IMG/VR virus record: IMGVR_UViG_3300048904_000202
Location: 68,007 to 132,006 of that record
Length of the DNA: 64,000 nt
Reading direction: 5' to 3' (one strand)
From: a virus
Lineage: Duplodnaviria > Heunggongvirae > Uroviricota > Caudoviricetes
The notes below the pieces were generated by a model. The model had not been told where the DNA came from and did no database searches. It saw only the letters and a program-made list of their open reading frames with translations. Positions within the stretch are counted from its first letter, which is position 1. Each line of letters opens with the position of its first letter. The position numbers were made by a program, and so were the translations under genes. This document shows positions 1 to 64,000 of this stretch, one piece after another.

Positions 1-30
1 CCCGCTGGCTATCCTTTCGAGGATCAGGCG

Positions 31-1221
31 ATGGATCAGATTCGCCGGGTCGCGTCGATGCCGTTCATCCACAAGCACATCGCCGTGATGCCCGACGCCC
101 ATGCCGGCATCGGTTCCACGGTGGGCACGGTGATCGCGACCAAGGGTGCGGTGATCCCGGCGGCCGTGGGCGTCGACATCGGCTGCGGCATGATGGCGAT
201 CAAGACCACGCTTCGGGCAGATCAGCTTCCCGACAACCTCGGGCAGATGCGCGCGGCGATCGAGGCGGCTGTGCCCCATGGGCGTGGTACCCAGCAGCAG
301 ATCAACTCCGGCCGCGATCCCGGCTCGTGGGGCGACATTCCCGAGCAGGTGCGGAAGCGCTGGATCGCCAAGACGCTGCCCAACATGGACTCGCTGTCCA
401 TGCGCTACGACGCGCTGCTCGCCAAGTATCCGAAGCTCAGGATGCACAAGGTCCCGGCTCACCAGTTGGGCACCCTCGGCACCGGCAATCACTTCATCGA
501 AGTTTGCCTCGACGAGAATGACGACGTGTGGCTGATGCTGCACTCGGGCTCGCGCGGCATGGGCAACAAGATCGGCTCATTCTTCATCGAGCAGGCCAAG
601 GAGGACATGGCGCGTCGCCACATGCAGTCCTTCCTTCCCGATGAGGACCTCGCGTTCCTGACCGAGGGTGATCTGCTGTACGACGACTATATGGAGGGTG
701 TCGGGATCGGGCAGGACTTTGCCCGCGAGAACCGTTACGCCATGATGGACGCCGTGGTCGCGGCGCTCAACACGCTGGCCGATCGCAATTACATCCCGCC
801 GTTCGCGCTGACCGAAATGGCGATCAACTGTCATCACAATTACGTGACCAAGGAGTCCCACTTCGGCGAGAACGTGCTGGTTACCCGCAAGGGCGCCGTA
901 CAGGCTCGTGAGGGCACGATGGGGATCATCCCCGGCTCGATGGGTACCGGCAGCTTCATCGTCCGTGGCCTCGGTAACGAACACAGCTTCTGTTCGTGCA
1001 GCCATGGCGCTGGGCGCGTGATGTCGCGGACGCAGGCGAAAAAGATGATTTCGATCCCTGATCACATCATGGCCATGAAGGGCATCGAGGCCCGGCTGGA
1101 TGCCGACATCATTGACGAGAGCCCGGCGGCCTACAAGCCGATCGGTGCGGTGATGGATGCCCAGAGCGATCTTGTCGAGATCGTCGCCCGCCTCCGCCAG
1201 ATCGTGAACGTGAAGGGCTGA
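31..1221 (+). CDS. rtcB: RNA-splicing ligase RtcB (3'-phosphate/5'-hydroxyl ligase)
   Basis: 396-aa ORF; N-terminal MPDAHAGIGSTVG metal-binding signature and overall RtcB-family architecture recognised from the translation. Confidence 0.85.
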   Translation: MDQIRRVASMPFIHKHIAVMPDAHAGIGSTVGTVIATKGAVIPAAVGVDIGCGMMAIKTTLRADQLPDNLGQMRAAIEAAVPHGRGTQQQINSGRDPGSWGDIPEQVRKRWIAKTLPNMDSLSMRYDALLAKYPKLRMHKVPAHQLGTLGTGNHFIEVCLDENDDVWLMLHSGSRGMGNKIGSFFIEQAKEDMARRHMQSFLPDEDLAFLTEGDLLYDDYMEGVGIGQDFARENRYAMMDAVVAALNTLADRNYIPPFALTEMAINCHHNYVTKESHFGENVLVTRKGAVQAREGTMGIIPGSMGTGSFIVRGLGNEHSFCSCSHGAGRVMSRTQAKKMISIPDHIMAMKGIEARLDADIIDESPAAYKPIGAVMDAQSDLVEIVARLRQIVNVKG

Positions 1222-1269
1222 GGCGGGCGGGAATGCCAACTACCATGAGGAGGGAGGTACGGACGAACG

Positions 1270-1701
1270 ATGGAAGTGATTTTGTTCGCCGGTTGGTACA
1301 GCCCAGCGCTGTGCCAGCGGCACCCCGATAAAACATTCGTCTTTGGGGATAACACTCAGCGGTTCGGGATGGGCGGTCAAGCCGTCATCCGCAATGAACC
1401 AAACGCTCTTGGGGTGGCGACCAAGCGCAAACCAGCAATGACCGAGGCAGCGTTCTTCAAGGAAGGTGTCGAGGCTGACATCGACAATGTATTAGCGGAC
1501 CTCGCCAAGGTCTGGGCACAATTGAAAGATGGTGGCACGGTGGTGATCCCGGTCACTACTGACGGAAAGGTGAGCCTAGGGCTCGATCGCGCTCAGCTTC
1601 GAGAGCGTGCACCTTCGGTCTATAAAACGATCGAGATGCATGTCGAAGAGATGGTCGCCAACTACGGCAGTCGCCGGGTCGGGGCGGCTGATGGGCTCTA
1701 A
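1270..1701 (+). CDS. hypothetical protein
   Basis: 143-aa ORF directly downstream of rtcB; stop overlaps next start (ATGGGCTCTAA); no domain recognised. Confidence 0.45.
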   Translation: MEVILFAGWYSPALCQRHPDKTFVFGDNTQRFGMGGQAVIRNEPNALGVATKRKPAMTEAAFFKEGVEADIDNVLADLAKVWAQLKDGGTVVIPVTTDGKVSLGLDRAQLRERAPSVYKTIEMHVEEMVANYGSRRVGAADGL

Positions 1702-2071
1702 GTCACCCCTTACCGTGATGACAGACGATCCCGAAGTCTTGGCGCTCCAAGCCGTGATCAAGGGTCTGCACCATATTGGTGCGAAGAGCCTCCAACCTCG
1801 CCATCTCAAAGTTCTGAGCGCCGTCGAGGTGTGTAAGAAGGGTCTCAAGGTGGAGCCGACGATCACGCAGATCGCGGCCTATGCCGGGCTCGATCCCACC
1901 GAGATTGAGTCCGAGATTGAGATGCTGGTTGAGCGTAGATATCTCATTCAGATCGTGAACACATTCGGTGAATTGAAACTGACCTACAAGATGGGTCCAA
2001 TGGGCGGCACGGCGCTCCGCACCATGCTGGACCGGCGCCGGCCAAGGAAGGAATTGGCGGACGCGCGGTGA
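1691..2071 (+). CDS. putative winged-helix (MarR-like) DNA-binding protein
   Basis: ATG at 1691 overlaps upstream stop; HTH-like segment VEPTITQIAAYAGLDPTEIESEIEMLVERRYL; ORF-track start at 1607 judged too long. Confidence 0.45.
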   Translation: MGSKSPLTVMTDDPEVLALQAVIKGLHHIGAKSLQPRHLKVLSAVEVCKKGLKVEPTITQIAAYAGLDPTEIESEIEMLVERRYLIQIVNTFGELKLTYKMGPMGGTALRTMLDRRRPRKELADAR

Positions 2072-2241
2072 CGGATTCGGTGCCGGCTAACTCCCGGCAC
2101 CGGTGGACATCACTGGTGGACTGATTTGTTCCACATCTCGTGGTCTTTTCGATTGCAATTTGCGACGAACTGGTGTACCATACGTGGCTTCGAGCTTGCG
2201 CTGGGCGCGGCTCCATCTCCACGCCTTATAGGTTCACCTTC

Positions 2242-2601
2242 ATGCTCGTAATTGTGGCAACTGTCGCAAGCGCGCTAGCGCTGCTCAGCGGGCTTCTTGC
2301 CATCGGTAAGGGGCATCACTGGGATTTCAAAACCAAGGACATTTTTTCAGGACGACGCAACGCGGTCCTGTATGTCTGGGTCACCTTCTCCTCGATCTTT
2401 TCGCTGGCGCACCTCGCCCAGCTTTTCACGTACGGCCTCGATTACCACTGGGCCTACCGCTTCGCGGACACCAGCCGGTGGATGATCATCCACACCGGCA
2501 TCGCTCTCCTGCTGATCTCAGCGCATCTGTACATCCTCCGTTCCTTGTCGCGTGAAGGGGCGGGGGACGACTTCCTCTGGGGTCCGAACCGTGTTCGATA
2601 A
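2242..2601 (+). CDS. integral membrane protein
   Basis: 3-4 hydrophobic helices (MLVIVATVASALALLSGLLAIG...); start uncertain (ORF track 2140). Confidence 0.35.
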   Translation: MLVIVATVASALALLSGLLAIGKGHHWDFKTKDIFSGRRNAVLYVWVTFSSIFSLAHLAQLFTYGLDYHWAYRFADTSRWMIIHTGIALLLISAHLYILRSLSREGAGDDFLWGPNRVR

Positions 2602-2995
2602 CTTCTCCAATTCCGAGCTTGGGCATCAGATTTGGGTCGCCACCGGCGGCGCGATGCTGGTTCTTCTCCAGTCGATCCTTTCGGGCACCCGCCGTGTGTG
2701 GTGGCGTCTTATGCTGTCCTGCGTCCTTGGCGCGGGCGGTTCGCTGCTGGCTGGGAGCATCTTCACCGGCTCGAAGTACGTCTACGTCTTCTGTGGCGTC
2801 GCGGCGATCATGAGCGAGAACATCATCTTCGGCCTGTTCAACGCGTCGGAAGAGTTCAAGGCGGCGCCAATCAAGGTGTTCGCCGATCTGTGGCGCATCA
2901 TCATGCCGTCGTTTGGTAAGGGCATCGATCGTCCGTCAGGACTTGGCACTCATCGGGGTGATGGCGAACCCGCTTCGGACGACGCTGCCGGGTAA
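2591..2995 (+). CDS. membrane protein, possibly holin-like
   Basis: Three predicted TM helices plus charged C-tail; GTG 2591 or ATG 2654 are the plausible starts. Confidence 0.35.
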   Translation: MFDNFSNSELGHQIWVATGGAMLVLLQSILSGTRRVWWRLMLSCVLGAGGSLLAGSIFTGSKYVYVFCGVAAIMSENIIFGLFNASEEFKAAPIKVFADLWRIIMPSFGKGIDRPSGLGTHRGDGEPASDDAAG

Positions 2996-3116
2996 CAAGT
3001 TTCATCCTGTTATGGTACATGAGAACGCCTCGGCAGTGATGCCGGGGCGTTTTTCTATTGACAAATCTTAGGGTCGAGTCCAATGGTCCACGAGAGATCA
3101 TCAACAAGGAGGACGA

Positions 3117-3320
3117 ATGGCCCGCGATTCTAAACATGCCCTGAACCGAATAATCGTTTCTCGAATGGGTAACGCCGCCACGCTGGTGATCGCGGGAGCC
3201 AGTATCGTGGACGGCCTGATCGGTATCGTGTCCGTTGGCTTTCTGCTGGGCGGTCTCCGCCATTCGGCTTCGCTCTGGGCAGCGCGGCGCGTCTACAAGC
3301 AAAGCACGCCCGATGTCTGA
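3117..3320 (+). CDS. small membrane protein
   Basis: 67 aa, strong RBS AAGGAGG 7 nt upstream; hydrophobic core; stop overlaps next start (ATGTCTGA). Confidence 0.5.
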   Translation: MARDSKHALNRIIVSRMGNAATLVIAGASIVDGLIGIVSVGFLLGGLRHSASLWAARRVYKQSTPDV

Positions 3321-3963
3321 ACGCTTCTTGATCGCCGACACTCATTTCACACAGGCGTCGATGTGTGCGTTCGCTCGCGACGATGGATCGCCGCTGCGCC
3401 CGTGGGGCCGGCCGGTGCCCGGTTGGAAAACGATGAGCGCGGAAGAGCGGGCGGATTTGCTACCTGAGTTCGAGCGTCGCGCGGCCGAAATGGACGAGGC
3501 AATGGTCGAGAACTGGAATCGAGTCGTCGGTCCAAAAGACAAGGTCGAGCATCTCGGAGACGTTGTAACCGCTCGCCGGCATCTTCCTATTTTGGGACGC
3601 CTGAACGGTAAAAAGCGCTTGCGTCTCGGAAACCACGATCCCTTCCTCAAGGACTACGGTAGGTATTTCGACGAGGTGTCCGCTTATAAAATTATGGACG
3701 ACCTCGTACTAACCCATATTCCAATCCACGAAGACTCTCTTAAAGAGAGGTGGAGGGCATGCGTTCATGGTCATCTTCACGATGGTCGTGTTATGACGTA
3801 CGCACCGGGGGTGAGGGGATCATACGATATGGCTAAGGAGGAAACGGCTGCTTCTGTGCATCCTCGCTACCTCTGCGTGTCGGTGGAACACATTGACTAC
3901 ACGCCCATTTCGCTCGACGACGTGTACGCCCGCATTGCATTGCAGCAGGAGACATTGGGTTGA
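3312..3963 (+). CDS. calcineurin-like metallophosphoesterase (lambda PPase-like)
   Basis: Motifs DTHF, LGDV, GNHD, THIP, HGHLH in canonical order; ATG 3312 overlaps upstream stop. Confidence 0.75.
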
Positions 3964-4421
3964 CGACGACGACGACGAGACGGAAAACGCCAGCGGATGA
4001 TGTTCGTGCTTTTCGAGCCCGGCATGGTCTGACCCAAGCGGCCCTGAACCGCTTGCTGGGGTTCGTATCCAACGACGCTGCGGTGGGGCGTTGGGAGCGC
4101 GTTGGGGCGCCTTACTATGCGACGCTTCTGTTCAAGCTTGTCGACGAACACGGGATCGGCTTGATGAAGGAGATCGCCGAGAAGGGTGATTGGGCGACAC
4201 CGCGTCACGAGGTCCAGAAGTTCCGAGAGCGTCACAAGCTCACGGGGGAGCAACTGGACCGTCTGTTCGGACTCTATTCGAGAGGACGCGCGACGCGACG
4301 TTGGGAAGACCCTTTAGAGCGTGGCGCTCCGAGCTACATCACGATAATGATGGCTTATTGCACCAAGTACGGATGTGATTCGCTCATGTCCGAACTTGAC
4401 GCTTCGACGGGCCGGCGATAG
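3960..4421 (+). CDS. tandem helix-turn-helix protein
   Basis: Two internal repeats FRARHGLTQAALNRLLG / FRERHKLTGEQLDRLFG resembling XRE-type HTH; TTG start overlapping upstream stop. Confidence 0.5.
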   Translation: MTTTTTRRKTPADDVRAFRARHGLTQAALNRLLGFVSNDAAVGRWERVGAPYYATLLFKLVDEHGIGLMKEIAEKGDWATPRHEVQKFRERHKLTGEQLDRLFGLYSRGRATRRWEDPLERGAPSYITIMMAYCTKYGCDSLMSELDASTGRR

Positions 4422-4473
4422 CCTCCGTCGAAGGTGACGCTGGTCTCCTGCGTCCCCTTTCGGAAAGCAGGCC

Positions 4474-4518
4474 TCGGCCCGGCTCGTGAGAAGGCTGGAC
4501 CGGGGCCTGTGATTTTCC
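4474..4518 (+). terminator. putative intrinsic terminator at a convergent gene junction
   Basis: GC-rich imperfect hairpin GGCCCGG...CCGGGGCC followed by TGTGATTTTCC; further hairpins CAACCTCCAGAGGTTG and GTTGA-N10-TCAAC follow between convergent genes. Confidence 0.35.
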
Positions 4519-4554
4519 GACAACCTCCAGAGGTTGATTCCACTGAGTCAACCG

Positions 4555-5347
4555 TCAACGGTTGTCGAAGGCTACGATCATGTTCTGCACCATCTCGCGA
4601 TGATAGGGCGCATCGCTGCACCCGTAGTCCGGCAGACGCCCGACGAGATCGGTATCCCAGTCCAGACCCCATTCGCGCCGATAGGCTACTTCCAGTTCGT
4701 CCCACTTGATGTCCGAAAATAGGGTCGAGAGAACAACGAACAGCCGGCGGACGGCGCCGTAGTTGGCATGGTTCGGATCATCGAAGACTCTCTTCACCGG
4801 AACAGCCTCCGGAAAATCGGTAGGGTGGTGACGTACCACCAGAGCTTGATGTTGTTGACGAAGCTATCCACGCGGGATTCCTTTCGTTCAGGAGAAGGTA
4901 GGGAATGGAGATCGCGCATCTCTCGATCGAGCCTGTGGAAGTGTCCGAGCAGTTCGATGAGATCGCGGCGCTGGACGACACAGCGATCGGCCGGCGCGCC
5001 TCTGGTGCCTTGCTCAGCAGCCTCGTGAAGGCGCTCCAGTACGCGGTGGAACATCAGACCTCGCCTTCGCTCCGGAGCCACACTGACATCGGCGCGAGGC
5101 CGTTGCCGACGATCAGCGTGCGGAACGCGATTGGCCGGCCGGTTTCCAGCATCACCATCATCTCGGAACGCTCCTCATCGGTCAGCGTCCACTCAGCCAT
5201 GAAGCACGGATAGATCACCTCGCCCGAAGGCAGGTCATCACGCATCACGCGGGCAGCCGGCTCGACCAGCATATCGCCAGTGGCGCCGACGCGACGTACT
5301 GTCAGAGTACCGCAATCCTCGTCCGACCAACCGGCCGGCTTGCCCAT
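4555..5347 (-). pseudogene. possible frameshift-disrupted gene
   Basis: Three consecutive minus-strand ORFs (5054-5347, 4794-5081, 4555-4839) overlap by 28 and 46 nt in different frames, each with protein-like composition. Confidence 0.3.
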
Positions 5348-5559
5348 GGGGAATAGTGATTCGGCGCATCGGGGTGAGCGCCGATGTCAGACGGAAGCAT
5401 TGGGGACCTCGTAAGCTGGAACGACCTCGATACCGGGGAAGAGCTTCTTCCACCGCTTGAGGGCGCGGGGACCGGGCGCGAACAGCTTGTACGGGCCGGG
5501 ATTCGGTTTGGAGGGGATCGTCGCGATGAACCGCCTCAGATCGTGGATCGTGAGGTCCA

Positions 5560-5901
5560 TCACAGCAGCACCGGCCGGCGGCGCGGCCGTTTGTCCTCAG
5601 GCTCGCGTGGCGGCTCCGGGATGAACTCGACGAAGCCGTCGTCGATCATCCACTCATCGGTGCGGTGGTGGCGACGGATGCGGACCCCGCTGGCGGAGCC
5701 CATCTTGCGAAGCTCCTCGAATTGCCGGTGCGTCATCTTGTAGATCGGCGGTGGCGCGGGCTCGCAAATGAACTGCCTGCGCCATTCGTCGGGTGACATC
5801 CGCTCCCGTGCCTCGCTGGCAGTGATGAGCTTGTCGTACCCGCCGAACCATCGCGCCGCAGCAGCGATCTTGGCCTGCTCCTCTCTGGTCGTGATGATCA
5901 C
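5560..5901 (-). CDS. hypothetical protein
   Basis: 113-aa ORF; ATGA overlap with upstream gene; a 58-aa ORF (about 5387-5560) follows with a TGATG overlap. Confidence 0.45.
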   Translation of the reverse strand: MIITTREEQAKIAAAARWFGGYDKLITASEARERMSPDEWRRQFICEPAPPPIYKMTHRQFEELRKMGSASGVRIRRHHRTDEWMIDDGFVEFIPEPPREPEDKRPRRRPVLL

Positions 5902-6146
5902 TGCGGCACCATGGGAGTGATCTCATCGAGCGCGCCGGGGATGCCGAGGAACCCGTAGACGAACTGGAACACCGGGCGGCGCGGTTCGATCGTCGCGCTC
6001 GGGTCCATGACGCAGGTCTGGATTTCCTTGGCGAGGCTTTCGATCCGCTGCATGGTCACCTTCACCTCGACGTTCTCGACGAGGTGCGGGACGCCATTGA
6101 ACATGACGATCGTGCCGGGCGTGGCGCGGAAAGGTTCGACGCTCAC
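5898..6146 (-). CDS. hypothetical protein
   Basis: GTG start overlapping upstream stop (GTGA); ORF-track start at 6236 would overlap neighbour. Confidence 0.4.
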   Translation of the reverse strand: MSVEPFRATPGTIVMFNGVPHLVENVEVKVTMQRIESLAKEIQTCVMDPSATIEPRRPVFQFVYGFLGIPGALDEITPMVPQ

Positions 6147-6496
6147 TGCTCGATCCTCTTCACACGCGCCGCCAGCAGCGGCTTGACGCGCTCGATGCGG
6201 GCGATCGTATCGGCCTTGGTCGGCGCAAACTTCCATGCGGCGAACCCGGTCAGCGCCAGCAGCGTGGCGTCAACAACCTCATACTGGCGATTGATCTGGT
6301 AGGTAGGGGTCGACTTGCGCTCGGCCAGATCATCCGCCGTCGCGGCGATGCAGGACGAGAGGTAGATTAGGTTGGTCTCCTGTGTGTCGATCTGGTTGGC
6401 GAGATCGAGGAGTTCGTTGGTGCGTCGACCGCTCAACCCGCTGGTCTCCCTTTCGAGAGTGACGGCAAGCTGGCGGAGTTTGGCTGCGAGGCTCAA
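6143..6496 (-). CDS. hypothetical protein
   Basis: 117-aa ORF with 4-nt overlaps at both ends. Confidence 0.45.
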   Translation of the reverse strand: MSLAAKLRQLAVTLERETSGLSGRRTNELLDLANQIDTQETNLIYLSSCIAATADDLAERKSTPTYQINRQYEVVDATLLALTGFAAWKFAPTKADTIARIERVKPLLAARVKRIEQ

Positions 6497-7050
6497 AGCG
6501 CGATCCTTTCGATCGGACGCGGGTCCATCTGGAAATCCCGTTCGCCCCAGACGGCGCGCGGTCGGTGGATGGGCGCGGTGTCGTTGTTGAAGAGGTACTG
6601 CGTCGTCGGCGGTGTCCGGCTTGGACAGGCGATCAGCTTGACCTCGAAGTCGGTAGAACAGCGGATGACTCTACGACCGAAACGAGCGTTCTCATGTTCC
6701 GCCGAGAAGTCCTCGATCCACCAAAGACCACCACGCCACTCGACTGTCGTCCCGGCGACCCCGCGACGCTCCAGCATCAGTTGATGAAGCGATCGGAACT
6801 TAGTGTCGTCGATGAACACCTGAACCGTTGCGACTCGCTCGATGCGGCGCGCGGTGTGCCGTTCACTGATCTCGAACTCGCCGACCGCCGTAACCAGATC
6901 GGTGAGGGACATGCTCCGTCCGTCCGCGAGCGCCCAATCGCCGACCACAAGCTTCGCGATCTTCATCTCCGCGTCGTAATAGCGGCCGAGCAGCGCCTTC
7001 ATCTCCTCGCGATGGCGGCGGCGCTTGTTGCGTCCGTAGCGGCTGCTCAC
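6493..7050 (-). CDS. hypothetical protein
   Basis: 185-aa ORF, ATGA overlaps both sides. Confidence 0.5.
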   Translation of the reverse strand: MSSRYGRNKRRRHREEMKALLGRYYDAEMKIAKLVVGDWALADGRSMSLTDLVTAVGEFEISERHTARRIERVATVQVFIDDTKFRSLHQLMLERRGVAGTTVEWRGGLWWIEDFSAEHENARFGRRVIRCSTDFEVKLIACPSRTPPTTQYLFNNDTAPIHRPRAVWGERDFQMDPRPIERIAL

Positions 7051-7568
7051 AGAACGTCGCCCGGCCGGCGAAGCCCAGAGAGGTAAGGCCCGCCGGTATA
7101 GTAGCGCGACGCATCGATCGCCTGCTCACGGCGGCGGCGCTTCATCTCAATCTTGTCCATTGCGTTCTGGAACCGGGGCGGGAGCGATACGACGATCGGG
7201 CCATCCTCGCGGCCCCACATGATCGGCGTCTGAATGGAGATGAGCGCGCCGAGCGCCTTGAGTGCTTCGATCAGCTTCACATCCTGATCGGTCAGCATGG
7301 CGTCGGCATCGCGGAGCATCCGGTTGATGTCGTCGATCGACATGGTCTTTTGCGTGCCGTCCGTCTTGGTCACTGTCCCGGCGAACATCGTCTTGTCGCA
7401 ATCGCTGGTCAGTTCGATCTTGTCGCCAAGCTCGAACCCTTCGACGCGACCGATCGGGAACTCGGCGGGGATCGTGCGGTAGGGCTCAGAAAGCCTCTTG
7501 ACGAGATCAAGAAAAGCGTCCGGCTCCGGCACTTGCGACTCGACAAATGGGTCATTTTCGGGTATCAT
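7047..7568 (-). CDS. hypothetical phage-like protein
   Basis: Start revised to ATG (MIPENDPFVE) downstream of promoter motif B; ORF-track start at 7763 would read through the promoter. Confidence 0.5.
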   Translation of the reverse strand: MIPENDPFVESQVPEPDAFLDLVKRLSEPYRTIPAEFPIGRVEGFELGDKIELTSDCDKTMFAGTVTKTDGTQKTMSIDDINRMLRDADAMLTDQDVKLIEALKALGALISIQTPIMWGREDGPIVVSLPPRFQNAMDKIEMKRRRREQAIDASRYYTGGPYLSGLRRPGDVL

Positions 7569-7602
7569 TATGGCTCTACATCGGGGTCTAAGATGATGAT
7601 CC

Positions 7603-7641
7603 CTGCTAGCACCTGCTGAACGAAAGTCAAGCGAAACTAAC
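7603..7641 (-). promoter_or_regulatory. motif-B promoter (GTTAGTTTCGCTTGACT-N16-TAGCAG) for the 7568-5387 operon
   Basis: Reverse complement carries the same GTTAGTTTCGCTTGAC element seen at 30.6, 31.1, 32.6 and 59.7 kb. Confidence 0.4.
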
Positions 7642-7890
7642 CCCGAATGGGGTGCAAATGGGGTGCAAATCCGGCTTTGTTCTGGGTAGCGGCAGGGGTT
7701 TTCAGGAGAGAAACCGAGGGGAGAAGGGCCTTTTAGGCCAAAAACACTGCCTCCCGAAGGCAAGAGCCGTCAAAGTGAATCACTCCAGCGGCTCTCAAAA
7801 TTGGCGGTTTTCTGCGGGTTTCAGGAGAGGTGCTTCTGAGGCCTGTCTTACTGCACCCCAAATGGGGTGCAAATGGGGTGCAACATTTAG
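7641..7890. repeat. att-like region with nested direct repeats (candidate integrase arm-type sites)
   Basis: Two copies of CCCCRAATGGGGTGCAAATGGGGTGCAA (7641-7676, 7855-7890) bracket two copies of GGGTTT(T)CAGGAGAG (7696-7712, 7816-7830); gene-free, abuts integrase 3' end. Confidence 0.5.
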
Positions 7891-9296
7891 GCCGCTTTGA
7901 GGTGCTTCACCGCGTCCTCGGCGGTCTTTTTCGTTTTGGCGCGCCGGGCATTCCGGGCAGCGTTGATCTGTTTGCGGCGCTTCTCGGCCGCAGCTTCGCG
8001 CTCTTCGGCCGTCATGCCCTGTGCCACGTTGAGACGGGTGAAGTGATCCGGCTGTACGTCGAGGCCGGCTCGCTCGACGATTGTCAGCTTGCCTTTCTCG
8101 CCATTCGCGACGGCGAACTTGGCGCACCACGCGTCGGCCGCCGCATTCACTTCGTCCCAGATATCGGTCAGACCTGCCTTCACCGATGCCATCTTCTTGG
8201 GGTTGTAGTGCTTGTAGATCGCGCTGGTTGAGTTCTCGCCGATATGCCCCATGAGGCGGCTGATCTGCGTCTCGTCGCACTCGTTCCATTCCAACATCGA
8301 CGCTACCGTGTGACGGATCGTCTTCGGCACCACGTCCGGTCCGAAGCCGAGAACCTCGCGCATCGTGTTCCAACGGGTGGTCAGGCGCTTGAACCGATTG
8401 CCGTCCTCATCTTTGACCCACGGGCCGGTCCAGCCCTCCATCAGGGCGCTGATGCCGGAGATCGCCGGCACGACGGGGTTGCGCTTCTTCGTGAGCGGGG
8501 CGTCCTTGGGCTGGAGATCGAGCAGATCGAACTCAGGCTTGAACTGATCCTCGACGATGAACTTGAGCGCCGCCTCCGGGCGCATCGCCGTTGCGAGTTG
8601 GAGCAGGATGAAGTGCCAAAGCGGTTCGTCCGAGCGTGCAAACCCGATCATCGCTGAAAGCTCGGCCATGGACAGGACTCGGTCGCGGCGCTTTGGCTTG
8701 ATCTTGCTCGTGAGCTTCTTGCCCGGACCGGGAGCGATAGTGGCGCGCTTCTCTTCAACCGCGTGGTTCAACGCCGCCATGATGATCTGGATATTCTTCT
8801 TGAGCGAGGCGTCGGCCAGCCCTGCGGAAGAGTTGCTGTACTCCTTGCCCTTCCAGACGATCGAGTAGCTGTGCGGCTTCGAGCGCCACCGATGCCAACG
8901 CGCCCATACAGCCGGCGTCAGTTCGGTGAACTTGCAGGCGATACCTGCTTCATCCTGTTTGAGAAACGCGATGAAGGAACGCAGGATCGAGGAGATCGCG
9001 CCAGTTTCCTGTTCGTCGATCGTTTCGCACCCATGCTCATCGTAATAGCGAAGCAGTTCGACGACGACCGATACCTCGGCGTCGTTGTTCTTGGGTGCGT
9101 GCGCGTTGATCCGCGTTAGATGCGCCTCAATGACCTGCTTGGCTTCGGCTACATCCCGGCAACGAGTGCTTCGATACCGATTGCGTCGTTTGTCGGGGTC
9201 GTACCACGCGATCTGCCAGATGTCGGGGGACGCGCCGTCGTCTCGCTTGTCGAGCCAGTAGTCTCCGACGATATGGGGGCTGTCTTCTCGTGCCAC
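7887..9296 (-). CDS. int: tyrosine-type site-specific integrase (P4-like)
   Basis: 469 aa; N-terminal arm-binding-like segment (YWLDKR...WQIAWYD), R..HxxR block (IRHTVASML), catalytic Tyr context YKHYNP; GTG start with GAGGAGA RBS. Confidence 0.9.
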   Translation of the reverse strand: MAREDSPHIVGDYWLDKRDDGASPDIWQIAWYDPDKRRNRYRSTRCRDVAEAKQVIEAHLTRINAHAPKNNDAEVSVVVELLRYYDEHGCETIDEQETGAISSILRSFIAFLKQDEAGIACKFTELTPAVWARWHRWRSKPHSYSIVWKGKEYSNSSAGLADASLKKNIQIIMAALNHAVEEKRATIAPGPGKKLTSKIKPKRRDRVLSMAELSAMIGFARSDEPLWHFILLQLATAMRPEAALKFIVEDQFKPEFDLLDLQPKDAPLTKKRNPVVPAISGISALMEGWTGPWVKDEDGNRFKRLTTRWNTMREVLGFGPDVVPKTIRHTVASMLEWNECDETQISRLMGHIGENSTSAIYKHYNPKKMASVKAGLTDIWDEVNAAADAWCAKFAVANGEKGKLTIVERAGLDVQPDHFTRLNVAQGMTAEEREAAAEKRRKQINAARNARRAKTKKTAEDAVKHLKAA

Positions 9297-9448
9297 TTGC
9301 GTTTCATCTCCTCATTTACAGCCGTCGAGAGGAGTTCCAGTAGCCCAAGCTCGACCAACATCTTGATCTCGGCGTTGCCGATGTTGGTGCCGCCTTCATT
9401 GCGGAGGGCGCGGCGAATCTTCTTCTCGATGTCGGCGTAGGTGTGCAT
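9149..9448 (-). CDS. possible small leaderless ORF upstream of int
   Basis: ATG sits right after TTGACA-N17-TAGTCA promoter; only the first ~50 codons lie outside int, the rest overlaps int in another frame. Confidence 0.25.
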   Translation of the reverse strand: MHTYADIEKKIRRALRNEGGTNIGNAEIKMLVELGLLELLSTAVNEEMKRKWHEKTAPISSETTGSTSETTARPPTSGRSRGTTPTNDAIGIEALVAGM

Positions 9449-9496
9449 ACACTCTGACTAACTCATCAGGGTGCAGGTGTCAACTCTGCCTCAACA

Positions 9497-9808
9497 CTAG
9501 GTCCGAGATAGCGACCGGCGACCACGCCCGGTCGCCTGTGCATAGTCGGGCGTGATGCCGTACTCGGCGAGGACACGCTGGAGCCTGCGGGTGGTAGTCA
9601 GACCAACCGGACCGAGATACCCATCGGCGCTGCCGAGGTTCTGGGACAGCAGAATATCCACCGCGATCACCAGCCGCTTCTCACGGCCAGCGGGAAGGGC
9701 GTCGATCGCCGCTTGGCTCTCCCGCGCGATCCGATCGAGATCGTTGTCGCGCTTCTGGCTCTCAACGCGGATTTCCTCGGCAATGATGTCGCCTTCTTCG
9801 TATTCCAT
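9497..9808 (-). CDS. hypothetical protein
   Basis: 103-aa ORF; TGATG overlap with an upstream 48-aa ORF (about 9809-9955). Confidence 0.45.
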   Translation of the reverse strand: MEYEEGDIIAEEIRVESQKRDNDLDRIARESQAAIDALPAGREKRLVIAVDILLSQNLGSADGYLGPVGLTTTRRLQRVLAEYGITPDYAQATGRGRRSLSRT

Positions 9809-9950
9809 CAGGCGGCGTCCTCCCAGCCTTGGGCGATGCGGCGAAGTTCATCTGCGATCTCCTTGTGGCTCAACACCTCCAGCGCGCTATTGCACGCCAG
9901 ATCGACTTCCTCGCCGAGCTTGATGACGGCCTCTGCGTAGCTCGTGTCCA

Positions 9951-10148
9951 TCACGTGCTTCCCAACAGCGCATCAGTGGACATCGCTTCGATCTCATCGA
10001 TCTTTCGGGCGCGGACGATCTCGGCGGCAAAGTACAAAAGCGCTTCCGCCGGCACATCGATAGATGCTCCGTTGCGGCTGATCGTAATGATTCCGGTGGC
10101 GTCGCTGTTGCCCGCGAAGCTTGTATCTTCAAGGTTCCATGTCTTCAC
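9951..10148 (-). CDS. hypothetical protein
   Basis: 65-aa ORF, 4-nt overlap with upstream gene. Confidence 0.4.
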   Translation of the reverse strand: MKTWNLEDTSFAGNSDATGIITISRNGASIDVPAEALLYFAAEIVRARKIDEIEAMSTDALLGST

Positions 10149-10435
10149 AAGGCCATCTCCGCCGTGATGTCTCCGTAGCGCTCACTGATGGCCTTCACGA
10201 CCTTCCAGTTGAATGAATCCCAGCGTTTCGGGTGGATATTACGCGACTGACCGGTGCGGAGGTGAACCTGCCGGAACGTGGTCTCGCCCGGTGCGCGGTC
10301 CTCCTTATCCTTCTTGATCAGATTTATCGCGCTGTCGCCATCCGCCGGCCAGCATTCATCGAAGCGGAGCATGTCGAGTGGGAAGTCGCCACGACCCTCG
10401 ACGGTGAAGTCGGTCATATCAGCGCGGGGCGTCAT
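10145..10435 (-). CDS. hypothetical protein
   Basis: 96-aa ORF, ATGA overlap. Confidence 0.45.
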   Translation of the reverse strand: MTPRADMTDFTVEGRGDFPLDMLRFDECWPADGDSAINLIKKDKEDRAPGETTFRQVHLRTGQSRNIHPKRWDSFNWKVVKAISERYGDITAEMAL

Positions 10436-10968
10436 GCGACTGCCGGCGTGTAGCCGGCCTCCTCTGCTTCATCAGCACGGTCGCGGGCGAAGCTTAGCGC
10501 GTCCGAGCGCTCCTTGAAGCCGCCACGGACGAAACCCTGCCCGAGGAACACCGCGTGGGTACCATCGGCCTGCTCCTGCACGCTGTAGCCCTGCGCTTCG
10601 ATCAGTCGGGTAGCGGCGCGGTCGAGTTCGGCGCGAGCGGTCGAGACCTGCTGCTGACGCTTCTTATCGGCAGCCGCTGCGATCTCCGCCTTGCGAGCTT
10701 CGATGTCCTTCTGTCGCTGCTCTTCGGAATCGAACGCGGTGATCGAAAAGCGCACGTAGTGACTGTCCTCGCCGCCCTGATAGCTGTCGATGAACTTCAC
10801 GTGGATGTTCTGGTCGAACAATTCCCAGCTATCGAAATACCAATCGGTGGACAACGGTTCGCCGGTCTCCTCCGCGAACGCGCGGGCGAAGGTGGCGATC
10901 TCTTCGTCGAGCGCTTCCCGCTGGCGCCAGTGGCCCCAGATTTCCTGCGACTTGAGGATACCCATTAT
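10432..10968 (-). CDS. hypothetical protein
   Basis: Start revised to MGILKSQ (TAATGG overlap); acidic 178-aa protein. Confidence 0.5.
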   Translation of the reverse strand: MMGILKSQEIWGHWRQREALDEEIATFARAFAEETGEPLSTDWYFDSWELFDQNIHVKFIDSYQGGEDSHYVRFSITAFDSEEQRQKDIEARKAEIAAAADKKRQQQVSTARAELDRAATRLIEAQGYSVQEQADGTHAVFLGQGFVRGGFKERSDALSFARDRADEAEEAGYTPAVA

Positions 10969-11384
10969 GCGGTCTCCCGCGCGGCGGCGGCGATGTCGAA
11001 GACGCGCTTGAAGCGCTCCTTGATCTCGTCGTAGCTCTTGCCGCCGCTGATCATCGCACGGGCTTCCGCGCCGAGCGCCGGATCGACGCCAGTCAGGTCT
11101 TCGGCGAGGGCGCGAGCGAGATGGCGTTCCGGGATCGCGCCGGGGATATTCCAGCCCATCATCGAGCCGATCTCCATCGCCATACGCTCGGCGGTCGAGA
11201 CGCCAAGCTTCTGGTTGAGCCGCCAGACTTGATTGTCGATGGTCTCGTTCGGGAGCGCCGGCCACTTGTCGAGGTCGGCCGGGTAGTACCCGGTCTCGCC
11301 ATCCTTGATCACGATCAGCGTGCCCTCGGACGGATGCTTGGCAAAGCAGATTTCCGGAAGCGGCTTGTATTTGGGCTCAGTCAT
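10965..11384 (-). CDS. hypothetical protein
   Basis: 139-aa ORF starting immediately after GAATCAGGGAGACACAGACG leader. Confidence 0.55.
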   Translation of the reverse strand: MTEPKYKPLPEICFAKHPSEGTLIVIKDGETGYYPADLDKWPALPNETIDNQVWRLNQKLGVSTAERMAMEIGSMMGWNIPGAIPERHLARALAEDLTGVDPALGAEARAMISGGKSYDEIKERFKRVFDIAAAARETA

Positions 11385-11787
11385 CGTCTGTGTCTCCCTG
11401 ATTCGTTTGCAATAAAGCCCACGTAGGACGAATCTTTTGGTCAGTCAACAGGGAAATCCACTTTTCCAAGCGAGCGACGATCTTAGCGTGCCCTTTCTCT
11501 GCTTCGCCCCACGTCTCGTAGCGGTCGAGCAGGAGCAGGTGTTCTCCTTCCGCGTTCTGAATCGAGACCTCGCGACCGTCGTCCTCGTGGAAAACCATCG
11601 TCTCGTACAGACGCGGCGCCCGGCCGATGGCATGATCGATGCCGAGGAATACGGTAGAGACCCAGAAGCCATAATCGAGATCAGTACGAGCGACCTTGCG
11701 GTCGGCGGTTTCAAACCAACGCGCCCACGCCATTAGGTCGTCCTCAGGGATAGCAAGCTTTCCCATGAGGATGTATTGGCCGGTCAT
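11377..11787 (-). CDS. hypothetical protein
   Basis: 136-aa ORF; its 3' end is encoded by the promoter cassette. Confidence 0.5.
   Translation of the reverse strand: MTGQYILMGKLAIPEDDLMAWARWFETADRKVARTDLDYGFWVSTVFLGIDHAIGRAPRLYETMVFHEDDGREVSIQNAEGEHLLLLDRYETWGEAEKGHAKIVARLEKWISLLTDQKIRPTWALLQTNQGDTDDD
11385..11450 (-). promoter_or_regulatory. conserved promoter-leader cassette (TTGACT-N17-TACGTG ... GAATCAGGGAGACAC)
   Basis: rc reads GTTGACTGACCAAAAGATTCGTCCTACGTG...ACGAATCAGGGAGACACAGACGATG; overlaps the last 25 codons of the upstream gene. Confidence 0.5.
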
Positions 11788-11954
11788 TCGGCTGTCCTGA
11801 TCTCAATCTTGACGTGTCGGCGAGGCTTTGGGCCGGTGATCTGACCGATACGTTGCTTACTAATACCGTACTCTTTGGCGAGGGATACCAACGACTCACC
11901 GGCGGCGCGACGTGTCTTGATTGTTTCGTTTCTGGCTCGGGTGTCTGACATCAG
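11784..11954 (-). CDS. small HTH protein (56 aa)
   Basis: Below ORF-track cutoff; TGATG and ATGA overlaps with neighbours; LVSLAKEYGISKQRIGQI resembles a resolvase/sigma-r4-type HTH. Confidence 0.35.
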   Translation of the reverse strand: MMSDTRARNETIKTRRAAGESLVSLAKEYGISKQRIGQITGPKPRRHVKIEIRTAE

Positions 11955-12397
11955 TGCGTCCGGGTGTTCGGGTCCAGCTTGCGCTTCGCCATACCTACAC
12001 GCAGCCGGGCTTTGATCTCCTTAACCAGCGGGAGATTGTTGATCTCGATCTGGGCGGCGCGGATCGACTTCGCTTCGAGCGGGAACATCTCGGTGCGGGT
12101 TCCGCCGGACTCGCGAGTCGCCTTGATCCAAAAGTACGGCATCTTGGTGATGCCGTGGAGGGCGAGCGCCGTCGCGGCGACGAGTGGGAAGTTATGAGTG
12201 ATGATGCCCTCGACGATGGTCGCCTGTAACGCTCCGATCGCGCCTGACGGCATGGTCAGGATCGCGGAGAACTGCGCCATCACCGCGTCCTTGTGTAGCG
12301 CCTTGTCATCGACGATGAAGAACCCCTGAAACTCATCGAGGTGCGGTAGCACTACGGCGCCGTAGCCGATGGTGTTGGGCGGGATGTCTCCCATCAT
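11951..12397 (-). CDS. hypothetical protein
   Basis: 148-aa ORF, overlaps both neighbours by 4 nt. Confidence 0.5.
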   Translation of the reverse strand: MMGDIPPNTIGYGAVVLPHLDEFQGFFIVDDKALHKDAVMAQFSAILTMPSGAIGALQATIVEGIITHNFPLVAATALALHGITKMPYFWIKATRESGGTRTEMFPLEAKSIRAAQIEINNLPLVKEIKARLRVGMAKRKLDPNTRTH

Positions 12398-12759
12398 CTG
12401 ACTCCGTATTTTTCGAATCGCTCAATGTACCGGTCTAATAGGTCCCTAGTGTATTGCTCGCGCCTTGCAGGCCAGTCTACTCCATTAGGATTGGCTGGTT
12501 TTTCAATCAATCGTTGGATCGCTGTGCGCAGAGCGCCAATCTCAGTGTTAAGACGATGACGGTGATGGTGTTCCGCCTTCCATGCGACCGCCTTATCGCG
12601 ATGATGGGACGGATTCTTGGCCTTATAGTCTCGTTGCCTCTCTTGCATCGTTATGACGTGTTGAGCGCCAATCTGCGCCATCCATTCGAGGTCGGACAGG
12701 CTGGTGCGATCCTTGAGAGCGGCGAGTACCTCTTCGGCCGCACGACGTTTGCCTTTCAT
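12394..12759 (-). CDS. hypothetical protein
   Basis: 121-aa His/Arg-rich ORF. Confidence 0.5.
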   Translation of the reverse strand: MKGKRRAAEEVLAALKDRTSLSDLEWMAQIGAQHVITMQERQRDYKAKNPSHHRDKAVAWKAEHHHRHRLNTEIGALRTAIQRLIEKPANPNGVDWPARREQYTRDLLDRYIERFEKYGVR

Positions 12760-13121
12760 TCAGCATCGTCCAGCGGTTCCGGGCGATGGTCGGGCTTGTT
12801 CTCGTCGATTGTATCCGTATCGTCGTAGACGTGCCAGACCGCATCTTCCTGAGTGTATTGGACATCCTTTAGGCGCGATCCGAGCTTCGTGTATTCGAGC
12901 CGCGCGATCCGCACCTCTCCCGTCACGTCGACCGGAACCACCATGCGGGCGAAATCGACCGCTTCGGCGAAGGTACGGAAGTCTCCCGTCTTCTGGAACT
13001 GGTGTTCCTCCACATAATCGAACAGGGCTTCGCCTTCCTTCCAACCACGCTTCGCCGCGAGCGCGTATCCGTCCGCTTCTGGGTTCCACGAGACGACGTA
13101 GGGGTTAAGCGGCCGGCTCAT
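12756..13121 (-). CDS. hypothetical protein
   Basis: Start revised to MSRPLNPYVV (ATGA overlap). Confidence 0.45.
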   Translation of the reverse strand: MSRPLNPYVVSWNPEADGYALAAKRGWKEGEALFDYVEEHQFQKTGDFRTFAEAVDFARMVVPVDVTGEVRIARLEYTKLGSRLKDVQYTQEDAVWHVYDDTDTIDENKPDHRPEPLDDAE

Positions 13122-13499
13122 AGCGGGACGTTCCATCCCTTGCGCTCGAACTGCCACGCATCCGCCGTGAAGTCGGTGGTATAGGCGACCTTATTCCTCT
13201 TGAAAGCCCACACCGGGCCGCCACCGGTGCGGAAGGTGTTGGCGATCTCCGTTGCCGGCATTTCACGGTAGAACCCGATACGAATCAGGATCGTTCGACA
13301 CGCGTCGATCATTCGCCGGTCGCGGTTGTCCTCGGCGGCCCGCTCGACATCAAACAGCACCGACAGCATGTCCCAAGTGTGCCCCTCATCGTTCTCGAAC
13401 TCGATGTCGAGTTGGTATTCGAGTTCCTGTATCAGGAACTCGGGGGCTTCGGACTGGATGAGCGCGATGGCGTCTTGGCGAGTGATGATCTCAGGCAAC
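13118..13499 (-). CDS. hypothetical protein
   Basis: Start revised to TTG overlapping upstream stop. Confidence 0.4.
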
Positions 13500-13703
13500 G
13501 ACTTCGACCTTCTCCTCGGGATGGAAGAGTTCGAAGCTGCGCCCGCCAGCAAACACCACCAATCTGGCACACCTATCCGCGTGTCCGGGAAGCGCCATTC
13601 GCCATTTCCGTGTAACCTTGTTCGCGGTGACGCATACCGGGCCGCCGCCATCTAGCTTGATGCGCTGACCCACCTTCACGTCCTTGGCGGCGACCATTGT
13701 CAT
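13491..13703 (-). CDS. hypothetical protein
   Basis: 70-aa ORF, ATGA overlap. Confidence 0.45.
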   Translation of the reverse strand: MTMVAAKDVKVGQRIKLDGGGPVCVTANKVTRKWRMALPGHADRCARLVVFAGGRSFELFHPEEKVEVVA

Positions 13704-14143
13704 TAGGCCAGCACCTTCACGTCGGCGCGATATCCGCCTTCGCGCGTCCAGAGTGGAACGTTGCTGCCCTCGCCATAGCCTTCGATAAAGTGCATCCTGC
13801 CGGCGTTCACGTAGACCGTAACGTTGCCGAAAAGGTCGCGATTCGAGTCACCACGCCAGCGGATATAGAAGTCGAAGATGCCGCGTCCATTCGGGTCGAG
13901 TTCGACGCCGGCACGAAAGTCCGACCAAAAGCCATAGTCGTGCAGATCGGTGTCGTTGAAGTCGTCGGCATGGTTGGTAACCAGCGCCGCGTTGATCGAC
14001 GTAGGCTTACTGGTGTCCTCGATGTTGCACCGGATGCCGGGCTCCAACAGAATGCTGTTGAAGGGAGGACCTGAGTCACCGCCCTCGTGCAAGGCGCACA
14101 TCTTGATGATCTCGATCTGCTCAGGCGTGGGCTTGAACTTCAT
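13703..14143 (-). CDS. hypothetical protein
   Basis: 146-aa ORF beginning right after CGACAGGGAGACACAAC leader. Confidence 0.55.
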   Translation of the reverse strand: MKFKPTPEQIEIIKMCALHEGGDSGPPFNSILLEPGIRCNIEDTSKPTSINAALVTNHADDFNDTDLHDYGFWSDFRAGVELDPNGRGIFDFYIRWRGDSNRDLFGNVTVYVNAGRMHFIEGYGEGSNVPLWTREGGYRADVKVLA

Positions 14144-14208
14144 GTTGTGTCTCCCTGTCGTTGCTGACGCGAATCATCTAGGACAAATCTTATGGTCTTG
14201 TCAAGTGG
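14144..14208 (-). promoter_or_regulatory. conserved promoter-leader cassette
   Basis: rc: CTTGACAAGACCATAAGATTTGTCCTAGATGATTCGCGTCAGCAACGACAGGGAGACACAACATG in a 65-nt intergenic spacer. Confidence 0.5.
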
Positions 14209-14430
14209 TCATACGCCTTGCTTGATAAGCTCGGCCAGACGCTTTTCTCCGGCAGGGAGAATGTAAGCGGAACCGATTTGCCAACCGGTCAAGCCCCGTT
14301 TTTGGAGGTAACAATACTGGCTGTAGAACGGCTTGTGTCTGAACGGTTGCTTCGCCATCTGGAGCAAGCGGCGCTCCCGGAGCGGGGACATGGCCGTAGT
14401 GCGGTATTCATCCTCTTCGACCGGTCTCAC
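14209..14430 (-). CDS. small conserved protein, paralog of 26961-27187
   Basis: 73 aa; shares RERRLLQxAK...YSQYxxLQxxGLTGWQIGxAYILPAGExRLAxLIxQGV with the 27.0-kb copy. Confidence 0.5.
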   Translation of the reverse strand: MRPVEEDEYRTTAMSPLRERRLLQMAKQPFRHKPFYSQYCYLQKRGLTGWQIGSAYILPAGEKRLAELIKQGV

Positions 14431-14636
14431 ACATCGTCTCCTTTGGATTCGTCAGCAGGTAATCCAGCCGAAGCCATGAGGCGCGAGACAAGGCTATTGA
14501 AGCGCTCCTTCTCCCAAGCAGCGTATGCCACAGGATCAGCGATATTAACGCCGTCCTCGGCTGCCTCGCGGCGGCGTTCGCGCTTGATCTTGGCGAGTTG
14601 TCGGGCGCGGCCGATGCTACCGTTCATGCCCATCAC
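14427..14636 (-). CDS. hypothetical protein
   Basis: 69-aa ORF, 4-nt overlaps. Confidence 0.45.
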   Translation of the reverse strand: MMGMNGSIGRARQLAKIKRERRREAAEDGVNIADPVAYAAWEKERFNSLVSRLMASAGLPADESKGDDV

Positions 14637-14876
14637 TCGTCTCCATCCGACCTTGGTTTCGGCATAGAACCATCGAACGATTGCTCAAAAACACGTGCCC
14701 GAGAAAGATGCGGTACGTATGAATGTTGATCTCGACCAACACCGTTTCTCTTGCATGATCCACCCTTCGGCGCTCCGCATTTCGGGCACGCGACGCTCGC
14801 GATGATCATGGCGTAACCCTCGTCCACATTGGTCCCGAATCGTCGAGCCAGCCGGGTTCTGAAATCATTCATCGCT
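14633..14876 (-). CDS. small zinc-ribbon protein
   Basis: Start revised to MNDFRTRL (ATGAATGA overlap); CPKCGAPKGGSC motif. Confidence 0.45.
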
Positions 14877-15157
14877 ATCGTCGTCCATAATGTCCTCGTC
14901 GAGATCGTCCTTCCATGCCTCGTCGGCCTGATATCTCGCCCGTGCCTGCCGGCGGCGCAAGTCGCGATGATCGTCGGCGCGGCGCTCGGCTTGCCGCGTC
15001 CGTATCTCGCGATCGTACCAGCCGGCATCGACCGGCTTGGGGAGGGGACGAGGCGTCGCTTTGGCGGCCGGACGCTTCTGGCAGCACGCCGGGCTAGCGA
15101 AGAGGAAGACGGAGGCCGTGGCGAGTGATGCGGCGATGAAGAAGGCGCGGCTCATGC
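14865..15157 (-). CDS. secreted small protein
   Basis: Start revised to MSRAFFIAASLATASVFLFASPACC (signal peptide) with ATGA overlap. Confidence 0.45.
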
Positions 15158-15511
15158 TGCCACCGCCTCCTCGATCTTGCGCCAGCGTTCGAGCTTGGCA
15201 TCCTCGGGAGGGACATGTGAGGTCGCGACCGACGCCGAGATGGTGACGTAATCGCTCGGCCCGTATCCGGTCGGGTGACCGATGCAGGTGAAGCGATAGT
15301 CGAAACCATCGGGCATGACGCCGTGGGCGAGTTGCGCTTTGACGCGCTCGACCCAGCGGCCGTAGGTCTCGATCAGGACGGTGAGATAGGTGCCGTTGCG
15401 CCATTGGATCGTGATGTCCACCGGCACCTCGGGCAGCGCCTGCTTGATCGCGAACGACAATGACGACAGCGCGCCATGGATCGCGAGCATCGGGATTTCG
15501 GAATTTTTCAT
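15152..15511 (-). CDS. hypothetical protein
   Basis: Start revised to MKNSEIPML preceded by AAAAGGAGG RBS. Confidence 0.5.
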   Translation of the reverse strand: MKNSEIPMLAIHGALSSLSFAIKQALPEVPVDITIQWRNGTYLTVLIETYGRWVERVKAQLAHGVMPDGFDYRFTCIGHPTGYGPSDYVTISASVATSHVPPEDAKLERWRKIEEAVAA

Positions 15512-15513
15512 GG

Positions 15514-16779
15514 TCACGCTGCCTCCTTTTCCTGAGTGATGATCTTCTCCAGCTTGCACCGATTCAAGCGCGTCTCCTTGACGCCCTTGTACTCGGCATG
15601 GTCCTTGACGGTCCCGACCAGTTTGACCCGATCGCCGCGACCGATCCCCTCGACGTTGACGCCGCCGGCCGAGGTCATCCACGACAGCTTCTCGCCCTTG
15701 TCGGTGAAGAAGGTGTAGACCGAGCAATCTCCGAAACGATCGGCCGGCAGTGCGCGGATAAAATCCACGACCGCCTCGACAGTGATGCGCTCGCCGGGTT
15801 TGCCGACATGCTGCGACGCCGGGCGGTCGGTGCCTTCCTTGGCGCGCCGCTCCGCCTCCAGCTTGCGGCCCAGAGCCCGCTCGTATGCCGGCACCGCAGA
15901 GCAGACATAGCCCATGCGGTTCGCCTTCACGTCGGTCGCCGCGAGGAAAAGCTTGAGATTGTGGAGGTAGTCGGACGGGCCGGGGACAAGCGTCTCTCCC
16001 CACGCGATCACCGCGTCGGCTCGCTCGTAGTGCTTCTGCTCATTGGCACGAAGCTCCGCAACCAGCGCGTTGTAGCGAGCCCGCTCATCCTTCGTGAATC
16101 CTACCTGATTGGTGGCGTACAGAAGAGCGACACGACCCTGCGTGGTGTCGCCGAAGTCGTGTCCGCCGCTCTTTGGAGCCCAGCCCCAAAGGTCGATCGC
16201 CGCAGAGGTCGCGGCCAGAAGCTCGCGAGGGATGCGCCACCAGTCACGGTAGGACGAAAAGCCCCAGCCGTCGTCCTTTTCGCCGTTGTTGTCGAGGCTC
16301 TTGGCCCACTGGAAAATCCACAGCGCCTTCTCGGGCGTGTCGATCCCTAGATAGTCGCGCAGGCAGGTGCGGCCGACGATGACCATTTTATCGTCCTCGC
16401 GGACGATGAAGCCATGGGCGCGGTCGCGGGCCGTATTGCAATGCTCGCAGGTGCCGGCCCAAGCTCGGCCGAGTTCGCCCACCGAGTCGTCGATGCCGGG
16501 CACCTTGTCCACGATCACACCGCCGGCCTCGCGAGTCAGGCGCGCCATCAGCGTGTGGTTGCCCACGCGCGGAGCTTCGCCTTCGACGGTCACGTCGATG
16601 AACCACTCGGTGTACTTCTTCTTCTCGCCGAAGAAGTTGATGGTCTCGCGCTCCTCGCCGCGCGGTTCCGCGAACGAGTAGGTGATGACGTGACCATAGC
16701 CGGCCGCCTTCTTGACCAGCTTGTCCAGCTTGGCCTTGGCAGCTTCCTCGTAGTCGGCCCTGATCGTAATCGTGGTCAT
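15514..16779 (-). CDS. hypothetical protein (421 aa)
   Basis: Long ORF starting directly after GAATCAGGGAGACACGCT leader. Confidence 0.6.
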   Translation of the reverse strand: MTTITIRADYEEAAKAKLDKLVKKAAGYGHVITYSFAEPRGEERETINFFGEKKKYTEWFIDVTVEGEAPRVGNHTLMARLTREAGGVIVDKVPGIDDSVGELGRAWAGTCEHCNTARDRAHGFIVREDDKMVIVGRTCLRDYLGIDTPEKALWIFQWAKSLDNNGEKDDGWGFSSYRDWWRIPRELLAATSAAIDLWGWAPKSGGHDFGDTTQGRVALLYATNQVGFTKDERARYNALVAELRANEQKHYERADAVIAWGETLVPGPSDYLHNLKLFLAATDVKANRMGYVCSAVPAYERALGRKLEAERRAKEGTDRPASQHVGKPGERITVEAVVDFIRALPADRFGDCSVYTFFTDKGEKLSWMTSAGGVNVEGIGRGDRVKLVGTVKDHAEYKGVKETRLNRCKLEKIITQEKEAA

Positions 16780-16861
16780 AGCGTGTCTCCCTGATTCGCT
16801 CGTTGCGACTCAGGTAGGACAAATCTTAGGTAGTGTCAACCGTTCACGTGTTCGACCGCCT
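16780..16861 (-). promoter_or_regulatory. conserved promoter-leader cassette
   Basis: rc: GTTGACACTACCTAAGATTTGTCCTACCTGAGTCGCAACGAGCGAATCAGGGAGACACGCTATG. Confidence 0.5.
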
Positions 16862-17065
16862 TTAGACGGCCTTTGGCCTTGGGTCGCCGCTGAGAATTAC
16901 GAACGGGTCATGGGTGCCGCTGCTGTTCAGTTCGTAAGCCACTTCCATAACCTCGTAGCTATTACCGTCGGCTAGATATACGATTTCCCGCACACGTGGT
17001 ACAGCAGGCGCGTGCATATCGCCGATCCATGAGTGTCCTTGCCGCATCAATTTAATCGCTATCAT
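16862..17065 (-). CDS. hypothetical protein
   Basis: 67-aa ORF between promoter cassette and an AT-rich spacer (17066-17147). Confidence 0.4.
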   Translation of the reverse strand: MIAIKLMRQGHSWIGDMHAPAVPRVREIVYLADGNSYEVMEVAYELNSSGTHDPFVILSGDPRPKAV

Positions 17066-17147
17066 GCTGCCCTCATTTATTATTTAAGCTCGTTTAGTAC
17101 ACATGTCCCTAAAGAGGTCAACGCGATTACATCAAATGGCGTAGCGT

Positions 17148-17912
17148 TTACCCGAACTTCCAGTGACGATGTTCATAATTGGCCTTGGCGATCTGTCCAA
17201 TGCGAGAGGCTGAAACGCCGGCATGACGGGCAACTTCCTCGACTGGCACGTTGTCGACATACACCATGCGAGCGATGAGAACATCCCGGCGAAAATTGTC
17301 GGCATAGGCTCCTCGCTTAGCCGGCGGGAGGATCGGCAGGTTGGATTTTATGGCCTTCTTCACCTTGGTCACGACAGTTTTTACGGTTGGCGGCGCAGGG
17401 CTCCGGTTCGCCTCGATGCGCTTCTTGTTGAGATCGCGTCGGTATAGCCGCTGCGCCTGTCCACCGGACGCATTCAGGAGAATGTGTAGCTTGTGATGAG
17501 GTACGCCCGTCTCTTCAATCAACTTTTCGATATCGCGCAAGACGACGTATCTCTTGGCGATCTCTTTGCGGCGGAGTGACGACAACCGGGTGAGCTTCGG
17601 AGGGGTAGGGGTAGGGGGCTCCGCCATCATCGAAGCGTTTGTTTCCGTCGTTTCGGCGACGATGTGCGGCGGCGAGTTTGGTGCTTCCGGTATCTCTCGG
17701 ATGATGCGCCGCAGTCGGGCGCCGACGTTTCGTCGTGTATGTCCGTTCATCCGGGTGGTCATTGCGTAATGAAAGGTCTTCTCAGCATCGTGAAGCCGGA
17801 AGGTTACTGTCTGGTGGCCGGCGCCGTCGCGTCCTCGATCGAGAACCTTGGCACCTGAGGAATACAGGATGCCCATAATCTCGGCTTCAAGTTCTCGCGC
17901 TGCTACGCTCAC
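17148..17912 (-). CDS. DNA-binding protein with C-terminal sigma-70 region-4-like HTH
   Basis: GTG start with GGAGG RBS; C-terminus VLIARMVYVDNVPVEEVARHAGVSASRIGQIAKA resembles sigma region 4 / LuxR HTH. Confidence 0.55.
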   Translation of the reverse strand: MSVAARELEAEIMGILYSSGAKVLDRGRDGAGHQTVTFRLHDAEKTFHYAMTTRMNGHTRRNVGARLRRIIREIPEAPNSPPHIVAETTETNASMMAEPPTPTPPKLTRLSSLRRKEIAKRYVVLRDIEKLIEETGVPHHKLHILLNASGGQAQRLYRRDLNKKRIEANRSPAPPTVKTVVTKVKKAIKSNLPILPPAKRGAYADNFRRDVLIARMVYVDNVPVEEVARHAGVSASRIGQIAKANYEHRHWKFG

Positions 17913-17916
17913 CCAA

Positions 17917-18234
17917 TTACCTCCTCTCGTTCGAATCCTGTTCCCGACGCTCGCGCATCCTGCGTTCTCGGCCGGTCTCAGGTCGCGGATTGTTCTCTAA
18001 TGGACGATCCCACGGCGGAGCAACTGGTGGAAGTTCGCTCCAAGGAGTCCGTTCGCCAGTGAGGATGGCAATCATTTCCAGCCGTGTCTTCTCATAATCT
18101 GGTTCGACTTGGAGAGCCGTCACGGCGGCTTCCCTAATCGCTCTCGCGACGCGTCCCCGGCTGGACGCCTGATCGTCTCCGAAGGAGGAGATGACCGCCT
18201 CCTCCAAGACTTCTCCGACAATCGACCGGGTCAT
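17917..18234 (-). CDS. hypothetical protein
   Basis: 105-aa ORF, ATGA overlap. Confidence 0.45.
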   Translation of the reverse strand: MTRSIVGEVLEEAVISSFGDDQASSRGRVARAIREAAVTALQVEPDYEKTRLEMIAILTGERTPWSELPPVAPPWDRPLENNPRPETGRERRMRERREQDSNERR

Positions 18235-18452
18235 AATTTCAAGTGTTCCCCGTTACAGGCCTTGGTCAACCAGAGCGCTCCGATGACCGGTGGGTGTTGA
18301 TGCCATGGTTCTCCACAGACCTCGCACAAACAGTTCTGATCTGTCCGCCTACACTCACAAGCATCGAACCTGATGCGGTCTTCCTCCGACAGCAGATGAT
18401 AGGCATTGCCATTATGGTCATGCTGTTGTCGGAGGTCGAAAGGTATCATCAA
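18231..18452 (-). CDS. Cys-rich small protein
   Basis: 73 aa with CECRRTDQNCLCEVCGEPWHQH cluster; ATGA overlap with nadV. Confidence 0.45.
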   Translation of the reverse strand: MMIPFDLRQQHDHNGNAYHLLSEEDRIRFDACECRRTDQNCLCEVCGEPWHQHPPVIGALWLTKACNGEHLKL

Positions 18453-19945
18453 GCCGGCGTCGCCGGTTGTGACCGCCAGAAGCGGGCGGCCTCGCGGACC
18501 TGCTCGAAGGTAGGCGGGTTCACCAACTCGCCGTTCTCAAAGCTGGTCTGCAACCAATCCCGCTCGCCGGACTGGAGTTCGTCCGGATGGATCGTGACAA
18601 ACGTCTCGTACGGCTCCGGAAAATGGTCAACCGTCCGGCGGACGACCGCGAAACGGCCGGCCTTTGACCGCTTGGACGGATCGGTAGCGACTTCCTTGCG
18701 GATCGCGAAGACGTCGCCGTCGATCGTCACCTCCGATGCCTTCAAGGCGAAGCGATGCGTATCGCGCTCGACCTCGTGCATCATCAAACCGCCACCGGAG
18801 CCGAACACGAGATTGTCGACCGACCACTTACGATAAGCGACGCGCTGGAGAATGCGGCGAAGGGACTCTTCGTTGATCCCGTCGCCTTGAATTAGCCGCA
18901 CGTAAGCCGGCAGTACGCGGTAACCCTTCTCGTTCATCATCCAGCCGGTGTGCTTACCGATCAGATCGAGACAGTGACCGACGTTGTCGACTGGATCGCC
19001 CGAGTCTGGCCGCAAAACCAGCGACATGTTCGAGTCGATCAGCTTCTCCCGTAGACCACAACCGCCCTTGTTCTGCGGCGTCAGCCACATGTTGATCGCG
19101 TTGTCCTGATCGTAGGTATCGATCACAACCGAGACCGGATAGCGACCGCCGAGCGGATTAACCTCTTGGCCGAACTGCTCGATGATGTGTTCGAAGAACG
19201 CCTGCTCGTTGTCCTTGCCCCACGACGTAGTCACCGAGTGTTCCGACGCCGGGATCGAATATCCGAGCATCGCGTCGGTGCGATAAGTGTGCTGGCCGAA
19301 CAGGATACCCATAAGGTTATCGGTCACTTGGAAGTTGACCAGATGAGCCATACCGGAGACCGCTGCGTCCTCAGTGGTGCGGCAACCGCGTGCCGAGAAG
19401 TCGACGACCTTGAACTCGGCCGTACCTTCGGTGCCGGTTTCGGCCAGATACCGCTCGATCAGCCGCCACCAGCGCATGCCACGCGTCGCGATCGTGGTGG
19501 GCATCCAGCAGCGCATGAGGAGCGTTTCGACCGTGATGCACAGGCCGGCGCAGTCCGGATCGAGCGACTCGACCGTCGCTAGGACCGTGCCCTGTGGAAC
19601 GACGACGCCTTCCGGAAGCTGCTTGACGCGCATCGGCAGCTTTCCGCCATGACGTTCCCAGACGATCATAGCCGTATCGGCATCGAACGGCACGCCGTGT
19701 GCCGGCAGGAACTTGGCGGCGTGGTTGATGAATTTCGGCGTCCAAAGCTGGGTCAGGAAGTACCGAAGCGTGTAGGTATTGCCGAACCACATGACTTCAT
19801 TGAACTCACCACCCTTCCGGGCTTCGAGATAGCCGTACTCTGCGGTCAGGCCGGGATGTTGGAACTTCCAGTGGGACGCCTTGTAGGTGTCCTTGTTCAT
19901 GATCGGCTGCGTCAGAAGCTCGCCGATATTATCAATATATTCCAT
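18449..19945 (-). CDS. nadV: nicotinamide phosphoribosyltransferase (NadV/NAMPT)
   Basis: 498 aa; N-terminal NKDTYKASHWKFQ (DSYK-type motif) and NAMPT-like length; AAGGGAG RBS. Confidence 0.85.
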   Translation of the reverse strand: MEYIDNIGELLTQPIMNKDTYKASHWKFQHPGLTAEYGYLEARKGGEFNEVMWFGNTYTLRYFLTQLWTPKFINHAAKFLPAHGVPFDADTAMIVWERHGGKLPMRVKQLPEGVVVPQGTVLATVESLDPDCAGLCITVETLLMRCWMPTTIATRGMRWWRLIERYLAETGTEGTAEFKVVDFSARGCRTTEDAAVSGMAHLVNFQVTDNLMGILFGQHTYRTDAMLGYSIPASEHSVTTSWGKDNEQAFFEHIIEQFGQEVNPLGGRYPVSVVIDTYDQDNAINMWLTPQNKGGCGLREKLIDSNMSLVLRPDSGDPVDNVGHCLDLIGKHTGWMMNEKGYRVLPAYVRLIQGDGINEESLRRILQRVAYRKWSVDNLVFGSGGGLMMHEVERDTHRFALKASEVTIDGDVFAIRKEVATDPSKRSKAGRFAVVRRTVDHFPEPYETFVTIHPDELQSGERDWLQTSFENGELVNPPTFEQVREAARFWRSQPATPA

Positions 19946-19957
19946 GTCGGCTCCCTT

Positions 19958-21047
19958 CTAAATGGTCAGATCGCGGAACGAGTTCAGGTAGAACTCGAAC
20001 GGATTGTAATGATCCTCGAACAGCATCGAGCGGACCACCTCGTCGGTATTCCACCACCGTGCCTGCCGGGCATCGTCGGCGCCCTTCACGATAGGACGCG
20101 GCAGCGATGCCGGGATCAGCAGGCCGAACGCCATCGAGAAGGTGACTTCGCGGTTCGAGCGCCACGGGTTGTCCAGCATCTTCTCGCCGCGTATCCACGA
20201 CGCGAGCGTGTCGCGGGTGATGAAGTCGTTGTGTTCGACGATGCCGGTTTCCTGATCGACCTCGTCGAGCGCCGCGTCGAGGAAGGTCTGGTAGGCGCGC
20301 TTGTGTCCGCCGGGCGATGCCCAGAGACCCTTGCCGGGCATACGATCGCGCTGCACGAGGCAGACGGCGCCGGCATGGAACATCCACATGTCAGCACACG
20401 GGAACTGCTGCGGATCGCCGGTGTAGGGATTGGGCTGGAACTCGGTCAGATAGTTTTTCATGAACTTGTACTCGTCGCGCATGAGCGCGAACTGAGCCGT
20501 GTTCACCCACTGGCGCAGGAACAGATAGGTGCCCTGCGGAATGATCTGGACCTCCGAGCGGTAGATGCACTCGACCGCCGCTGCTGGGTCCCCGGCGTCG
20601 TAGATCGTGTTGCGGATGTCGGTGGCCGAGACCAGAGAATCGGTCGCACCGGTGACAGCCTGCGTCGAGACCGAATCCCAGCCTCGGAATAGCTTGAGGT
20701 AGTAGGACGATCCGTCCTTGGAGAAGCCGACCAGCGCAATGCGGGGCTCGTGATCGAACGACAGGCGCTTGGCCTGCTCGGTCACGACCTTCTGCACGTC
20801 GCGCACCCAGAGCAGGTCGTTGGCGCGGTCCTCGATCCCGAAGATGAATACGCGATCGTTCTCGGCCGGCGTGAGCGACGCTCGGATCATCTGGCTCACC
20901 TCGTCGAAGGTGTGCGGGTTCTTGAAGTGTGGCGCTTCGTTGACCGATCCGATGGTCACGAATGTATATTGTGCCGCGACCAAGCCGGCGCGGATGTTAG
21001 CGATATGAGCGCTGGTGGGTGGCCGCATCCGGCCTGCGAAAACGCAG
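19958..21047 (-). CDS. nadM: bifunctional NMN adenylyltransferase / Nudix hydrolase (NadM-Nudix-like)
   Basis: TTG start after CTAGGGAGACACAAC; N-terminal GRMRPPTSAHIANI resembles the GRFQPFHxGH nucleotidyltransferase motif; C-terminal degenerate Nudix box GGHKRAYQTFLDAALDEVDQETGI. Confidence 0.7.
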
Positions 21048-21069
21048 ATATCGTGCAAGTTGTGTCTCC

Positions 21070-21531
21070 CTAGTTGTTGGCGATGATGTTCACTTCGATG
21101 CCGAAGCTCTCTTCGAACTTTTTGGCGAGTTCGCGGAGCGTCTTTCGGGCATCGTTCTCGTTGCCGCCAGCAGGTCCAAGCTGGATGTAGGAGGCAACCC
21201 ACGAGGTATTCTCGATGCATACACGGAGGATCGCCTTTTCCAGATTGGTCAAGGGCTCCGCCAGCGTCAGCATGTAGACCATTTCACAAAGGCCCGTGGA
21301 TGCCTCCATGATCGCCTCGCGATTCCAGCCTTCCTTTAGGAGGATCGCTAGCGGGTCTGTCGGGTCTTCCGGCTCGCGCTCCGGGAGATCGCTAATTTGT
21401 GCAAGGCCCCACATCATGGCCTCAAGTTCTTTGGTCTGGAGGCGCAGCCTCGCGTGATTCTCGGTCATATGCACTCCTAAGTTGAGTGCGAGTAGCAGCG
21501 CCCAGCCATTTTTGCTAGTGGGAATGAGCAT
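21070..21531 (-). CDS. hypothetical protein
   Basis: 153-aa ORF; stop TAG overlaps the nadM leader; a 56-aa ORF (about 21534-21704) lies upstream. Confidence 0.45.
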   Translation of the reverse strand: MLIPTSKNGWALLLALNLGVHMTENHARLRLQTKELEAMMWGLAQISDLPEREPEDPTDPLAILLKEGWNREAIMEASTGLCEMVYMLTLAEPLTNLEKAILRVCIENTSWVASYIQLGPAGGNENDARKTLRELAKKFEESFGIEVNIIANN

Positions 21532-21703
21532 TGACAGAAAAGAAGCTAAATCTCGATCGGCTCGCCGGTGAGCATGACATCGATGATTTCGGCGTCCTCG
21601 GAGGAATAGCCGACATGCGGCAGAACTTCCTCGATAAGGAGCTTGGCTGTCTCATCATCCTCTGCTTCCACCTCGTAGCGGACCATGACCTCGAAGGTTT
21701 TCA

Positions 21704-22036
21704 TCAAACCGCCACCACGCGATAGAAGTCGAAATCGTCGTAGAGGTAGTTCATCGAGAACCGAACCTCGTCGAGGTCGGCGTCGACCATCTCAAGATCG
21801 TCAACCTTGTTCTCGATGTCGTGCTTAATGTCATTCTCTTCCGGCTTGGTCAGGCCGGCGAGCCATGCACGAGTCTTTGTGACGATCGCGGTACGTTCGC
21901 GCTCGATGTCCTCCTCGGAGGTCGTGTTGTCGAACTCGCCGATCGCGGAGGCGTGGGCGGCGATACGGATTTCGTACTTCCACCGGTGGCCGTTGGCGGC
22001 GACGCCGGCCAGTGCTGCGGCTCCCATCGGCATCAG
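21704..22036 (-). CDS. hypothetical protein
   Basis: Start revised to MPMGAAAL (TGATG overlap); ORF-track start lies beyond the promoter cassette. Confidence 0.4.
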   Translation of the reverse strand: MMPMGAAALAGVAANGHRWKYEIRIAAHASAIGEFDNTTSEEDIERERTAIVTKTRAWLAGLTKPEENDIKHDIENKVDDLEMVDADLDEVRFSMNYLYDDFDFYRVVAV

Positions 22037-22284
22037 TGACACGCTCCTGCATAGTTGCCAGAGGTAATCATCTCGCCGATGTCTCCCGCCAGCACAAGAC
22101 CGGTGGTTTCGTCGGTGAGCGTTCCGCCCGCTTTGGCGATAACGCCCTTGAGCGCCTCGATCACCATATCGCCGCCGAAGTCGGACGAAAGTTCGGCGAT
22201 CGTCTGATCGCCCGCCCTGTTCGTTTTCACCAGCGAACGGACACCGCCGTCTACACGGATGAGGAATTTGCCTTTGAAGTACAT
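22033..22284 (-). CDS. hypothetical protein
   Basis: 83-aa ORF beginning right after GAATCGGGAGACGCAGCGAC leader. Confidence 0.5.
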   Translation of the reverse strand: MYFKGKFLIRVDGGVRSLVKTNRAGDQTIAELSSDFGGDMVIEALKGVIAKAGGTLTDETTGLVLAGDIGEMITSGNYAGACH

Positions 22285-22365
22285 GTCGCTGCGTCTCCCG
22301 ATTCGTTTTCGTCGAGTCCGTGTAGGACAAATGTTCGAGTCGGGTCAACGGATTTTTAAGTCCAC
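22285..22365 (-). promoter_or_regulatory. conserved promoter-leader cassette
   Basis: rc: CGTTGACCCGACTCGAACATTTGTCCTACACGG...ACGAATCGGGAGACGCAGCGACATG. Confidence 0.45.
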
Positions 22366-22382
22366 AATGGGTACTTATGGGC

Positions 22383-22802
22383 TTATCCCCACTTCTCCTT
22401 GAAATCATCGTGCAGCTTGGTCTCGCTGCGATTTGCCCGCCGGTGAGACCAGACGCCGGCCGCAATAAAACCGGCGGCGAGGAAAGGGACGAAGATGGCC
22501 CGATGGCCGATGTTCGCCGGGTTGGCGAGCAAGGAGATAACGTTGCCGGCGACTAGCAGGCCGCCGACCATGAACAGCATCATCGAGAACGGGCGATCGG
22601 CGGCGCCTTCCGACGCTTTCTTCGCATCGGCTCGATAGGCGAAGGCTGTATAGAACCCAGCGGAGAACGCTTTGATCGTGTCGTCGTTATCGGGGAACTC
22701 TCCCGCCGCGATCCGACGTTTGAGTTCACGTACACCCGCCGTGCGACGCTCTGCGTCCATGCGCTCGGCCAGTTTTTCGAAATAGCCCTTCTTCTCAGTC
22801 AT
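22383..22802 (-). CDS. membrane protein
   Basis: 139 aa with two C-terminal TM helices. Confidence 0.5.
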   Translation of the reverse strand: MTEKKGYFEKLAERMDAERRTAGVRELKRRIAAGEFPDNDDTIKAFSAGFYTAFAYRADAKKASEGAADRPFSMMLFMVGGLLVAGNVISLLANPANIGHRAIFVPFLAAGFIAAGVWSHRRANRSETKLHDDFKEKWG

Positions 22803-23136
22803 AATACTCCTTTCTCACTGCGTCACCCAGCGGGTGGAGTTGCCAGTATTCGTCCGCGCCGATCTCGCGCCACGGCATGCCGTAGTGGGCTGCGATCGGT
22901 GGCATGATATGTTCGAGCAGTGCCTTCTTCTTGTCGCGCCAAATGAAACCGGTCTGAACCGCGAGCGATCCATCGAGCCCGAAGATGTCATAACCGATGT
23001 CGTAGGCGATCTGCGTCAACGGGCTAACGTGGTGACCGAGCGGTACCTTAACGAAGCCTTCCCCGCGCCGCTTGGGAACGAGGATGTTGACCTCGTAAGT
23101 ATCCGGACGCGCCAATACCAATAGTTCTTTCATCAA
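22795..23136 (-). CDS. hypothetical protein
   Basis: 113-aa ORF, TGATGATG overlap with the 772-aa gene. Confidence 0.5.
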   Translation of the reverse strand: MMKELLVLARPDTYEVNILVPKRRGEGFVKVPLGHHVSPLTQIAYDIGYDIFGLDGSLAVQTGFIWRDKKKALLEHIMPPIAAHYGMPWREIGADEYWQLHPLGDAVRKEYYD

Positions 23137-25451
23137 CGCCGCCGGTGCTTTTGATCGATACCGTCCTCGTCGTACTCAGCCCAATTCGAGTGATCGGCGA
23201 AACTTCGATTACCGTGGCCGCCGGTCCGGATGACCCAACCAGTCGAACGAGCGTCTGACATGTCTGGTAGCTCAGGCGCGGTCAGCCGGTTGCGGATGCG
23301 CGCGAGCGCCCGCTTCGACAGCGCGACCCGGACGCCGAAGTCCAACTGGTGCCATGGATTCTGGAGCCGCCATTCGAGCGGATCGATCCGATCGAGGATC
23401 GAGTTGCCGGTATAGGCGTCATCCATGCCGGGGTTCCACATGCGCAGAAACAGTGGCAACTCATCCACCGGTACGCCGGTAATCTCGGCCAAGTCTTCGG
23501 GACAGCCGGGACGGACCTGCAAGGCGTAAGTCGATCGGGTGTCGTCGAAGTAGCAGAGGTATGCACCGCCGCGCGATTGCGTCCAGCCGTTGCTCAAGGT
23601 GATCTGCGAGTCGGACATGTAGCCCCATTCGTACAAGCGATCGGTGCCCTTCTCCTTGGTCCACGCCTCGATGTCGATTAGGCGCGAGAAAGTATAGCGG
23701 TCCCAGCCGGTCCAGATTTTGTGAGCGTCCACATTTTTTTCGCCGAACCAGTCCTCGCCAGTCTCGATATTGGCGTCGAAGGCACGCGTGCCGGCGGGGC
23801 GCTTGTGTTCGATATGCTCGCCCTCGGGAAAGCAAGCATAACGCAGCACGTTGTCGATGTTCGCTTCGACGCGCTCGCGGTACCATTTGAGGATGCCGGG
23901 ACGCTCGCGTACGAACTCATCATCGGCGGCGCGCTGGATGCCTCGGGCAAAGTTCGATCGAGCGATGAACTTGCGATCCGCGTCGATCTGCTCGCGGGTG
24001 CCGAAGTTGGTCGCGTTCACCGCATCCACTGGATAGGCACGGACACCTTCCGGGAGCTTTATGCCGAAGGTCGTGTTGACGCCTTTCTCCGTGGCCGGAA
24101 GGTGCGAGATCGCGTTGTCAGTACGGACGGGGACATCCTTGCGGCCCCACGTCTCGCCCTTCTCGACCGGCTTGCTCAAGAGGTAGGGCTTTTCGGTCGC
24201 CACGCCGCCATGGGCGAGTAGGTTCAGGGCCTGCTCGGGCACGAGGTGACCGTAGCGCTCCTCCAGCCACTTGTTGCGGCCGAAATTGTGCTTCTGGTTG
24301 CCATATGGCTTGCCCACATCCTTCTCGGTCAGCGCACCGGTACGAACGTCGTCCACGGCTAGCGGCGCGAGGCGTAGCGGCTCATATCCGGTAATCGGCA
24401 GATTGGCGTTGACGGCCGCCGAGAGGAGGACGTTCTGGTCCTCCAGTCGAAGCATCTCGGTGGTGTAAGAAAGCTGGCGCTGTGGGAACGGCTGGTTCCA
24501 ATACTTTTCGACCAGCAAGTCAAACACCTGAACCAGCCACGCCGCCGTGACGATCTCCAACTCGCCAAGCTTGGCAAACTCGAAGAACTCCGGCTGGTGT
24601 CCGACCAGACCCTTCTCGTGGCTCTGGCGGTACTTGTCGTGATACGGATCGCCCTTCTCATTGTAGCCGATGTTGAGCTTGTCGTAGGGAAACCAGTTCT
24701 TGCCCACGCGCCGACTATGCTCACGATCCGGGCGGCGCGACATCTGCCGGGCGAACGGATGCGTGTATTCTGGCACGTCGGTGATCAGCAGCAGGTTGCC
24801 GCCGTTCCGCAGCGCGATGGCGAAATAGCTCTGGAGTTCGTCGGGGTCGCGGACAAGGTTCAGCGACATGCCACTCGGCATCGAACAGGCGTGTTCAACG
24901 AGGCTGTTGACGTTCCAGTACGAATACATGACCGGGTTGTAGAGCGGACGCACCTCGGGAGGATCAATCTCGCCGGTGAGGAACTGATCAGTCCGCATCC
25001 GGTCGGCCGACTTGAGCGCGTCATTGCGGACCTGCGCGACGTAGGCGTCCTTGCTCAGGAACTCTCCGATCGCGTCGCCGTCACATCCGATATGGACCAG
25101 CGCCTTGCGAAGCTGCTCGCGGTAGGTGTCTGCCGCTTCGAGGATCGTCACGTCTTTGATGAGCTTCTTGAACTCACGGACCTTCGAGATGTAGTCGAAG
25201 ACGTAATCCTCGTCGGCGTCGATCTCGGCGATCGACATCGTGGCCTTCTTGAAATACCACGACGAGATGTCGGCCAGCAGCAGGTAGGCGGTGACCAGAG
25301 TTGGGTCGAGTGTCATCGACTCCTTGATCTCGTCGTTCGCCTGCTGGAGGTTGCGCTTTCCCCAATCGTAGCTCTCGGAGTTCGGGTCCATGCCGATCAA
25401 CTCGAACCACAGGGTGATAGCCCTGTTAAAATGTTCTGCCGAGGTGATCAT
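23133..25451 (-). CDS. large ORFan protein (772 aa)
   Basis: Longest ORF in the window; no Walker or other motif recognised; preceded by a variant promoter-leader. Confidence 0.65.
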   Translation of the reverse strand: MITSAEHFNRAITLWFELIGMDPNSESYDWGKRNLQQANDEIKESMTLDPTLVTAYLLLADISSWYFKKATMSIAEIDADEDYVFDYISKVREFKKLIKDVTILEAADTYREQLRKALVHIGCDGDAIGEFLSKDAYVAQVRNDALKSADRMRTDQFLTGEIDPPEVRPLYNPVMYSYWNVNSLVEHACSMPSGMSLNLVRDPDELQSYFAIALRNGGNLLLITDVPEYTHPFARQMSRRPDREHSRRVGKNWFPYDKLNIGYNEKGDPYHDKYRQSHEKGLVGHQPEFFEFAKLGELEIVTAAWLVQVFDLLVEKYWNQPFPQRQLSYTTEMLRLEDQNVLLSAAVNANLPITGYEPLRLAPLAVDDVRTGALTEKDVGKPYGNQKHNFGRNKWLEERYGHLVPEQALNLLAHGGVATEKPYLLSKPVEKGETWGRKDVPVRTDNAISHLPATEKGVNTTFGIKLPEGVRAYPVDAVNATNFGTREQIDADRKFIARSNFARGIQRAADDEFVRERPGILKWYRERVEANIDNVLRYACFPEGEHIEHKRPAGTRAFDANIETGEDWFGEKNVDAHKIWTGWDRYTFSRLIDIEAWTKEKGTDRLYEWGYMSDSQITLSNGWTQSRGGAYLCYFDDTRSTYALQVRPGCPEDLAEITGVPVDELPLFLRMWNPGMDDAYTGNSILDRIDPLEWRLQNPWHQLDFGVRVALSKRALARIRNRLTAPELPDMSDARSTGWVIRTGGHGNRSFADHSNWAEYDEDGIDQKHRRR

Positions 25452-25530
25452 GCTGTCTCCGAGTCTCCCTGTGAGTGTTGATTTTGACTAGGCGTTAGCT
25501 GCATTGGTGTCAAGGAGCACTAACCTGCGC
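25452..25530 (-). promoter_or_regulatory. variant promoter-leader (TTGACA-N17-TAGTCA ... ACAGGGAGACTCGGAGACAGC)
   Basis: rc: CCTTGACACCAATGCAGCTAACGCCTAGTCAAAATCAACACTCACAGGGAGACTCGGAGACAGCATG. Confidence 0.4.
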
Positions 25531-25660
25531 TTGTAGGCAACCGCCTCGCGCTTGGTGCCATAATCGGGCGACAAGATCGAGCGATTGGCGATGGCGTTGT
25601 CGTACACCACCCAGCGGCCGGCGCTGTTGCGGGCGACGTGCATACCGTGTGACCTACCCA

Positions 25661-25894
25661 TCAGCCGTGTCCCAGATTCTTGAGATCGAACAGCGAGACA
25701 CCGTAGGTCTCGTAGACGTGATCGCACAGATCGTCCTTGGCCGCGCGGAACTTGTCCCACAGCGGCTTGTCGGCTGCCTTGAGCGCTTCGTATTCCGCGC
25801 CGGGCGTCCGGCACTTGTTCATGGCCGTCACGTTGTCGATGAACGCCTGATGGGCGGCGCGGACGTTCTGTACCGCCTGCTTTCCGTCGATCAC
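25661..25894 (-). CDS. hypothetical protein
   Basis: GTG start overlapping upstream stop (GTGA); a 57-aa ORF (about 25488-25661) follows. Confidence 0.35.
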   Translation of the reverse strand: MIDGKQAVQNVRAAHQAFIDNVTAMNKCRTPGAEYEALKAADKPLWDKFRAAKDDLCDHVYETYGVSLFDLKNLGHG

Positions 25895-26196
25895 CAGCGT
25901 CCTCCCTGCCGCCAGAACTCGAAGTTCTCGGGGAATGAGCGACCACCGGGGCACGGCCGGCCGCCAGCCTGCGTTGCGACCATCCACGCCTTGAACGCCG
26001 GATAGTCACGATGCTCGCGGGCACGCTGCTCGATCTTGTTGCGCTCGGTCGCGGCGAGCCAGTCGCGGAAGCCCTCGGCCTCGACCATCAGACGGACACA
26101 GCCTTGCCGGTAGACCTGATAGGCGGCGAACGCCGGATGTTCATTGTCACCCGGACGGATCGCGCCATGTATCGGCGGTAGTGCGGCGGCGGACAT
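25891..26196 (-). CDS. hypothetical protein
   Basis: Start revised to MSAAALPPIHG right after GGGAGACACGATTTGGAT leader. Confidence 0.45.
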   Translation of the reverse strand: MSAAALPPIHGAIRPGDNEHPAFAAYQVYRQGCVRLMVEAEGFRDWLAATERNKIEQRAREHRDYPAFKAWMVATQAGGRPCPGGRSFPENFEFWRQGGRW

Positions 26197-26275
26197 ATCC
26201 AAATCGTGTCTCCCTGATTCGTTGCGTGCGAATCGTCTAGGACGAATCTTTGGGCTTGTCAACTGACCACCTTGT
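26197..26275 (-). promoter_or_regulatory. conserved promoter-leader cassette with GATTCG/CGAATC hairpin
   Basis: rc: GTTGACAAGCCCAAAGATTCGTCCTAGACGATTCGCACGCAACGAATCAGGGAGACACGATTTGGATATG. Confidence 0.5.
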
Positions 26276-26445
26276 AGAAAGACCGGCCGGCACCTTTTTA
26301 GGGCACCAACCGGTCCTCTCATTCGTTCTACACGCAGCACAGCAACTACAGGAGTTATCATGCTGGTTGAAATGGTCGCAGGCGGGCTCGCCGCTCAAGG
26401 GTTTCGCGATATGTTGATCGCTTTGGCGCGTATTCTCCTGCGTGT

Positions 26446-26640
26446 CTAAATCTCGGAAAGCAGCTTCTGCATGTCGGTCGGGACATCCTCTGTCACCGTG
26501 TCGCCGTTCAACAGGTTGAGGTTTCTTGCCACCTGCTGAGCCTCGTCGTCCAAATCATGGGAACTCACCTCGATCGGCTTTGCCTGACCAAGCGTGTACA
26601 CCACCACAAATTTGCCGTCGATCGGCGTCACAAAATACAT
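26446..26640 (-). CDS. hypothetical protein
   Basis: 64 aa with strong RBS GGAGGACTGA. Confidence 0.5.
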   Translation of the reverse strand: MYFVTPIDGKFVVVYTLGQAKPIEVSSHDLDDEAQQVARNLNLLNGDTVTEDVPTDMQKLLSEI

Positions 26641-26706
26641 TCAGTCCTCCAGTGTCCGGCACCAAATGCACTAACACAACGGAGGTTCCGAGTTAAGTAG
26701 GAATAA

Positions 26707-26964
26707 CTAAGCCGCCTCCCGGCTCTCGGCGAAGGACATCTCGTCGATAAGCTCGACATCAGCTTCGGTCTCCAGCCAAGCGCGAGCGCCGCAGCGGAGT
26801 TGTGAGCCGTCATAGATAAACCGGCTTGGGCCGTTAATCGTCACCTCTCGGGCGTATCGGCTAGGGCCGCCCCGTCCGTCGCGGACGATATAGACTGGAC
26901 GGTTGCCGCCGTCCTTGGCGTTCATAGCGACGTTCTGCTTGTTGACGTGGATGATGGTGGTCAT
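26707..26964 (-). CDS. hypothetical protein
   Basis: Start revised to MTTIIHVNKQN (ATGA overlap). Confidence 0.45.
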   Translation of the reverse strand: MTTIIHVNKQNVAMNAKDGGNRPVYIVRDGRGGPSRYAREVTINGPSRFIYDGSQLRCGARAWLETEADVELIDEMSFAESREAA

Positions 26965-27187
26965 ACGCCTTGCTCGATCAGCGCGGCCAGACGCTCCTCT
27001 CCGGCCGGCAGGATGTAGGCGGTACCGATCTGCCACCCGGTCAAGCCTTCACGCTGGAGGTGGTAATATTGGCTGTAGAGCGCCTTGTGGTTGGCCGGAA
27101 GCTTCGCCAGTTGCAGCAGGCGACGCTCCCGGAGCAGAGACATGCGGGTGATCCGGTGGGTGTCAGGATCGCGATCGATCGGACTCA
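26961..27187 (-). CDS. small conserved protein, paralog of 14209-14430
   Basis: GTG start in GTGA overlap with the zinc-ribbon gene; about 80 percent nt identity to the 14.2-kb copy. Confidence 0.45.
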
Positions 27188-27343
27188 CCGTGCGTTTCCC
27201 TTGTACGGTCGCGTCTTGGTCCGCGAACATTTGCTACGTTTGCCGGTCGGCCACAGGCCGATCTTGTTGATCTTCCCACACCGTGCGCAAACTACCTTGT
27301 TCGCTCGCAGCGGTAGTATCTGGGCATGGAAGACGTGATTCAT
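27184..27343 (-). CDS. small zinc-ribbon protein (52 aa)
   Basis: Below ORF cutoff; ATGA overlap with AAA+ stop; CARCGKINK...KCSRTK motif. Confidence 0.4.
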
Positions 27344-28566
27344 GCCGCGAGCAGCATCTGGCGCATCTCGGCACCCGACATCGACACGTCGGTCGAGACG
27401 GCGAAATTGCTCGGGTCCTTCCCGAAGAGGGCCGCCATGCGCTGAAACTCCGAAAAGCCGAGGTCGCGCAACTCGATCGCCATATCGAAACGGCCCGGCC
27501 GGCGGAGCGCTTCGTCGAGGCGCTCGGGATGGTTCGTTGTCGCGATCGTCATGAGGCCGTCAGGCGCGATCAGGCCGTCGAGGATGTTGAGCATCGCCGA
27601 GAGCGTCACCGGCTTCTTGGGGCCGTCAGGTCCTTCTTCGCCTGTCGGGGCAGGGTTTTGCGCCGGCACGTTCCGATTGGTGTTCGCGCCGGCCGCGTCG
27701 AAGTCCTCCAGCACGAGAAGCTTTTTGTTCCAGTCCTGCCCATTCGCGACGAGATCGGTAAGCACCTGATCGCTGTCCACCGAACCGAGGTTCAGATAGT
27801 AGATCGAGCGGCCGAGGGCGGACGCCAGCGCGTGAATGAGAGACGATTTACCATTGCCCGGCGGTCCGTAGAGCAGCACGCCGATGCGGTGAGGAAGACC
27901 GAGGCGGTGGTTCTCTTCACGCTTGGTCGAGAACTCCGCGAGGCGGTTGAGGATCATATTCGCCGCGTCGTCTGCGGTGAATATGGTATCCATGCTCCGC
28001 AAGGGCAGCTTGCCGGCGCGATTCCACCACGAGCCCGAGTTGATGTAGAGCGGGACGGAGGTAAACTCTTCGTCCGAGGTACCCGCCATGCGCTTCACGT
28101 CCTCGGCGAAAGCCTCGACCACCCTCTTCGATCGTGTGAAGAACGTGACCTCGGTGTGTTCCTTGAACTTCGAGGTGTTGTCCGCTTCCTCGCGCTGGCG
28201 ATGTACCAACACGAGATGGCGGCGATAGAAACCGATGTGCGTACCATAGCCGACAGCAAGGCCGTGGTGCTTGGTCTGGTAATCTTCTTCGATCGAGTCC
28301 CACTTCTCCTCGGCCGAATAGTTGAAGTTGCGAGCGGTCTTCTGCCACACGACATTCTTCGTCACGTAGCGGACCACGGCGTCATAGTCCGGAAGGTCGT
28401 TGTTCCAACGGACCTCTACCGTGACGCACTTCTTGAGGAAGCCCCAGAGCTTCATCGGTACCGACCGCATCAGGTAAGTCGCGGTGGTCGCCGGCCCGGC
28501 GACGAGGGCCGCCTGCATGATCTGGTTGTGCTGGACCATGCTGGACAGAGAGGCGAACAGGCTCAT
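27340..28566 (-). CDS. BCS1-like AAA+ ATPase
   Basis: Walker A LLYGPPGNGKSSLIHALA, Walker B LLVLEDFDA, sensor region SAMLNILDG, TTNHPERLDEALRRPGRFD; about 190-aa N-terminal BCS1_N-like domain; start revised to MSLFASL. Confidence 0.8.
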   Translation of the reverse strand: MSLFASLSSMVQHNQIMQAALVAGPATTATYLMRSVPMKLWGFLKKCVTVEVRWNNDLPDYDAVVRYVTKNVVWQKTARNFNYSAEEKWDSIEEDYQTKHHGLAVGYGTHIGFYRRHLVLVHRQREEADNTSKFKEHTEVTFFTRSKRVVEAFAEDVKRMAGTSDEEFTSVPLYINSGSWWNRAGKLPLRSMDTIFTADDAANMILNRLAEFSTKREENHRLGLPHRIGVLLYGPPGNGKSSLIHALASALGRSIYYLNLGSVDSDQVLTDLVANGQDWNKKLLVLEDFDAAGANTNRNVPAQNPAPTGEEGPDGPKKPVTLSAMLNILDGLIAPDGLMTIATTNHPERLDEALRRPGRFDMAIELRDLGFSEFQRMAALFGKDPSNFAVSTDVSMSGAEMRQMLLAA

Positions 28567-28568
28567 GG

Positions 28569-28790
28569 TCAGTCCTTGATGCTCAGGGTGATCTCGCGGG
28601 GTGTGCCCGTGAAGCCGCCATTCGACGCTGCGTTCGAGGCGGCCGAGCGGGTGTTTAATATGCGTGCACCTTCGAGCGTATCGCTCAGCGATACGCGGGC
28701 GGTGTAGGCTCCCGGACTGGTCGCCTTGCGGGTCGAGACGAACTTGCCGTCGTCGGTCTGAAATACAAAATGAGCCAAGATCAGCCCCAC
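28569..28790 (-). CDS. hypothetical protein
   Basis: 73 aa, GTG start overlapping upstream stop. Confidence 0.35.
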   Translation of the reverse strand: MGLILAHFVFQTDDGKFVSTRKATSPGAYTARVSLSDTLEGARILNTRSAASNAASNGGFTGTPREITLSIKD

Positions 28791-29285
28791 TTGATGAGAT
28801 TGTTGATTGGATCGAGGTCGAGCGGGAAGAACTCGCGTTGGGTGGCGATCTTCTTCTTTTCAACCAGTTTGCGGCACTTGCGGGCGCAGTCCGTGGTTCC
28901 TACGAAACCTTCGAACACCGCCAGAACATCCGCCTCGAAATCGAGCAGCATGGCCTCGTTTCGCATGGCACCGGCGGCCTCACCGTAGCGGTCCCAATCT
29001 GCGAAATAACGCCGCCAAGGGACGCTGTTATCCACCGCCCATTCGAGGGCGAATGTATCAACGCCGCGAGCGCATCCGGCACCGAGTTCGACGATCGGGC
29101 CGAACCTCTCGCCGAAGTGAATCGAGTCAAGATGACCGTTGACGTACCCTCGGTCCTTGATTTCCCGGCCACCGGTGACAGCTATGCGAAAACCTACTGG
29201 GTCCGGAAAGGAAGCAGGTAGCGACCTCCCGACCTGCAAGATATTCTCCAGATCGTAGAAGCTCAGCGGCTTGAGTTTCACCGCG
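28781..29285 (-). CDS. SLOG-fold (DprA/DUF2493-like) protein
   Basis: GTG start in GTGA overlap; motifs AVTGGREIKD and GAGCARGVDTFALEWAV resemble DprA/LOG-like Rossmann proteins. Confidence 0.55.
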
Positions 29286-29448
29286 TCACCACGTGGAGTA
29301 GGTCGAGCAAGATGCAGGTCCCGATGAATCCAGCAATCGTCAGCACCAAAATGGTCGCGACAATCGTCACCGGATCGCGCGGAGGCCATCCACCGGGGTC
29401 GGCCGAGCGGCCGGCGACCACAGCCAGCGTTGTGAGTGCGGGGTTCAT
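29283..29448 (-). CDS. small membrane protein (55 aa)
   Basis: Below ORF cutoff; fills the gap 29286-29449; two hydrophobic helices. Confidence 0.35.
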
Positions 29449-29449
29449 C

Positions 29450-29998
29450 CTACTTCTCGATGAGGGTAAGAGGACCGGCCACGCCGTCCTTTATTGACGC
29501 GAAGGTGTCGCTTTCGATCACGGCGATGCCATTGAAGCCGCGCCCGGTGTAAACCGGCCATCCCTTGTAGGTGTACGCCCAGCGCTCGCCTGTGGTGGTG
29601 CGTCCCTTGTCGGGGCAAATATACTCGTCGTCGAGGCGATCGAACTCGCGTTCGGACATGAGAATGACGACCGTCTTCTTCGAACCCTTGGACGGTAGCA
29701 ATCGATCGACTCGATGCGTGGCCGAGGACAGGACCTCGATTTGCTCACACGCCTGCAACCAAGAAGCTGTGCGGCGCTTGGCTTCATTGGCCGCCTTCTG
29801 CTCCGCAAACCAGAGCTTGCGGAGCAGGTGGGCGATGCCGCGCGGATGGAGACCGAACAGCGTCCGGCTCAGCCACGTCGGCTTCTTCTCGATCTGGCGC
29901 GCGACAACGGCCACGTCCACGCTGTTAAACGGCATCGTAGCGGTGTTGTGGCTTGGGCCGGTGTCGGCCAGATCAGAGAGATCGGGAAGGGGCATCAG
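29450..29998 (-). CDS. hypothetical protein
   Basis: Start revised to MPLPDLSDL (TGATG overlap). Confidence 0.5.
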   Translation of the reverse strand: MMPLPDLSDLADTGPSHNTATMPFNSVDVAVVARQIEKKPTWLSRTLFGLHPRGIAHLLRKLWFAEQKAANEAKRRTASWLQACEQIEVLSSATHRVDRLLPSKGSKKTVVILMSEREFDRLDDEYICPDKGRTTTGERWAYTYKGWPVYTGRGFNGIAVIESDTFASIKDGVAGPLTLIEK

Positions 29999-30291
29999 TT
30001 GGCTCGCGAAGTGAAGAGGATGCTCGCCGCCAGAACGGCGCTGATGAAAATCGCGGCGCGGATGAGCCACGGATAGAACCGTTGCCAAATCTGCTGCTTC
30101 TGCCGCTGGCGACCGACCATCAACTCGTAGAGCATGGCCTGATTTTCGAAGGTCGTATGAAGCGTGCCAGAGATTTCGAAGGAGCCCTTCTCCAACGAAA
30201 CCTTGGGGAGGATTCTGACGGCTGGATTCGTGATCTCCAGCTTGAGCGTCTTCAACTCGTAAACCTGTCCGTCGATGACCATGTCAGGCAT
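29995..30291 (-). CDS. membrane-anchored protein (C-terminal TM)
   Basis: 98 aa ending in WLIRAAIFISAVLAASILF. Confidence 0.5.
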   Translation of the reverse strand: MPDMVIDGQVYELKTLKLEITNPAVRILPKVSLEKGSFEISGTLHTTFENQAMLYELMVGRQRQKQQIWQRFYPWLIRAAIFISAVLAASILFTSRAN

Positions 30292-30568
30292 AGGTCACCG
30301 TCCGTTCGGCGCGGGCGAAGCGTGGTTGCTGCTGATCAGCCCCGATCATTTCCAGCCACTCAGAAAGAGGGCGATTGAAAGTCAGGTCGGGGTAACCGAC
30401 CGGGGAATAATCCACGGTCGGATCAGCATCCGCCTCACGCATCGTGATCTTTGTGACCTCGTAGAATTTCCCCGAGGCAACGTGCTTCCACGCGGTGCCT
30501 ACATAGAGCCCGGTGAGAAGACGGTTGCGCTGGGAGAGTTCTTCGAGAGAGGGGCGTTCGGCCGCCAT
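30284..30568 (-). CDS. hypothetical protein
   Basis: 94 aa, preceded by a motif-B promoter and ACGGAGACGAGAAC leader. Confidence 0.5.
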   Translation of the reverse strand: MAAERPSLEELSQRNRLLTGLYVGTAWKHVASGKFYEVTKITMREADADPTVDYSPVGYPDLTFNRPLSEWLEMIGADQQQPRFARAERTVTYA

Positions 30569-30635
30569 GTTCTCGTCTCCGTGTTGTCAGTTTAACTCGG
30601 CTGAAATAGCCTCAAAGTCAAGCGAAACTAACACT
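30569..30635 (-). promoter_or_regulatory. motif-B promoter (GTTAGTTTCGCTTGACT)
   Basis: rc: GTTAGTTTCGCTTGACTTTGAGGCTATTTCAGCCGAGTTAAACTGACAACACGGAGACGAGAACATG. Confidence 0.4.
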
Positions 30636-31145
30636 TCAACCCAAATAGATGGCGCGCTCGTGTTGGCGCCGATCGACGAGGCCGGCCTTGCCATGATTGG
30701 TCCACCGCAAGAACTCGTCGGCGGCTGCCTTATAGTTGCCGGCGCGGTGGTATTTCAGGAGCGTAGAGGTTTCTTCGGCGTGGAGCCCGCAGTTGAACGC
30801 GAAGCTGACAAGGGCATCGAACTGGTTCTGCGAGGTGGGTGCACCACCTGCGATAAGGTGTTCGACACCATGCTCGAAGAACGCGACATTGGCCGCGAAA
30901 AGCTGCTCGGCGATGGCGAGGGTGATGACCGTCTTCGGGCCGACATCTCGTCCCGTATGCCCCCATCCAATGGTCCAAACTCCTTCGGAGTCCAGATACG
31001 CCGTGAGGGCCGGCTGACCGTGCGGAAGAAGGACGGTATGGCCGTTGACCATCTTGCCGCCGGTCTCGAAACCCTTGAGGTAGAGGGTCATCGTTTGGGT
31101 GATATGCATGGCAGTTATGATTAACCATGACCGCCAGAAAGTCAA
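30636..31145 (-). CDS. phage lysozyme (glycoside hydrolase family 24 endolysin)
   Basis: GH24 signature ...FETGGK...TIGWGHTG...; true start probably ATG near 31107 downstream of motif-B promoter TTGACT-N16-TAATCA (31146-31165). Confidence 0.8.
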   Translation of the reverse strand: MTFWRSWLIITAMHITQTMTLYLKGFETGGKMVNGHTVLLPHGQPALTAYLDSEGVWTIGWGHTGRDVGPKTVITLAIAEQLFAANVAFFEHGVEHLIAGGAPTSQNQFDALVSFAFNCGLHAEETSTLLKYHRAGNYKAAADEFLRWTNHGKAGLVDRRQHERAIYLG

Positions 31146-31151
31146 GCGAAA

Positions 31152-31424
31152 CTAACTCTTTGGGAAGCTAGGTGGCTTCGGCAAGGTAGGCTCCGGCTTA
31201 TCCGGGTCAGGCGTCAGGCGACACTTGCCAGAGCAGTGCGGGACCGGCTGTTCCTTACTCGACTGCAACATGCATTTCCCCGGCGGACAAATCGCACTGA
31301 GTGGCGGTTCACGCCTCTCCATCTTGCCGAACGTCCGAACCGGAGTCGGGGAATTGATGCGGATGGAAAGCGTGGGCTTGCTGGGAAGACCGCCTTTTGG
31401 ATTGTAACTGGCACCGTAGGTCAT
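31152..31424 (-). CDS. proline-rich small protein
   Basis: 90 aa with GGAGAG RBS; Cys/Pro-rich; no signal peptide. Confidence 0.4.
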   Translation of the reverse strand: MTYGASYNPKGGLPSKPTLSIRINSPTPVRTFGKMERREPPLSAICPPGKCMLQSSKEQPVPHCSGKCRLTPDPDKPEPTLPKPPSFPKS

Positions 31425-31447
31425 CGTACTCTCCGGAGGTGCAAAGG

Positions 31448-31476
31448 CCCGGCCCGAGAAGTTCTCGGGCCGGGTG
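31448..31476. other. perfect 14-bp inverted repeat (CCCGGCCCGAGAAC/GTTCTCGGGCCGGG) hairpin
   Basis: Lies right after the SPFH gene stop; not followed by a U-run. Confidence 0.5.
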
Positions 31477-31481
31477 ACTGA

Positions 31482-32303
31482 TCAGTTGACCTTGATGAAG
31501 GGAACCTGACCGCCGCCGGTGTACTGCGGTAGCACACCGTTCCACTTCTCGATCGCGCGCTGCTGGAGGATTTCCGGGTTGGTGCGGAGCGCTTCGCCCT
31601 CGATCTGCGTCGCCTTGGCGTCGGCCTCCGCCTTGGCAACCTTGGCGCGACCGTCTGCTTCGACAGTGGCGACGTTGGCCTGCGCGGCGAGCGCCTGCTG
31701 TTCGTTGGCGATCTTGGCGTTGATCTGACTGAGGATAGATTGCGGGATACGGATCGCTGACGCCCAGTAAAGCTGCTCGATGTGCAGGCCGAGCGGCTCG
31801 AAATAACGTCGCACGTCGCCGAGCGCGCCGTTGATCAGGTTGGTCTTCTGCGGGCCGTAAATCTGCTCGACCGTCATGCGGCTTGCGCGCTCGGCGAGCG
31901 CGGAGCGGACAGCGTTGCGAACCGGGCCGGCGATGATACCTGCCATGTCGGTGCGATACTTCTGGAACAGGATCGGCGCCTTGGTGGGATCGACGCGGTA
32001 GGCGACCGAAACGTCACCGTCGACCGTGAGGCCGGACTGGTCCTGAAACTGGAAGCTCTCGTCGGCATCCTTGCCTTCGGACTTCGTCGCGGTCCACGCA
32101 TAGGTGTTGGTGAACACCGGGTATTCGTAGATCGTGGTGCCGAGCATGGTGAAATAGGTGCCGACCGGGAGCGCGGTGTTCGAGACGCCGGCACTGGAAC
32201 CATATTGCTCAACCTTGACGCCGACATGTCCGGGCGTGACGCGCGAGCAGGCACCGAGCGCCATCGCGGCGACCAGTCCCAAGATGAGGGTAACCTTCTT
32301 CAT
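31482..32303 (-). CDS. SPFH/band-7 (HflC/stomatin-like) lipoprotein
   Basis: Start revised to MKKVTLILGLVAAMALGAC (lipobox LGAC); SPFH core plus C-terminal Ala/Glu-rich coiled coil; ATGA overlap with upstream gene. Confidence 0.75.
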   Translation of the reverse strand: MKKVTLILGLVAAMALGACSRVTPGHVGVKVEQYGSSAGVSNTALPVGTYFTMLGTTIYEYPVFTNTYAWTATKSEGKDADESFQFQDQSGLTVDGDVSVAYRVDPTKAPILFQKYRTDMAGIIAGPVRNAVRSALAERASRMTVEQIYGPQKTNLINGALGDVRRYFEPLGLHIEQLYWASAIRIPQSILSQINAKIANEQQALAAQANVATVEADGRAKVAKAEADAKATQIEGEALRTNPEILQQRAIEKWNGVLPQYTGGGQVPFIKVN

Positions 32304-32533
32304 TTCTTCTTGTCTCCTGTCATTTTTGCCAGCCGGTACAATTTTCGAGCGGCGGTGAAGGTGAGGGCGGGGAGCATGACCGTGAGCGCGATTGCCGCGA
32401 TCAGCGCCCCGTCGTTGTGGAGGTTTGCCAACGCCGGCACCGCGACCCCGATCACGAACACGGTTGCCACCGCGAGCAGGGCGGATAGGCCCCACAGTGC
32501 CAATAGCCGCGAATCGTCATTCATACTGGTCAT
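32300..32533 (-). CDS. small two-TM membrane protein (holin-like or SPFH partner)
   Basis: 77 aa, two hydrophobic helices, basic C-tail; ACGGAGAAATG RBS downstream of a motif-B promoter (32534-32590). Confidence 0.5.
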   Translation of the reverse strand: MTSMNDDSRLLALWGLSALLAVATVFVIGVAVPALANLHNDGALIAAIALTVMLPALTFTAARKLYRLAKMTGDKKK

Positions 32534-32741
32534 TTCTCCGTTGATGGTGCATCGAAACTAACGCTGACAGTCAAAAGGTCAAGCGAAACCTATCTCGCTG
32601 GTTGGTATTCCCAATAGTCTCCGCCGTAAGCTCCAACACGGCGACGCTCGACCGTTTCGAGCCAGATCATGGTGACCTTGTTGTCGGCCCAGCGATCCCA
32701 AACCGGATACCACGCGAACCATCGGTGCCATTCGTACTGCC

Positions 32742-33125
32742 TCAAGCAGACCACCCAGCCGGCGCCGAGCGAAGTTCGATGCCGAACGCGTAATGCTTGT
32801 ATCCGATGCTGATCAGCCCGATCTTGATCTTGGCGAAGCGGAAGTGCCAGCCCGGCGGCGTAGAGCTTTTCAAGCCGTCGTCCGCCACGTTGATGATCGT
32901 GAGCAGGCCGAGGATGTTCCAGACGCGGACCTTGGACCATTCCGTCGTGGTCTGGTTCCAGTGATGGCGGATGCCAATGAACCGTCCCATGTCGCGCGGA
33001 AATGTCCGCCAGTGACCGGCGAGACCATCCTTGGTGTCCCATCGATAGAAGAGGTTGGGAACCTTGATTTCGAAGCCGTCACGATGACCGCGATCGGACA
33101 CCTCACGCGTGAAGCGAGCGAGCAT
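32742..33125 (-). CDS. hypothetical protein
   Basis: Start revised to MLARFTREV with strong RBS GGAAGGGAGA; a Trp-rich about 51-aa ORF may follow (32590-32745). Confidence 0.45.
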   Translation of the reverse strand: MLARFTREVSDRGHRDGFEIKVPNLFYRWDTKDGLAGHWRTFPRDMGRFIGIRHHWNQTTTEWSKVRVWNILGLLTIINVADDGLKSSTPPGWHFRFAKIKIGLISIGYKHYAFGIELRSAPAGWSA

Positions 33126-33141
33126 ATTATCTCCCTTCCTA

Positions 33142-33375
33142 TCAGTCCTGACGATATTCATCGTCGAGTTCGGTGGCGTCGTCCTTGGTCTGGTCGCGGA
33201 TAAACCCATCAACCAGTTTCTGAGCGGCATGGACGCCCTCGTCGGCAGACTTCCAGATCGCCTCTTGCGCCTTGTGAGCAGCACTTGTTTCCACGAGCTT
33301 GCGGGCCTCCCGCAACTCGACCGCCTTGGCTTCGGTCAGGGCCGTCAATAGCCCGGTAAGACGTGCGTGATCCAT
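33142..33375 (-). CDS. hypothetical protein
   Basis: Start revised to MDHARLTGLL (TGATG overlap). Confidence 0.35.
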   Translation of the reverse strand: MDHARLTGLLTALTEAKAVELREARKLVETSAAHKAQEAIWKSADEGVHAAQKLVDGFIRDQTKDDATELDDEYRQD

Positions 33376-33692
33376 CAATCCACCGTGATGGTGCGCGGGT
33401 TGATATCGAGCGAGATTAACCACTCGCGGCACGCCTCGACGCTCTCGAAGCCGTCGAAATTGATCTCGCGAGGATCATCCTGCTCCAACACGTCGTCCTC
33501 GTCTTCCGGCTCGTAGCCGTTGTCGTTGAGCGAGCCGCCAAACTTGTACTCGTCGTCCGCTTCGGACGAGATGTGGGCGCCATAAATGGCGGGCGGACGG
33601 CCGAACTTGTTCATGAACATGTTGTCGATCTCGGAGAAATCGGTACCCGGCTGGGCGATCTGTTCGCCAAAGGCGTTGCTGCGAAAAGGCAT
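33375..33692 (-). CDS. acidic hypothetical protein
   Basis: 105-aa Asp/Glu-rich ORF. Confidence 0.45.
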   Translation of the reverse strand: MPFRSNAFGEQIAQPGTDFSEIDNMFMNKFGRPPAIYGAHISSEADDEYKFGGSLNDNGYEPEDEDDVLEQDDPREINFDGFESVEACREWLISLDINPRTITVD

Positions 33693-33704
33693 GAGAGGCG
33701 AGTC

Positions 33705-34019
33705 CTATCTGTTGGCGATGATCGCGGTGATGATGTTGCGCTTATGGGCACCTTGGTGGTGCTTCACGTCGATGAACCGGAAGTCCGGTACCAGATCGTG
33801 GCGCAGCACGAAGGCTGCCTCAGCGAGATCGCCGAGCGGTTTGAGCGTGATCACCGCACGCAGCAACGGGAACTCGGCCGCGCCGGTATCCGCGAGTTCG
33901 ATTGTCACGGTGTCGGCATCTTGTAGGCTCTTCTTGAGAGCGGATTGAACGAGAACCAACGTGTTGATCGCGGCGCCCATATCGTTGAGGCGCTGTTCGA
34001 ATTTCAATACGCTTGCCAT
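33705..34019 (-). CDS. hypothetical protein
   Basis: 104 aa starting right after GAATCGGGAGACACAAAC leader. Confidence 0.55.
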   Translation of the reverse strand: MASVLKFEQRLNDMGAAINTLVLVQSALKKSLQDADTVTIELADTGAAEFPLLRAVITLKPLGDLAEAAFVLRHDLVPDFRFIDVKHHQGAHKRNIITAIIANR

Positions 34020-34090
34020 GTTTGTGTCTCCCGATTCGTTGATGATGTGTTCGTGTAGGACGAGTCTTATGGTCCGTCAATGCGTACCAA
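34020..34090 (-). promoter_or_regulatory. conserved promoter-leader cassette
   Basis: rc: CATTGACGGACCATAAGACTCGTCCTACACG...CAACGAATCGGGAGACACAAACATG. Confidence 0.5.
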
Positions 34091-34405
34091 GTGGTCATCC
34101 ACAATTGAAAATGCGCCCCGTCCACCGATGATGCTGGCATACACTTCGTCCGCCAGTTCAGGGCGTCGGGCGATGGCGCGACCGGTTTCGTTGATCTGAT
34201 AGTATGGCGCATTGTCGTAAAGCGGTGAGATCGCGGTCGCCCGGATCAATTTGTTGAAGGTGATCCGATGGACGCGGCGGATACCGAAATAGACCATAAT
34301 CCCGTCGACCAATAGAAGGTTGCCATCATCGTCGTCGGAATCGTCCGGCGTTGCTGCCATGTCCTGCAATAGCCGGATCGCGGTGGGAGATAGGACGCTC
34401 ATCAA
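34067..34405 (-). CDS. hypothetical protein
   Basis: 112-aa ORF; 3' end overlaps the promoter cassette. Confidence 0.45.
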   Translation of the reverse strand: MMSVLSPTAIRLLQDMAATPDDSDDDDGNLLLVDGIMVYFGIRRVHRITFNKLIRATAISPLYDNAPYYQINETGRAIARRPELADEVYASIIGGRGAFSIVDDHLVRIDGP

Positions 34406-34734
34406 TAGAGCAGCATCAGGCCAATGTTGTGGCCGATGTCCTGAGCTTGGTGAACGCGGTCGATGTGCGACACGCCGGGGATGTTGATGAAGTGACCGCG
34501 CTGGGGATCGTAGCCGATGCGGTATCCCTTCGCCCGGATCATGGCCATCTTCTCGCTGGTGAGTGGGCTATAGCCGCGTCCCTGCGCCACCCAGAACGAC
34601 CGGGTGCGAATGTAGGGTTTGCCCGTCACGAGCCGGCGCTGTTGGTCGTAACGGTTCACCCAGAAGCCAAGGAAGGCGATCGGTGCGATCACCATGGAGG
34701 GGAACGACAGAACGGTGAGGATTTGCCAGATCAA
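34402..34734 (-). CDS. membrane protein
   Basis: 110 aa with N-terminal TM helices. Confidence 0.5.
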   Translation of the reverse strand: MIWQILTVLSFPSMVIAPIAFLGFWVNRYDQQRRLVTGKPYIRTRSFWVAQGRGYSPLTSEKMAMIRAKGYRIGYDPQRGHFINIPGVSHIDRVHQAQDIGHNIGLMLLY

Positions 34735-35186
34735 GCGTTCAACTCCTCCGCCCGCGTCTCCAGCATCTCGTCGATCTTCCGCAGGAACGGCTTGTCGCCA
34801 TATTGAATAGCGTGTTCGATGTTGGTCAGCGCCATGGTGCCCTCGATCGAGCGCGCCGCCGCCGACATCGCGACGCAGCGCTTACAGTCGCCGGGCTCGG
34901 GAGCGGACTGCCAGTCGGGCTCGACCACCTTGGCCTTCTTCCTCGGTTCCCGCACAAGCTCGACGTGATTGTCGTCACCGAGATCGGTCACCGGATATGC
35001 TTGCTCATCGGCGGCCACTGCGGCGATGCCGGCGATCTGGGCGAACAGGTCGTTGAAGCGCTCCATGAGCGCGTCCTTGTCGGTCGCCCACTCGACGGTC
35101 TCGAAGTTCTTGTCGAGCGCTTTGGCGTCGGCCTGCGTGCCTGCAAGCTGCGGTCCGAGTGGGGTTTGGCAGAGGTAGAATTTCAT
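34731..35186 (-). CDS. hypothetical protein
   Basis: 151-aa ORF, ATGA overlap. Confidence 0.5.
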   Translation of the reverse strand: MKFYLCQTPLGPQLAGTQADAKALDKNFETVEWATDKDALMERFNDLFAQIAGIAAVAADEQAYPVTDLGDDNHVELVREPRKKAKVVEPDWQSAPEPGDCKRCVAMSAAARSIEGTMALTNIEHAIQYGDKPFLRKIDEMLETRAEELNA

Positions 35187-35692
35187 CCTTCCTGCCCCGG
35201 AAACGGCAGGTCGGAGCCGGCGTACTGTTCCTCGCCGTCGTGTAGATCAGGCTCCTCGTCCGGCTCTCGCAGACCGTGAGCGACCTCCCAATCATGGATG
35301 CGATTGGAAACCGCGACCTCAGCCTGATAGCGATGCTCGAAGCCGCGCTGGACGAAGGTGCCATCTGCTGCAAGGATGGCCCACTCGGACGTGCCTGCGG
35401 CCTTGTTCTCGATATATACCACCTTCTCTTCCGGGGCGACGAAAGCATCACCATTGTCATGGATGCGCTCGAAGTTGACGCGATCCGCGTGAAAGGTTGG
35501 CGTAGGGTCCATGCTGAACAGCATGTCTGGGTACTTGGCAGCGAATGCCTCGGCCTTGATGCAAGCTTCGCGGATGGTCGGCGCGCGAAGCTCGATCTGG
35601 GCGTCGTCATCGGCCATGTCACAGGAGACGTTAACGCGCCACATCGGATCGGTGCCGGCGGTCAGCGCGTCGCAGTCGTCTTTGTATGTCAT
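35183..35692 (-). CDS. hypothetical protein
   Basis: Start revised to MTYKDDCDALT after GAATCAGGGAGACGCGCTATC leader; upstream promoter (35693-35765) is a motif-B-like variant. Confidence 0.5.
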   Translation of the reverse strand: MTYKDDCDALTAGTDPMWRVNVSCDMADDDAQIELRAPTIREACIKAEAFAAKYPDMLFSMDPTPTFHADRVNFERIHDNGDAFVAPEEKVVYIENKAAGTSEWAILAADGTFVQRGFEHRYQAEVAVSNRIHDWEVAHGLREPDEEPDLHDGEEQYAGSDLPFPGQEG

Positions 35693-35764
35693 GATAGCGC
35701 GTCTCCCTGATTCGCTGTGATGATTATGCCTAGCCTCAAGCGAAATGAGTGTCAAGCTAGACTG

Positions 35765-36043
35765 TCACTCCGATCCCCAGATGAACACGGCACCGGACGC
35801 AACGACAATGGGCTCGGCTTCGAGATCGAGAGCGAGCTTGGTGCGAAAGACGCGCCAGTCGTCGATGTCGTCCTCGTTGATGATCGCCAGAGGACAGTCG
35901 TCGAGTCGGTAGCGAGCCCACATCGGACCAGCCTCCCGGATCACGATCGCGCGGGCTTCCTCGACGCTCGCCGCCATGACGATTATGTCACCGCTGGCGT
36001 AGCGCTTGAGGGCATTGACCCGGTTCCACTGATAGAGCTTCAT
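35765..36043 (-). CDS. hypothetical protein
   Basis: 92-aa ORF. Confidence 0.45.
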   Translation of the reverse strand: MKLYQWNRVNALKRYASGDIIVMAASVEEARAIVIREAGPMWARYRLDDCPLAIINEDDIDDWRVFRTKLALDLEAEPIVVASGAVFIWGSE

Positions 36044-36327
36044 GCCGGCACCTTTGAGAACTCACCGGGGCGATCGACGCGGTACATCGTGAAGCGTCCT
36101 GTCGCGAGTAGCTTCTGCCACTCCGTCTCACCATCCTCCGGCGTGTTGCCAAGGGACTCGAAGACGTTGATGTCAGCCCAGCGCACCGGCCGGCCGGCGA
36201 CATCGGCCGCGATCGATTTGATCATCGGCAGGATGTCCTTGCGCCAGCGCATCGGTTCGACGCGGACCACGATGACATCCGGCGTGTCCTCTACCGACAG
36301 GTTCATTGTGATGTGCTTGAGTTCCAT
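36040..36327 (-). CDS. hypothetical protein
   Basis: 95-aa ORF, ATGA overlap. Confidence 0.45.
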   Translation of the reverse strand: MELKHITMNLSVEDTPDVIVVRVEPMRWRKDILPMIKSIAADVAGRPVRWADINVFESLGNTPEDGETEWQKLLATGRFTMYRVDRPGEFSKVPA

Positions 36328-36719
36328 CAGACCTTGCCCTCCAGATCAGGAGCGAGGCCGGCAAGGTGATAACCGCGCTGGACGTGGCCGGGGTAGAAGC
36401 GCATCCACACCTTCGACCACACACCGGCGGCGGTCGCCGTCTGGCACTGGTAGATCGCTTGCCGATCGCCGAAGCGATCATAACCAACCACGATGTGCTG
36501 GATGCGGGCAAGGACTGGCTGGCCGCTGCGTTCAACCCATATCACCTCGGTCGGTTGATACGGTAATGCCTCACGCCATTCACGGATCGAGTGCTTGTCC
36601 CCCGGAGCGGCCAAAGCGTCCTCCGGCCCGACTCGATCCCACGTATAGCGGTGTGGGGCGACGGATGCGGGATCAACCTTCTCCTCGATCCAGTTCTTGA
36701 CGGCGCGGGAGTTGCCCAT
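36327..36719 (-). CDS. hypothetical protein
   Basis: 130-aa ORF. Confidence 0.5.
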   Translation of the reverse strand: MGNSRAVKNWIEEKVDPASVAPHRYTWDRVGPEDALAAPGDKHSIREWREALPYQPTEVIWVERSGQPVLARIQHIVVGYDRFGDRQAIYQCQTATAAGVWSKVWMRFYPGHVQRGYHLAGLAPDLEGKV

Positions 36720-36913
36720 CAGGCGGCTGCCTTCGCCTTATTGGCAGCGTTCGCAGCATCGGCGCTCTTGGCGAGGCGCATCAGTTCCGCCTCGGCGATG
36801 CGCTGTCCCTCCGGCGTGCCGTCGCGGATGGCGGCGATCAGCGCGGGCATGATCGCCGCCCACGTCGGAGTCATGTCGATCATACCGACCTTGGTCTTTT
36901 CGGTTACTGCCAT
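36719..36913 (-). CDS. hypothetical protein
   Basis: 64 aa with RBS GGGAGGAAAACC. Confidence 0.5.
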   Translation of the reverse strand: MAVTEKTKVGMIDMTPTWAAIMPALIAAIRDGTPEGQRIAEAELMRLAKSADAANAANKAKAAA

Positions 36914-36925
36914 GGTTTTCCTCCC

Positions 36926-37199
36926 TCAGACGTAGTTGTTGCGGATGAGATAGTCGCTCGCATCGACGCTGCGAGCGAACTCGCGGATCGCGCCGGTCAA
37001 GTGACCAGCCTTCGAGCGGACGTTGACGTAGAAGAGTGTGCGCCCCTCCCGGACCAGTTCGCCGATCAGAGGCTCGGCCTCCTTCATCAAGCGCTCTAGC
37101 TTGTCCATGTAGCGGTCCTCGGCGGCGTTGCGACGCTTCTCGCGGTAAGCCCGCTGGCGCTCGCCGTCTGGATCGTTGTCGAACATGCCCACCATGTGT
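36926..37199 (-). CDS. hypothetical protein
   Basis: Start revised to MVGMFDNDPDG right after GGGAGACAC; preceded by promoter cassette 37200-37262. Confidence 0.45.
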
Positions 37200-37263
37200 C
37201 TCCCGAGTCGTTGCCGATGACGAATCACTAGGATAAATCATTAGGTCCGTCAATAGTCAATTA

Positions 37264-37485
37264 TCACGTCTCTTCTCGTACCATCGCGTCGATAGCCCAC
37301 CTGATACAGGCATATACCTGATCCACCGATTCCAAGCCCAATTCCTTGACCACATCTGTGGGCGAATACCCAGCAGCGAGCCGCGACAGCACCGTCGTCA
37401 CTTCAATTCTGTGGCCGGTTACGGTTGGGCGACATCCACAGATGCCATCGTGTCGACCGACGAGAGGACGTGGCGCGCGGGACAT
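37264..37485 (-). CDS. DUF433-like (antitoxin-type) small protein
   Basis: 73 aa; GHRIEVTTVLSRLAAGYSPTDVVKELGLESVDQVYACIRWA fits the DUF433 pattern (G.RI.V..VL..L..G.S.EEI...YP.L..E.I..AL.YA); start revised. Confidence 0.45.
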   Translation of the reverse strand: MSRAPRPLVGRHDGICGCRPTVTGHRIEVTTVLSRLAAGYSPTDVVKELGLESVDQVYACIRWAIDAMVREET

Positions 37486-37489
37486 CGCG

Positions 37490-37747
37490 TCAGTTGTCCA
37501 GTCGCTCGAACCTATAGCCGGCGGTGTGGTGTTCGCTCGCCGCTGCCGTGGTGATGTAGCGATCGGCCCACTCGCCGCCGCCGGCCTTCGCCAGATCGAC
37601 CGGGCCACCCATCTTCTTCGCCAGCCGGCCGGCGTGTGCTTTGGCCTGCGAGGTCTCCTCGAAGTCCTTGGTGGTGATGTTGGCGCGCTCCAGCGTGGTG
37701 CCGTCGCCGGCACCGTTACCATAATCGTGAAACTCGAACAGTCGCAT
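37490..37747 (-). CDS. hypothetical protein
   Basis: Start revised to MRLFEFHDYG with RBS AAGGAGGAA. Confidence 0.45.
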   Translation of the reverse strand: MRLFEFHDYGNGAGDGTTLERANITTKDFEETSQAKAHAGRLAKKMGGPVDLAKAGGGEWADRYITTAAASEHHTAGYRFERLDN

Positions 37748-37761
37748 GGTTTCCTCCTTTC

Positions 37762-38706
37762 TCAGTGGGGCCGAGGGCCGCCGGCCAGCACATAGCTGAC
37801 TTTCTTGGGCTCGTTGTTGTAGATCGTCGCCGACGAGAACATGTGGGTGATCTCGCCGCGATATTCCCACGGCAGATTGACGATGACGACATCGAAATCG
37901 CCGGTGCCCCGGATGTTGCGGGGAAGATCATAGTCGCCGACTTGCGGCCGGACCAGCGTCTTGCCGTCGATGTTGGCCTTGGCCCAAGTCCGAATTTCAT
38001 CGGCGAACGCCTTTGCCTTGGCGTCCCTATTCTCGATCCACTTGCGCCAGCCGGCTTCACCGATCTCCTCATAGGTGCCGGGCCGAGGCTCGGAGGGCTG
38101 GTAGAAAATGATCGAGAGTTTGCCCGGCTTGGCGTCGCGCGCGGCCTTGATCTTGGCGCGCTCCTCGGCTGCTGCGGCTTCGAGCGGATCGTAAGCCTTG
38201 GCAAGGCCCCGTTCCCTACCCGTGACCGGCGTGTCGATGCCGACGATCGTCCCAAGTTTCCAATTATCGACGCGGAACTGGAAGTGACTGACGAGTCCGT
38301 TGTTCCAACGAATGTCCGCTTCCACGTTGGAAATCTTGCTATTCAGCACTTGGGACCATTTGCGGTCCTGCGGCGTGTACTCGACCAACTTATCACCGGC
38401 CGGGCGGTGGTTGGCGTCGTACTGCTTTTCCATGCGGAAAAGCTTGATCACTTCTCCGGCTTTGAGGGCGCGGAGATATTCGACATCCTTGGCGATCTGT
38501 TCGTGCAGGTCCGCGATGATTTTGTCGGTCAGGGTGTGTTCGTACTCGAACGGCTTGTGGTCATAGCCGGCGCAGTTGCCGTGCGTGTAACCATCTCCGG
38601 GGCGCTGGTAGCCGTGGAGGACCATGAGCTTATCCGCACCAACCTTGAACTCGCCGAAGCAGGCTTGGCAGGTGCCGATATAGTCTTCCGTCGTTTTACG
38701 CTGCAT
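37762..38706 (-). CDS. hypothetical protein (about 315 aa)
   Basis: Start revised to MQRKTTEDY right after GAATCAGGGAGACAACAC leader. Confidence 0.55.
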   Translation of the reverse strand: MQRKTTEDYIGTCQACFGEFKVGADKLMVLHGYQRPGDGYTHGNCAGYDHKPFEYEHTLTDKIIADLHEQIAKDVEYLRALKAGEVIKLFRMEKQYDANHRPAGDKLVEYTPQDRKWSQVLNSKISNVEADIRWNNGLVSHFQFRVDNWKLGTIVGIDTPVTGRERGLAKAYDPLEAAAAEERAKIKAARDAKPGKLSIIFYQPSEPRPGTYEEIGEAGWRKWIENRDAKAKAFADEIRTWAKANIDGKTLVRPQVGDYDLPRNIRGTGDFDVVIVNLPWEYRGEITHMFSSATIYNNEPKKVSYVLAGGPRPH

Positions 38707-38775
38707 GTGTTGTCTCCCTGATTCGCTGTCTATGCGAATCAGGTAGGACAAATCTTTGGGTTCGTCAACAGTTCT
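38707..38775 (-). promoter_or_regulatory. conserved promoter-leader cassette with GATTCG/CGAATC hairpin
   Basis: rc: GTTGACGAACCCAAAGATTTGTCCTACCTGATTCGCATAGACAGCGAATCAGGGAGACAACACATG. Confidence 0.5.
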
Positions 38776-38815
38776 TTTTGCGTATCCGGCGCCGGCTGCT
38801 GTTTACCTTAACGTG

Positions 38816-38992
38816 ATCACCACCACCAGCGGCGCGGACGGATGATGTCTCCTACCACGCACGCCAAGAGGAACACACCGACGAGAGCCCACGGGGTCAC
38901 CGTGACAGCGAACCACACGACGAAGTTAAGCACCAAAAGACCCGCCACGACAAGCACGGCGAGTCCGATAACCATGAAACAGCCTTGGATCA
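38816..38992 (-). CDS. small two-TM membrane protein (58 aa)
   Basis: Below ORF cutoff; ATGA overlap with the thioredoxin stop. Confidence 0.35.
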
Positions 38993-39322
38993 TGACGCTT
39001 TTCCGAGCGCATCGGTGACGAACTGCTCGAAATATTCATCCGACATGGTGCCGGCGCGGCTGGCGAGCGGGACGCCGAGGTCGAAGAACATCAACGTAGG
39101 CGTTCCCTTGATCTGGTACTCGCGCGTCATCTTCGGGCACTTCTCCACATCGATCTCCGCGTAATCGTATCGCCGGCCGGCCTCCTGCTCGATCGCGTCG
39201 TCGATCAGCGGATAGAGCGCGTGACTCGGGCCGCAGAATGACGATGTGAAAAGAACAAGCAGCGGCTTGTCACGACTGGTGAGGACCGACGCGAAATTGT
39301 CGTCGTTGAGATCGATGCTCAT
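38990..39322 (-). CDS. thioredoxin-fold protein with monothiol CGPS motif
   Basis: Thioredoxin-like layout (LVLFTSSFCGPSHALYPLID ... KGTPTLMFF) with the second Cys replaced by Ser. Confidence 0.7.
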   Translation of the reverse strand: MSIDLNDDNFASVLTSRDKPLLVLFTSSFCGPSHALYPLIDDAIEQEAGRRYDYAEIDVEKCPKMTREYQIKGTPTLMFFDLGVPLASRAGTMSDEYFEQFVTDALGKAS

Positions 39323-39624
39323 GCGGTAGCCTTCGCTTTGTCATTGGTCATCGCATCCATCCTCTGATAGAGAAGGTTGTCGATCGCTCTATCCAGCGCG
39401 TCGCGATGATCTCGCGCCCAAGACTGGATGACGTTGCGTTCTAGCGGTGCCTTCTGCCAATTCAACTCGGTGAGGCAGCAGAACAATAATTCTTCGCGCT
39501 TCTTGCCGTAGACAGCAATGTTGTACGCATCGATAGCTTTTTCGCGATCGTCTCCGAGCGAGCGAGTGGATACTCCGCCGTCCGTGTAGACAGACATCAT
39601 GCGGAAGAGGCTGGTCGAAGTCAT
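39319..39624 (-). CDS. hypothetical protein
   Basis: 101-aa ORF, ATGA overlap. Confidence 0.45.
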   Translation of the reverse strand: MTSTSLFRMMSVYTDGGVSTRSLGDDREKAIDAYNIAVYGKKREELLFCCLTELNWQKAPLERNVIQSWARDHRDALDRAIDNLLYQRMDAMTNDKAKATA

Positions 39625-40012
39625 CGGACCGTACCTGTTGTGGTTGTGATGACAACACCACCATTCTCGATCAGCGCCTTGGTCGCGTCAGAGAGTTCGA
39701 AAAGATCGCTCGCAGCGTCCACGTCTTCGGGATAGCCAGCGGCGCTGGGACCCTTGTGGGCGCGTTCATTGGCTTCCCAGCCCGCGCGGAATGCCTCGTT
39801 ACAGGCGTCCTCGATCGCAGCGGTGAGGAGGTCTTTGTTGACGATCCAATCCGTTCCGTCACCAATCGGAATGAGCAGGCACGAGCCCAATTCGATCGCA
39901 AAAACCGTCTGACCTTCGATCATGGTCAAGCACGTCTGATCCAAACCGGCCTCTTCGAGCGTCGCCGAGATGTTCAGGTAGGATGCCATCGGGATGGCAA
40001 TGACCATGTTAT
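39621..40012 (-). CDS. hypothetical protein
   Basis: Start revised to MDNMVIAIP; ORF-track start would overlap neighbour. Confidence 0.45.
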
Positions 40013-40350
40013 CCATCGGTCGGCTCCACGGCGTCGGGGTGCGTGTTGGCGGTGATATAATCCCGCGCCTTTGGCGACGCCCTGACGATATCGTCGTAGC
40101 GAATCTTGGTCGGTACGCCGCCGGTGCCCCAACCGAACCATGTCTGAAATGGTGCCACAGGAAGGTTGGCGCCAAACTGATTCTGGGCGTAATCACCAAT
40201 GATGCGACAATCCTCCTTGGACTGTCCGTAGCTGACAACGTCCACGACGCCGTCGTCGCGCACGCCGACCATGATCATGGCGCGATAGCGATGCTTCTTG
40301 GCGACCGTGCGGAGGGCGTTGACCGACAGCAGTGTGGACGTGTCCGTCAT
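40009..40350 (-). CDS. hypothetical protein
   Basis: 113-aa ORF. Confidence 0.45.
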   Translation of the reverse strand: MTDTSTLLSVNALRTVAKKHRYRAMIMVGVRDDGVVDVVSYGQSKEDCRIIGDYAQNQFGANLPVAPFQTWFGWGTGGVPTKIRYDDIVRASPKARDYITANTHPDAVEPTDG

Positions 40351-40598
40351 CAGATGTTGTCCGGTCGCTCGCCGGGCTGCGGCGCAACGTCGCGACGGGC
40401 CGCCTTGAGAGCCTGACGGGTGAGGTGCGGCAAACGGCCGCCGTGGATGCCGAGGAACGCACCTTCGTCCAGCCCCATACCGACGACTAAACCGCCGAAG
40501 ATACCGTCTGCGATGATGGCGGCTTCGCTCTCGGGGATGCCGTGCTTTGCGGCTTCTTCCGCGATGGCCGCGACCGCGTCGCGAGGGGAGGTGATCAT
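40350..40598 (-). CDS. hypothetical protein
   Basis: 82-aa ORF. Confidence 0.4.
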   Translation of the reverse strand: MITSPRDAVAAIAEEAAKHGIPESEAAIIADGIFGGLVVGMGLDEGAFLGIHGGRLPHLTRQALKAARRDVAPQPGERPDNI

Positions 40599-40721
40599 CT
40601 AAATCCTTTCAGTCGTACACGAAAATTAGGGAGGAGGCGGTGAGATAGATCAACGCCATGACAGCGAGCATGCTCCCGATCGCCAACGGCCGCTGCCGGC
40701 AGAGGCCGATCGCGGCATCCA

Positions 40722-40880
40722 TCAGGGACGGAGTGCTTCGGGACAAAGGAAGCCGCTGAGGCATTGTTTGCACTTGCTGCTGTCATGCGCCGGCTTAGGA
40801 CGCCGACGCACAAGGCTGATGAAGATGGCGACGCCTGAGGCGAGACCAGCGAGAATGATGAGGCCGATGATTACGCTCAT
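40722..40880 (-). CDS. small membrane protein with Cys-rich tail
   Basis: Start revised to MSVIIGLIILAGL (ATGA overlap); tail CKQCLSGFLC. Confidence 0.35.
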   Translation of the reverse strand: MSVIIGLIILAGLASGVAIFISLVRRRPKPAHDSSKCKQCLSGFLCPEALRP

Positions 40881-41296
40881 GCTGTGGGCTCCCGGACGAC
40901 ATTTACTGAGGAAGGCGAGAAGCGCTTCCGATCGTTGAGCGCCGCCAAATAAACCCACACTGTGGGTGAGGCACCGGTCAATTCGATCTTTGAAATTTGC
41001 CCGTATTGATTTGGATATGCGTAATGGGTCGGCGAAATCCGAACGCGATCACCTTCGTTGAGCTTCCCGACGAGTTCCCACTGGCGTGCATGTTCGTCGG
41101 GGCTCGCGTCGGTATTGATCAGAGACTTCTTGAGCTTCAAGACATGAAACGTCGCGCCCGGCGTTTTCTTTGCCAGTCGTTCAGCTTCCTTTTCGGCATT
41201 GTACCGCGACGTGTGCCGGAAGGTAGGCGCTCGGCCCCCTTCTCGAATCACATAGTACGACGGCTTCTCTTCACCGTAGACAGTCTCGATCGGCAC
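40877..41296 (-). CDS. hypothetical protein
   Basis: Start revised to GTG after ACGAATCGCTGGGGGTAAC leader; ORF-track N-terminus is actually promoter sequence (TTGACG-N10-AATCGTCCTACAA at 41297-41362). Confidence 0.45.
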   Translation of the reverse strand: MPIETVYGEEKPSYYVIREGGRAPTFRHTSRYNAEKEAERLAKKTPGATFHVLKLKKSLINTDASPDEHARQWELVGKLNEGDRVRISPTHYAYPNQYGQISKIELTGASPTVWVYLAALNDRKRFSPSSVNVVREPTA

Positions 41297-41574
41297 GTTA
41301 CCCCCAGCGATTCGTTTCGTTGTCGTTTTGTAGGACGATTCCGCAGGTAACGTCAAGCGAGACTCAACATAGACAGAAAATGTGTCAGGGATAGTCGGCT
41401 ATGCGGCTCTTATCGCCTTCTTTTCGGTCTTAGCCTCTCCGCCTCTTGCCGGCGCGACGCAACAGCGCCTTCTCATGTCGCCGGGTGTGGCGGTTGATGA
41501 TCACGTCCGCTGGCTCTTGTTCCTTCTGTGGTGCGTCAAAATAGTCGGCAAGGTTAGCCGACACGATCGAGGTA

Positions 41575-42237
41575 TCATCCACGATTAGTCCTCCCGGCGC
41601 GTCGGCGCGCAGCGCGGTTGTTGGTCGGCTTTACCGGTGGTTGGTAATCGGCCGGTACCTCGATCTTGGGTGCCCGTTCTAGCGCCCGGTCGATCGCAGT
41701 CACCGCCGCGTCTAGGAACTTCGCCGGCCGTCCAGTCAGTGCGGGGAAATGATAGTCCACGACCTTCCAGCGATCCTCGAAGCCGTAGCTTTCGATGTCC
41801 ATAACCACCGCCTTGGCCTTCTTACCTGCCAAGGTTGGATAAAGTGTGTTGTGGACGGTCATTGGAACTGCCGCCAAGGTCGTGAGCGTTCGCGCCTCAG
41901 CGTCTGCGAAATCGGTGAAGATCGGCTGGTGATAGCGAGGATGACTCGGCCACCCTCTGATCGGCGTGACGAACTCGCCCTTGTCCATCCACGCCTTCAT
42001 CATCTCGATCGTGCGCTTCTGGTAGTCGGTCAGGTCGAAACCGGTGACCAGCGACGCGAACTCAGCGATATCATGCTTGGAGGCTTTCGGGTCGGGTTCG
42101 CATTTGCTCAACGACTTCGCGTGATCCGCGACAGAAAGAGGTCTCTCCGTCCACATAGGGCCAATGGACTCAGGGTCCAGCACCACCTTGGTGTCACCGG
42201 GCAGTCTCTTGGCTTCATCGAACGATAGGTAGTTCAC
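41575..42237 (-). CDS. hypothetical protein
   Basis: 220-aa ORF. Confidence 0.5.
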   Translation of the reverse strand: MNYLSFDEAKRLPGDTKVVLDPESIGPMWTERPLSVADHAKSLSKCEPDPKASKHDIAEFASLVTGFDLTDYQKRTIEMMKAWMDKGEFVTPIRGWPSHPRYHQPIFTDFADAEARTLTTLAAVPMTVHNTLYPTLAGKKAKAVVMDIESYGFEDRWKVVDYHFPALTGRPAKFLDAAVTAIDRALERAPKIEVPADYQPPVKPTNNRAARRRAGRTNRG

Positions 42238-42485
42238 GCGTAGACGACCTTCGTGTCGATCGTCTGGCCGACGCAGAACTTCACGCCGGGGAAGCGCGCC
42301 GCCAGCGCCTCGGCCATCTTGCCGGCATATTCGGCGGTGTCCTCGGAGAGGGGCGTGATGGCGTTGCTGATCTCGACCATTCTGCGCTGGATCACGTCAC
42401 GCTTCTTGGGCGGGATCGCGGCGATCTGCACCGGCGACATTTCGGCCTCGGGCGGAACGGCGAAAATGAAATAGACGTTACGCAC
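42234..42485 (-). CDS. hypothetical protein
   Basis: 83-aa ORF. Confidence 0.45.
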   Translation of the reverse strand: MRNVYFIFAVPPEAEMSPVQIAAIPPKKRDVIQRRMVEISNAITPLSEDTAEYAGKMAEALAARFPGVKFCVGQTIDTKVVYA

Positions 42486-43005
42486 CGGAGGGTTGTCCTT
42501 TGTCGATCTTGCGAGCTACCGCGCTAGCGGCGAGAGTAGTGCTTGCGATGTCGCGTAAACGTCCCGGAGACGATGCACAAAGATGGCAGAGACAGTCCGA
42601 GTGAGGCGCGTTAATGCGTCTACCAATGGATATCTGCACCAAACCTTCCCTCAACACAGTTTCGCTCGAAGACGGTGTCAGCGGAGTTGCGGACAACCAT
42701 TCTTCACGTGCTACGACTTCGGCCCAAAGCTGTTTGATGACTTCCCGAACGTCGTCTGGCACGCCGTCCCGGTTGGCGTGGAATGCTGCTTGTTCGAGCG
42801 CCCATTCTTCCGGCGAGTCTGGGATCGTCGCCTTGCTCGCTCTCATCACCCCAAGAGTCGCCGCGCTAAGCTCGGCATACTCTTCCTCGGTGATCGCGAG
42901 CCATCCCTTACCGAGCAGCTTGGCGCCCTCAGCAGTATTGACCGTGAACGGCGTCTCGTCGGTGAAGTGGTAGCGCGACGGATGCTCTGCGGTGCTGGTG
43001 GTCAC
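42478..43005 (-). CDS. hypothetical protein
   Basis: 175-aa ORF. Confidence 0.5.
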   Translation of the reverse strand: MTTSTAEHPSRYHFTDETPFTVNTAEGAKLLGKGWLAITEEEYAELSAATLGVMRASKATIPDSPEEWALEQAAFHANRDGVPDDVREVIKQLWAEVVAREEWLSATPLTPSSSETVLREGLVQISIGRRINAPHSDCLCHLCASSPGRLRDIASTTLAASAVARKIDKGQPSGA

Positions 43006-43286
43006 TGGACGGTCTGCCGATTGAGCCAGTCATAAAACTCCGGCCATTCGGCGGCGGCGTCGCCCTGATCCCAAGCGCGGAGAAACTCAACGGCGTTGGC
43101 GCTATCGTGGTCGGGGTTGACGTACAGCAGCCACTTGACCGCTTGCGCGGCCGTTCCGTGGTCGCCGGCAGGGCGGCCGGTTTTCGCGATCGGCTTACCC
43201 TTTGGTGCGTTCGTTTCAGTGTGCATTAGAATTGAATCCATATTTTGGACGGTCCTCCGACCGTCTGTTGGGTGAGCGTGGCGCAT
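43002..43286 (-). CDS. hypothetical protein
   Basis: 94-aa ORF. Confidence 0.4.
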   Translation of the reverse strand: MRHAHPTDGRRTVQNMDSILMHTETNAPKGKPIAKTGRPAGDHGTAAQAVKWLLYVNPDHDSANAVEFLRAWDQGDAAAEWPEFYDWLNRQTVQ

Positions 43287-44266
43287 CCGTCATTCGCACG
43301 CAGCCACTTGAGGGCGTCGATTTTCGGGATACCTGCGGTGGCACAAGCGGCGATCAAATCAGAGAGCCACATCCCACTAACATCCTGATCGAACAACTGG
43401 TCGATCACGTCGTCTACGGTCTTTTCAGGGAGATGAGAGATGCCTACAAAATTCACCTTGTTGTCGTAGAAGATCGCAACACCTGTTCGATCCTTACCGC
43501 CGGGGTCTATACCGACGACAATCCTACTTCGCTTAGAGATACCATGATGGATCGCGGATGATCCCAAGCCGCCACGGTGGATGAGTTTGGCTTTAGGAAG
43601 GGGTGGGACCACCGCCGGGGTAGGTGATGCGACCGGGGCCGTGACCTTGATGCGATCGTGCTTCGATACCTCGTAGCAGCGACAGTACCTACAATATTCC
43701 GGATTGGTGTGGTGGCACAGTTCGCCCGTGTTTCCATTGATCCGAACCGTGGGCTGCTCGACATACCAGAAGATATTGATCATGTCGGATCGACCGGCTG
43801 GAACTTCACATGCCGGGCTTACACCATCAACGGTCTTATAAGCTCCGATCGGATCGTAGGCACGATCGCGGCGATCAACGGTGAAGTGAGTCACCGAGTT
43901 CATTCCGTCCGATTTATAGATCGAGCGGAACTCGGAGAGCATGGCCTGTTTGTTGTTACCGCACCGCGAAGCGATAGTATCGAACTCGAAGCGCGCCATG
44001 GTGGACATGCTGGTCAGGACACGCAGGGGTTCGGTCGGCGGGAAGAAGCTCAGGCGGCGAGGAGGCTTGGGCAGAGCGCGCCAGATCAGGCGACCGGAAG
44101 CCAACATACCGCTACCCAGCGCAGCGAGGAGCATCGTCGTCACACTCATTGAGGCCGGCGCATGAGTGGCAAGCCAGATCGTCGTCACCATGAAGATGAT
44201 GACCGTTGTCAGTATCCAACGATCGAACCGATCGAAGTTCCGGAAGCCGGTCATCTCGGTGTTCAC
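43226..44266 (-). CDS. membrane protein with C-terminal RuvC-like (GIDPG) segment
   Basis: Two N-terminal TM helices, central Cys cluster (CHHTNPEYCRYCRC), then RIVVGIDPGGKDRTGVAIF resembling RuvC/YqgF motif I. Confidence 0.5.
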   Translation of the reverse strand: MNTEMTGFRNFDRFDRWILTTVIIFMVTTIWLATHAPASMSVTTMLLAALGSGMLASGRLIWRALPKPPRRLSFFPPTEPLRVLTSMSTMARFEFDTIASRCGNNKQAMLSEFRSIYKSDGMNSVTHFTVDRRDRAYDPIGAYKTVDGVSPACEVPAGRSDMINIFWYVEQPTVRINGNTGELCHHTNPEYCRYCRCYEVSKHDRIKVTAPVASPTPAVVPPLPKAKLIHRGGLGSSAIHHGISKRSRIVVGIDPGGKDRTGVAIFYDNKVNFVGISHLPEKTVDDVIDQLFDQDVSGMWLSDLIAACATAGIPKIDALKWLRANDGCATLTQQTVGGPSKIWIQF

Positions 44267-44478
44267 GTGCGGCCCCGCAGTAGGTGAGCCTCTACGAAGT
44301 CCACGACCTCACCAGTCTCGTCGTCCTTACCACGCCACGAGAACTCGTCGCTACCACAAGGACATACGAGCCTTTCGCCGTTTTCGAGTTGGCCGAACTC
44401 GGCGTCCATGTCGACGACCCGATCGCAGCGATTGCAGACGACAATCGACAGGACGCAATCGTTATCGGGCTCGGACAT
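44263..44478 (-). CDS. zinc-ribbon protein
   Basis: 71 aa with CNRCDRV...CPCGSDEF. Confidence 0.45.
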   Translation of the reverse strand: MSEPDNDCVLSIVVCNRCDRVVDMDAEFGQLENGERLVCPCGSDEFSWRGKDDETGEVVDFVEAHLLRGRT

Positions 44479-44535
44479 TGGCGATTGGGCTCCTGATTCG
44501 GTATCTAGTCTGGCTAGAGAATCAGGCCATACATG

Positions 44536-44961
44536 TCAACTCTTACTAACGTCCTTCGAGGATTTCGCGTGTTCGTCGAGCAACGCCTTGACGCAGGCTG
44601 CCCGCGTGTACGCGCTCTTCCAACGGCCGGGGTTCTGGGCAGTCTCATAGCGCCATTCAGGTGTCTTGCCCTGCCGGCGCCACGCAACGACACGGCCACC
44701 GATGTTCGGGCCTTGGAGCGTCGGGAAATGGCTGTAGACCGACCCAATGCGCCGATCATCTACCAGTACGTCGTAGCGATTGAGGCCGGGCTGGTGGTAG
44801 GCACCGTATTCGACTTTCTTGAGAACGGGCTCTGGCATTTCGGCTGCTGTGTCTTCAACCACTTCCAGCACGTCTCCGCACTTGCTGCATTTGTCGTATG
44901 GAGCGTCTCGCCAAGAGGACGCCGTGATCCGGATATAGGTATGATCGCAGATCATGGTCAT
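44536..44961 (-). CDS. hypothetical Cys-containing protein
   Basis: 141 aa; CDHTY...CSKCGDV. Confidence 0.45.
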   Translation of the reverse strand: MTMICDHTYIRITASSWRDAPYDKCSKCGDVLEVVEDTAAEMPEPVLKKVEYGAYHQPGLNRYDVLVDDRRIGSVYSHFPTLQGPNIGGRVVAWRRQGKTPEWRYETAQNPGRWKSAYTRAACVKALLDEHAKSSKDVSKS

Positions 44962-45211
44962 GCTCTCCCTTCCATGATCGCGCGGTAGCGATCCGATTTC
45001 TTGTACTCGTCTTCGTCGAAAACGGGTTCGGGTGGGACGTCCATACGGTCGCAGACCTTTTCGTAGGTCGCCTGCATTTCGTCGAACAGATCGCGGTAGC
45101 TCGGATCGAGCTTTGCCAATTGGTACATGACCTGTCGACAGCCCTTCGCGGACTGGTAAGCACCGGCTGCCTCGCAGGCGACATGCGTGGTCATTTCGTC
45201 AAGACGCATCA
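44958..45211 (-). CDS. hypothetical protein
   Basis: Start revised to MRLDEMTTHV (TGATG overlap). Confidence 0.4.
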
Positions 45212-45433
45212 GGCCGGGACCTGCATCGCCATACGACCGGCCGGCGTCCAGACGACGAAAGCGTCCTTGATCTTCTCGAAGCCACAGCGTCCATCGGCGC
45301 GCTTCATGAAGCCGTTCTCGATCGCCCACAGGATCGTAGGATGACGGGGTTCTTTCGGCTCGAAGTCCTTACCCTCCATCTGCTCAAAAGCTCGCCGCAG
45401 GATGCGGAGGTGCTTTTCGGTCTCGATGCTCAC
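45209..45433 (-). CDS. hypothetical protein
   Basis: GTG start in GTGA overlap; 74 aa. Confidence 0.4.
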   Translation of the reverse strand: MSIETEKHLRILRRAFEQMEGKDFEPKEPRHPTILWAIENGFMKRADGRCGFEKIKDAFVVWTPAGRMAMQVPA

Positions 45434-45663
45434 TGGCGAAGCGCCTCCAGCATGGCGACTTTCTCGGCCTCCAGCTTGTTGGTATCGATGTCGAAGTGCT
45501 TGGCGATCAGCTTGTCCCGGTTGTGATAGGATGGGTAAAGCATGTCGCCCTCGTAGCGCGCGATGACATATCCGTTGGCGCTCAGCCATTCGATAAAGTC
45601 GCCGACGATCTGGTTCGCGCCGCCGAGTGCCTTGATCTTCTCGTGTTCGGGATACTCAGCCAT
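45430..45663 (-). CDS. hypothetical protein
   Basis: 77 aa with perfect RBS AAGGAGGT. Confidence 0.55.
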   Translation of the reverse strand: MAEYPEHEKIKALGGANQIVGDFIEWLSANGYVIARYEGDMLYPSYHNRDKLIAKHFDIDTNKLEAEKVAMLEALRQ

Positions 45664-45776
45664 GGTCCGATACCTCCTTGATCAAGCCACGCTCTTTGAG
45701 CGCTGCAATGGCACGCTTGACACGCTCCGGGCTGATATCGAGTTCCTGCGCCAAGCGATTGATTTCCGCGTCGCGA

Positions 45777-46475
45777 TCATTCGCCATCCTTCGGACCCTC
45801 CAGTTCGAGCGGCATCACCGCACCGGGACCCGACAGGGTAGCTATGCCGGCGCGATGGATGACGCCGTTCATGTAGCCGTGGATTTCGGCCTTGGCCTTC
45901 TCGGTCGTCTCTTCGAGGTGTTCGTCGAATTGTTTGGTGATGAACGGAATCGTGGACGCGAGCTTGGCGCGTGCGACACGGTTCTGCTCCCTCAACTGCG
46001 CCGCCTTGCCCTTGGGCAGGCCGAGGCTCTCGATCATCGCATCAAGTTCATCGAGAGCTTGCAGAGACTCGGCAGCCGACTTCTTCATCTCGTCCGAGAA
46101 TTGGTCGGCGCGCGCGACGGGGTCCGGCAGGCCGGGAATGAGCTTACCGTTGAAGTGTTGGAGAGTGCACGCCACGCCAGAGCCAACGTTTGGTGCGGAG
46201 ACGAACGTTGCCCACTGCGCCTCGGATAATGCCACCTCGATCAGTTCTTCCTTGCCGTAGTACCAGTCATTCGACAGGTTGCGATGAAGCTCGCTGCGGC
46301 GGATGCTGATCGTCATGAAGGCGTTATGACCGAAGTCGCTACCGTACAGGTTGGTGCGGCCAGACACTCGCGACGCCCCGATCTGGCAAAACGCGGGATG
46401 CCGCGTCACCGACTCGTCCAAGCGGCCGGGACCGATTTCGGTCGTGGTGATGGGCTCTTCGATGTGGCGTGCCAC
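45777..46475 (-). CDS. hypothetical protein (232 aa)
   Basis: GTG start right after CAGCAGGGAGACACATTAA leader. Confidence 0.5.
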   Translation of the reverse strand: MARHIEEPITTTEIGPGRLDESVTRHPAFCQIGASRVSGRTNLYGSDFGHNAFMTISIRRSELHRNLSNDWYYGKEELIEVALSEAQWATFVSAPNVGSGVACTLQHFNGKLIPGLPDPVARADQFSDEMKKSAAESLQALDELDAMIESLGLPKGKAAQLREQNRVARAKLASTIPFITKQFDEHLEETTEKAKAEIHGYMNGVIHRAGIATLSGPGAVMPLELEGPKDGE

Positions 46476-46560
46476 TTAATGTGTCTCCCTGCTGACGGCT
46501 AATCAGCCGTGATTCGTTTAAGATGAGAATCGTGTAGGACGAATCTTATGGTTCGTCAAG
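46476..46560 (-). promoter_or_regulatory. conserved promoter-leader cassette with two hairpins
   Basis: rc: GCTTGACGAACCATAAGATTCGTCCTACACGATTCTCATCTTAAACGAATCACGGCTGATTAGCCGTCAGCAGGGAGACACATTAAGTG. Confidence 0.5.
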
Positions 46561-46777
46561 CGATCTCGTTGCCGTTTTTGTCGATCGTGACTTTACCGTT
46601 CGAGGTCCATTCTCGGGAACCCTCGACGTACACCTTGTGGTAGGTGCGGTTGATCGCGCGTTCCGAAACGTTGCGATCATCGTTCGGGTCCGCACGATTG
46701 AGCATGTTGTAGCCCATCGCATCATGGCTTCGGCAATAGAAACGCGCCGTCTTGTTGTGTTTGATCGACCACGCCAT
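46556..46777 (-). CDS. hypothetical protein
   Basis: 73-aa ORF. Confidence 0.4.
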   Translation of the reverse strand: MAWSIKHNKTARFYCRSHDAMGYNMLNRADPNDDRNVSERAINRTYHKVYVEGSREWTSNGKVTIDKNGNEIA

Positions 46778-46847
46778 GAAGTCGTGGCCGACGACATCGT
46801 CGTTCGGGTGCGTCTGGGCGTGATATCGGGCGGGAGATTGCTATGCA

Positions 46848-47255
46848 TTAGCGCACTCCTTTCACGGCGCGACGCGGCGCTTTTCCAAGCATCCGCTGGA
46901 GCGACAGGCTTTGCGGCTTCTGCCGGCCGCGCGGCCAGCCGAAGTGAGGTTCGATGACCTCGTGAAACATCTTGTCGACATCAGGTGGTGGAAGAGGTTT
47001 GGAGGCCTCTCGGGCATCCATCTGCTCGCGGGTCTCGAACTGGTCGTGACCACATTCCGGCTTCCACCGGTAGGTCCAGTCGCGCAGGTTGATCGGGTCC
47101 TGCCCGATGTCGCGAGCGCAGTCGACGCAATACCAGCTATGCGAGCCGTGATTGTAGTACAGTGCCGGCTCGGCCTGACACCGCTGGCGGTTGCACGCAC
47201 CGCCCTCGTGGCCCTTGTTGGGCTTGTCCGGGCCATTGTAGTCGCCATAGGCCAT
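46848..47255 (-). CDS. Cys-rich (putative zinc-binding) protein
   Basis: 135 aa; CNRQRC...CVDC...C. Confidence 0.45.
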   Translation of the reverse strand: MAYGDYNGPDKPNKGHEGGACNRQRCQAEPALYYNHGSHSWYCVDCARDIGQDPINLRDWTYRWKPECGHDQFETREQMDAREASKPLPPPDVDKMFHEVIEPHFGWPRGRQKPQSLSLQRMLGKAPRRAVKGVR

Positions 47256-47653
47256 CAGCGGGCTCCCGAAAGGGCGAGGCGGCGGCGCGTCGTGATGTTG
47301 TCGGCCAGCCGGCGGGCGCGCTCGCGGTGATGCTCGGTCACGGTCGTGTGATAGTCGTCGATGTCCATGATCTCGAAGGCGATGTCTTCGATCTCTTCGT
47401 CCGAGAAGCCCGGCGCGACAATCTCGTCGGCGATCCGATCGACCAGCGCCTGCTCCTGCTCATTTGACAGGCCGACGTTTAGACCGATCGTGATCTTGGC
47501 GACGCAGATGCCATTCACACCGTCCACGGCACGGCTGTAGATGAACGCGGTTGGTTGCGTCCGCGAGTCCGTGACGCCGGAGCGTGTGAAACGTAGCGGC
47601 CGGGTCAGATCGAACTCGACCGAAGCCTTGCTGTTGGGGTTCACTTCCATCAC
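47255..47653 (-). CDS. hypothetical protein
   Basis: 132-aa ORF. Confidence 0.45.
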   Translation of the reverse strand: MMEVNPNSKASVEFDLTRPLRFTRSGVTDSRTQPTAFIYSRAVDGVNGICVAKITIGLNVGLSNEQEQALVDRIADEIVAPGFSDEEIEDIAFEIMDIDDYHTTVTEHHRERARRLADNITTRRRLALSGAR

Positions 47654-47868
47654 CGTATCACCACTACCGCAAGGGCACCTGCCGGCGCGTCACCAGCGAT
47701 GAGGCGACCGTTCTCTCGAACGAACCGCTTCTCGACCGATACCGTCGTGTCGAAAAGCTCGCCGACGAAATCGGAACGCACTGTTCCGACGACCATGTCA
47801 GCGGGCATCTTTTGAAGAGCGGCGATCAAGGCGCCCACATTAGCGATGGGCATCAGCCGCGCCCCCAT
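47650..47868 (-). CDS. hypothetical protein
   Basis: 72-aa ORF. Confidence 0.4.
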   Translation of the reverse strand: MGARLMPIANVGALIAALQKMPADMVVGTVRSDFVGELFDTTVSVEKRFVRENGRLIAGDAPAGALAVVVIR

Positions 47869-48230
47869 TGACGCAGGAGAAAGTCGCGGTGACCCTTGAC
47901 CTGTTCCACGAATTGATCGGGATCGAGACCGTCGCGGTCGACGAGGTCGAAGATCAGCTTGAGCGTGTCGATCGCCGCCTTGCCCTGAAAGATCGTCAGC
48001 ATCTCCGCGTTGAACGGGATCGGGTTCTCGACGCGGGCGGGCGCACCGGCTTCCAGCGACAGCTTTACCTCGTCCACCGTGGGGAACACCTCGCCGAACA
48101 CCTTCGAGCCTTTGGGCTGATACTGGAACCCTCCGAACACGGTGCTGATCGTGCCGACAACCTTGTTGTCGAGCTTGACGCGGATGCCTCCCAAAAAGTC
48201 TTCGTAGGTGATCAAAATGTGTCTCCCTGT
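47853..48230 (-). CDS. hypothetical protein
   Basis: TTG start 6 nt after GGGAGA in CAACAGGGAGACACATT leader. Confidence 0.45.
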   Translation of the reverse strand, partial: TGRHILITYEDFLGGIRVKLDNKVVGTISTVFGGFQYQPKGSKVFGEVFPTVDEVKLSLEAGAPARVENPIPFNAEMLTIFQGKAAIDTLKLIFDLVDRDGLDPDQFVEQVKGHRDFLLRQWGRG

Positions 48231-48300
48231 TGACGACCGCTGGCCGTGATTCGTTCCTGATGTGACTCGTCTAGGACGAATCTTAGGTATCGTCAAGCGG
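48231..48300 (-). promoter_or_regulatory. conserved promoter-leader cassette
   Basis: rc: CCGCTTGACGATACCTAAGATTCGTCCTAGACGAGTCACATCAGGAACGAATCACGG...CAACAGGGAGACACATTTTG. Confidence 0.5.
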
Positions 48301-48685
48301 CCTTTTTCATCTGCCGCAAATAGTCCGCCGCGTAGCCTCGCATGATCTTCCGTTCCGCCTCAAGAAGCTCTTCTTCTCGGCGAGCCCGCGCCAGACGCAT
48401 GGCCTGTCGCTCCATGTGTTTCAACGTCAGGGTGGCTGGCACCGTCGCCGAGAAGTTTGCGATAATGTTGCCGAGGCCGCCGAAGAACGTGTCACGCATG
48501 TCGTAGACCATAAACTCGATTCGGGTCGGTGAATGGATCACAACGTCATAGGCGAACCACGTCAACTCGGCCGGCTTATTCGCAAGGAAAACACCTCGAA
48601 AGTCATAGGAACTGCTTGTGAAGTGAGGTGTCTCTTCCGCGTAGAGGGTGAAGGGGAATAGCTGTTGGGGTTTGCTCCTGCTCAT
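48293..48685 (-). CDS. hypothetical protein
   Basis: 130-aa ORF. Confidence 0.45.
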   Translation of the reverse strand: MSRSKPQQLFPFTLYAEETPHFTSSSYDFRGVFLANKPAELTWFAYDVVIHSPTRIEFMVYDMRDTFFGGLGNIIANFSATVPATLTLKHMERQAMRLARARREEELLEAERKIMRGYAADYLRQMKKAA

Positions 48686-49404
48686 ACATCCTCCTTCGCT
48701 TTGATCTCGGCGATCAGCGCCGCTCCCCGCTGCTCCATAAAAGCCTTCGCTTTCGCTCGCGTTCCGGTCTGTTGTTCCAGCCGATCGGCGAGCTTGCGCA
48801 GGTTGTCGTAGCGGCGTTGCATGGCCGGTGGCATCTGCGAATACATGGACGGCACGGGTGCCTTCTCGTCGCGCAGAGGCTTGTCGAAGTGCAGGCTATA
48901 GACCTGATTGAAGGCGACAAACATGTCGCCGACGAACCGCTCCAGCGCGTGAGCCCATACCGGGTCGATCTTCCCGGCCGGGGCGCGGAACATCATCGCG
49001 ACGCCATAGGCACCCTCGAACGTGTCGAGGAGATAGTTGTCGAGTTGGTGGTAGCCGTAGTCGCTCCGGCCGCCGTACTTGCACAACAGGTCGATATGCT
49101 CGGCGCGATATAGGCGCTCGCGGCGCTCCAGTTCGTTCTCGATCCGAATCGTGCGTGCGAAGTCGTCGTCGCGGTTCCACTCCGCATCCATCCGCGCCAG
49201 ATCGGAGATGTTGATCGGACCATCGAAGTCCTTGGTGAGCTTGTGTGCTGGGACGACACAGCCCTTGCGGTTCCACACGTAGTTCGTGCCGCTGTCGGTG
49301 AAGATGCTGTACAGCGCGACCGGCCGCGACGGATAGAGCGTCGGGTAGGTCAGCATCATCTCACGGACCAGCACGTCCACCTTGTTCAGAGGTGCGTCGT
49401 TCAC
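48682..49404 (-). CDS. hypothetical protein (about 240 aa)
   Basis: GTG start in GTGA overlap with upstream 79-aa gene; ORF-track version (364 aa) reads through that gene and the promoter. Confidence 0.45.
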   Translation of the reverse strand: MNDAPLNKVDVLVREMMLTYPTLYPSRPVALYSIFTDSGTNYVWNRKGCVVPAHKLTKDFDGPINISDLARMDAEWNRDDDFARTIRIENELERRERLYRAEHIDLLCKYGGRSDYGYHQLDNYLLDTFEGAYGVAMMFRAPAGKIDPVWAHALERFVGDMFVAFNQVYSLHFDKPLRDEKAPVPSMYSQMPPAMQRRYDNLRKLADRLEQQTGTRAKAKAFMEQRGAALIAEIKAKEDV

Positions 49405-49640
49405 AGGCCATGCTCCCCACGGACGCGCTTGCCGAACGAGATGCCGTCCGCGATCCACATGCGAGGGCGTTGATCTTTTAGGTAGGCGCACATGACGCTC
49501 TCGTTCTCGTACACCAGCCGCTTGTTGTCCTCGGTGAGGAGCGGCGTGTTGTCGAAGATGTAGTAGTGATAACCCTCGCCGCGATACAGCGTGACCAGCG
49601 GTTCGACCTTCTGGATGCGGGCGTTGATCTCGTTGAGCGT
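49401..49640 (-). CDS. hypothetical protein
   Basis: 79 aa starting right after GAATCAGGGAGACACCAC leader. Confidence 0.45.
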   Translation of the reverse strand, partial: TLNEINARIQKVEPLVTLYRGEGYHYYIFDNTPLLTEDNKRLVYENESVMCAYLKDQRPRMWIADGISFGKRVRGEHGL

Positions 49641-49710
49641 CATGTGGTGTCTCCCTGATTCGTCCTGATGCGAATCGTCTAGGACAAATCTTAGGGTGCG
49701 TCAAGCGTCT
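49641..49710 (-). promoter_or_regulatory. conserved promoter-leader cassette with GATTCG/CGAATC hairpin
   Basis: rc: GACGCTTGACGCACCCTAAGATTTGTCCTAGACGATTCGCATCAGGACGAATCAGGGAGACACCACATG. Confidence 0.5.
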
Positions 49711-49886
49711 TTCTTCGTCGGTCGTGGGATCACCACGTCCGCCGGAATGATGCGTTCGTGCCGGGAGACGAAGCAAGCCTTTTCATGGGTGTCCCATGTC
49801 TCCTTGGAGATAAAGGACTTGTTGCAGAACTGGCACCAGTAACTACGACCGCCCATTGTACCGCCGGCCATAGCGATCGGAATCAA
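49701..49886 (-). CDS. small zinc-finger-like protein
   Basis: 61 aa; CQFCNKSF...HEKAC. Confidence 0.35.
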   Translation of the reverse strand: MIPIAMAGGTMGGRSYWCQFCNKSFISKETWDTHEKACFVSRHERIIPADVVIPRPTKKDA

Positions 49887-50067
49887 ATCGACGCAGATCG
49901 AGGCCGCGACGGCGCAGACGCGATGCGATGACCGAGCAGCGCTTGGGCTCCATGGCGAGCGCGGCAGCGGCGCGGTGGATGCTGTCGTGCTTGTTGAACT
50001 CTTCCGCGAAGGTGGTCGGGATGAAGGTGCGGCCGTCGTCGGCGTGATAGATGGAGGGCTGGGGCAT
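49843..50067 (-). CDS. hypothetical protein
   Basis: 74-aa ORF. Confidence 0.35.
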   Translation of the reverse strand: MPQPSIYHADDGRTFIPTTFAEEFNKHDSIHRAAAALAMEPKRCSVIASRLRRRGLDLRRFDSDRYGRRYNGRS

Positions 50068-50080
50068 TTTTTACTCCGGA

Positions 50081-50458
50081 TTAAATGAGGCCGAGCGCGG
50101 CTTTGGTCGAGGTGAGGTACCGGTCACGCTGCTTGGGTTCGAGACTAGACCACCAGACTTTGATGTGGTCGCCATGCGTGGAGCCGTTGAAGGCGTAGGC
50201 CAATTCCATGGTGGCCTGTTCGAGGTCGATCGTCTTCATGTTGGCGAAGAGCGCAGCCAGCTTTCCGTACTCGGTGTCTTCCGGCTTGGTCCACGCATAG
50301 AGATCGGCACGAGGCGGATCGCAATCGCCCTGTCTCAGAGACTTGGCTTCGGCCATCTGGCGTGACATGTTCGAGTAGGACTGAGCTTGCGCATTGAGGC
50401 CATCGACGATCGCGTCGCGGCGACGGGTGGTCAGGCTTTCGGTGATGAAGATGGGCAT
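50081..50458 (-). CDS. hypothetical protein
   Basis: 125-aa ORF. Confidence 0.45.
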   Translation of the reverse strand: MPIFITESLTTRRRDAIVDGLNAQAQSYSNMSRQMAEAKSLRQGDCDPPRADLYAWTKPEDTEYGKLAALFANMKTIDLEQATMELAYAFNGSTHGDHIKVWWSSLEPKQRDRYLTSTKAALGLI

Positions 50459-50459
50459 A

Positions 50460-50681
50460 TTATTTCCAATCTGATGCGATGCCGGCGACCGGGCGGCCGT
50501 AGGCGTCTTCCTTGATGCCGGGGCGCGGACCGTCCTTTGGGAAGTCGATCCAGTTCGGGTCGTCGATGCTGCCGAACCCGTTGACGTTGACCTGCGGCAC
50601 CGGGTCGTTTCGCACTGGGATGCGAACGCAGGTGAAAGGCGGTTCGGTCCCGATCTGGAGCCATGCGTTGGTGAGGATCAT
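50460..50681 (-). CDS. hypothetical protein
   Basis: 73-aa ORF. Confidence 0.4.
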   Translation of the reverse strand: MILTNAWLQIGTEPPFTCVRIPVRNDPVPQVNVNGFGSIDDPNWIDFPKDGPRPGIKEDAYGRPVAGIASDWK

Positions 50682-50682
50682 G

Positions 50683-50973
50683 TCAGAGCCACTTCGTCTT
50701 ATGGGCGAAGCCCTCCGCTACGGGAGGCAGTCCGGCCGCGACATTTTTCCGGCAACGTTTGCAGTTACCCTCCGTGCCGGGCGCGCCACGGAAGATGGAA
50801 AAGGCCTCGCCGTCAGAGCGGTTCCACCCATATCCGCACATGGGGAGGAGGCTTCCGTCCTCCATCATCGCGTAGGTGTGGCTGGCGCGTTGCATGCCAT
50901 AAGCCGATGCGTTGCGGCAGGAGCCGGAGCGATAACCGACGACGCCGGGCGGGTATGTGATAGTATCGGTCAT
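50683..50973 (-). CDS. Cys-rich small protein
   Basis: Start revised to MTDTITYPPG; CKRCRKN motif. Confidence 0.4.
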   Translation of the reverse strand: MTDTITYPPGVVGYRSGSCRNASAYGMQRASHTYAMMEDGSLLPMCGYGWNRSDGEAFSIFRGAPGTEGNCKRCRKNVAAGLPPVAEGFAHKTKWL

Positions 50974-51278
50974 TCGACAGCCTCGATCTTGCAACGCATC
51001 CAGTGGTTCTTGAGAGCGCGGTAGGAGCCGGCATCGAGCGCCACGACTTGTTCCCACTCGCCGTCATGGCCGATCAGCACGTCGGCCTGATGTTCTTTGA
51101 TCTCACCGTTGACTTCGACCCGGCCGGCGAGAGACGCACGGAGCAAGACGAGTTCGACACCGACGCGTCCGCGCTCGAAGAAGACAGGCTCGCAGAAGTG
51201 AGCGCGGTTCTTGCTGTCGTGCCGGATCAGGCGGAGGCCGATCGCGTCGGCGTGGAGGTGATCGCCGGTGATGCTCAT
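50970..51278 (-). CDS. hypothetical protein
   Basis: Start revised to MSITGDHLHA (ATGA overlap). Confidence 0.4.
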   Translation of the reverse strand: MSITGDHLHADAIGLRLIRHDSKNRAHFCEPVFFERGRVGVELVLLRASLAGRVEVNGEIKEHQADVLIGHDGEWEQVVALDAGSYRALKNHWMRCKIEAVE

Positions 51279-51544
51279 GCGATCAGTCCTGCGTCGGTGA
51301 GCCACGTCTTCCATGCCCGCTGTACGGCACGGCGCGCGCCTGCCTTGCTGGACACGAGTCCGTGGCCCTTGGTGTGCCATTTGGTTGAGACGCCTCGGAC
51401 ATTGTACGCCCAGCCCGAGCCGTCGCTGCGTTCGACAATGCTCGCGATCGAGACCTCGCCGAGGAACGCGGTGGAGCAGTTGAGCCCACCGCCGCTGATA
51501 TATTCATCGTCCCAGCGCAGCCGCAGGTTGGCGGGAATGCTCAT
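51275..51544 (-). CDS. hypothetical protein
   Basis: 89-aa ORF. Confidence 0.4.
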   Translation of the reverse strand: MSIPANLRLRWDDEYISGGGLNCSTAFLGEVSIASIVERSDGSGWAYNVRGVSTKWHTKGHGLVSSKAGARRAVQRAWKTWLTDAGLIA

Positions 51545-52311
51545 GGTGCGCTGTCTCCGGTCGGATTGGGGACGAACCGGCCGCCCATGCGACGCGCTTG
51601 CGTGTCGGCGGCTTGGGTGATGTGAGGCGCCACAGTGGCTATGGACAGAGCTTCGAGCCGGTTAGCTACCGCGTCCATGAATTGACTGTATTCCGGGTCG
51701 AGATTGTCTCGCGCTTGCATCCGGCATTGTGCCGCAAGGTCCTGCGTCTCGTATTGGTCGAAGCGACCACCGGGCGTCCGCTTCTCATCGCTCGGTGTGC
51801 CGTCGGTTGTCATACCCCGGTGCGGATAGGCCGGCAGCAGGAGATGGATGATCCGGTCGGCGGCGCGGCGGCTGATCTGCGCCATGTGGCTACCGCTCGT
51901 GCTGTTCGCGTCCTTGATGAAATCGAGACCGGCTTGCAGGACGACGCGCTTGATCTGTTCGGTTGCCCAATGCTCGCGTTCGCGGGTGTCGATCTGCGGC
52001 TTGAGGGATGTCATCTTGGCAATGATGTCCTTGGCGAAATAGCTGGCGTTCACGGACGACATGACCCTGCCCAAGTAGGCGAGTGATGCATCTTGCACCG
52101 CGTCCGTGATGTGCCCGTCGAGGTCCACGATCGTGTCCTCGCGCTCCTGTAACGCCCGGCCGAGTTTGATCGCGGCGAGCGGTCCCTGAACGAACGGGCT
52201 GGTATCATAGACACCGTCGAGGATATCGGCGCGCGGACAGGCGCTGGGTGGCAGCGGGCCATGCTTAGCGACATGCTCGCGGGCGCGCTTGAAGTCAGGG
52301 TCGATGCTCAT
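51541..52311 (-). CDS. hypothetical protein (256 aa)
   Basis: Long ORF, 4-nt overlaps. Confidence 0.5.
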   Translation of the reverse strand: MSIDPDFKRAREHVAKHGPLPPSACPRADILDGVYDTSPFVQGPLAAIKLGRALQEREDTIVDLDGHITDAVQDASLAYLGRVMSSVNASYFAKDIIAKMTSLKPQIDTREREHWATEQIKRVVLQAGLDFIKDANSTSGSHMAQISRRAADRIIHLLLPAYPHRGMTTDGTPSDEKRTPGGRFDQYETQDLAAQCRMQARDNLDPEYSQFMDAVANRLEALSIATVAPHITQAADTQARRMGGRFVPNPTGDSAP

Positions 52312-52694
52312 GCGGTCCTCGGAAAGTCGTAGTTAGGGCGGTGGTCGTCACCCCACGACACGGAACTGACCAGTCGGCCATCCGGCTCGTAAGAGTGGCG
52401 GGCGAAGAAGTATCGGATGTTCACATGCCAATGCGGGTAGGATTCGCTCGGCGTCTGGATCAGGATCGAGACATATGGGTCACCCCAACGAGCGGCCTCG
52501 TCCTCGGCGAACCGATGGGCGTAAGCATTGCAGTCAAAAAGACCTTGGAACGACCACTTGTTCTCGACCCATTCATTGTGGGTATTGTGAGCCAGTACCC
52601 AGACGGCCGTGTGATCAAAGGGCTGCGGTACGCCTAGGAACGGCGGTAGTTGCGGAAGCGCCCGATCATAGCCGGGCAAAGTTGTTAGACTCAC
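52308..52694 (-). CDS. hypothetical protein
   Basis: 128-aa ORF. Confidence 0.45.
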   Translation of the reverse strand: MSLTTLPGYDRALPQLPPFLGVPQPFDHTAVWVLAHNTHNEWVENKWSFQGLFDCNAYAHRFAEDEAARWGDPYVSILIQTPSESYPHWHVNIRYFFARHSYEPDGRLVSSVSWGDDHRPNYDFPRTA

Positions 52695-53182
52695 GCGGCG
52701 TACTCAGTTGCGTATTCCGACGATCTCCACCACGCGAGCGGCGACTTGAAAGCGTTATAGCGTTCGAAGAGGATGTCTTCGGGGATACGATGGTCCTCGG
52801 GACGTGTCCGGTTACGCTCCGCCAGCAAGGGAAGAGGGCGGTCGAACACCACCAACCGAACAGGCAAGTTCAAGCGCTCGGCATAAGAGATGAACGGCGC
52901 GACTGCCGGCTGATCTATTCCGGTATCGGTGACCGCCCAAGAAGGCTCCGGCCAATAGAACAACGCGTTGAGCATTGCTTGTGTCACGACGGCGCTGCAC
53001 TCCGCACGATCGAACTCGCTGGCGTGATAAGCCTTCCGTGATCCGAACAGACACTCGCGAAAGCGGTCACGTTCCAAGCGCAGTGTGGACGCCGCAAGGT
53101 TGGCGTCGGCCCATGTTGACTTACCGGCGCCGGGGCAGCCGATCGTGATCGTCAGGCCGTTGTAGCGATCACCGTGGATCAT
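52691..53182 (-). CDS. polynucleotide 5'-kinase (T4 Pnk kinase-domain-like, no phosphatase domain)
   Basis: LTITIGCPGAGKSTWADAN nearly identical to T4 Pnk P-loop (ILTIGCPGSGKSTWAREF), followed by RLERDRFRE and conserved downstream blocks; ends after about 160 aa. Confidence 0.75.
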   Translation of the reverse strand: MIHGDRYNGLTITIGCPGAGKSTWADANLAASTLRLERDRFRECLFGSRKAYHASEFDRAECSAVVTQAMLNALFYWPEPSWAVTDTGIDQPAVAPFISYAERLNLPVRLVVFDRPLPLLAERNRTRPEDHRIPEDILFERYNAFKSPLAWWRSSEYATEYAA

Positions 53183-53326
53183 GACGGTCCTCATAGATCG
53201 AGTTGGCGGGACGGATCACCCAGCCGAACATGTTGGCGAGTTGGCGGCGCATCCATGGGGTCGATTCACGTGATGTGGCGGCGACGACTTGGTCCCACGA
53301 GGAGCCTTGGGATTTGGCAGTGATGG

Positions 53327-53620
53327 TCATGCCGCGAGTTCCCGCAGGTATGTGATGACCGCTGGGTTTCCTTTCCCACCGAACCGATCGTTTTCTTCGT
53401 AGATCATCCGACGAACATGTCGCGGTATCTCAGTATCGTTGGCAGTGGCGACATTGAGTTCCTTCATGATGCGACCCATGGCGCAGAAACAAACAGCTTC
53501 GGGCGAGGAGCTAGTAACGCGTTCACCTAGAGCGTTCGCGGCCAGATAGCCGGCGATGTGCTTGTCCGGATTGGCTTCCAGCCAGTCGGCGGCCCGGAGA
53601 ATAGCTTCCTTGTTCATGCC
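53327..53620 (-). CDS. paralog family member P5 (MNKEAIxRAADWLEANPDK...CFCAxGRI...YLRELAA)
   Basis: 97 aa; start ATGAACAAGGAAGC in ATGA overlap with P4 stop; a 57-aa ORF fills 53197-53330. Confidence 0.55.
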   Translation of the reverse strand, partial: GMNKEAILRAADWLEANPDKHIAGYLAANALGERVTSSSPEAVCFCAMGRIMKELNVATANDTEIPRHVRRMIYEENDRFGGKGNPAVITYLRELAA

Positions 53621-53955
53621 GCGAGCCTCCGCAGGTGCGCGACGACCGCCGGGTTTCCATTCGGCCACACGTTATTAGTCGGAATCAAATCGCGATCGTT
53701 GACGCGCCAGATATCCATGGATTGCTCTTTATCGAGCCCCACCGCGCGGTTGATGGTGTCGTAGCTTCTCGTACCGGGCGGTGAATCCACATTGGCTTCC
53801 AGAGCAATTCTCCCGAGGGCGCAAAAGCATTCCGCCAATGGTGATGTAGGTGAACACCGCTGACCAAGGACATCGATCGCCAGCGATCCGGCGATGTGCT
53901 TGTCCGGATTGGCTTCCAGCCAGTCGGCGGCGCGGAGGATAGCTTCCTTGTTCAT
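53614..53955 (-). CDS. paralog family member P4
   Basis: 113 aa; ORF-track start (54129) extends into the upstream gene, so start revised to MNKEAILRAADW. Confidence 0.55.
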   Translation of the reverse strand: MNKEAILRAADWLEANPDKHIAGSLAIDVLGQRCSPTSPLAECFCALGRIALEANVDSPPGTRSYDTINRAVGLDKEQSMDIWRVNDRDLIPTNNVWPNGNPAVVAHLRRLAA

Positions 53956-54704
53956 ACGAAATACGGTGTCCTGTCCTTGAACCCGTTGAGTGCCTTGGTC
54001 TCGCGAATGTATTCGTAGAGCTTGGCAAGTAGGTCCGGGTCGTGTTGGCGAGGATCGATGCGCGCGGTGAGGATCGCGTCGATCGCTTCGATGTTCTGGG
54101 CGGCGAGTTCGTCCCTGCCGCAAAAGCAATCGGGGATGCGGGCATATTCCTCTGCGACCGCCGGCACCTCAAAGAGGCGGCAGAGTTCTAGAATTTCGGT
54201 CTTCGAGAAGACATTGATCGGCTGGACCGACACGCTCTTGGCGAGTGCGGTATAGGTTCCCAACGCCTTCTCGGTGTTGTTCATTGTCCCTACGACCCAG
54301 AAGTTCTCACCGGGGTCGCGCACCGTGACCTTGACGCTACCGAACTCATCGACCGCGACGTGGTTTAGCGCCCGCAGGTGCAAGTCAGCCCAGCGCTGTG
54401 GGTCGAAGTTCCCGCCGAGTGGCGACAGACATTCTACCTTGGCGGACGGGCAATGCCGCGCCAGCCACCACAGAATGTTGGCCTCGAACCAAGTGGGCTT
54501 ACGCCGTTGGTGATCCGCATAGTGGATGCCCCAGACGCGATCGGCGATTCCCATAATCTCCGCCGCCTCATAGACGAGAGTGAAGGCGATGATGCTGTCG
54601 GTGCCGGACAGGCCCATGAGGAGGCCGGGGACCGGGGTCTGCGACATTCGCATTTTCGCGACGAGACGATCCCGCGCGCGGAGGAATTTGTCAGCGACGC
54701 TCAT
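53952..54704 (-). CDS. NadE-like PP-loop ATP pyrophosphatase (NH3-dependent NAD+ synthetase-like)
   Basis: LLMGLSGTDSIIAF matches NadE LVLGISGGQDS; later VVGTMNNTEKALGTYT matches NadE VVGTDHAAEAITGFFT; start revised to MSVADKF (ATGA overlap with P3). Confidence 0.55.
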   Translation of the reverse strand: MSVADKFLRARDRLVAKMRMSQTPVPGLLMGLSGTDSIIAFTLVYEAAEIMGIADRVWGIHYADHQRRKPTWFEANILWWLARHCPSAKVECLSPLGGNFDPQRWADLHLRALNHVAVDEFGSVKVTVRDPGENFWVVGTMNNTEKALGTYTALAKSVSVQPINVFSKTEILELCRLFEVPAVAEEYARIPDCFCGRDELAAQNIEAIDAILTARIDPRQHDPDLLAKLYEYIRETKALNGFKDRTPYFV

Positions 54705-55078
54705 GCCGCGAGCTTCCGCAGGTACGGGATCACATCCGGATTGCCGCGCCATAGCGGCTTCTCGGCGGTCTCCATGGTGTCCACGTCATAACGTTCATTG
54801 ATCGCATCATTGAGCTTGACGATCGCGGCGAACTGCGTGCCGTCGAGGCCGGAGATGTGGTAGAACCACCGGCGGTTGTCGCGATCGACGCCGTGCATGG
54901 AAGTCGGGGCCTCGCCACACTCCTTGGCAATGCGACCGATGGCGCAGAAGCACTCGGCGTCAGGGTGGTTGGGACCAACATAGTCACCGGCGGCGTTGGC
55001 CGCGTAGAAGGCGGCCATGTGCTTGTCGGGGTTCGCTTCCAGCCAGTCGGCGGCGCGGCGGATAGCTTCCTTGTTCAT
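54701..55078 (-). CDS. paralog family member P3
   Basis: 125 aa; shared N-terminus MNKEAIRRAADWLEANPDKH, CFCAIGRI, C-terminus YLRKLAA. Confidence 0.55.
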   Translation of the reverse strand: MNKEAIRRAADWLEANPDKHMAAFYAANAAGDYVGPNHPDAECFCAIGRIAKECGEAPTSMHGVDRDNRRWFYHISGLDGTQFAAIVKLNDAINERYDVDTMETAEKPLWRGNPDVIPYLRKLAA

Positions 55079-55410
55079 GCGAGTAATTCCCTGAGGGTGG
55101 CGGCCATGTATCGGGCGGCGGTTTTTGGCGGCATCGCCTCGACGACGGCGTCGTTGATCTCGGTCAGCCTATCCAAAGTCTCGAAGGACAGGCCGGTGAC
55201 GCGAGGAAACAGTTCTTGGGGCCGGTGTGCGACTGTCGCCTTGACGCCAGTCTCGTGAATCAATCGACCTACCGTGCAAAAACACACGGCGAGGCTTCCG
55301 GTCGGTCCTGTCCTGCGGCCCTCCGCAGTGCGGGCGAAATCACCGGCAAGCAGCTTGTCGGGGTTACGCTCGATCCAGTCGGCGGCGCGGCGGATTGCTT
55401 CGACGTTCAC
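55075..55410 (-). CDS. paralog family member P2 (most diverged)
   Basis: 111 aa; GTG start in GTGA overlap; MNVEAIRRAADWIERNPDK...CFCTVGRL...LRELLA. Confidence 0.55.
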   Translation of the reverse strand: MNVEAIRRAADWIERNPDKLLAGDFARTAEGRRTGPTGSLAVCFCTVGRLIHETGVKATVAHRPQELFPRVTGLSFETLDRLTEINDAVVEAMPPKTAARYMAATLRELLA

Positions 55411-55685
55411 GCGGTCACCTTGGCATTGTCGAGGAGGGCGATCATGTTCCGAAGCGCCATGGCATGGCGTTCGAAATAGCCCAGTCGGAGCATATTGAAG
55501 TCCCGCTCCCGGATGTAGAATCCGACACTAGACGAGAAGGCACTCCGCTCTGCTATGGCGATAATGTTGTTCGCCATCTGCGTGTGGGCGCGGCTGTTAC
55601 GTCCCTTGTCTTCGGCGTCGGTAAGCATCTGCTCCAACGCCTCACGGTCGTTCGCGGCGTAATCTCTGGGATCATAATATTTCAC
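55407..55685 (-). CDS. hypothetical protein
   Basis: GTG start in GTGA overlap with upstream stop; ORF-track start overlaps neighbour by 100 nt. Confidence 0.4.
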   Translation of the reverse strand: MKYYDPRDYAANDREALEQMLTDAEDKGRNSRAHTQMANNIIAIAERSAFSSSVGFYIRERDFNMLRLGYFERHAMALRNMIALLDNAKVTA

Positions 55686-56074
55686 GCCGCGAGCCTTTCC
55701 TTGATGTGTGAGGCGTAGACCGCTTTGCCCCGGATGCGACCGCGCGCCGCCGGGTGGACGATCTGGATATGCGGTGTCGCCCACCGGCGAAGATGTGCGG
55801 CGACCTTCTCGCCCATCGCGACAACCGTCCAGCCGGCGCGGTGTGCCTGATCGACGACATCGCCGCTGCGGACGCGCGGCAGTTCGATCGCGTCAGGGTG
55901 GTCGCCGAACAGGTTGAAGAATTGGACACACGTCGTGTCGGTCGGATCGATCCCGAGCGGCTTGAGCGCGTCGAAGAGTTGTTTGGCTGCCAGACCGCCG
56001 TCCTGCCACGTGATGTTCTTGGCGTGGGCGGTTGGGGAGGGCTTCTCTCCTACGAAGAAGTATCGCTGGGTCAT
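55682..56074 (-). CDS. small protein with UDG-superfamily-like motifs
   Basis: 130 aa; FFVGEKPS (cf. GE[AG]PG) and IVHPAARG (cf. HPAA/HPSP); ends ...KERLAA like the paralog family. Confidence 0.4.
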   Translation of the reverse strand: MTQRYFFVGEKPSPTAHAKNITWQDGGLAAKQLFDALKPLGIDPTDTTCVQFFNLFGDHPDAIELPRVRSGDVVDQAHRAGWTVVAMGEKVAAHLRRWATPHIQIVHPAARGRIRGKAVYASHIKERLAA

Positions 56075-56385
56075 GCCGCGAGTTTCCGCAGATACGTGAT
56101 GACGGTCGTCTTGCTGCTGGCAGTGTCGTTCATGGACCAGATGTCCGAGGACTGGTCAAAGGTCAGACCGGCAGCCTTCTGGATAGGCTCATAGCCGCTG
56201 ATGCGGGGGATCACATGGACGCCGGCTTCCTTCGCAATGCGGCCGAGCGCGCAGAAACATGTCGCTCGTGAAGATGTCGGCGAGACGGGAGTTCCGAGGT
56301 CCGTAGTCGCTAGGTCCCCTGTGATATGCTTGTCGGGATTTGCTTCCAGCCAGTCGGCAGCGCGGAGAATGGCGTCACGGTTCAA
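56071..56385 (-). CDS. paralog family member P1
   Basis: 104 aa; TTG start in TTGA overlap; MNRDAILRAADWLEANPDKH...CFCALGRI...YLRKLAA. Confidence 0.55.
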   Translation of the reverse strand: MNRDAILRAADWLEANPDKHITGDLATTDLGTPVSPTSSRATCFCALGRIAKEAGVHVIPRISGYEPIQKAAGLTFDQSSDIWSMNDTASSKTTVITYLRKLAA

Positions 56386-56738
56386 AGGTGGCTCCCTTCG
56401 TTAAGATCATTGAGGAGGCTGGCGAACTTCTCCGCCCAGCGCAGGCCGCGAAGGGTGGGTTCGAACCGGGCGACAATACCGTTACCGGGCAAGAAGTGCG
56501 GGTCGAGGATGCGCCGCGAACGCGGGTCCCATTCGGTCACCAACACCTTCTTGCCCTCGAAGTTGGTGCAACCGGGGTAGCTGATCATCGACACGAACAG
56601 GTCGCCGACTGGCTTAACCGTCTCGACGACGAAGTTGTCCGGCGTCGGTGCAGGTCCGGGCTGGTTGGCCGGCGGGTCCCAGATCGTGCGATTGCCGGCG
56701 GCCGAGCGCAGACCAGCGGAAGCGAACAGGCTGCCCAT
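56382..56738 (-). CDS. hypothetical protein
   Basis: 118-aa ORF. Confidence 0.45.
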   Translation of the reverse strand: MGSLFASAGLRSAAGNRTIWDPPANQPGPAPTPDNFVVETVKPVGDLFVSMISYPGCTNFEGKKVLVTEWDPRSRRILDPHFLPGNGIVARFEPTLRGLRWAEKFASLLNDLNEGSHL

Positions 56739-57031
56739 CAGACGAGACTCCTCAGCGAGGTAGCCAGCGCCTCACGCTCCTTGGTGAGGGTGAGGGCCTC
56801 TTGTGCCCTGTTGCTTCCCTGACGGCGGGCCTCACGGGCCCAATCCTCGTGGTCGTTCCATTCCCTGAGGTGACGCCGTTGTTCGTCCCTCGCCGATTCG
56901 ATCAGGCGATCCAGTTCTGCGATCCGCTGTTGGATGCCGGCACGAGCCGCCGCCAACACGTCCGCCGAGAGTCCCGTCCGAGCTACAACAGGGGTGGGAG
57001 CGCTGTTGCGGCGCTTTCTGAGCGGCCACAT
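56738..57031 (-). CDS. hypothetical protein
   Basis: Start revised to MWPLRKRR (TAATG overlap); a 59-aa ORF fills 57031-57210. Confidence 0.4.
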   Translation of the reverse strand: MWPLRKRRNSAPTPVVARTGLSADVLAAARAGIQQRIAELDRLIESARDEQRRHLREWNDHEDWAREARRQGSNRAQEALTLTKEREALATSLRSLV

Positions 57032-57209
57032 TACGCCGGCACCATACCGGGCTGAGCGACGATGATCTCGACGCCGTGGGGCACCGTGATATCCTGTCCG
57101 CGATCGTACTGGCGCTGAGCGTCGGCGCACAGACGGACGCGCTCGAACAGGCCTTCACGGGTGACGGGGTTTGGTCCGGGGAACCGGAGCATGACGTTGC
57201 CGGTACGCA

Positions 57210-57842
57210 TCAGTCACAACCCCGGCACGAGAAGTCGATCGTGCCACGCGCCAGCTTGGTGCCGAGAAGCGCGTCCATCTTGTCCCAGAACTCGTCGTAG
57301 GAGTGGTAGTGATTGATCCACCACGGTTCATCATCGGTGGTTGACCAGCGCATAGCGTCGCTGATCATGTCGTCGTAGGGGACGCCGGCATCGCGAGCGA
57401 AATTGCGCAACCACAACATGGCTTCGAAATGTGCGGATCGGCTGTCAGAGCCGGCAGGCGCGGTTTGTTCGGGTGCCGCAAGCGCTACATCGGACGGTGC
57501 GAATGCCGGATGATCCCAGACGTGGCGCAGCGTTGAAATCTGGCCGGGATTGAGCAGCATGAGGAAGCGCTCGCCCTTGCGGACATTGCACTTGAGGTAC
57601 GGATCGACGACGCCGAGCGCGTGACGAGTGGTCATGCCCGAGTGGCGGTCACCACCATGCGGCGCGGCGACGGCCGTACCGTCTTCGAGCAGACCGATCG
57701 GACAGCCGGGTTTCAGTTCCTCGGCGGCGGTGACGGGCTCGACCGCGATGTGGATCGCGTCGCGCTTGACGGTGTGATCGATGATGCATCCCAGCACGCG
57801 TAGGGCGTCGGTGTCGGGTGTGCGGGTGTCGGCGGATGCCAT
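57210..57842 (-). CDS. hypothetical protein (210 aa)
   Basis: ORF with 1-nt overlaps at both ends. Confidence 0.5.
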   Translation of the reverse strand: MASADTRTPDTDALRVLGCIIDHTVKRDAIHIAVEPVTAAEELKPGCPIGLLEDGTAVAAPHGGDRHSGMTTRHALGVVDPYLKCNVRKGERFLMLLNPGQISTLRHVWDHPAFAPSDVALAAPEQTAPAGSDSRSAHFEAMLWLRNFARDAGVPYDDMISDAMRWSTTDDEPWWINHYHSYDEFWDKMDALLGTKLARGTIDFSCRGCD

Positions 57843-59116
57843 TAAATGCCTCCTTCTTGAGCTATGTCCCAGCGCCGGCCGGCGCGAGGATCGGGTTTCT
57901 TTTCAGGCGGAGCGCCTCGTTGATCATTGGCGCCGCGTTGGTATTTCGCCTTGGACGCTTCGATCAGGTCCTTGGTGTCCTTGAGCATTTTGCGCTTGCC
58001 TATCTGGAAGTGCGGGTGATCGGGCTCGCGGCGGCGCGCCTCTTCCTCGGAGATGAACTCGCGCTTGGGCTTGGCGGCTAGACGTTCGCGCTCGCGCTCC
58101 AGCCACGCGTCGTTCTCGGCGTCGCGGGCCGCCTGCTGCTCACGCAACCGGTTCTCGCGGACCTGCTCCTCGACATCGGGATCGTCCTTGAACGCATCGA
58201 CGATGATCCGCGCGATCCGCGACGAGGCAGGACCGGCGGCCGCCAGTTCGTTACAGGCGTCGATCGCGTGATCGAGACGATTATGGGCGTGGATGCGGTT
58301 GCGCTCACCACGCTCCATCATCGGTTCGCGCGCCTTGCGGTTGAAGATGATATAGGGCGCGGACACCTGTTCCTCGCCCTTAGGCATGAAGCGGACCTCA
58401 TAGTCGCCGGCCCGGTAGTGGACCTCGCCGAGCGCCGGTTTTGGATCAGGCGCGATCTCGTAGAAATAGAGAGCGTCGCGCTCCGCATCATAGATCGAGG
58501 GGTAAATGACGGGCTGGCCGTTATCGTCGATCGCGACATAGAGGCCGCGTTCGTCGAGGATCGTCACCGCGTACTGGTTGACGAGATGTGGGAGATCGCC
58601 CGTCTGGTTGTTTCCACCCCGCGCCGCTCGGCCGCGCCTCTTCGCCTCGTTGGTGATGCAGCGCCAGACCTGCGCGATCGGGTTCGTGCCATCGACACAA
58701 ATCTGAAAGCGACTGGTGTTGAACCCATAGCGCGGCATCCGCTTCTGCGCCTTGGGACCGGGCTTGCCGGCCGTGGGCTTGTTCCTCGATCCCTTGGGCC
58801 GGCCGCGACCGCGCTTGGGGGTTTCGTCAGTGGCCGCAGGAGTCGCGGGATTGCCATAAGTCGATGAGCCAGATGGCGGCGCCTTAGTGGTCTTCGTGAC
58901 ATAGACCGCGAGGGACGCGTCGTTCGCCACAGTATCACGGGTGATCTTCTTCATCCCGCGCCGTGCGGACGCTTCGTCGGCGAAACCACGGATACGGCGT
59001 TCGCTGCCATAGAGCGGCTGGCGGTTGATCGTATGGACCTCGACCCAGTACGGATTCGCACTGGCCGGCACATGCACGAGCCGGTGGAGTCCATCACTGG
59101 TTAGGGGTTCACTCAC
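57842..59116 (-). CDS. AT-hook DNA-binding protein next to the iteron array (candidate replication initiator or regulator)
   Basis: 424 aa; GTG start; PKRGRGRPKGSRNKP AT-hook; first gene of the leftward block, about 200 bp from the iterons. Confidence 0.55.
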   Translation of the reverse strand: MSEPLTSDGLHRLVHVPASANPYWVEVHTINRQPLYGSERRIRGFADEASARRGMKKITRDTVANDASLAVYVTKTTKAPPSGSSTYGNPATPAATDETPKRGRGRPKGSRNKPTAGKPGPKAQKRMPRYGFNTSRFQICVDGTNPIAQVWRCITNEAKRRGRAARGGNNQTGDLPHLVNQYAVTILDERGLYVAIDDNGQPVIYPSIYDAERDALYFYEIAPDPKPALGEVHYRAGDYEVRFMPKGEEQVSAPYIIFNRKAREPMMERGERNRIHAHNRLDHAIDACNELAAAGPASSRIARIIVDAFKDDPDVEEQVRENRLREQQAARDAENDAWLERERERLAAKPKREFISEEEARRREPDHPHFQIGKRKMLKDTKDLIEASKAKYQRGANDQRGAPPEKKPDPRAGRRWDIAQEGGI

Positions 59117-59149
59117 GATTGCGACTCACGGCTCCGATGTTGATGGAGA

Positions 59150-59185
59150 CTAACTATCCATGATTCGGTGATGCGTCAAGCTGCA
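59150..59185 (-). promoter_or_regulatory. leftward promoter TTGACG-N17-TAGTTA
   Basis: rc: GCTTGACGCATCACCGAATCATGGATAGTTAGTC upstream of the AT-hook gene. Confidence 0.4.
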
Positions 59186-59324
59186 TGTGAAACCGGGTTC
59201 GGGTCGAGAATGCCTGAAATGCGCGCTCGCCGGGATCATCACTCGCTGGGTGGCAGGTTATCCATTTTTATCACAACAGGTCGGCCGCGAATTGAGGTTC
59301 CGATATGCCGGGTTGCCATGGTGC

Positions 59325-59434
59325 CGTGATGACATGAGGCCGTGATGGTCAGTTGCGCGTGATGATGATGGCCGTGATGGCGCGTTGGGCGTGATGATTT
59401 GTGGAAATGAAGGGGTAAATAGTGGGGCGTGATG
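59325..59434. repeat. iteron array: six copies of (G/C)CGTGATG(A/G) at 15-17 bp spacing (candidate origin of replication or operator array)
   Basis: CGTGATG begins at 59325, 59341, 59358, 59373, 59390 and 59428; located in the gene-free divergent region. Confidence 0.6.
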
Positions 59435-59589
59435 GGTTGGGTGGGATGCAAAAACCGCAGAAATCCGCCATTTTCTAGCTTTTTCCGGGCTTTCTTACAC
59501 CGCGCTCCAACTTTTCCTTTTCCATTGCATCAGTCCGCCGGTGAATTGGGGTAGCGGTTACCGGTGCCCTGTGCGGTCAGCGAGGCCCT

Positions 59590-59660
59590 GATGTGGGTAC
59601 TTCTCTATTCTACTTTCTTTTATAAAAGAGATAAATATATACACATACACACAAGACTGG
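59590..59660. other. AT-rich block (possible DNA-unwinding element)
   Basis: TTCTCTATTCTACTTTCTTTTATAAAAGAGATAAATATATACACATACACACAAG inside a genome that is otherwise over 60 percent GC. Confidence 0.45.
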
Positions 59661-59744
59661 AGCGAGACCGGCCGCAGAGCTAGGGTTCCGCTCCGAACCT
59701 GTTTATTATCCCGACACCATATCGCAGAGAAAAGCCGGAACGAG

Positions 59745-59830
59745 CCGATTTCGCTTGATCCGAGGGCGTTAGTCTGGCTAACCATTGGTCCATCGAGACT
59801 AACAGTCAGCCTCGATCAACACTCAGGATC
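59745..59830 (+). promoter_or_regulatory. rightward motif-B-like promoter for the plus-strand operon
   Basis: GATTTCGCTTGATCC (plus strand) matches the TTTCGCTTGAC core of motif B; about 90 nt upstream of the first plus gene. Confidence 0.35.
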
Positions 59831-59841
59831 ACATCACGGCT

Positions 59842-60183
59842 ATGGATCAGCACGGCTACATTCTCAAGGGCAACAGCAAGACGGCGCCCACTGACTACAT
59901 CCCCTCCCTCATCGGTGTCGACGAAACACAGACCAACGCCAGCCGGGGCGACCCCTATTTCGAACGGGTAGACATCGCCGATCGCCGGATCAGCAGTCTG
60001 TCGGTTTCGCGCTGGGTCAGCTACGATAGCTTGCCGCTCGAATACCGCGATCCGATCCTCGCCGTCCAGTCACCGCACGGCGCCTATTACATCCCGGCCA
60101 GCGAGCTTCACGAGATCGCCGCGTTCCACCACGATGATGACACCATCGAGATGCTGGCGGCGCTCAAGGTGCTGCCCCGGTGA
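59842..60183 (+). CDS. hypothetical protein
   Basis: 113-aa ORF, first gene of the rightward block. Confidence 0.45.
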   Translation: MDQHGYILKGNSKTAPTDYIPSLIGVDETQTNASRGDPYFERVDIADRRISSLSVSRWVSYDSLPLEYRDPILAVQSPHGAYYIPASELHEIAAFHHDDDTIEMLAALKVLPR

Positions 60184-60500
60184 CCATCCCGGCCGAAGAA
60201 ATGCTTCGGGTCGCAACCGAGGCGAACATCCTCAAGATCATGGGTGAGCGGCAAATCCGCTCGCTGACGATCGATTATATCCCGGCGCGTGGGCAGATCA
60301 TCGTCCCTCGATTGGATGAAGATGACGACAGCCTCACCGCGCCGCGCCCGACCATCTATCCGCTGACCTATCACCTCGAAGACGCTGTGTTCGGCGTCGT
60401 CCTGTATGTGGCCCTGACCTGTCAGGGGAAGGTCATCGTCAATCCGTTCCCGTTCGATAGTTGGGAACACTTGGCGACGTGCGGCATCGTCAAACGCTGA
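60180..60500 (+). CDS. hypothetical protein
   Basis: GTG start in GTGA overlap. Confidence 0.45.
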   Translation: MTIPAEEMLRVATEANILKIMGERQIRSLTIDYIPARGQIIVPRLDEDDDSLTAPRPTIYPLTYHLEDAVFGVVLYVALTCQGKVIVNPFPFDSWEHLATCGIVKR

Positions 60501-60510
60501 GAGGACCCCT

Positions 60511-60819
60511 ATGGCGAACGAGAACATCGCCGAGCGCGAGGAACGCCGAAACACCTTCTATCGCATCGGCGGCTTCCGCCATTTCCGCGAGGTCAGGGTG
60601 CCGTTGCTGCGTCGCTACATCGACGCGGACCACAATGTCATGGAGTTTGAGCCGATCTATCCGGACCAGCCGGAATATCACGGTTACGCGCCATTCGACT
60701 TTCGTCTCGCGTTCTTGACCGTCGAGAGCGACGTGTTGGCGTGCGTGGTATCGGGCGGCTTGGTCATCGTCGATCCATGGTTGTGGGAAGGGTACGACAA
60801 CCTTCCGTTCCATCGCTGA
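60511..60819 (+). CDS. hypothetical protein
   Basis: 102 aa with RBS GAGAGGA. Confidence 0.5.
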   Translation: MANENIAEREERRNTFYRIGGFRHFREVRVPLLRRYIDADHNVMEFEPIYPDQPEYHGYAPFDFRLAFLTVESDVLACVVSGGLVIVDPWLWEGYDNLPFHR

Positions 60820-61259
60820 TGTTTAGCTTTCCGGTCACAGTACCGTTCCGCGATCCGGAAGGTGTGTTTCCCGTGGACCTATCGATTTGCGTCGACAATG
60901 TCCTCAAGGTTACCCCTCTTGACAAAGATCATAGTTTTGGTGTAGAGTCTGACACACTCTACTCCTGCCTGCCGTCCTGCGAGATACTTTTCGAGGACGG
61001 CCGCAAACTCCCGGTCATGGAAACGGCGGCGACGATCAATCGCTACCTCGACCTGTACCGGCAGATCGAGAGCTTCTACACAGCGCCGGCCACGCCCGCT
61101 CGAAGTTCAGCACAAGGCATCCGCTCCCAGCATTTGCGAACCGAACGGCCTGACGCCGTGCGGGTCCACCCGCTGACCGGAGCGACGGAGGGAGTAGTCG
61201 TCCCTCTCTTTGGCCGAACCTCCCCATGCGCTTCATCGGAGGCATCGACCCCGGACTAA
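60819..61259 (+). CDS. hypothetical protein
   Basis: Start revised to MFSFPVTVPF (TGATG overlap). Confidence 0.4.
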   Translation: MFSFPVTVPFRDPEGVFPVDLSICVDNVLKVTPLDKDHSFGVESDTLYSCLPSCEILFEDGRKLPVMETAATINRYLDLYRQIESFYTAPATPARSSAQGIRSQHLRTERPDAVRVHPLTGATEGVVVPLFGRTSPCASSEASTPD

Positions 61260-61795
61260 CCGGGGCGCTCGCCGTCCTCGATTTCGACCTAGCCTGCCTG
61301 CACCTCTGGGACACCCCGACTGTCTCGGTGCAGGTAGGCGACAAGGTACGCAAACGCGTTGACCCTATCGCCTGTGCCGAGGCGGTAGGGCGTTTCCCAT
61401 TGGACTCCTCGCTGATCGAGAATGTCCACTCAACACCGAACGACGGTCACGCCGGTGCCTTCACCTTTGGCAAGGCGACCGGGATCATGATCGGTGTCTT
61501 TGCCGGGCTCGACTTCCCGCTCGGCAGCGTCGCTCCCGCAAAGTGGAAAATGGCGATGCAGGTTCCGGCCGACAAAGGCGATGCCATGCGTCGAGCCTCA
61601 GAAATGTTCCCGCGCTGTACCAAGGCTTGGGCACGCAAAATGGACAACGGTCGCGCCGAGGCGGCCATCATCGCGCTCTTCCACGCGATCTCGCTGGGTC
61701 TCCAACCCACCCGCCCGTTCGACCTCGGTCTCGTGAACGGGAAACCCTTCATCTCCTCCCCACCGAAAGCGCCCCGTCGTGCCCGAACTCACTAA
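61226..61795 (+). CDS. RuvC-like Holliday junction resolvase (phage-type)
   Basis: MRFIGGIDPGLTGALAVL matches RuvC motif I (GIDPG..G.A); 189 aa; sits just before the terminase genes. Confidence 0.75.
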   Translation: MRFIGGIDPGLTGALAVLDFDLACLHLWDTPTVSVQVGDKVRKRVDPIACAEAVGRFPLDSSLIENVHSTPNDGHAGAFTFGKATGIMIGVFAGLDFPLGSVAPAKWKMAMQVPADKGDAMRRASEMFPRCTKAWARKMDNGRAEAAIIALFHAISLGLQPTRPFDLGLVNGKPFISSPPKAPRRARTH

Positions 61796-62324
61796 CCGTC
61801 GTCAGGAACTGTTTGCCCGTCATCTCGGCGAAGGCGACCACACCATGACGCAGGCGCTGGCCTACGAACTGGCCGGTTACACACCGTCAGCCTCGAACGC
61901 GAGCGTCTTGGCCAACAAGCCGGAGATCGCGGAGCGCATCAAGGAAATCCGCGCCGAGAAGGAACGTCGTGAACTGGAGTTCCGCGTCCGCCTCCACGAA
62001 GCCGGTCTCGACGAGAAAGACCCCGAGACAGCCAAGCGCGTCGTGATCGAATGGAACGACAATGTCGTTCGCGACATGCTGTCCGAGAACGCCCGGCTCG
62101 CACAGGTTGCGGGACAGTTTCAGGCAGCCAAGGAGTCGATCAAGCTGATCGGCGACAGCCTCGGTACCTTCGATAAGGCGACCGCCGCCGACAACAAGAA
62201 ACTCCCGGCGCCGGCCGGCAGCCCGCTTCAAGTCAGTTTCAATCTCAACGGCGCGCTCGAAGGCGCTGCCGCGTCCGTCGAAGAACCGGCCGACGACAAT
62301 CCGCTGGCTCCCCGAAAGAAGTAA
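61779..62324 (+). CDS. terminase small subunit
   Basis: N-terminal LTNRRQELFARHLGEGDHTMTQALAYELAGYTPSASNASVLANKPEI fits the TerS HTH-type N-domain; GTG start overlapping ruvC-like stop. Confidence 0.7.
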   Translation: MPELTNRRQELFARHLGEGDHTMTQALAYELAGYTPSASNASVLANKPEIAERIKEIRAEKERRELEFRVRLHEAGLDEKDPETAKRVVIEWNDNVVRDMLSENARLAQVAGQFQAAKESIKLIGDSLGTFDKATAADNKKLPAPAGSPLQVSFNLNGALEGAAASVEEPADDNPLAPRKK

Positions 62325-62327
62325 CTC

Positions 62328-64000
62328 GTGTCCGAGACAGCAGAACAGAAAAAGGACCGACTGCGTACCAGTGAAAAGCTCCTCAAGGCGCTTTCCGCTG
62401 AGGTAGAAGAATGCCTCGATCGTGGAAAGCCCATGTCCGAGAAGGCGTACAAGCAGTTGGTCGCGATCAGCGGCACGACAAACTTGGACGGCCAGATGCT
62501 CGCGCTGGACCATTTCATGGAAGAGACCGAGCGCGAACTTACCGAGGTTTGGACCGGTCTGGCGAAGAACTCATACCACCACTTCTACGAGTGGATGGCG
62601 CGAAACGAAGGCGACGACGAGGAAGGCTACACCATGTCGCCGCACCAGCGGCTGATCGGTGATCTGCTCATGTCGTCGGCGTCGAAGGAGACCATGCGGT
62701 TCATGCTCTCCATGCCGCCGGGCCACTGCAAGTCGACCCATTCCTCGCACCACTTCCCTGCGTGGTGGATCGGCCGCAACCCGCGCCGCATCTTCCTGCA
62801 AGCCGGCCACAGTCAGGACTTCGTGTCGAACGAGCTTGGCGCCAAGGTCAAGTCGATCATCGACAGCGAGGATTACACCGCCGTCTTCCCGACGATCAAA
62901 GTCCGCTCCGACATGCGAGCCAAGGACTATTGGGGGCTCACCAACAAGAAGGGCAAGTACGTCGCCAAGGGCGCGGGGCAGGGCATTTCTGGCTTCCGTG
63001 GTCACTATGGAATGGTCGACGATCCCTACGCCAGCCGCGAACACGCTGAAAGCGCCACGATCCGCGAGAAGGTGTTCAAGTGGTATTCAGACGATTTTAG
63101 CACCCGACTTCTGCCGGGCTCGCCGCTGGGAATTATTATGACCCGGTGGCACTCTGATGACCTCTGCGGACGTATTACAGATCGCGAAGCAAAAGAACTT
63201 TTGGAGGCCCAAGAAAAGGCGCAAAAACTTCTCCTCGAAAATATCGCGGAAAACGAGCCGCTTAGGGGCCGTTACCGTTTCGAGATAATTAATCTCCCGG
63301 CGATCTGCGAAGACGAGGACGATGTTCTAGGCCGCGCGGTTGGCGAACCTTTGTGGCCCGAGGTGTTCAATCTCGATGCTCTGACAAATCTTCGAGCAGA
63401 CATGACGGGGCCGTCGTGGAACTCCCTCTATCAGGGAACGCCCATCGACATCTCCGGCGGCGTCGTCGCGGGCGACTGGTTCAAGCGCTACACGAAGCTG
63501 CCCGGCACGATGGAAGGCAACGCGCCGACCAACCAAATCCGGCGCACGACGGTGTCGGTCGACGCGGCCAACACGGCGAAGGAACGTAGCGACTACACGG
63601 TCATCACGGTCTGGATCGAGGACATGGTGAAGAACCACTACCTCGTCGATGTGGTCCGCAAGCAGATCGAGCTTCCCGAACTGACGACCGAAATCGCTCG
63701 CGTCTGCAAACGCTACAACGCCGACGCGCTGCTGGTCGAAGCCAAGGGTAACGGTCTCGCCTACATCCAGTCGAAGCGCGATGGCGGAGCCCCGGCGCCG
63801 ATCATCTCGATCGAGGTGGGGCAGGCGTCGAAGCAGTTCCGTTTCGACGAAGTGTCGCCGATGATCGAGGGTGGTCAGGTCTATTTGCCCGAGCGCGCCT
63901 CGTGGCTGCCGGACTATGAGAAGGAACTGATCGGCTTCCCGAACGCGAAGTACGACGACCAAGTCGACTCGACCTCGCAGTACCTGAAATGGGCCAAGGG
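62328..64000 (+). CDS. terminase large subunit (partial, continues beyond window end)
   Basis: Open frame without a stop to position 64000, hence absent from the ORF track; Walker A-like LSMPPGHCKST, later TDDP/nuclease-region-like blocks; GTG 62328 sits in frame 3 nt after the TerS stop, or ATG 62433. Confidence 0.8.
   Translation, partial: MSETAEQKKDRLRTSEKLLKALSAEVEECLDRGKPMSEKAYKQLVAISGTTNLDGQMLALDHFMEETERELTEVWTGLAKNSYHHFYEWMARNEGDDEEGYTMSPHQRLIGDLLMSSASKETMRFMLSMPPGHCKSTHSSHHFPAWWIGRNPRRIFLQAGHSQDFVSNELGAKVKSIIDSEDYTAVFPTIKVRSDMRAKDYWGLTNKKGKYVAKGAGQGISGFRGHYGMVDDPYASREHAESATIREKVFKWYSDDFSTRLLPGSPLGIIMTRWHSDDLCGRITDREAKELLEAQEKAQKLLLENIAENEPLRGRYRFEIINLPAICEDEDDVLGRAVGEPLWPEVFNLDALTNLRADMTGPSWNSLYQGTPIDISGGVVAGDWFKRYTKLPGTMEGNAPTNQIRRTTVSVDAANTAKERSDYTVITVWIEDMVKNHYLVDVVRKQIELPELTTEIARVCKRYNADALLVEAKGNGLAYIQSKRDGGAPAPIISIEVGQASKQFRFDEVSPMIEGGQVYLPERASWLPDYEKELIGFPNAKYDDQVDSTSQYLKWAK

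Follow-up and report, generated by a model that had tools for sequence, protein, structure and literature searches.

How does a Nudix hydrolase domain contribute to the repair of NAD+ pools by a phage, and what becomes of that contribution once the catalytic box of the domain has changed? NARP2, the combination of Nampt and Nmnat in one phage genome, counters the Thoeris, DSR, SIR2-HerA, and SEFIR systems (bioRxiv 10.1101/2024.02.11.579819), and is among the few known viral routes that repair immune damage rather than block an immune protein. Its second enzyme carries a Nudix hydrolase domain. The question is raised by a 64-kb stretch of DNA (the window, by which the whole analyzed stretch is meant) from the genome of an uncultivated Lacusarx-like phage (~60% GC, 164-kb contig), for which the nearest cultured phages have Erythrobacter and Sphingobium hosts. 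While the NARP2 operon and the NAD synthetase annotation in cultured jumbo phages were already known, what is added here is a remodeling of the Nudix box that is fixed across a clade.

The operon and its adenylyltransferase

The genes for NadM-Nudix, NadV/NAMPT, and a NadE-like protein all lie on the minus strand (Table 1). A sequence check recovered in all three the motifs quoted in an earlier note on this DNA, and profile searches found similarity to NAMPT, NadM, and NadE for the respective genes. Chance ORFs are excluded by E-values of 7.6e-131 (NadV), 2e-65 (NadM-Nudix), and 8e-42 (NadE-like against PHROG 11189). Among 50,697 phage records, Megablast found no match to the operon, and relatives were found at the protein level only. 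A phmmer search of the window detected no second Nudix gene, PncA, PncB, or glutamine-dependent NadE. One relative (L009) carries a second Nudix gene 2 kb downstream.

Table 1. Genes and sequence motifs of the NAD-related loci, with positions counted from the first nucleotide of the window.
Feature	Position	Strand	Remarks
NadM-Nudix (NatV-like)	19958..21058	-	366 aa; TTG start at 21058, stop at 19958
Shine-Dalgarno-like GGGAGA	21065..21070	-	6 nt upstream of the NadM-Nudix TTG; read from the sequence
ATP motif GRMRPPTSAH (T-x-A-H variant of HxGH)	21005..21034	-	H to T and G to A on alignment to structures and phage homologs
Second NMNAT motif SATDIR (ISSTxxR type; VSATDIR in context)	20612..20629	-	intact; from alignments
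Remodeled Nudix box GHKRAYQTFLDAALDEVDQETGI	20240..20308	-	K253, Q257, D265, Q269; E266 and E270 kept
NadV/NAMPT	18449..19945	-	498 aa; canonical
NadE-fold PP-loop ATP pyrophosphatase (PHROG 11189 family)	53952..54704	-	250 aa
Shortened PP-loop SGTDS	54594..54608	-	one residue short of SGGxDS; invariant in family
CFCGR motif	54114..54128	-	C193, C195, G196, R197 invariant, C175 nearly; at the position of the NadE PSADL loop

The gene pair had been placed at 18449-21047; the first boundary stands, while the second is out of frame and gives way to the TTG in Table 1. The TAG stop of the gene upstream occupies 21070-21072 and is directly followed by GGGAGA, relatives carry ATG at the codon homologous to the TTG, and 366 aa was also the length called independently for an identical contig. 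In the JGI gene call, P0001 starts at a downstream ATG. NadV follows NadM-Nudix after a 12-nt gap and has its own ribosome-binding site, AAGGGAG; no minus-strand terminator was found between the two genes, and their order is common to the phages XM05, Lacusarx, and L02 and to metagenomic relatives.

NadV scores above the cut-offs of both Pfam NAMPT_N (PF18127) and NAPRTase (PF04095), matches NCBIfam PRK09198 over its full length (437 bits against an equivalog cut-off of 405), and has 7yqo as its best PDB match (2.6e-96). The segments VDFSARG, AHLVNF, RPDSGDP, QGDGI, and FGSGGGL are conserved in the alignment with the NAMPT structures 7yqo and 8igz; we take the Asp of HDF/VDF, the His of AHLVNF, RPDSGxP, QGDG, and GSGGG to be active-site segments, as in human NAMPT. 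A Namat/NARP1 identity was considered and set aside, given the score of NadV above the NAMPT equivalog cut-off and the operon it shares with an Nmnat gene. Judged from its gene content, a Nampt-clade NadV homolog adjoining an Nmnat homolog, the pair is a NARP2-type operon, a known pathway. Its earlier assignment to the NadV/NatV module of KVP40, now named NARP2, is borne out.

In NadM-Nudix, the NMN adenylyltransferase domain comes first (~1-170) and is joined by a helical linker to the Nudix domain at the C terminus (~221-366). NCBIfam PRK05379 models span residues 55-406 of the 420-aa ORF (E = 2e-65), and searches against PDB gave 2qjt (2.6e-32) and 2qjo (9e-30). The AF2 model (pLDDT 91.4) reproduces the two-domain fold, with Foldseek TM-scores of 0.82-0.91 to 2qjo, 2qjt, and 2r5w. 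The protein falls below every NCBIfam equivalog cut-off (best 221 bits against 397), and Pfam CTP_transf_like (PF01467) gave no match in it.

The earlier note had set PPTSAH against PFHxGH. The letters hold on alignment, but the motif is not lost: the published NMNAT consensus is GxFxPx[H/T]xxH together with ISSTxxR (PMC5889475), from which GRMRPPTSAH deviates solely by F to M. T15 and H18 of this motif are fixed in the variant clade, T146 and R149 of SATDIR are invariant in alignments A1 and A3, and T-x-x-H variants recur in other phage subclades with a canonical Nudix box. PPTSAH as a sign of a dead adenylyltransferase is ruled out by the published consensus and by the conservation of T15 and H18. 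T-x-A-H is one of the forms that the known (H/T)xxH range covers, for which reason the domain has probably kept its activity, and the fit of GRMRPPTSAH to the consensus leaves no ground for expecting inactivity. Reduced NMNAT activity is possible, given the score below the equivalog cut-offs and the missing Pfam match.

A Nudix box remodeled across a clade

A sequence check confirmed the box GHKRAYQTFLDAALDEVDQETGI. Where the canonical form is GX5EX7REUXEEXGU, the window protein reads GX5-Q-X7-D-E-V-D-Q-E-T-G-I, with E257Q, R265D, and E269Q; the same three changes (E to Q, R to D, E to Q) emerge against 2qjo/2qjt-type structures (GGF..E..RELFEET) and phage homologs. The box had earlier been called degenerate, which survives proper alignment to the solved NadM-Nudix structures and phage homologs, and in view of this non-canonical box “inactive or repurposed” was a reasonable way to describe the domain. 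The Nudix helix itself (residues 259-271) is confidently modeled by AF2.

The Q...DE..QE box is common to 13 metagenomic proteins (55-100% identity), and a scan of IMG/VR extended the clade by a single member, from a contig of 308 kb, and also recovered Lacusarx. Between the variant clade and its canonical sister clade, only five differences are fixed in the whole protein, namely H15T, V253K, E257Q, R265D, and E269Q, four of which lie in or beside the Nudix box. Outside the box, the Nudix residues DNPWRS.R, GADDA, and EDH are kept invariant. Two proteins nested in the variant clade (P0010 and P0011) have a near-canonical D...RE..EE box, and the variant state is therefore evolutionarily labile.

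A non-canonical box could mark a domain that lost its function and is drifting under relaxed selection toward a pseudo-domain, and the Pfam NUDIX score is modest (34 bits, with a “weak” flag in one relative). Nudix domains of the variant clade nonetheless share 70.1% identity on average in pairwise comparison, against 69.9% for those of the canonical clade, and dN/dS (at dS ~0.6) comes to 0.22 in the Nudix and 0.21 in the NMNAT domain. None of the 13 sequences departs from the variant residues, synonymous differences occur between relatives in the codons for K253, D265, Q269, and T15, and the AF2 model is confident. Decay toward a pseudogene is thus hardly credible, being ruled out by the equal identity (70%) of the two clades and by dN/dS of at most 0.22. 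The variant, which had escaped the earlier note, is fixed across the clade under purifying selection. Because conservation of the domain matches that in its canonical relatives, with dN/dS ~0.2 and the same box in 13 sequences, we read the change as probable selected remodeling, not decay.

Strong purifying selection would also be expected of an enzyme that still cuts. That the Nudix domain is still a working pyrophosphatase, its metal coordination rewired or its substrate changed and its catalysis retuned by four coupled substitutions, strikes us as rather unlikely; candidate substrates would be another NAD-derived nucleotide, ADPR-derived signals, or ADPR-PP. E266 (of “RE”) and E270 (of “EE”), which from work on MutT and ADPRases we take to be the principal metal ligand and base positions, are invariant, so that residual or altered hydrolysis is possible, and the box retains its G...GU frame. 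The coordinated set, including the new lysine of V253K and the charge swap of R265D, looks like rewiring and not like random loss, and active Nudix enzymes with non-canonical boxes and changed chemistry are known, such as GDP-mannose mannosyl hydrolase (RLx2AE) and YffH (KEx2EE) (PMC5389931). However, substitutions have removed three of the five charged residues conserved in the box, and comparable changes in the closest analogs, NrtR/Slr1690 and TRPM2 NUDT9H, nearly abolish hydrolysis. In the parts of the domain that recognize the substrate, nothing else is fixed specifically in the clade, and a new substrate is the less likely for it.

Other Nudix domains with altered boxes point to a different role. 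The Nudix domains of NrtR, structurally the closest to that of NadM, have perturbed signatures and no ADPRase activity, with ADPR serving as effector, and when the signature was restored in Slr1690, kcat rose 600-fold (PMC2330246). Similarly, TRPM2 NUDT9H reads RILRQE where NUDT9 has REFGEE (PMC5473349). By analogy with NrtR and TRPM2, it is most likely that the Nudix domain of the clade binds a ligand and that hydrolysis has been lost or weakened. NrtR structures were the next-best Foldseek matches of the Nudix part of the model after NadM, and the window domain shares the ADPRase-like fold and perturbed signature of the NrtR type. It lacks the C-terminal winged-helix DNA-binding domain, as nothing follows the Nudix domain in the protein and the partner is an NMNAT; an NrtR-like way of working is possible, although the protein does not belong to that family.

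A bolder extension, which we regard as improbable, would make the Nudix domain an ADPR sensor fused to the NMNAT. ADPR produced by TIR, SIR2, or SEFIR cleavage of NAD+ would then occupy the non-hydrolytic Nudix pocket and turn on or boost NAD+ synthesis, or the domain would sequester ADPR or ADPR-derived signals, and the NadE-like protein, as an NMN synthetase, would supply NadM from host NaMN. If true, this would amount to a defense-triggered NARP2 without the constitutive drain on PRPP that has been described for KVP40 NARP2 (bioRxiv 10.1101/2024.02.11.579819), and would parallel NrtR, where ADPR accumulation is the signal to replenish NAD (PMC2330246).

A distant gene with the NadE fold

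The NadE-like gene lies, as the earlier note had it, inside a paralog array; the paralogs are DUF6197-like, and the gene is translationally coupled to them by ATGA stop/start overlaps on both sides. Its NadE fold, also proposed before, was recovered in two ways: the family profile matched only NH3-dependent NadE in PDB (best 3fiu, 2e-11), and the best 25 Foldseek matches of the AF2 model (pLDDT 95.3) are all NadE, with TM-scores of 0.57-0.69. The family has ~118 members, all with SGTDS and a CxCGR motif, and the short PP-loop is therefore no oddity of the window gene. It is annotated as NAD synthetase in CcrColossus-type Caulobacter phages and in the Xanthomonas phages XacN1 and Xoo-sp13. The presence of such a gene beside NadV and NadM had been thought unusual for phages; XacN1 and Xoo-sp13 have both, being the only ones among the matches listed to combine NadE-like with NadM-Nudix, and nadE has been reported from jumbo phages (PMC11662467).

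A role of the NadE-like protein in NAD metabolism is likely on sequence and fold evidence. It is possible, although a good deal less probable, that this is a PP-loop enzyme for another substrate, acting for instance in thiolation or amidation with a Cys3-bound metal or Fe-S cluster, and that the NAD annotation is an artifact at the level of the fold. The PP-loop aligns with a gap to GLSGGIDS of 3fiu and 3p52 instead of matching SGGxDS. The GYxTK[YF]GD segment is missing, the family having “Lgkysilak” opposite “MGYFTKFGD” of 3fiu with neither K nor D conserved; we take TK[YF]GD to be the segment of NadE that binds substrate or intermediate. The three conserved cysteines (C175, C193, and C195, invariant or nearly so) have no NadE counterpart, and the [4Fe-4S] tRNA thiolases NcsA and TtuA are among the lower-ranked fold matches. 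Scores fall below the curated Pfam and NCBIfam cut-offs (PF02540, 20.1 against 21; PRK13980, 29 against 255; TIGR00552, 20.6 against 63.65 bits); many family members have a precomputed PF02540 match.

Gene context bears on both sides. In the window, XacN1, and CcrColossus, the gene sits among unrelated genes with no NAD gene adjoining, and in one contig a canonical glutamine-dependent NadE lies 1 kb away, where a plain NaAD amidase would be redundant. The step from deamido-NAD to NAD proposed earlier was overstated, for a family without TK[YF]GD and with a canonical NadE close by in one contig. Conversely, a PncA-like gene is immediately upstream of the NadE-like gene, with PncB nearby, in two independent contigs (L012 and L017), and the co-occurrence with NadM-Nudix in XacN1 and Xoo-sp13, together with the fact that every significant sequence match is NadE, argues against a substrate outside NAD metabolism. 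The best PDB match, 3fiu, is the Francisella enzyme, an NMN synthetase that works with NadM; this too would speak for an NAD role, and would explain how the NadE-like gene can coexist with a canonical NadE.

Proposed pathway and comparison with known systems

On balance, we lean toward a NARP2 operon with an active NMNAT domain, a non-cutting Nudix domain, and a NadE-like amidase. NadV would convert nicotinamide and PRPP to NMN, which the N-terminal domain of NadM-Nudix would adenylylate to NAD+. In the C-terminal Nudix domain, K253, Q257, D265, and Q269 stand for V, E, R, and E in the metal-binding helix of a clade of at least 13 proteins, with the other conserved Nudix positions kept under purifying selection. 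The ADP-ribose or NAD(H) pyrophosphatase activity would be lost or much reduced, with nucleotide binding and fold kept, such that NadM-Nudix would no longer destroy the dinucleotide pool being rebuilt and the Nudix role would be structural or ligand-binding. The distant NadE-like gene would supply an adenylate-forming PP-loop enzyme that most likely amidates a deamidated pyridine nucleotide, either NaAD or NaMN, and so opens the host Preiss-Handler pool to the phage.

The variant clade can be regarded as a natural experiment, in which essentially nothing but the catalytic Nudix helix and one residue of the ATP motif was changed and the new state was then held by selection. This suggests that in some hosts NAD+ reconstitution can do without the hydrolase activity or is harmed by it, or that the domain now serves as a ligand sensor. 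The NadE-fold family, with its short PP-loop, CxCGR motif, and PncA/PncB neighbors, points to a phage route via deamidated pyridine nucleotides, one known so far from annotation in databases.

Among known systems, KVP40 encodes the same two enzyme families. Its NatV is homologous over the full length (33.5% identity over 84% of the window NadM-Nudix query), NadV is canonical in the window, and the expected chemistry, from nicotinamide and PRPP to NMN and from NMN and ATP to NAD+, would be the same. Unlike in KVP40, the window genes are adjacent, with NadM-Nudix preceding NadV, HxGH is replaced by TSAH, and, measured against the canonical box of KVP40 (GHKHEK-E...RELQEET), the Nudix box of the window protein is missing three of the five conserved charged residues and has K253 in addition. 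The NadM-Nudix proteins of Synechocystis (2qjo) and Francisella tularensis (2qjt/2r5w) share the two-domain fold (rmsd 2.2-3.2 Å), the SxTxxR motif, and the conserved Nudix residues outside the box with the window protein. They differ in being ADPR pyrophosphatases with GRFQPFHxGH and a canonical RELxEET, at 25-28% identity. The closest cultured relatives, from XM05 (Erythrobacter), Lacusarx (Sphingobium), and vB_EliS-L02 (Erythrobacter), have NadM-Nudix proteins of 49-55% identity in the same operon layout; both motifs are canonical in XM05 and Lacusarx, unlike in the window, and L02 has GPQH at the HxGH position with a canonical Nudix box. No NadE-like homolog was found in these three phages at E <= 1e-3.

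NadE of Francisella (3fiu) and Campylobacter (3p52) has the same fold as the NadE-like protein (TM 0.6-0.69) and a PP-loop at the same place, and E145 and K168, invariant in the NadE-like family, align with it. In contrast to NadE, the NadE-like protein has a PP-loop one residue shorter, lacks TK[YF]GD, carries a conserved PDCxCGR and a third cysteine, and is only 12-20% identical. Finally, the window protein resembles NrtR and TRPM2 NUDT9H in combining a Nudix fold of the ADPRase type with an altered signature, and in those two proteins ADPR is bound as an effector and not cleaved. The window protein differs from both in that its Nudix domain is joined to an enzyme domain and in that the replacements form one fixed, conserved set.

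The NARP2 operon of a Lacusarx-like phage

The adjacent genes for NadM-Nudix and NadV are transcribed leftward on the minus strand, with no minus-strand terminator-like site found between them. The pair, proposed in the earlier note as a KVP40-type NAD+ module, is the already known NAD+ reconstitution pathway 2 (NARP2, Nampt plus Nmnat), which in KVP40 rebuilds NAD+ and overcomes NAD+-depleting defences and which about 1.1% of phage genomes encode (bioRxiv 10.1101/2024.02.11.579819); the distribution of NadV and NadM-Nudix in phages has also been surveyed (PMC9503650). The end previously given for NadM-Nudix, 21047, is out of frame. The open reading frame at its longest reaches 21220, the extra part overlapping the upstream gene (stop 21070-21072), and the start is the TTG listed in the table below, at whose homologous position relatives carry ATG; the gene predicted independently on an identical Logan contig is likewise 366 aa long.

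Features of the window and of related contigs
Feature	Sequence	Coordinates	Strand	Remarks
469-aa ORF	window	7887-9296	minus	weak integrase matches
NadV	window	18449-19945	minus	498 aa; own AAGGGAG site; 12 bases after NadM-Nudix TAG stop
NadM-Nudix	window	19958-21058	minus	1,101 nt, 366 aa; start TTG 21058; GGGAGA six bases upstream
772-aa ORF	window	23133-25451	minus	
BCS1_N + AAA ATPase	window	27340-28566	minus	adjoins YAcAr gene
YAcAr protein	window	28781-29281	minus	PF10686, SLOG superfamily
AAA_33/polynucleotide-kinase-like P-loop protein	window	52691-53194	minus	PHROG 505, 7e-18; just downstream of array
Tandem paralog array	window	53327-56385	minus	at least 5 paralogs of 104-125 aa
NadE-like protein	window	53952-54704	minus	ATGA overlaps: ATG with upstream paralog's stop, TGA with downstream paralog's ATG
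G-x-Q-H NadM-Nudix	L003 (vB_EliS-L02)	4001-5077		motif MRARPFGPQH
Standalone Nudix protein	L009	13731-14036		101 aa; REWLEET box; about 2 kb downstream of NadV
PncB ... PncA-like/NadE-like string	L012	5366-9800		phage-like contig
PncB ... PncA-like/NadE-like string	L017	1826-7765		phage-like contig

By its sequence NadV is an ordinary NAMPT, as had been claimed: it carries the Pfam domains NAMPT_N and NAPRTase, exceeds the cut-off of NCBIfam PRK09198 (437 bits against 405), belongs to PHROG 448 (1e-120), and aligns to NAMPT structures from bacteria and mammals (E-values of 2.6e-96 to 1e-85), with VDF, AHLVNF, RPDSGDP, QGDGI and FGSGGGL all aligned and conserved. The fusion of a NadM-type adenylyltransferase to a Nudix domain was confirmed as well. 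Pfam detects the Nudix half alone, and the NCBIfam bifunctional NadM-Nudix models cover the protein end to end (best 2e-65), far under their equivalog cut-offs; phmmer recovers both solved NadM-Nudix proteins (2qjt, 2.6e-32; 2qjo, 9e-30), and an AlphaFold model built with 40 homologs (mean pLDDT 91.4) superposes on 2qjo, 2qjt and 2r5w with TM scores of 0.82-0.91.

The ATP motif GRMRPPTSAH aligns to GRFQPFH(K/L)GH of the solved enzymes and to GRFRPFHAGH of the cultured phages XM05 and Lacusarx, so that the reported departure from PFHxGH is real but is no sign of inactivity. The consensus for the NMNAT ATP site is GxFxPx[H/T]xxH plus ISSTxxR (PMC5889475), against which the window protein reads G-x-M-x-P-x-T-x-x-H plus VSATDIR. 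An adenylyltransferase inactivated by TSAH was thus rejected, as the consensus fits and the Thr and last His are fixed throughout the clade that shares the variant Nudix box described below. T-x-x-H (e.g., PFTDAH) and G-x-Q-H (PFGPQH, including cultured L02) recur in other phage subclades whose Nudix boxes are canonical. The G-x-Q-H subclade (vB_EliS-L02 and the metagenomic homologs P0040, P0041, P0050, P0051 and P0054) lacks the first His and the Gly of HxGH, a mirror image of the window case, and might have an impaired adenylyltransferase.

The window, with a GC content of about 60%, is 64 kb of a 164-kb genome (its own proteins are recorded from a 164,476-bp JGI contig) and has no nucleotide match among 50,697 phage records. 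The closest cultured relatives of its NadM-Nudix are those of Erythrobacter phage XM05 (identity of 55% in an alignment with phage homologs, 52.5% by tblastn), Sphingobium phage Lacusarx (52% and 50.9%, respectively) and Erythrobacter phage vB_EliS-L02 (49%). All three are large siphophages of 130-152 kb in which NadM-Nudix is followed by NadV, as in the window, which is therefore part of an uncultivated Lacusarx-like phage; the host is probably an alphaproteobacterium.

Several neighbouring genes deserve mention. The 469-aa ORF is weakly similar to phage integrase and to its SAM-like domain (E = 1e-4, below cut-offs), a tyrosine integrase lies about 9 kb downstream of NadV in the related contig L009, and Lacusarx has one as well (XerS-like), which together hint at a temperate or recombinase-bearing lifestyle. 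The 772-aa ORF, kept in identical Logan contigs, is without a Pfam or PHROG match. The YAcAr and BCS1_N + AAA pair lies about 8 kb upstream of the NAD operon, and L009 also has a YAcAr gene upstream of its operon. Since sensing or processing of ADPR derivatives has been predicted for viral SLOG domains (PMC9503650), the YAcAr protein may be a further piece of a phage NAD/ADPR toolkit.

A conserved variant of the Nudix box

The Nudix box had been described as degenerate, and it remains so after alignment. It reads G251-HKRAY-Q257-TFLDAAL-D265-E266-V-D-Q269-E270-T-G-I where the canonical form is GX5EX7REUXEEXGU (Francisella, GGFLECDETIAQAIIRELFEETNI; KVP40, GGHKHEKETFLDAAIRELQEETNI), so that three of the five conserved charged residues are replaced. 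Among 5.8 billion proteins searched, 403 homologs reached E <= 1e-30, and the best 120 of them were aligned together with phage references. Thirteen sequences in this set (the window protein, P0002-P0009 and P0012-P0015), 55-100% identical and from contigs of up to 308 kb, share Q...L-D-E-x-x-Q-E-T; the other 110 or so all have RE..EE. Compared with 20 canonical sister-clade sequences, the 13 variants show only five fixed differences in the entire protein: H15T, V253K, E257Q, R265D and E269Q.

Decay of the Nudix domain is excluded by signs of constraint. Mean pairwise identity in this domain is 70.1% in the variant clade and 69.9% in the canonical clade, while the NMNAT domain is less conserved in both (62% and 61%, respectively); dN/dS between the window and L009 (81% identical) is 0.22 for Nudix and 0.21 for NMNAT, at a dS of about 0.6; relatives differ synonymously at the codons for T15, K253, D265 and Q269; and the family-invariant residues outside the box (D296, P298, R300, S301, D328, D329, A330 and D349) are retained. 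These patterns indicate that the changes were specific to the active-site helix, which was rewritten and has since been conserved in its new form. No description of a NatV clade in which a Q/D/Q/K box is fixed and under selection was found in the literature, and such a box was absent outside the clade among the 120 nearest database proteins and from cultured phages with at least 49% identity; this clade appears to be what is new here.

A neighbour-joining distance tree unites the variants and two metagenomic intermediates, P0010 and P0011, in one monophyletic group (88 of 100 bootstraps). These intermediates (61-63% identical) combine TxAH and K253 with D257, R265 and E269, giving a near-canonical D...RELGEET box, and 95 of the 100 bootstraps place them inside the variant clade. 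This placement implies either that a near-canonical state was regained at several sites or that the Q-D-Q state arose in parallel more than once. A standalone Nudix protein with a REWLEET box is encoded in L009, and no counterpart was found within the 64-kb window of the 164-kb genome; in some members of the clade such a protein could act as a hydrolase in trans. The rest of the window phage's genome may encode a compensating standalone Nudix protein, PncA/PncB or Adps.

The NadE-like protein

The PP-loop protein encoded within the paralog array had been called NadE-like, a claim that holds for the fold, by profile and model, but not for membership among NAD synthetases. Alone, the protein scores 3.7e-4 against Pfam NadE (under the gathering score), 5e-7 against NCBIfam PRK13980 and 9e-4 over 64 residues against PDB 1xng, and it falls in PHROG 11189, 'NAD synthetase' (8e-42). 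Its family comprises 118 database proteins. The fold assignment is sound because a 39-sequence family profile matches only NH3-dependent NadE in the PDB (3fiu, 2e-11; 3p52, 1.6e-9; 1xng, 2e18 and 4q16) and because the 25 best PDB matches of the AlphaFold model (pLDDT 95.3) are all NadE (TM 0.57-0.69). However, the PP-loop GLSGTDS lacks one residue relative to GLSGGxDS of NadE, the NadE segment GYxTK[YF]GD is unconserved, and the family has its own invariant PDCxCGR and a third conserved cysteine. The earlier observation of SGTDS in place of SGGxDS is thus correct, but the change is invariant across the family and not peculiar to the window gene. The surrounding paralogs start with MN(K/R/V)EAI(L/R)RAADW(L/I)E(A/R)NPDK and match DUF6197 weakly (E = 1e-3, below cut-off); their C-F-C-x-x-G-R resembles the invariant C-F-C-G-R of the NadE-like protein, possibly by coincidence.

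Its gene neighbourhoods nevertheless connect the family with pyridine-nucleotide metabolism. On the independent large contigs L012 and L017, an isochorismatase/PncA-like gene lies directly upstream of the NadE-like gene and a PncB-type NAPRTase 4-5 kb upstream, and L012 has a canonical glutamine-dependent NadE (585 aa) 1 kb downstream. These strings resemble a Preiss-Handler-type module of phages, and the short NadE-like protein in it would not be redundant with NadE. The enzyme would carry out ATP-dependent amidation of NaAD or NaMN; the presence of a canonical NadE alongside it in L012 makes NaMN an attractive candidate substrate. The top PDB match, 3fiu, is the Francisella NMN synthetase that works with NadM. 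Action on an unrelated substrate we consider rather doubtful. In a third context the gene is chromosomal, among housekeeping genes of an alphaproteobacterial MAG.

Members of the family, already annotated as NAD synthetase, were found in 17 records of cultured phages (Caulobacter CcrColossus-like phages, Xanthomonas XacN1 and Xoo-sp13), and the same search found no homolog in XM05, Lacusarx or L02. Both Xanthomonas phages encode NadM-Nudix, too. The suggestion that a NadE step is unusual for phage NAD modules does not hold, as nadE and whole Preiss-Handler clusters are already known from gut jumbo phages (PMC11662467). 'NAD synthetase' is also among the shared genes of alphaproteobacterial T4-like phages (PMC10783043).

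Likely effect of the variant box and comparison with known Nudix domains

The metal ions that orient the diphosphate are bound by the Nudix box, which forms a loop-helix-loop (PMC5389931). The main rival reading of the variant box is catalysis that is altered yet real: E266 and E270 are retained, the gain of a Lys and the replacement of an Arg by Asp give the changes the look of a coordinated set, and non-canonical boxes are known in some active Nudix enzymes (PMC5389931). We regard this as unlikely. On the analogy of NrtR and TRPM2, the favoured outcome, held with some confidence, is that hydrolysis would be lost or strongly reduced while ligand binding is kept. This loss would fit the biology, since NAD+ cleavage and control of the NAD+ level have been ascribed to the Nudix domain of NadM (PMC9503650), and such an activity brings no gain to a phage rebuilding NAD+ against a depleting defence.

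After NadM-Nudix itself, the Nudix-only structures that best match the AlphaFold model of the window protein are those of NrtR, 2fml and 3gz8. NrtR Nudix domains have perturbed signatures and undetectable ADPRase activity and take ADPR as an effector; restoring the canonical signature in Slr1690 raised its rate 600-fold, and accumulation of ADPR was proposed to signal a need to replenish NAD (PMC2330246). Similarly, the ADPR-gating NUDT9H domain of TRPM2 has RILRQE where active NUDT9 has REFGEE (PMC5473349).

Follow-up and report, generated by a model that had tools for sequence, protein, structure and literature searches.

A gene pair for an SPFH-domain lipoprotein and a small two-TM protein beside a phage lysozyme gene, read as a further member of a known, functionally uncharacterised family

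The closest described counterparts of the locus reported here are pairs of PHROG 200 and PHROG 1130 members, such as gp19/gp20 of N4-type phages, SSU5_061/062 of Salmonella phage SSU5 and gp114/gp113 of Burkholderia phage Maja, in which a gene for a two-TM protein lies directly 5' of a gene for an SPFH protein and often overlaps it; the BcepF1 annotation 'HflC/HflK family inner membrane lipoprotein' belongs here as well. A second precedent, MbpV-MbpS of the Staphylococcus Kayviruses (phage K / MSA6; PMC7150955), consists of an SPFH gene preceded by an overlapping small membrane-protein gene and is situated among lytic-enzyme genes, in the order holA-lysK-x-mbpV-mbpS-tgl, and the P. multocida prophage protein PM0222, a possible further member, has been called HflK/C-like in the literature. 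No published experiments on any member of the pair were found in the literature searched, where the family is treated in annotation-level remarks and in one discussion paragraph devoted to the Kayvirus genes. Two better-known groups share parts of this organization. Prohibitin, erlin, stomatin and HflK-HflC cages (8rrh, 9vvj, 9z7u, 7vhq) have the same succession of SPFH1-SPFH2, long coiled-coil helix and C-terminal cap, and SPFH-NfeD operons, exemplified by E. coli QmcA-YbbJ (8z5g), combine an SPFH gene and a small membrane-protein gene in one operon.

We analysed a locus with the same gene order in a 64,000-nucleotide stretch of the genome of a large tailed phage (hereafter the window). The gene features that an earlier, sequence-only reading had proposed there, namely a two-TM gene, an SPFH lipoprotein gene, a hairpin, a 90-aa gene and a lysozyme gene, proved real on re-analysis, and from 5' to 3' the locus and its surroundings comprise the following elements:

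32592..32578, minus strand: promoter-like motif upstream of the pair (motif scan, 2 mismatches)
32533..32300, minus strand: two-TM protein gene, 77 aa from the ATG at 32533, with 74 aa from the ATG at 32524 more probable; PHROG 1130
32303..31482, minus strand: SPFH lipoprotein gene, 273 aa; Band_7; PHROG 200
31474..31448, minus strand: strong GC-rich hairpin, 12-bp stem and 3-nt loop, directly after the SPFH stop codon
31424..31152, minus strand: gene for a 90-aa Pro-rich/Cys protein, adjoining the cassette and outside the module
31155..31141, minus strand: putative promoter upstream of the lysozyme gene, an exact TTAGTTTCGCTTGAC match
31109..30636, minus strand: likely coding sequence of a GH24 lysozyme, 157 aa, adjoining the cassette and outside the module
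28566..27340, minus strand, about 2.9 kb downstream of the pair: gene for a BCS1_N + AAA protein (Pfam)

We read the region 32592..31448 as an autonomous accessory cassette made up of a putative promoter, two genes that would be translationally coupled (the ATG of the lipoprotein gene overlaps the stop codon of the two-TM gene, as ATGA) and a hairpin; taken together with the scaffold role set out below, this reading seems to us on balance probable. A megablast search with 10 kb around the locus returned no match among isolate phages, which indicates a phage without a cultured close relative. The GC content (63%) and GC3 (0.83) of the cassette lie inside the range of the adjoining genes and thus give no sign of recent acquisition.

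The two ends of the cassette had been anticipated in outline. A recurring promoter motif was said to stand upstream of the pair, and the scan recovered one, the putative promoter TAGGTTTCGCTTGAC, which has a CTTGAC -35-type element and whose TAG doubles as the stop codon of the small gene in front of it. Across the window the scan gave 7 matches against 0.9 expected by chance, a count that none of 100 shuffles reached, and the motif GTTTCGCTTGAC, likewise a putative promoter, also occurs 5' of the pair in the related contigs L121 and L122 and 5' of the lysozyme and DUF1653 genes. At the 3' end, the hairpin itself stands, whereas the perfect 14-bp size first given to it does not: palindromic arms of 13 nt form a 12-bp perfect stem. 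With a centroid energy of -26.8 kcal/mol (z = -3.3) and a weak U tract behind it, this element likely marks the 3' boundary of the cassette, as a terminator or an RNA stabiliser. The N4-type pair is comparable in this respect, being flanked by annotated terminators.

The larger protein begins MKKVTLILGLVAAMALGAC, which reads as a signal peptide with a lipobox (LGA/C19). It matches Pfam Band_7 (PF01145) over residues 21-215 (E = 1.4e-20, 74.6 bits against a 23.6-bit cut-off) and phrog_200, 'lipoprotein', over residues 1-272 (E = 2.7e-70). An AF2 model (pLDDT 75) predicts an SPFH alpha/beta core with strands in 19-104 and helices in 109-171, followed by a 54-residue helix (188-241) rich in Ala, Glu and Gln; the C-terminal tail AIEKWNGxLP is conserved. 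The best 30 Foldseek matches in the PDB each have probability 1.0 and are SPFH cage proteins without exception, with prohibitin, erlin, stomatin and HflK/C on top and QmcA at rank 25, and the lipoprotein profile matches the prohibitin-2 coiled coil. The SPFH fold, whose absence from a structure prediction the sequence-only reading had named as the outcome that would count against it, is therefore present in the predicted structure, and the description of a lipoprotein with an SPFH/HflC-like core and a C-terminal Ala/Glu coiled coil is borne out by the lipobox, the Band_7 match and the long helix. Sequence identity to the cage proteins is 14-19%, and those proteins are anchored by a TM segment or a hairpin whereas this one is predicted to have an N-terminal lipid; it is a predicted homo-oligomer candidate with a separate two-TM partner. 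The residue at +2 is Ser here and Asp (SSU5), Tyr (N4-type), Glu or Asn in enterobacterial homologues, a mixture on which the +2 rule gives no uniform answer between inner- and outer-membrane sorting.

The smaller protein, a predicted inner-membrane protein, should have TM helices at 10-28 and 43-61 and an N-in/C-in topology, and its C-terminus, with RKLYRLAKMTGDKKK, is basic. A GGAGA ribosome site suits the second ATG better than the first, and gene callers likewise chose the 74-aa form. The inter-helix loop, VPALANLHNDG, is conserved and follows the family pattern PxLxN/DxHxD. The protein matches phrog_1130, 'membrane protein' (E = 2e-4), a family matched also by N4-type gp19 (3e-20) and SSU5_061 (1e-30) and placed by PHROGs in the category 'moron, auxiliary metabolic gene and host takeover'; the proposal of a small two-TM partner for the SPFH lipoprotein is thereby supported. 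A Pfam search with the partner and three homologues found no domain, NfeD included. When the small proteins were compared with the fetched loci by tblastn, almost no matches resulted, and we therefore followed the partner with a profile HMM of its family, built here with the window protein among the seeds (it scores 4e-20 against the profile). Against the same profile, members outside the seed set, in 47 further loci, have E-values between 1e-6 and about 4e-19. A phmmer search with the single 74-aa sequence against 1.84 billion representatives gave six matches, a number uninformative on family size.

The profile gives a match in 66 loci (39 of 80 bacterial and 14 of 32 IMG/VR loci, plus relatives). 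It lies 5' of the SPFH gene, in the same orientation, and adjoins that gene in nearly all of them; in NINP13076 the match lies two genes upstream. At E < 1e-5 the roughly 1.2 Mb searched held no match other than upstream of SPFH genes. The matches include N4-type gp19, genes in SSU5, KB57, NINP13076, Ruegeria V10, Maja, phi644-2 and Hali, and ORFs that had been left without annotation in phiP27 and in a P1-like phage. Identity to the isolate pairs of PHROG 200 and PHROG 1130 is 29-41%, and these have in common with the window pair the loop motif, an EKW(D/N)GxLP tail and the lipobox. Judged by this conservation of sequence and order, the two-TM protein and the SPFH lipoprotein are a conserved, predicted two-component membrane module whose genes are strictly linked to each other. 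The idea that the partner substitutes for an absent TM anchor, so that it would accompany lipoprotein forms and not TM-anchored ones, was considered and rejected: 22 TM-anchored homologues have the partner, and 17 lipobox forms are without a detectable one.

The module is widespread. Lipoprotein homologues occur in 656 phage records, including Kayviruses, LUZ24-like phages, Vequintavirinae (KB57-like) and CbK-like phages, and the pair was present in 11 of the 14 isolate-phage lineages inspected, with confirmed examples in LUZ24-like and KB57-like phages, N4 (gp19/gp20), phiP27 and P1-like phages; in the CbK-like phage no partner was detected. Among bacteria, we kept 80 chromosomal loci of Sphingomonadales/Caulobacterales type whose SPFH genes are 54-67% identical to that of the window, and the pair is present in the 39 already counted. 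The six bacterial loci that we inspected have housekeeping neighbours (RecF, HIT, helicase-nuclease, PHA synthase, MnmA) and are not prophage. The same pair is found as a stand-alone operon in chromosomes of Alphaproteobacteria, and also in many phages that are unrelated to one another.

Its position in the window nevertheless raises the possibility of a role in lysis, in which an SPFH scaffold and a two-TM protein would organise or time holin and endolysin action, for instance through rafts for holin triggering or lysozyme export, or in which the two-TM protein would be a class II holin. Only one small gene separates the pair from the lysozyme gene downstream, which encodes the sole lytic enzyme recognisable at the locus; the arrangement in L121 is similar, and the pair has a promoter motif in common with the lysozyme gene. 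For the Kayvirus genes, which stand between lysK and tgl, a role in Tgl export was suggested by the authors (PMC7150955); the published order also means that a placement of this kind, first described as unusual, had a precedent. The Kayvirus SPFH protein is only 24% identical to that of the window and belongs to a phage of a Gram-positive host, which has no periplasm. The sole partner candidate there, MbpV, is a single-TM protein whose long tail is charged, and it scores weakly against the partner profile (E about 1e-3). The two-TM protein of the window does have the traits of a class II holin, since it is small, crosses the membrane twice in an N-in/C-in topology and has a charged, basic C-terminus, but these traits are unspecific to holins, and members of its family are tied to the SPFH gene, also in non-prophage chromosomal loci, and not to a lysozyme gene. 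None of the three proteins resembles a spanin. An i-spanin is a type II membrane protein whose periplasmic coiled coil is long, whereas the inter-helix loop of the two-TM protein has only about 10 residues. An o-spanin is a small lipoprotein of the outer membrane with about 40-60 mature residues, and a u-spanin combines a lipobox with a TM helix at the C-terminus; the SPFH lipoprotein has 254 mature residues, is predicted to be globular and does not end in a TM helix, and the 90-aa protein has neither signal peptide nor lipobox. Neither a holin nor a spanin was identified next to this lysozyme, a finding that favours a lysis role for the pair and at the same time leaves the label 'inside the lysis cluster' unconfirmed.

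The relatives of the phage indicate how loosely the pair and the lysozyme gene are associated. The nearest lipoprotein relatives are encoded by uncultured phage contigs (76-88% identity), followed by Sphingomonadales chromosomal genes (up to 67%). In L121 (88%) the order is the pair, an extra ORF, the 90-aa gene and the lysozyme gene. At 76-83% identity the linkage is gone: in L122 (83%) the lysozyme gene lies 3.4 kb from the pair, and L120 (79%) and L123 (76%) have no lysozyme gene within 10 kb and about 1.4 kb, respectively, downstream of it. Contigs L128 and L129 have the same backbone, and there the slot is filled by a different, unrelated 176-aa lipoprotein and a comparable GC hairpin with a few T behind it (4 in L129, 2 in L128). 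Two membrane proteins, a 98-aa tail-anchored protein and a 56-aa TM protein, do remain associated with the lysozyme.

The 90-aa gene shows which neighbour belongs with the lysozyme. It had been counted as the third gene of one unit with the pair; it is a real gene, as proposed, with homologues at 69-76% identity and, in the L121 alignment (73% identical in nucleotides), visible differences that are mostly silent, as judged without a codon-by-codon count. The single unit does not survive, since the gene stands directly upstream of the lysozyme gene in all four contigs that have it (window, L121, L128, L129), two of them without the pair, while the pair occurs without it in L120, L122 and L123. 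By this gene neighbourhood, it goes with the lysozyme gene and not with the pair. Its Pro-rich product lacks a signal peptide and a lipobox and has four Cys that do not vary (C-x4-C ... C-x3-C); an AF2 model from a three-sequence alignment (pLDDT 52) allowed no fold to be assigned, and a zinc ribbon would be a guess from the Cys spacing. The lysozyme (Pfam Phage_lysozyme, E = 3.6e-35; phrog_7 endolysin) is soluble, and the claim that it lies downstream under a promoter of its own agrees with the exact motif, a putative promoter, in front of it.

In isolate phages the pair lies away from lysis genes in 13 of the 14 lineages inspected; its contexts include early or accessory regions. It adjoins a repressor in Hali and sits between regulators and xis/int in phiP27, and in the N4-type phage an annotated superinfection-exclusion gene adjoins it. 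Lysis in N4 has been assigned experimentally to gp60-gp63 (preprint), not to gp19/gp20, and the window cassette differs from the PHROG pairs compared in sitting beside a lysozyme gene. The expectation that holin and spanin genes should occupy this position accordingly loses its force against a free-standing chromosomal module that is found mostly outside lysis regions. We consider a part in the lysis module quite unlikely; the pair would be neither holin, spanin nor endolysin accessory, its place beside the lysozyme gene in this phage would reflect insertion into a variable slot, and the location looks incidental. Because lytic enzymes adjoin the pair twice independently, in this phage and L121 and again in the Kayviruses, a lysis-related role in some phages is still conceivable. 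Our best reading is that the window pair is a further member of a known, functionally uncharacterised family and not a new lysis mechanism.

The structural matches raise a different possibility, that the phage lipoprotein joins or imitates the host HflK/C cage around FtsH and so alters membrane-protein turnover, which in temperate phages may affect the lysis-lysogeny decision. The matches include HflK/C-FtsH complexes (7vhq, 9cz2, 7wi3), the lipobox predicts a periplasm-facing protein like HflK/C, and annotators of temperate phages have proposed such a role (PMC10269572; PMC4936722). Several features set the locus apart, however. The lipoprotein matches neither the HflK nor the HflC equivalog model of NCBIfam, and it finds its best matches in prohibitin and erlin, ahead of HflK/C. 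One SPFH gene with a lipobox signal peptide is present here instead of an hflK/hflC pair with TM anchors, and nothing in the HflKC-FtsH system corresponds to the dedicated two-TM partner. Moreover, the pair is frequent among strictly virulent phages, for which control of lysogeny has no relevance. We regard mimicry of HflK/C as unlikely.

The sequence-only reading had also suggested an NfeD-type pairing with a scaffolded AAA protease, in which the small protein would be an NfeD analogue and the BCS1-like AAA+ the scaffolded ATPase. QmcA faces the cytoplasm, whereas the window SPFH protein is predicted to face the periplasm, and the partner gene comes first at this locus. Prokaryotic SPFH genes often do stand in operons with NfeD genes, according to work cited in PMC9872710 (ref. 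7), and the AAA+ gene is indeed located close to the 3 kb from the pair that had been stated. The partner, however, has no NfeD domain, OB-fold or any soluble domain, and the AAA+ protein consists of BCS1_N and AAA, with no peptidase domain, by Pfam. Its gene keeps the company of a SLOG gene and the lysozyme gene in relatives with the pair present or absent (L128 is without the pair), and it was absent near the pair in L120 and L123 and from the other pair-bearing phages. An NfeD-type system is thus contradicted by these sequence-based domain and linkage tests, and we hold it to be extremely improbable. No family match in NCBIfam and no defence-system match in PADLOC was returned for the two-TM, SPFH or 90-aa protein.

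For the cassette reading that we favour, the solved assemblies of the SPFH proteins named above (HflK/C, prohibitin, erlin, stomatin and QmcA) suggest by analogy how the module may work. Once secreted and lipidated, the SPFH protein would oligomerise by means of the long helix and the conserved tail at its C-terminus. The resulting ring or cage would sit on the inner membrane, on its periplasmic side, around a patch with the two-TM partner, whose conserved loop may contact the membrane-proximal SPFH domain. In a phage, the cassette would then be a swappable envelope-conditioning function; it may make the infected cell's inner membrane more stable or divide it into separate areas, with possible effects of the superinfection-exclusion or membrane-protection type. 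A bolder proposal is that the PHROG 200/1130 pair is a widespread phage device that has so far gone unrecognised, a periplasmic SPFH cage around the two-TM protein that controls inner-membrane events and could block the entry of superinfecting DNA or set the holin-trigger threshold, with its lytic-enzyme neighbourhoods being functional; this we judge fairly unlikely.

The window holds one more copy of an SPFH cassette found in hundreds of genomes, and the family of PHROG 200 and PHROG 1130 deserves attention more than this locus does. N4 and E. coli are tractable, so that what an SPFH scaffold facing the periplasm does during infection is open to direct study, and the answer would bear on the poorly understood SPFH proteins of bacteria. 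As a separate observation, the chromosomal, non-phage occurrence of the pair argues for a general membrane function over a dedicated exclusion function.

The genes of the locus, where a sequence-only reading had placed an SPFH lipoprotein and a small two-TM partner within a lysis cluster, all lie on the minus strand of the window.

Features of the locus (window coordinates)
32590-32757, minus: gene of ~55 aa, ...QYEWHRWFAWYPVWDRWADNKVTMIWLETVERRRVGAYGGDYWEYQPAR, missing from public gene calls
32592..32578, minus: promoter-like motif TAGGTTTCGCTTGAC, downstream of the ~55-aa gene and upstream of the pair
From 32533 (77 aa) or from ATG 32524 (74 aa), minus: two-TM ORF, from sequence and gene calls
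32303..31482, minus: SPFH lipoprotein ORF, 273 aa, its ATG overlapping the TGA stop of the two-TM ORF
31474..31448, minus: GC-rich hairpin, 12-bp stem, downstream of the SPFH ORF
31424..31152, minus: Pro/Cys-rich ORF, 90 aa
31155..31141, minus: exact copy of the promoter-like motif, upstream of the lysozyme
29995-30291, minus: 98-aa protein with a single C-terminal TM helix, downstream of the lysozyme
29278-29448, minus: 56-aa protein with one TM helix, downstream of the lysozyme
28566..27340, minus: BCS1-like AAA+, 408 aa, with BCS1_N and AAA domains (PHROG 7485)

The features originally described (ORFs, SPFH/band-7 core, hairpin, promoter motif and GH24 lysozyme) were borne out, with two corrections of length. 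For the two-TM ORF, the ATG at 32524 suits the ribosome site better and is the start picked by gene callers, making 74 aa likelier than the proposed 77 aa; the hairpin (-26.8 kcal/mol, z = -3.3 versus shuffles) has a stem of 12-13 bp, not a perfect 14 bp. The promoter-like motif occurs seven times in the window versus 0.9 expected, a count reached in 0 of 100 shuffles. The copy preceding the SPFH cassette contains the TAG stop (32590) of the ~55-aa gene, whose homologue is a 65-aa gene in two related contigs (L128 and L129); the lysozyme motif likewise contains the stop of the 90-aa gene, and is followed by a soluble GH24 enzyme (Pfam Phage_lysozyme, E = 3.6e-35). Elsewhere, the window has genes for an RtcB RNA ligase (31-1221, plus), a tyrosine-recombinase-like protein (7887-9296, minus; phrog_1, E = 2e-25) and the NAD-salvage pair NAMPT and cytidylyltransferase (18449-21220, minus), along with many small unknown genes. 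Large phages typically carry auxiliary genes such as these RtcB, recombinase-like and NAD-salvage genes, and the source is probably a large phage. Identical proteins are recorded for a metagenome contig of 164 kb; a megablast search of 10 kb around the locus against isolate phages found no cultured phage alike at the DNA level.

The lipoprotein ORF opens with MKKVTLILGLVAAMALGAC, a typical lipoprotein signal peptide with lipobox, matches Pfam Band_7 (E = 1.4e-20), and belongs to PHROG 200 (E = 2.7e-70), with homologues in 656 isolate-phage records. Its AF2 model (pLDDT 75) has a helix spanning residues 188-241 in addition to its SPFH core, with prohibitin, erlin, stomatin and HflK/C cages as the closest solved structures; besides the fold and long helix, the tail AIEKW(N/D)GxLP is conserved. 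Mimicry of HflK/C, with FtsH as the target, is unlikely for this protein, as no HflK or HflC model matched (NCBIfam), the SPFH gene is single, and the anchor is a lipid.

The small two-TM protein is a member of PHROG 1130. A profile built from 19 small proteins encoded upstream of SPFH genes matched a same-strand ORF upstream of the SPFH gene in 66 fetched loci, immediately upstream in nearly all, and at E < 1e-5 matched nothing elsewhere within these loci; the pair's two genes are strictly linked and overlapping. The family shares two TM helices and a loop motif, (V/A)PxL(I/V/F)(N/D/S)x(H/K)xD. The partner's C-terminus is basic, and the positive-inside rule places its conserved loop on the periplasmic side. 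The pair is gp19/gp20 in N4-type phages and is also found in SSU5, KB57, NINP13076, Ruegeria V10, Maja, phi644-2 and Hali. The published genomes of phiP27 and the P1-like phage MH422554 annotate the SPFH lipoprotein gene but miss the partner ORF directly upstream of it (62 aa at L134:3256-3444 and 78 aa at L135:2733-2969, respectively); members of the partner family are annotated too rarely. No Pfam domain was found in the window partner or three homologues, indicating that it is not NfeD, contrary to the NfeD-like pairing first suggested.

Chromosomal copies of the pair occur at 39 of 80 loci from Sphingomonadales, Caulobacterales and unclassified proteobacterial MAGs; over all 80, lipoprotein identity to the window protein ranges from 54 to 67%. 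At the six loci inspected for neighbors, housekeeping genes (RecF, HIT, PHA synthase and helicase-nuclease, among others) adjoin the pair, which is thus an ordinary cellular module in addition to being a phage cassette. Sphingomonas and Novosphingobium chromosomes (L059-L115) carry three SPFH subfamilies: a partnered lipoprotein (64-67% identical to the window copy), a partnered TM-anchored form (58-61%), and a TM-anchored form lacking the partner (54-60%), which at inspected loci adjoins, for example, ApbE or MnmA. The window locus is a further copy of this known yet uncharacterized phage and bacterial family; literature searches found no experiment on any member.

Among contigs carrying relatives of the pair, L121 (lipoprotein 88% identical) has the order pair, extra small ORF, 90-aa gene, lysozyme. 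In L122 (83%), 3.4 kb separate pair and lysozyme, the latter lying directly between a SLOG/YAcAr-family gene and a BCS1-like AAA+. No lysozyme was seen in 10 kb downstream of the pair in L120 (79%) or in ~1.4 kb downstream in L123 (76%). L128 and L129 have the flanking genes of the window and lysozymes 85-87% identical to its own, and they lack the SPFH pair. The slot that the pair fills in the window (31482-32533) holds an unrelated 176-aa lipoprotein, MKRTAIAILAAALALTGC... (L129:2459-2989; L128:~444-971), of no Pfam family. A CTTGACA-type promoter-like sequence and a GC hairpin of its own accompany it, and the 90-aa gene and then the lysozyme come next. The slot is an apparent lipoprotein-cassette hot spot. 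These gene orders indicate that the SPFH pair is an independent promoter-to-hairpin unit in a variable slot. Because the 90-aa gene adjoins the lysozyme in 4/4 cases, it belongs with that enzyme and not, as had been proposed, to a three-gene unit with the pair.

Nor does the AAA+ follow the pair. The 408-aa protein has no peptidase or protease domain (Pfam) and is conserved beside the SLOG/YAcAr-family gene (window 27340-29281, minus; L122:7673-10568); in L128 it remains with the SLOG gene and lysozyme although the SPFH pair is absent, and L120 and L123 have no such gene near the pair. The proposed AAA+/SPFH coupling is not upheld, and an NfeD/AAA-coupled system, contradicted by these domain and linkage tests, is highly improbable. 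Since BCS1 moves a folded protein across a membrane, a role for the AAA+ in lysozyme export is conceivable by analogy.

Of 14 inspected isolate-phage lineages, 13 have the SPFH gene at a distance from the lysis genes, in several of them within early or accessory regions. It adjoins the repressor in Hali, lies between regulators and xis/int in phiP27, and in an N4-type phage has annotated terminators on both sides; N4 lysis has been assigned experimentally to gp60-gp63 (preprint 10.1101/2025.11.12.688109). The exception is the Staphylococcus Kayviruses (holA-lysK-x-mbpV-mbpS(SPFH)-tgl), an arrangement described in 2020 by authors who proposed that MbpS might assist Tgl secretion (PMC7150955). 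Close proximity of SPFH and lytic-enzyme genes is thus atypical but not new, and the placement called unusual from sequence has a published precedent. Participation of the pair in lysis timing or organization, favored by its position beside lytic enzymes in Kayviruses and in the window's phage, is quite unlikely given the other 13 lineages. In L128 and L129 the 98-aa and 56-aa proteins keep their positions after the lysozyme; both are better holin/pinholin candidates than the SPFH partner, given that the N4 pinholin gp63 is anchored by its C-terminus.

By comparison with solved SPFH cages, oligomers of the lipoprotein would form a ring or cage against the inner membrane, on its periplasmic side, and enclose a membrane patch that holds the two-TM partner. 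The phage contexts suggest that the pair would stand outside the lysis machinery, as a swappable envelope-conditioning cassette with a membrane-protection or superinfection-exclusion-type role. We hold the structural and genomic reading of the pair with high confidence and regard the overall statement on the cassette as somewhat probable; envelope conditioning as its physiological role is tentative. The initial observation thus stands, its interpretation in part. The locus itself is of modest interest, and the conserved pair is a reasonable experimental target in phage N4.

The Pro-rich 90-aa protein (31152-31424, minus), directly upstream of the lysozyme in the window, L121, L128 and L129, has only three homologues among 5.8 billion proteins, and its AF2 model is uninformative (pLDDT 52). 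It has no signal peptide and four invariant cysteines (C-x4-C ... C-x3-C), and may serve the lysozyme as a small metal-binding partner or regulator.

Follow-up and report, generated by a model that had tools for sequence, protein, structure and literature searches.

The kinase domain of the T4 polynucleotide kinase (Pnkp, PseT) is the closest described counterpart of the gene reported here. Six of its residues are essential for the 5'-kinase, namely Lys15, Ser16, Asp35, Arg38, Asp85 and Arg126 (PMC2831316). Asp35 is the general base for the 5'-OH and Arg126 binds the NTP beta-phosphate; Thr86, next to the essential Asp85, contacts the acceptor phosphate, and Val131, Pro132 and Val135 line the pocket for the 5'-terminal nucleobase (PMC2831316). 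In T4 Pnkp the kinase is followed by a C-terminal 3'-phosphatase domain of the HAD type with a DxDxT motif, and in T4-like loci rnlA lies 1-2.6 kb from pseT. In the Pnkp of Clostridium thermocellum (CthPnkp), too, a P-loop 5'-kinase is joined by a 3'-healing enzyme, in this case a metallophosphoesterase; kinase, binuclear metallophosphoesterase and ligase-like domains form a single polypeptide, which acts with Hen1. Its phosphatase domain is a lambda-type phosphatase. Across phages, polynucleotide kinases and phosphoesterases track ATP-dependent ligases (PMC7824862). The RNA ligase RtcB, in contrast, is a stand-alone unit with a strict requirement for 3'-PO4 and 5'-OH ends (PMC3592404).

The window, that is, the whole 64-kb stretch of DNA analysed here, comes from a large siphovirus-like phage of roughly 150-165 kb that infects sphingomonad-type bacteria and is kin of the Erythrobacter phages XM05 and vB_EliS-L02. 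On its minus strand, positions 52691..53182 encode a stand-alone polynucleotide-kinase-like protein of 163 aa plus stop. A longer in-frame reading (52691..53194, 167 aa) is offered by an alternative ATG at 53194; the ATG at 53182 is the likelier start, because AGGA lies 5 nt upstream of it and the public gene call P0001, a 163-aa protein 100% identical to the window kinase, begins there. Residue numbers in the following nevertheless count from the ATG at 53194. Against Pfam, the only match above the cut-off is AAA_33 (E 1.4e-15), and against PHROGs the protein falls in PHROG 505, 'polynucleotide kinase' (E 7e-18). The best matches among solved structures by sequence are T4 Pnk (1ly1, E 3e-8; 1ltq, E 1.5e-7), with about 24-26% identity over about 140 residues and the same fold (1ly1, 1ltq, 2ia5), and tblastn retrieves T4-like pseT genes at 25-33% identity. 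The AlphaFold model has a pLDDT of 94.5, and a Foldseek search with it puts T4 Pnk first (TM 0.71/0.78), followed by C. thermocellum Pnk and mammalian PNKP; these three occupy ranks 1-29, with adenylate kinases, PFKFB3 and PSTK lower. The CthPnkp kinase is thus similar in fold (TM about 0.70; 4gp6, 4jst, 4mde) but far away by sequence (E 0.065). The preliminary description of this DNA had taken the gene for a kinase-only homologue of T4 Pnk and had named a small-molecule kinase as the identity that a profile or structure search might reveal instead; with polynucleotide kinases at the top by both sequence and fold, the reading as a T4 Pnk homologue holds.

The catalytic residues tell the same story. 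In the alignment to 1ly1, the six essential T4 residues correspond to K25, S26, D43, R46, D90 and R131 of the window kinase, all six invariant across 36 family members. K25 and S26, the equivalents of Lys15 and Ser16, lie in the P-loop GCPGAGKST (G19-T27; 53114..53140, minus strand). The peptide LTITIGCPGAGKSTWADAN quoted for this loop in the preliminary description is found in the translation, and the consensus GCPG[SA]GKSTWA is almost identical in T4 and the window. D43, equivalent to the general base Asp35, belongs to the RDRFR motif (R42-R46; 53057..53071, minus); D90-T91 (52922..52927, minus) match Asp85 and Thr86, and R131, the equivalent of Arg126, closes the NRTR motif (N128-R131; 52802..52813, minus). 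The nucleobase pocket is kept as well: in HRIPEDIL (H135-L142; 52769..52792, minus), I137, P138 and I141 align with Val131, Pro132 and Val135, and H135, R136 and P138 are nearly invariant in the family. T4 Glu57 is not conserved. Both the family assignment and this conservation of the catalytic site are established. By homology, we propose that the P-loop (K25, S26) and R131 would hold the phosphates of NTP-Mg while the 5' end of single-stranded RNA or DNA enters the acceptor tunnel, where R46 and D90/T91 would clamp the phosphate on the 3' side of the terminal nucleoside, with I137, P138 and I141 packing against the terminal base. D43 would then activate the 5'-OH for attack on the gamma-phosphate, leaving a 5'-monophosphate end.

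Unlike T4 Pnkp, the window kinase has no C-terminal 3'-phosphatase domain: the protein ends at residue 167, with neither a DxDxT or DxDG[TVC] motif nor a HAD match, and the HAD (Pnkp phosphatase) profile reaches at best E 3.9 across the whole window. The earlier statement that the protein stops after about 160 aa, short of any 3'-phosphatase domain, is therefore borne out by the 163-aa product. The gene is not a truncated pseudogene, because its entire family of at least 75 homologues is stand-alone and 130-197 aa long. Kinase-only forms are indeed common: of 145 newly listed profile matches, 105 are no longer than 210 aa, and so is the kinase in 38 of 76 viral loci. A profile search of 1.84 billion representative proteins also returned T4-type Pnkp (DxDGT or HAD_PNKP) and fusions of the kinase to Rnl1. 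The window gene is thus one more addition to the stand-alone polynucleotide kinases of phages, a large class that has already been annotated.

The immediate surroundings of the gene differ from those in related phages. The orthologues of XM05 (XM05_170, 'hypothetical protein', 56% identity), vB_EliS-L02 ('AAA family ATPase', 54%) and Citromicrobium phage vB_CbaS-RXM (41%, labelled 'polynucleotide kinase' in GenBank) are of equal length and sit in a shared phage backbone, but in a different local neighbourhood. In XM05-like phages the kinase stands between an XM05_168-like gene and a membrane protein, with thioredoxin and RlaP next in order, whereas in the window it is 6 kb from the XM05_168 homologue and both the membrane protein and RlaP are missing; a dedicated search of the window for RlaP found none. 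Downstream, a 128-aa ORF of no known family (52308..52694, minus) has a GTG start that overlaps the kinase stop (GTGA). It is not kept in relatives, and contig L007, which carries an identical kinase, has another gene there. Upstream, a 53-aa ORF (53169..53330, minus) overlaps the kinase start with its 3' end by 14 nt. We considered the downstream 128-aa and 256-aa ORFs and the upstream ORFs as partners and rejected them, as they have no Pfam or PHROG matches and are not homologous to the membrane protein conserved downstream of the kinase in XM05-like phages. We also dropped a tie to NAD-related genes, namely NAMPT, NMNAT and an NAD-synthetase-like gene 0.8 kb upstream: the NAD-synthetase-like neighbour is missing from XM05, and no NAD-related kinase is among the 50 listed fold matches. 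Scans for promoters and terminators around the gene gave chance-level signals only, scans of the window for tRNAs and Rfam families returned nothing, and a DNA-level search of phage records with positions 51-55 kb gave no match. Since its immediate neighbours are non-conserved ORFans, the local context is silent on function.

Kinase loci in other phages are more informative. A first IMG/VR scan with the single kinase protein gave no match, but an alignment query did find loci, and we surveyed 76 viral loci with kinase relatives. A phosphoesterase of PHROG 547 adjoins the kinase on the same strand in 14/38 loci with a stand-alone kinase, directly downstream of the kinase in some phages, against 1/27 loci whose kinase carries a fused HAD phosphatase. 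Fisher's test gives p = 0.002 if only adjacent genes are counted and 1e-5 if nearby cases are included, the loci not being phylogenetically independent. The phosphoesterase also lies within 3 kb of nine of the ten kinase-ligase fusions. This complementary pattern of phosphoesterase and HAD domain supports naming PHROG-547, an uncharacterised family, as a family of 3'-end-healing enzymes. The ligases that neighbour kinase relatives or are fused to them are ATP-dependent, of Rnl1 or Rnl2/5 type. In locus L030, for example, an RNA ligase (PHA02142 OB domain plus RNA_ligase), the kinase and a metallophosphoesterase are consecutive genes. Locus L011 holds, within about 2.7 kb, an RNA-ligase-like gene, an HD gene, two small ORFs, a kinase (42% identical) and a Macro gene, and in L049 a Thg1 gene lies 1.3 kb upstream of the kinase.

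A PHROG-547 enzyme is present in the window too. Positions 3313..3963 (plus strand) encode a 216-aa metallophosphoesterase with the motifs DTH, GD, GNHD and GHLH (pattern DxH / GD / GNHD / GHxH), which matches PHROG 547 'phosphoesterase' at E 3e-41 and has no Pfam match at E<=0.1. Among solved structures, Aquifex aq_1665 (1xm7) alone is related to it by sequence. The preliminary description had rightly recognised a phosphoesterase at this place, starting it one base early at 3312, but had called it lambda-PPase-like; the GDxxDRG motif of lambda-type phosphatases is missing and the protein is aq_1665-like. The window thus resembles loci L030, L045, L076 and L082 in having PHROG 505 and PHROG 547 (E 1e-13 to 1e-51) and a kinase without a phosphatase domain. 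In loci of that type, however, kinase and phosphoesterase are adjacent, often overlapping, and a ligase of Rnl2/5 or Rnl1 type is frequently found within 5 kb, whereas in the window 49 kb separate the two genes, which lie on opposite strands and in different gene blocks, and no such ligase is detectable. The kinases of those loci are only 25-29% identical to that of the window. In XM05 and Lacusarx the phosphoesterase and RtcB belong to one block, and in vB_EliS-L02 they are about 2.5 kb from each other. Kinase and phosphoesterase are not co-inherited among the relatives, being dissociated in RXM and in the Sphingobium phage Lacusarx.

The most probable explanation, in which we have good but not complete confidence, is that the window gene encodes a polynucleotide 5'-hydroxyl kinase of stand-alone type, from the family of the T4 Pnk kinase domain, and is kept as an accessory gene of a phage related to XM05 and vB_EliS-L02. 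It would be one accessory gene in a long leftward block of small genes. We infer a substrate, a partnership with the phosphoesterase and a biological role as follows: First, judging by its sequence, the kinase probably phosphorylates broken RNA or DNA ends. Second, elsewhere in phages, such kinases take part in 'heal-and-seal' RNA repair, in which their partners are an ATP-dependent RNA ligase and either a PHROG-547 metallophosphoesterase or a fused HAD phosphatase. Because PHROG-547 enzymes partner such kinases in other phages, the window phosphoesterase is a plausible 3'-healing partner, which would act in trans; it is a candidate 2',3'-cyclic-phosphodiesterase or 3'-phosphatase. As for the sealing step, neither an Rnl1 ligase next to the kinase nor any other ATP-dependent RNA ligase was found in the 64-kb window, either with Pfam on the large ORFs and nearly all ORFs of at least 60 aa at 1.6-50.5 kb or with an Rnl1 HMM and Rnl2/5 jackhmmer; the ORFs at 50.4-62.3 kb, in part compared with Pfam and PHROGs, were covered by the local HMM searches, and about 100 kb of the phage genome lies beyond the window. 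Searches of XM05 (150 of 152 kb) and of the complete genome of RXM likewise detected none, so that what is visible of the heal-and-seal pathway is incomplete.

Four other explanations deserve weighing, and RNA turnover is the most serious of them, although we consider it rather unlikely. The kinase would phosphorylate the 5'-OH ends left by an endoribonuclease, and host RNases stimulated by 5'-monophosphates would then degrade the fragments. The precedent is documented, as T4 PNK has this role for mRNAs cut by RegB (PMC3014915). Turnover requires neither a phosphatase nor a ligase, and the endoribonuclease would belong to the phage or the host. It accounts for a kinase-only enzyme in genomes without an ATP-dependent RNA ligase, and also for RXM, which has kept the kinase with neither RtcB nor the phosphoesterase. 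Against it, no RegB-like nuclease was identified in the window, and the relatives of the kinase are mostly linked to repair genes (ligases, phosphoesterases, RlaP, Thg1). Turnover is compatible with a stand-alone 5'-hydroxyl kinase, because the enzymology is identical.

Healing of DNA is an improbable role. Here, the kinase would act on 5'-OH ends at nicks or breaks for sealing by the NAD+-dependent DNA ligase of the phage. T4 Pnk and mammalian PNKP do act on DNA, structures bound to ssDNA are among the fold matches, the DNA ligase LigA is encoded by both XM05 and RXM, and the phage has NAD+ salvage genes. However, LigA is a core replication gene in this phage group, so its co-occurrence with the kinase is weak as evidence, and the gene neighbours of the relatives are RNA-repair genes. 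The T4-type acceptor tunnel, moreover, takes single strands and appears to exclude duplexes (PMC2831316). XM05_56, an HAD protein beside LigA that is labelled 'polynucleotide kinase', was considered as the missing phosphatase half and rejected: it has a DFDGV motif but fails the Pnkp phosphatase profile (E 4.3), matches PHROG 415 weakly (E 0.008) and a Pfam 5'-nucleotidase family below the cut-off, and has no PDB match.

It is very unlikely that the protein is instead a P-loop kinase that acts on small molecules, nucleotides or aminoacyl-tRNA, of gluconate/shikimate-kinase-like, zeta-toxin-like or PSTK/Kti12-like type. AAA_33 is a broad family, Zeta_toxin (E 0.036) and PSTK (E 0.011) match weakly, the XM05 orthologue has a weak match to KTI12 (E 2.9e-5), and some source databases call family members Kti12. 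Yet polynucleotide kinases come first in fold and lead the sequence searches by four to six orders of magnitude, the residues that are peculiar to Pnk on the acceptor side (Asp35, Arg38, Asp85 and those of the nucleobase pocket) are retained, and relatives are fused to Pnkp phosphatase and to Rnl1 ligase. The C-terminal tRNA-binding domain of PSTK and Kti12 is missing here.

The preliminary description had gone further and joined kinase, phosphoesterase and RtcB into one distributed tRNA-repair pathway against anticodon nucleases, with the kinase healing 5' ends, the metallophosphoesterase healing 3' ends and RtcB sealing. The RtcB gene is certainly present (1..1221, plus; RNA ligase of the 3'-P/2',3'>P plus 5'-OH type, Pfam RtcB E 1.7e-119), with 68% identity to XM05_239. 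The start given for it earlier, position 31, is an internal Met; the ORF is open to base 1, so the gene is cut by the left edge of the window, and a search for the region to its left via the DUF7831 protein returned one contig only, which ends inside RtcB. All three genes occur together in the window, XM05 and vB_EliS-L02, RtcB is a known repair ligase, and in Lacusarx it lies just downstream of a cluster of 24 tRNAs and a tadA gene. The end chemistry is nevertheless contrary. RtcB joins a 3'-phosphate to a 5'-OH and thus needs no kinase, while a 5'-kinase with a 3'-phosphatase yields 5'-P/3'-OH ends, which fail its end requirement (PMC3592404) and are therefore unsealable by it. Gene distribution agrees: RtcB was found within 8 kb of the kinase in 0/76 related loci, RXM has only the kinase, Lacusarx combines RtcB with the phosphoesterase and lacks the kinase across 70 kb of syntenic, colinear DNA, and in the window the kinase is 49-52 kb from the other two genes, on the opposite strand. 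What survives of the proposal is the phosphoesterase as 3'-healing partner, in line with its adjacency elsewhere; RtcB as the sealing step does not, and we judge the three-gene pathway extremely doubtful. RtcB does not serve as the ligase of the kinase but forms a repair route of its own with a single enzyme, and a role against anticodon nucleases is possible for RtcB by itself. Since RtcB and heal-and-seal enzymes use opposite end chemistries, their presence in one genome does not make a pathway, and the case corrects a tempting misreading of co-occurring RtcB, kinase and phosphoesterase.

An 'RNA 3'-kinase yet to be discovered' has been called for that re-phosphorylates the 3'-OH left by RlaP so that RtcB can seal (PMC12776372). 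Because RtcB is the sole detectable RNA ligase and RlaP is near the kinase in this lineage, a Pnk-like kinase might be imagined as recruited to the RtcB route instead of one with an ATP-dependent ligase, for example as such a 3'-kinase, or, in a milder form, an unrecognised ORFan ligase might seal the healed ends, but we give these ideas almost no credence. RlaP, an RNA-repair nucleotidyltransferase, adjoins the kinase in loci L010 and L097 of the kinase's own clade and is 4-7 kb from it in XM05, vB_EliS-L02, L008, L087 and L088. The sphingomonad-phage lineage is thus somewhat puzzling in that it carries healing enzymes and often RlaP, yet RtcB is the only RNA ligase found in it; the situation resembles the incompatibility between RlaP and RtcB that has been pointed out for operons of bacteria.

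The minus-strand gene at window positions 52691-53182 encodes a protein that, judged by its sequence and predicted fold, is a T4-Pnk-like kinase. Pfam AAA_33 (E 1.4e-15) and PHROG 505 'polynucleotide kinase' (E 7e-18) both match it, and a sequence comparison with solved structures ranks the T4 Pnk kinase domain (1ly1, E 3.4e-8) first and full-length T4 Pnkp (1ltq, E 1.5e-7) second, ahead of PSTK (E 0.011) and of C. thermocellum Pnk at E 0.065. The AlphaFold model, built from an alignment of 36 homologues (pLDDT 94.5), has T4 Pnk as its first fold match (TM 0.71/0.78), ahead of C. thermocellum Pnk and mammalian PNKP, with adenylate kinases, PFKFB3 and PSTK further down. Mutagenesis has identified six T4 residues, Lys15, Ser16, Asp35, Arg38, Asp85 and Arg126, as essential for 5'-kinase activity (PMC2831316); their aligned counterparts in the window kinase are K25, S26, D43, R46, D90 and R131 (numbered from the ATG at 53194), all six of which are invariant throughout the family alignment. 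The window kinase also retains, as I137, P138 and I141, the aliphatic residues that in T4 (Val131, Pro132, Val135) form the pocket for the 5'-terminal base. The match to the T4 Pnk kinase domain claimed in the preliminary description is thus borne out; since T4 Pnk is the best match by both sequence and fold, and the essential residues and base pocket are kept, the search for a small-molecule kinase by profile or structure was negative.

The open reading frame extends from 52691 to 53194 (minus strand, 167 aa); however, AGGA stands 5 nt before an in-frame ATG at 53182, and the identical public protein (P0001, 163 aa, 100% identity, on contigs up to 164 kb) begins there, thus making 52691-53182, as originally proposed, the likely coding sequence. 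The gene is tightly packed amid small ORFs on the same strand: a 53-aa ORF overlaps its start, and a 128-aa ORF begins at the GTG of GTGA, overlapping its stop. It lies in a long minus-strand run of small genes, spanning roughly 4.5-59 kb, which diverges from an operon with a RuvC-like resolvase (61226-61795, plus strand, homologous to XM05_135) and the large terminase (62328-63998, plus strand, cut by the right edge).

The protein stops after the kinase fold, and neither a DxDxT motif nor a HAD match was found in it, consistent with the claim that a 3'-phosphatase domain is missing. The lengths of its 75 close homologues all fall between 130 and 197 aa, so the kinase is stably stand-alone rather than truncated. 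Nor is such a form rare: a profile search covering 1.84 billion representative proteins gave 2,994 matches. The best 150 include 145 newly listed proteins, of which 105 are at most 210 aa, 28 are 271-360 aa and mostly carry a DxDGT motif (T4 Pnkp type), and a few, at 567-668 aa, are fusions of the kinase with an Rnl1 ligase. Of 76 IMG/VR loci with kinase relatives, 38 have stand-alone, 27 HAD-fused and 10 ligase-fused forms. One orthologue is already annotated 'polynucleotide kinase', and the window kinase is a further example of a known protein type.

A metallophosphoesterase is indeed present on the left flank (3313-3963, plus strand; PHROG 547, E 3e-41), with DxH, GD, GNHD and GHxH motifs; however, its description as lambda-PPase-like does not hold, as the GDxxDRG motif of lambda-type phosphatases is missing and Pfam gives no match at E<=0.1. 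Its only solved relative by sequence is aq_1665 (1xm7). Across IMG/VR loci L010-L085, its homologues immediately follow a same-strand stand-alone kinase at 14 of 38 such loci (e.g. L076, L082, L030, L045, L049), -33 to +265 nt from the kinase stop, and lie within 3 kb of 9 of the 10 kinase-Rnl1 fusions, whereas only 1 of the 27 HAD-fused kinases has one adjacent. Every phosphoesterase tested falls in PHROG 547 (E 1e-40 to 1e-51), and PHROG 505 matches the kinases tested (E 1e-13 to 1e-25). By Fisher's test, adjacency alone gives p = 0.002, and the inclusion of nearby cases gives 1e-5, values that overstate the support because the loci are not phylogenetically independent. These links support the PHROG 547 family as a replacement for the absent HAD phosphatase, and such placement beside HAD-less kinases suggests that the aq_1665-like family is a 3'-end-healing enzyme.

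The preliminary description joined both enzymes with RtcB (1-1221, plus strand, cut by the left edge) in a distributed tRNA-repair pathway. A partnership of kinase and phosphoesterase is plausible, but the evidence does not support RtcB as the enzyme that seals the ends. RtcB converts 2',3'>P to 3'-P by hydrolysis and then links this to a 5'-OH end; its requirement for the 3'-phosphate is strict, and it is described as a catalytic unit that stands alone (PMC3592404). Kinases and phosphoesterases make 5'-P/3'-OH ends for ATP-dependent ligases, whose distribution they track in jumbo phages (PMC7824862), and healing would thus turn RtcB substrates into ends outside its stated requirements. RtcB occurs within 8 kb of related kinases in none of the 76 loci. 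Nor are the three genes co-inherited. The Erythrobacter phages XM05 and vB_EliS-L02 have all three, but the complete 104-kb genome of Citromicrobium phage RXM has the kinase (41% identity, HMM E 4e-46) without RtcB or phosphoesterase, and the colinear 70 kb of Sphingobium phage Lacusarx contain RtcB, DUF7831 and phosphoesterase genes arranged as in the window without the kinase (best E 0.62). The conserved unit is the RtcB-to-phosphoesterase block, and the kinase is an independent accessory gene.

This block (1-4421, plus strand) comprises RtcB, a DUF7831 protein, three small, partly membrane proteins and the phosphoesterase, and is conserved in XM05 and Lacusarx; in vB_EliS-L02, RtcB and phosphoesterase are about 2.5 kb apart. 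Gene order in the window matches, inverted, that of XM05 (152 kb) at 98-146 kb, with protein identity of 40-70%; Lacusarx is also colinear with it at 79-119 kb. The DUF7831 protein (1270-1701, plus strand, Pfam E 1.4e-29), immediately 3' of RtcB, is conserved in XM05, Lacusarx and RXM, and is independent of RtcB, which RXM lacks; its XM05 label, 'replication initiation protein', looks doubtful. In Lacusarx (NC_041927, 66.9-83.5 kb, L094) the block is preceded by 24 tRNA genes, a tmRNA, a large XM05-primase-like gene annotated as hypothetical, and tadA. The window contains no tRNA genes or Rfam matches; by analogy, a tRNA cluster may lie just past its left edge.

A role of the kinase in RNA-end healing is supported, by analogy, by the links of its relatives to phosphoesterases, ATP-dependent ligases, Thg1 and RlaP. 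Of the 76 kinases, 44 are fused to an ATP-dependent ligase or have one within 8 kb; L030 has the order RNA ligase (PHA02142 OB domain plus RNA_ligase), kinase, phosphoesterase, and L049 has a Thg1 gene nearby. The RNA-repair nucleotidyltransferase RlaP (PF10127) adjoins a kinase 61% identical to the window's in L010/L097 (5132-6693) and lies 4-7 kb away in XM05 (112457-118495), vB_EliS-L02, L008, L087 and L088; most members of the kinase's own clade show one of these placements (L090 included), and the window and RXM lack RlaP. In the distant phage L011, an RNA-ligase-like gene, an HD gene, two small ORFs, a 42%-identical kinase and a Macro gene lie within about 2.7 kb. The ligase-like ORF (in 5425-7102), upstream of the kinase, aligns with the Pfam RNA_ligase model at positions 62-171 only, and its motif-I lysine region seems missing. 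As the 221-aa ORF before it contains a KVNG motif, this ligase may have been split or have decayed.

Neither an Rnl1- nor an Rnl2/5-type ligase turned up in the window, XM05 (150 of 152 kb), RXM or Lacusarx 60-130 kb; the annotated ligases are RtcB and NAD-dependent LigA in XM05 and LigA alone in RXM. Healed ends could be sealed by a host ligase, an unrecognised ligase or one encoded in the approximately 100 kb of genome beyond the window. Alternatively, the kinase may act without a ligase, as in RNA turnover; indeed, T4 PNK phosphorylates RegB-cut mRNAs, leading to their degradation by RNases E and G (PMC3014915). Healing of DNA ends for LigA is a weaker possibility, since only single strands can enter the T4-type tunnel (PMC2831316). 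It is highly improbable that the kinase supplies the RtcB route, for example as the postulated RNA 3'-kinase (PMC12776372), as its 5'-kinase acceptor site is fully conserved and kinase-bearing relatives exist that have neither RtcB nor RlaP. Among kinase-clade phages with RlaP, RtcB was the sole RNA ligase detected in XM05, whose sequence coverage sufficed for the check (that of vB_EliS-L02 was about 14 kb), echoing the RlaP/RtcB end-incompatibility discussed in PMC12776372.

Among the other minus-strand genes, those for a PP-loop protein (53952-54752, PHROG 11189 'NAD synthetase', E 8e-42), 0.8 kb upstream of the kinase, a nicotinamide phosphoribosyltransferase (18449-19945, NAPRTase plus NAMPT_N) and an NMNAT-like protein with a C-terminal Nudix domain (19958-21220) form an NAD+ salvage set that may counter NAD-depleting defences. 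NMNAT and NAMPT genes also lie 3 kb from the RNA-ligase/HD/kinase/Macro cluster of L011. The NAD-synthetase-like gene interrupts four small paralogues of about 100-125 aa (55075-55410, 54701-55078, 53614-53957 and 53327-53619), which share the N-terminus MNKEAI[LR]RAADWLE[AR]NPDKH and a CFC[AT]xGR motif; those scanned have no Pfam match, and the two scanned against PHROG have none there. Large ORFs of 772 aa (23133-25451, the window's largest gene, wholly unannotated), 424 aa (57842-59116, sole match a weak sub-threshold EAD1) and 346 aa (43226-44266) have no significant Pfam or PHROG match. The same strand encodes a weak tyrosine-integrase-like protein (7887-9296), a BCS1-like AAA ATPase (27340-28863), a phage lysozyme (30636-31145), an SPFH/band-7 protein (31482-32495) and a thioredoxin (38990-39322).
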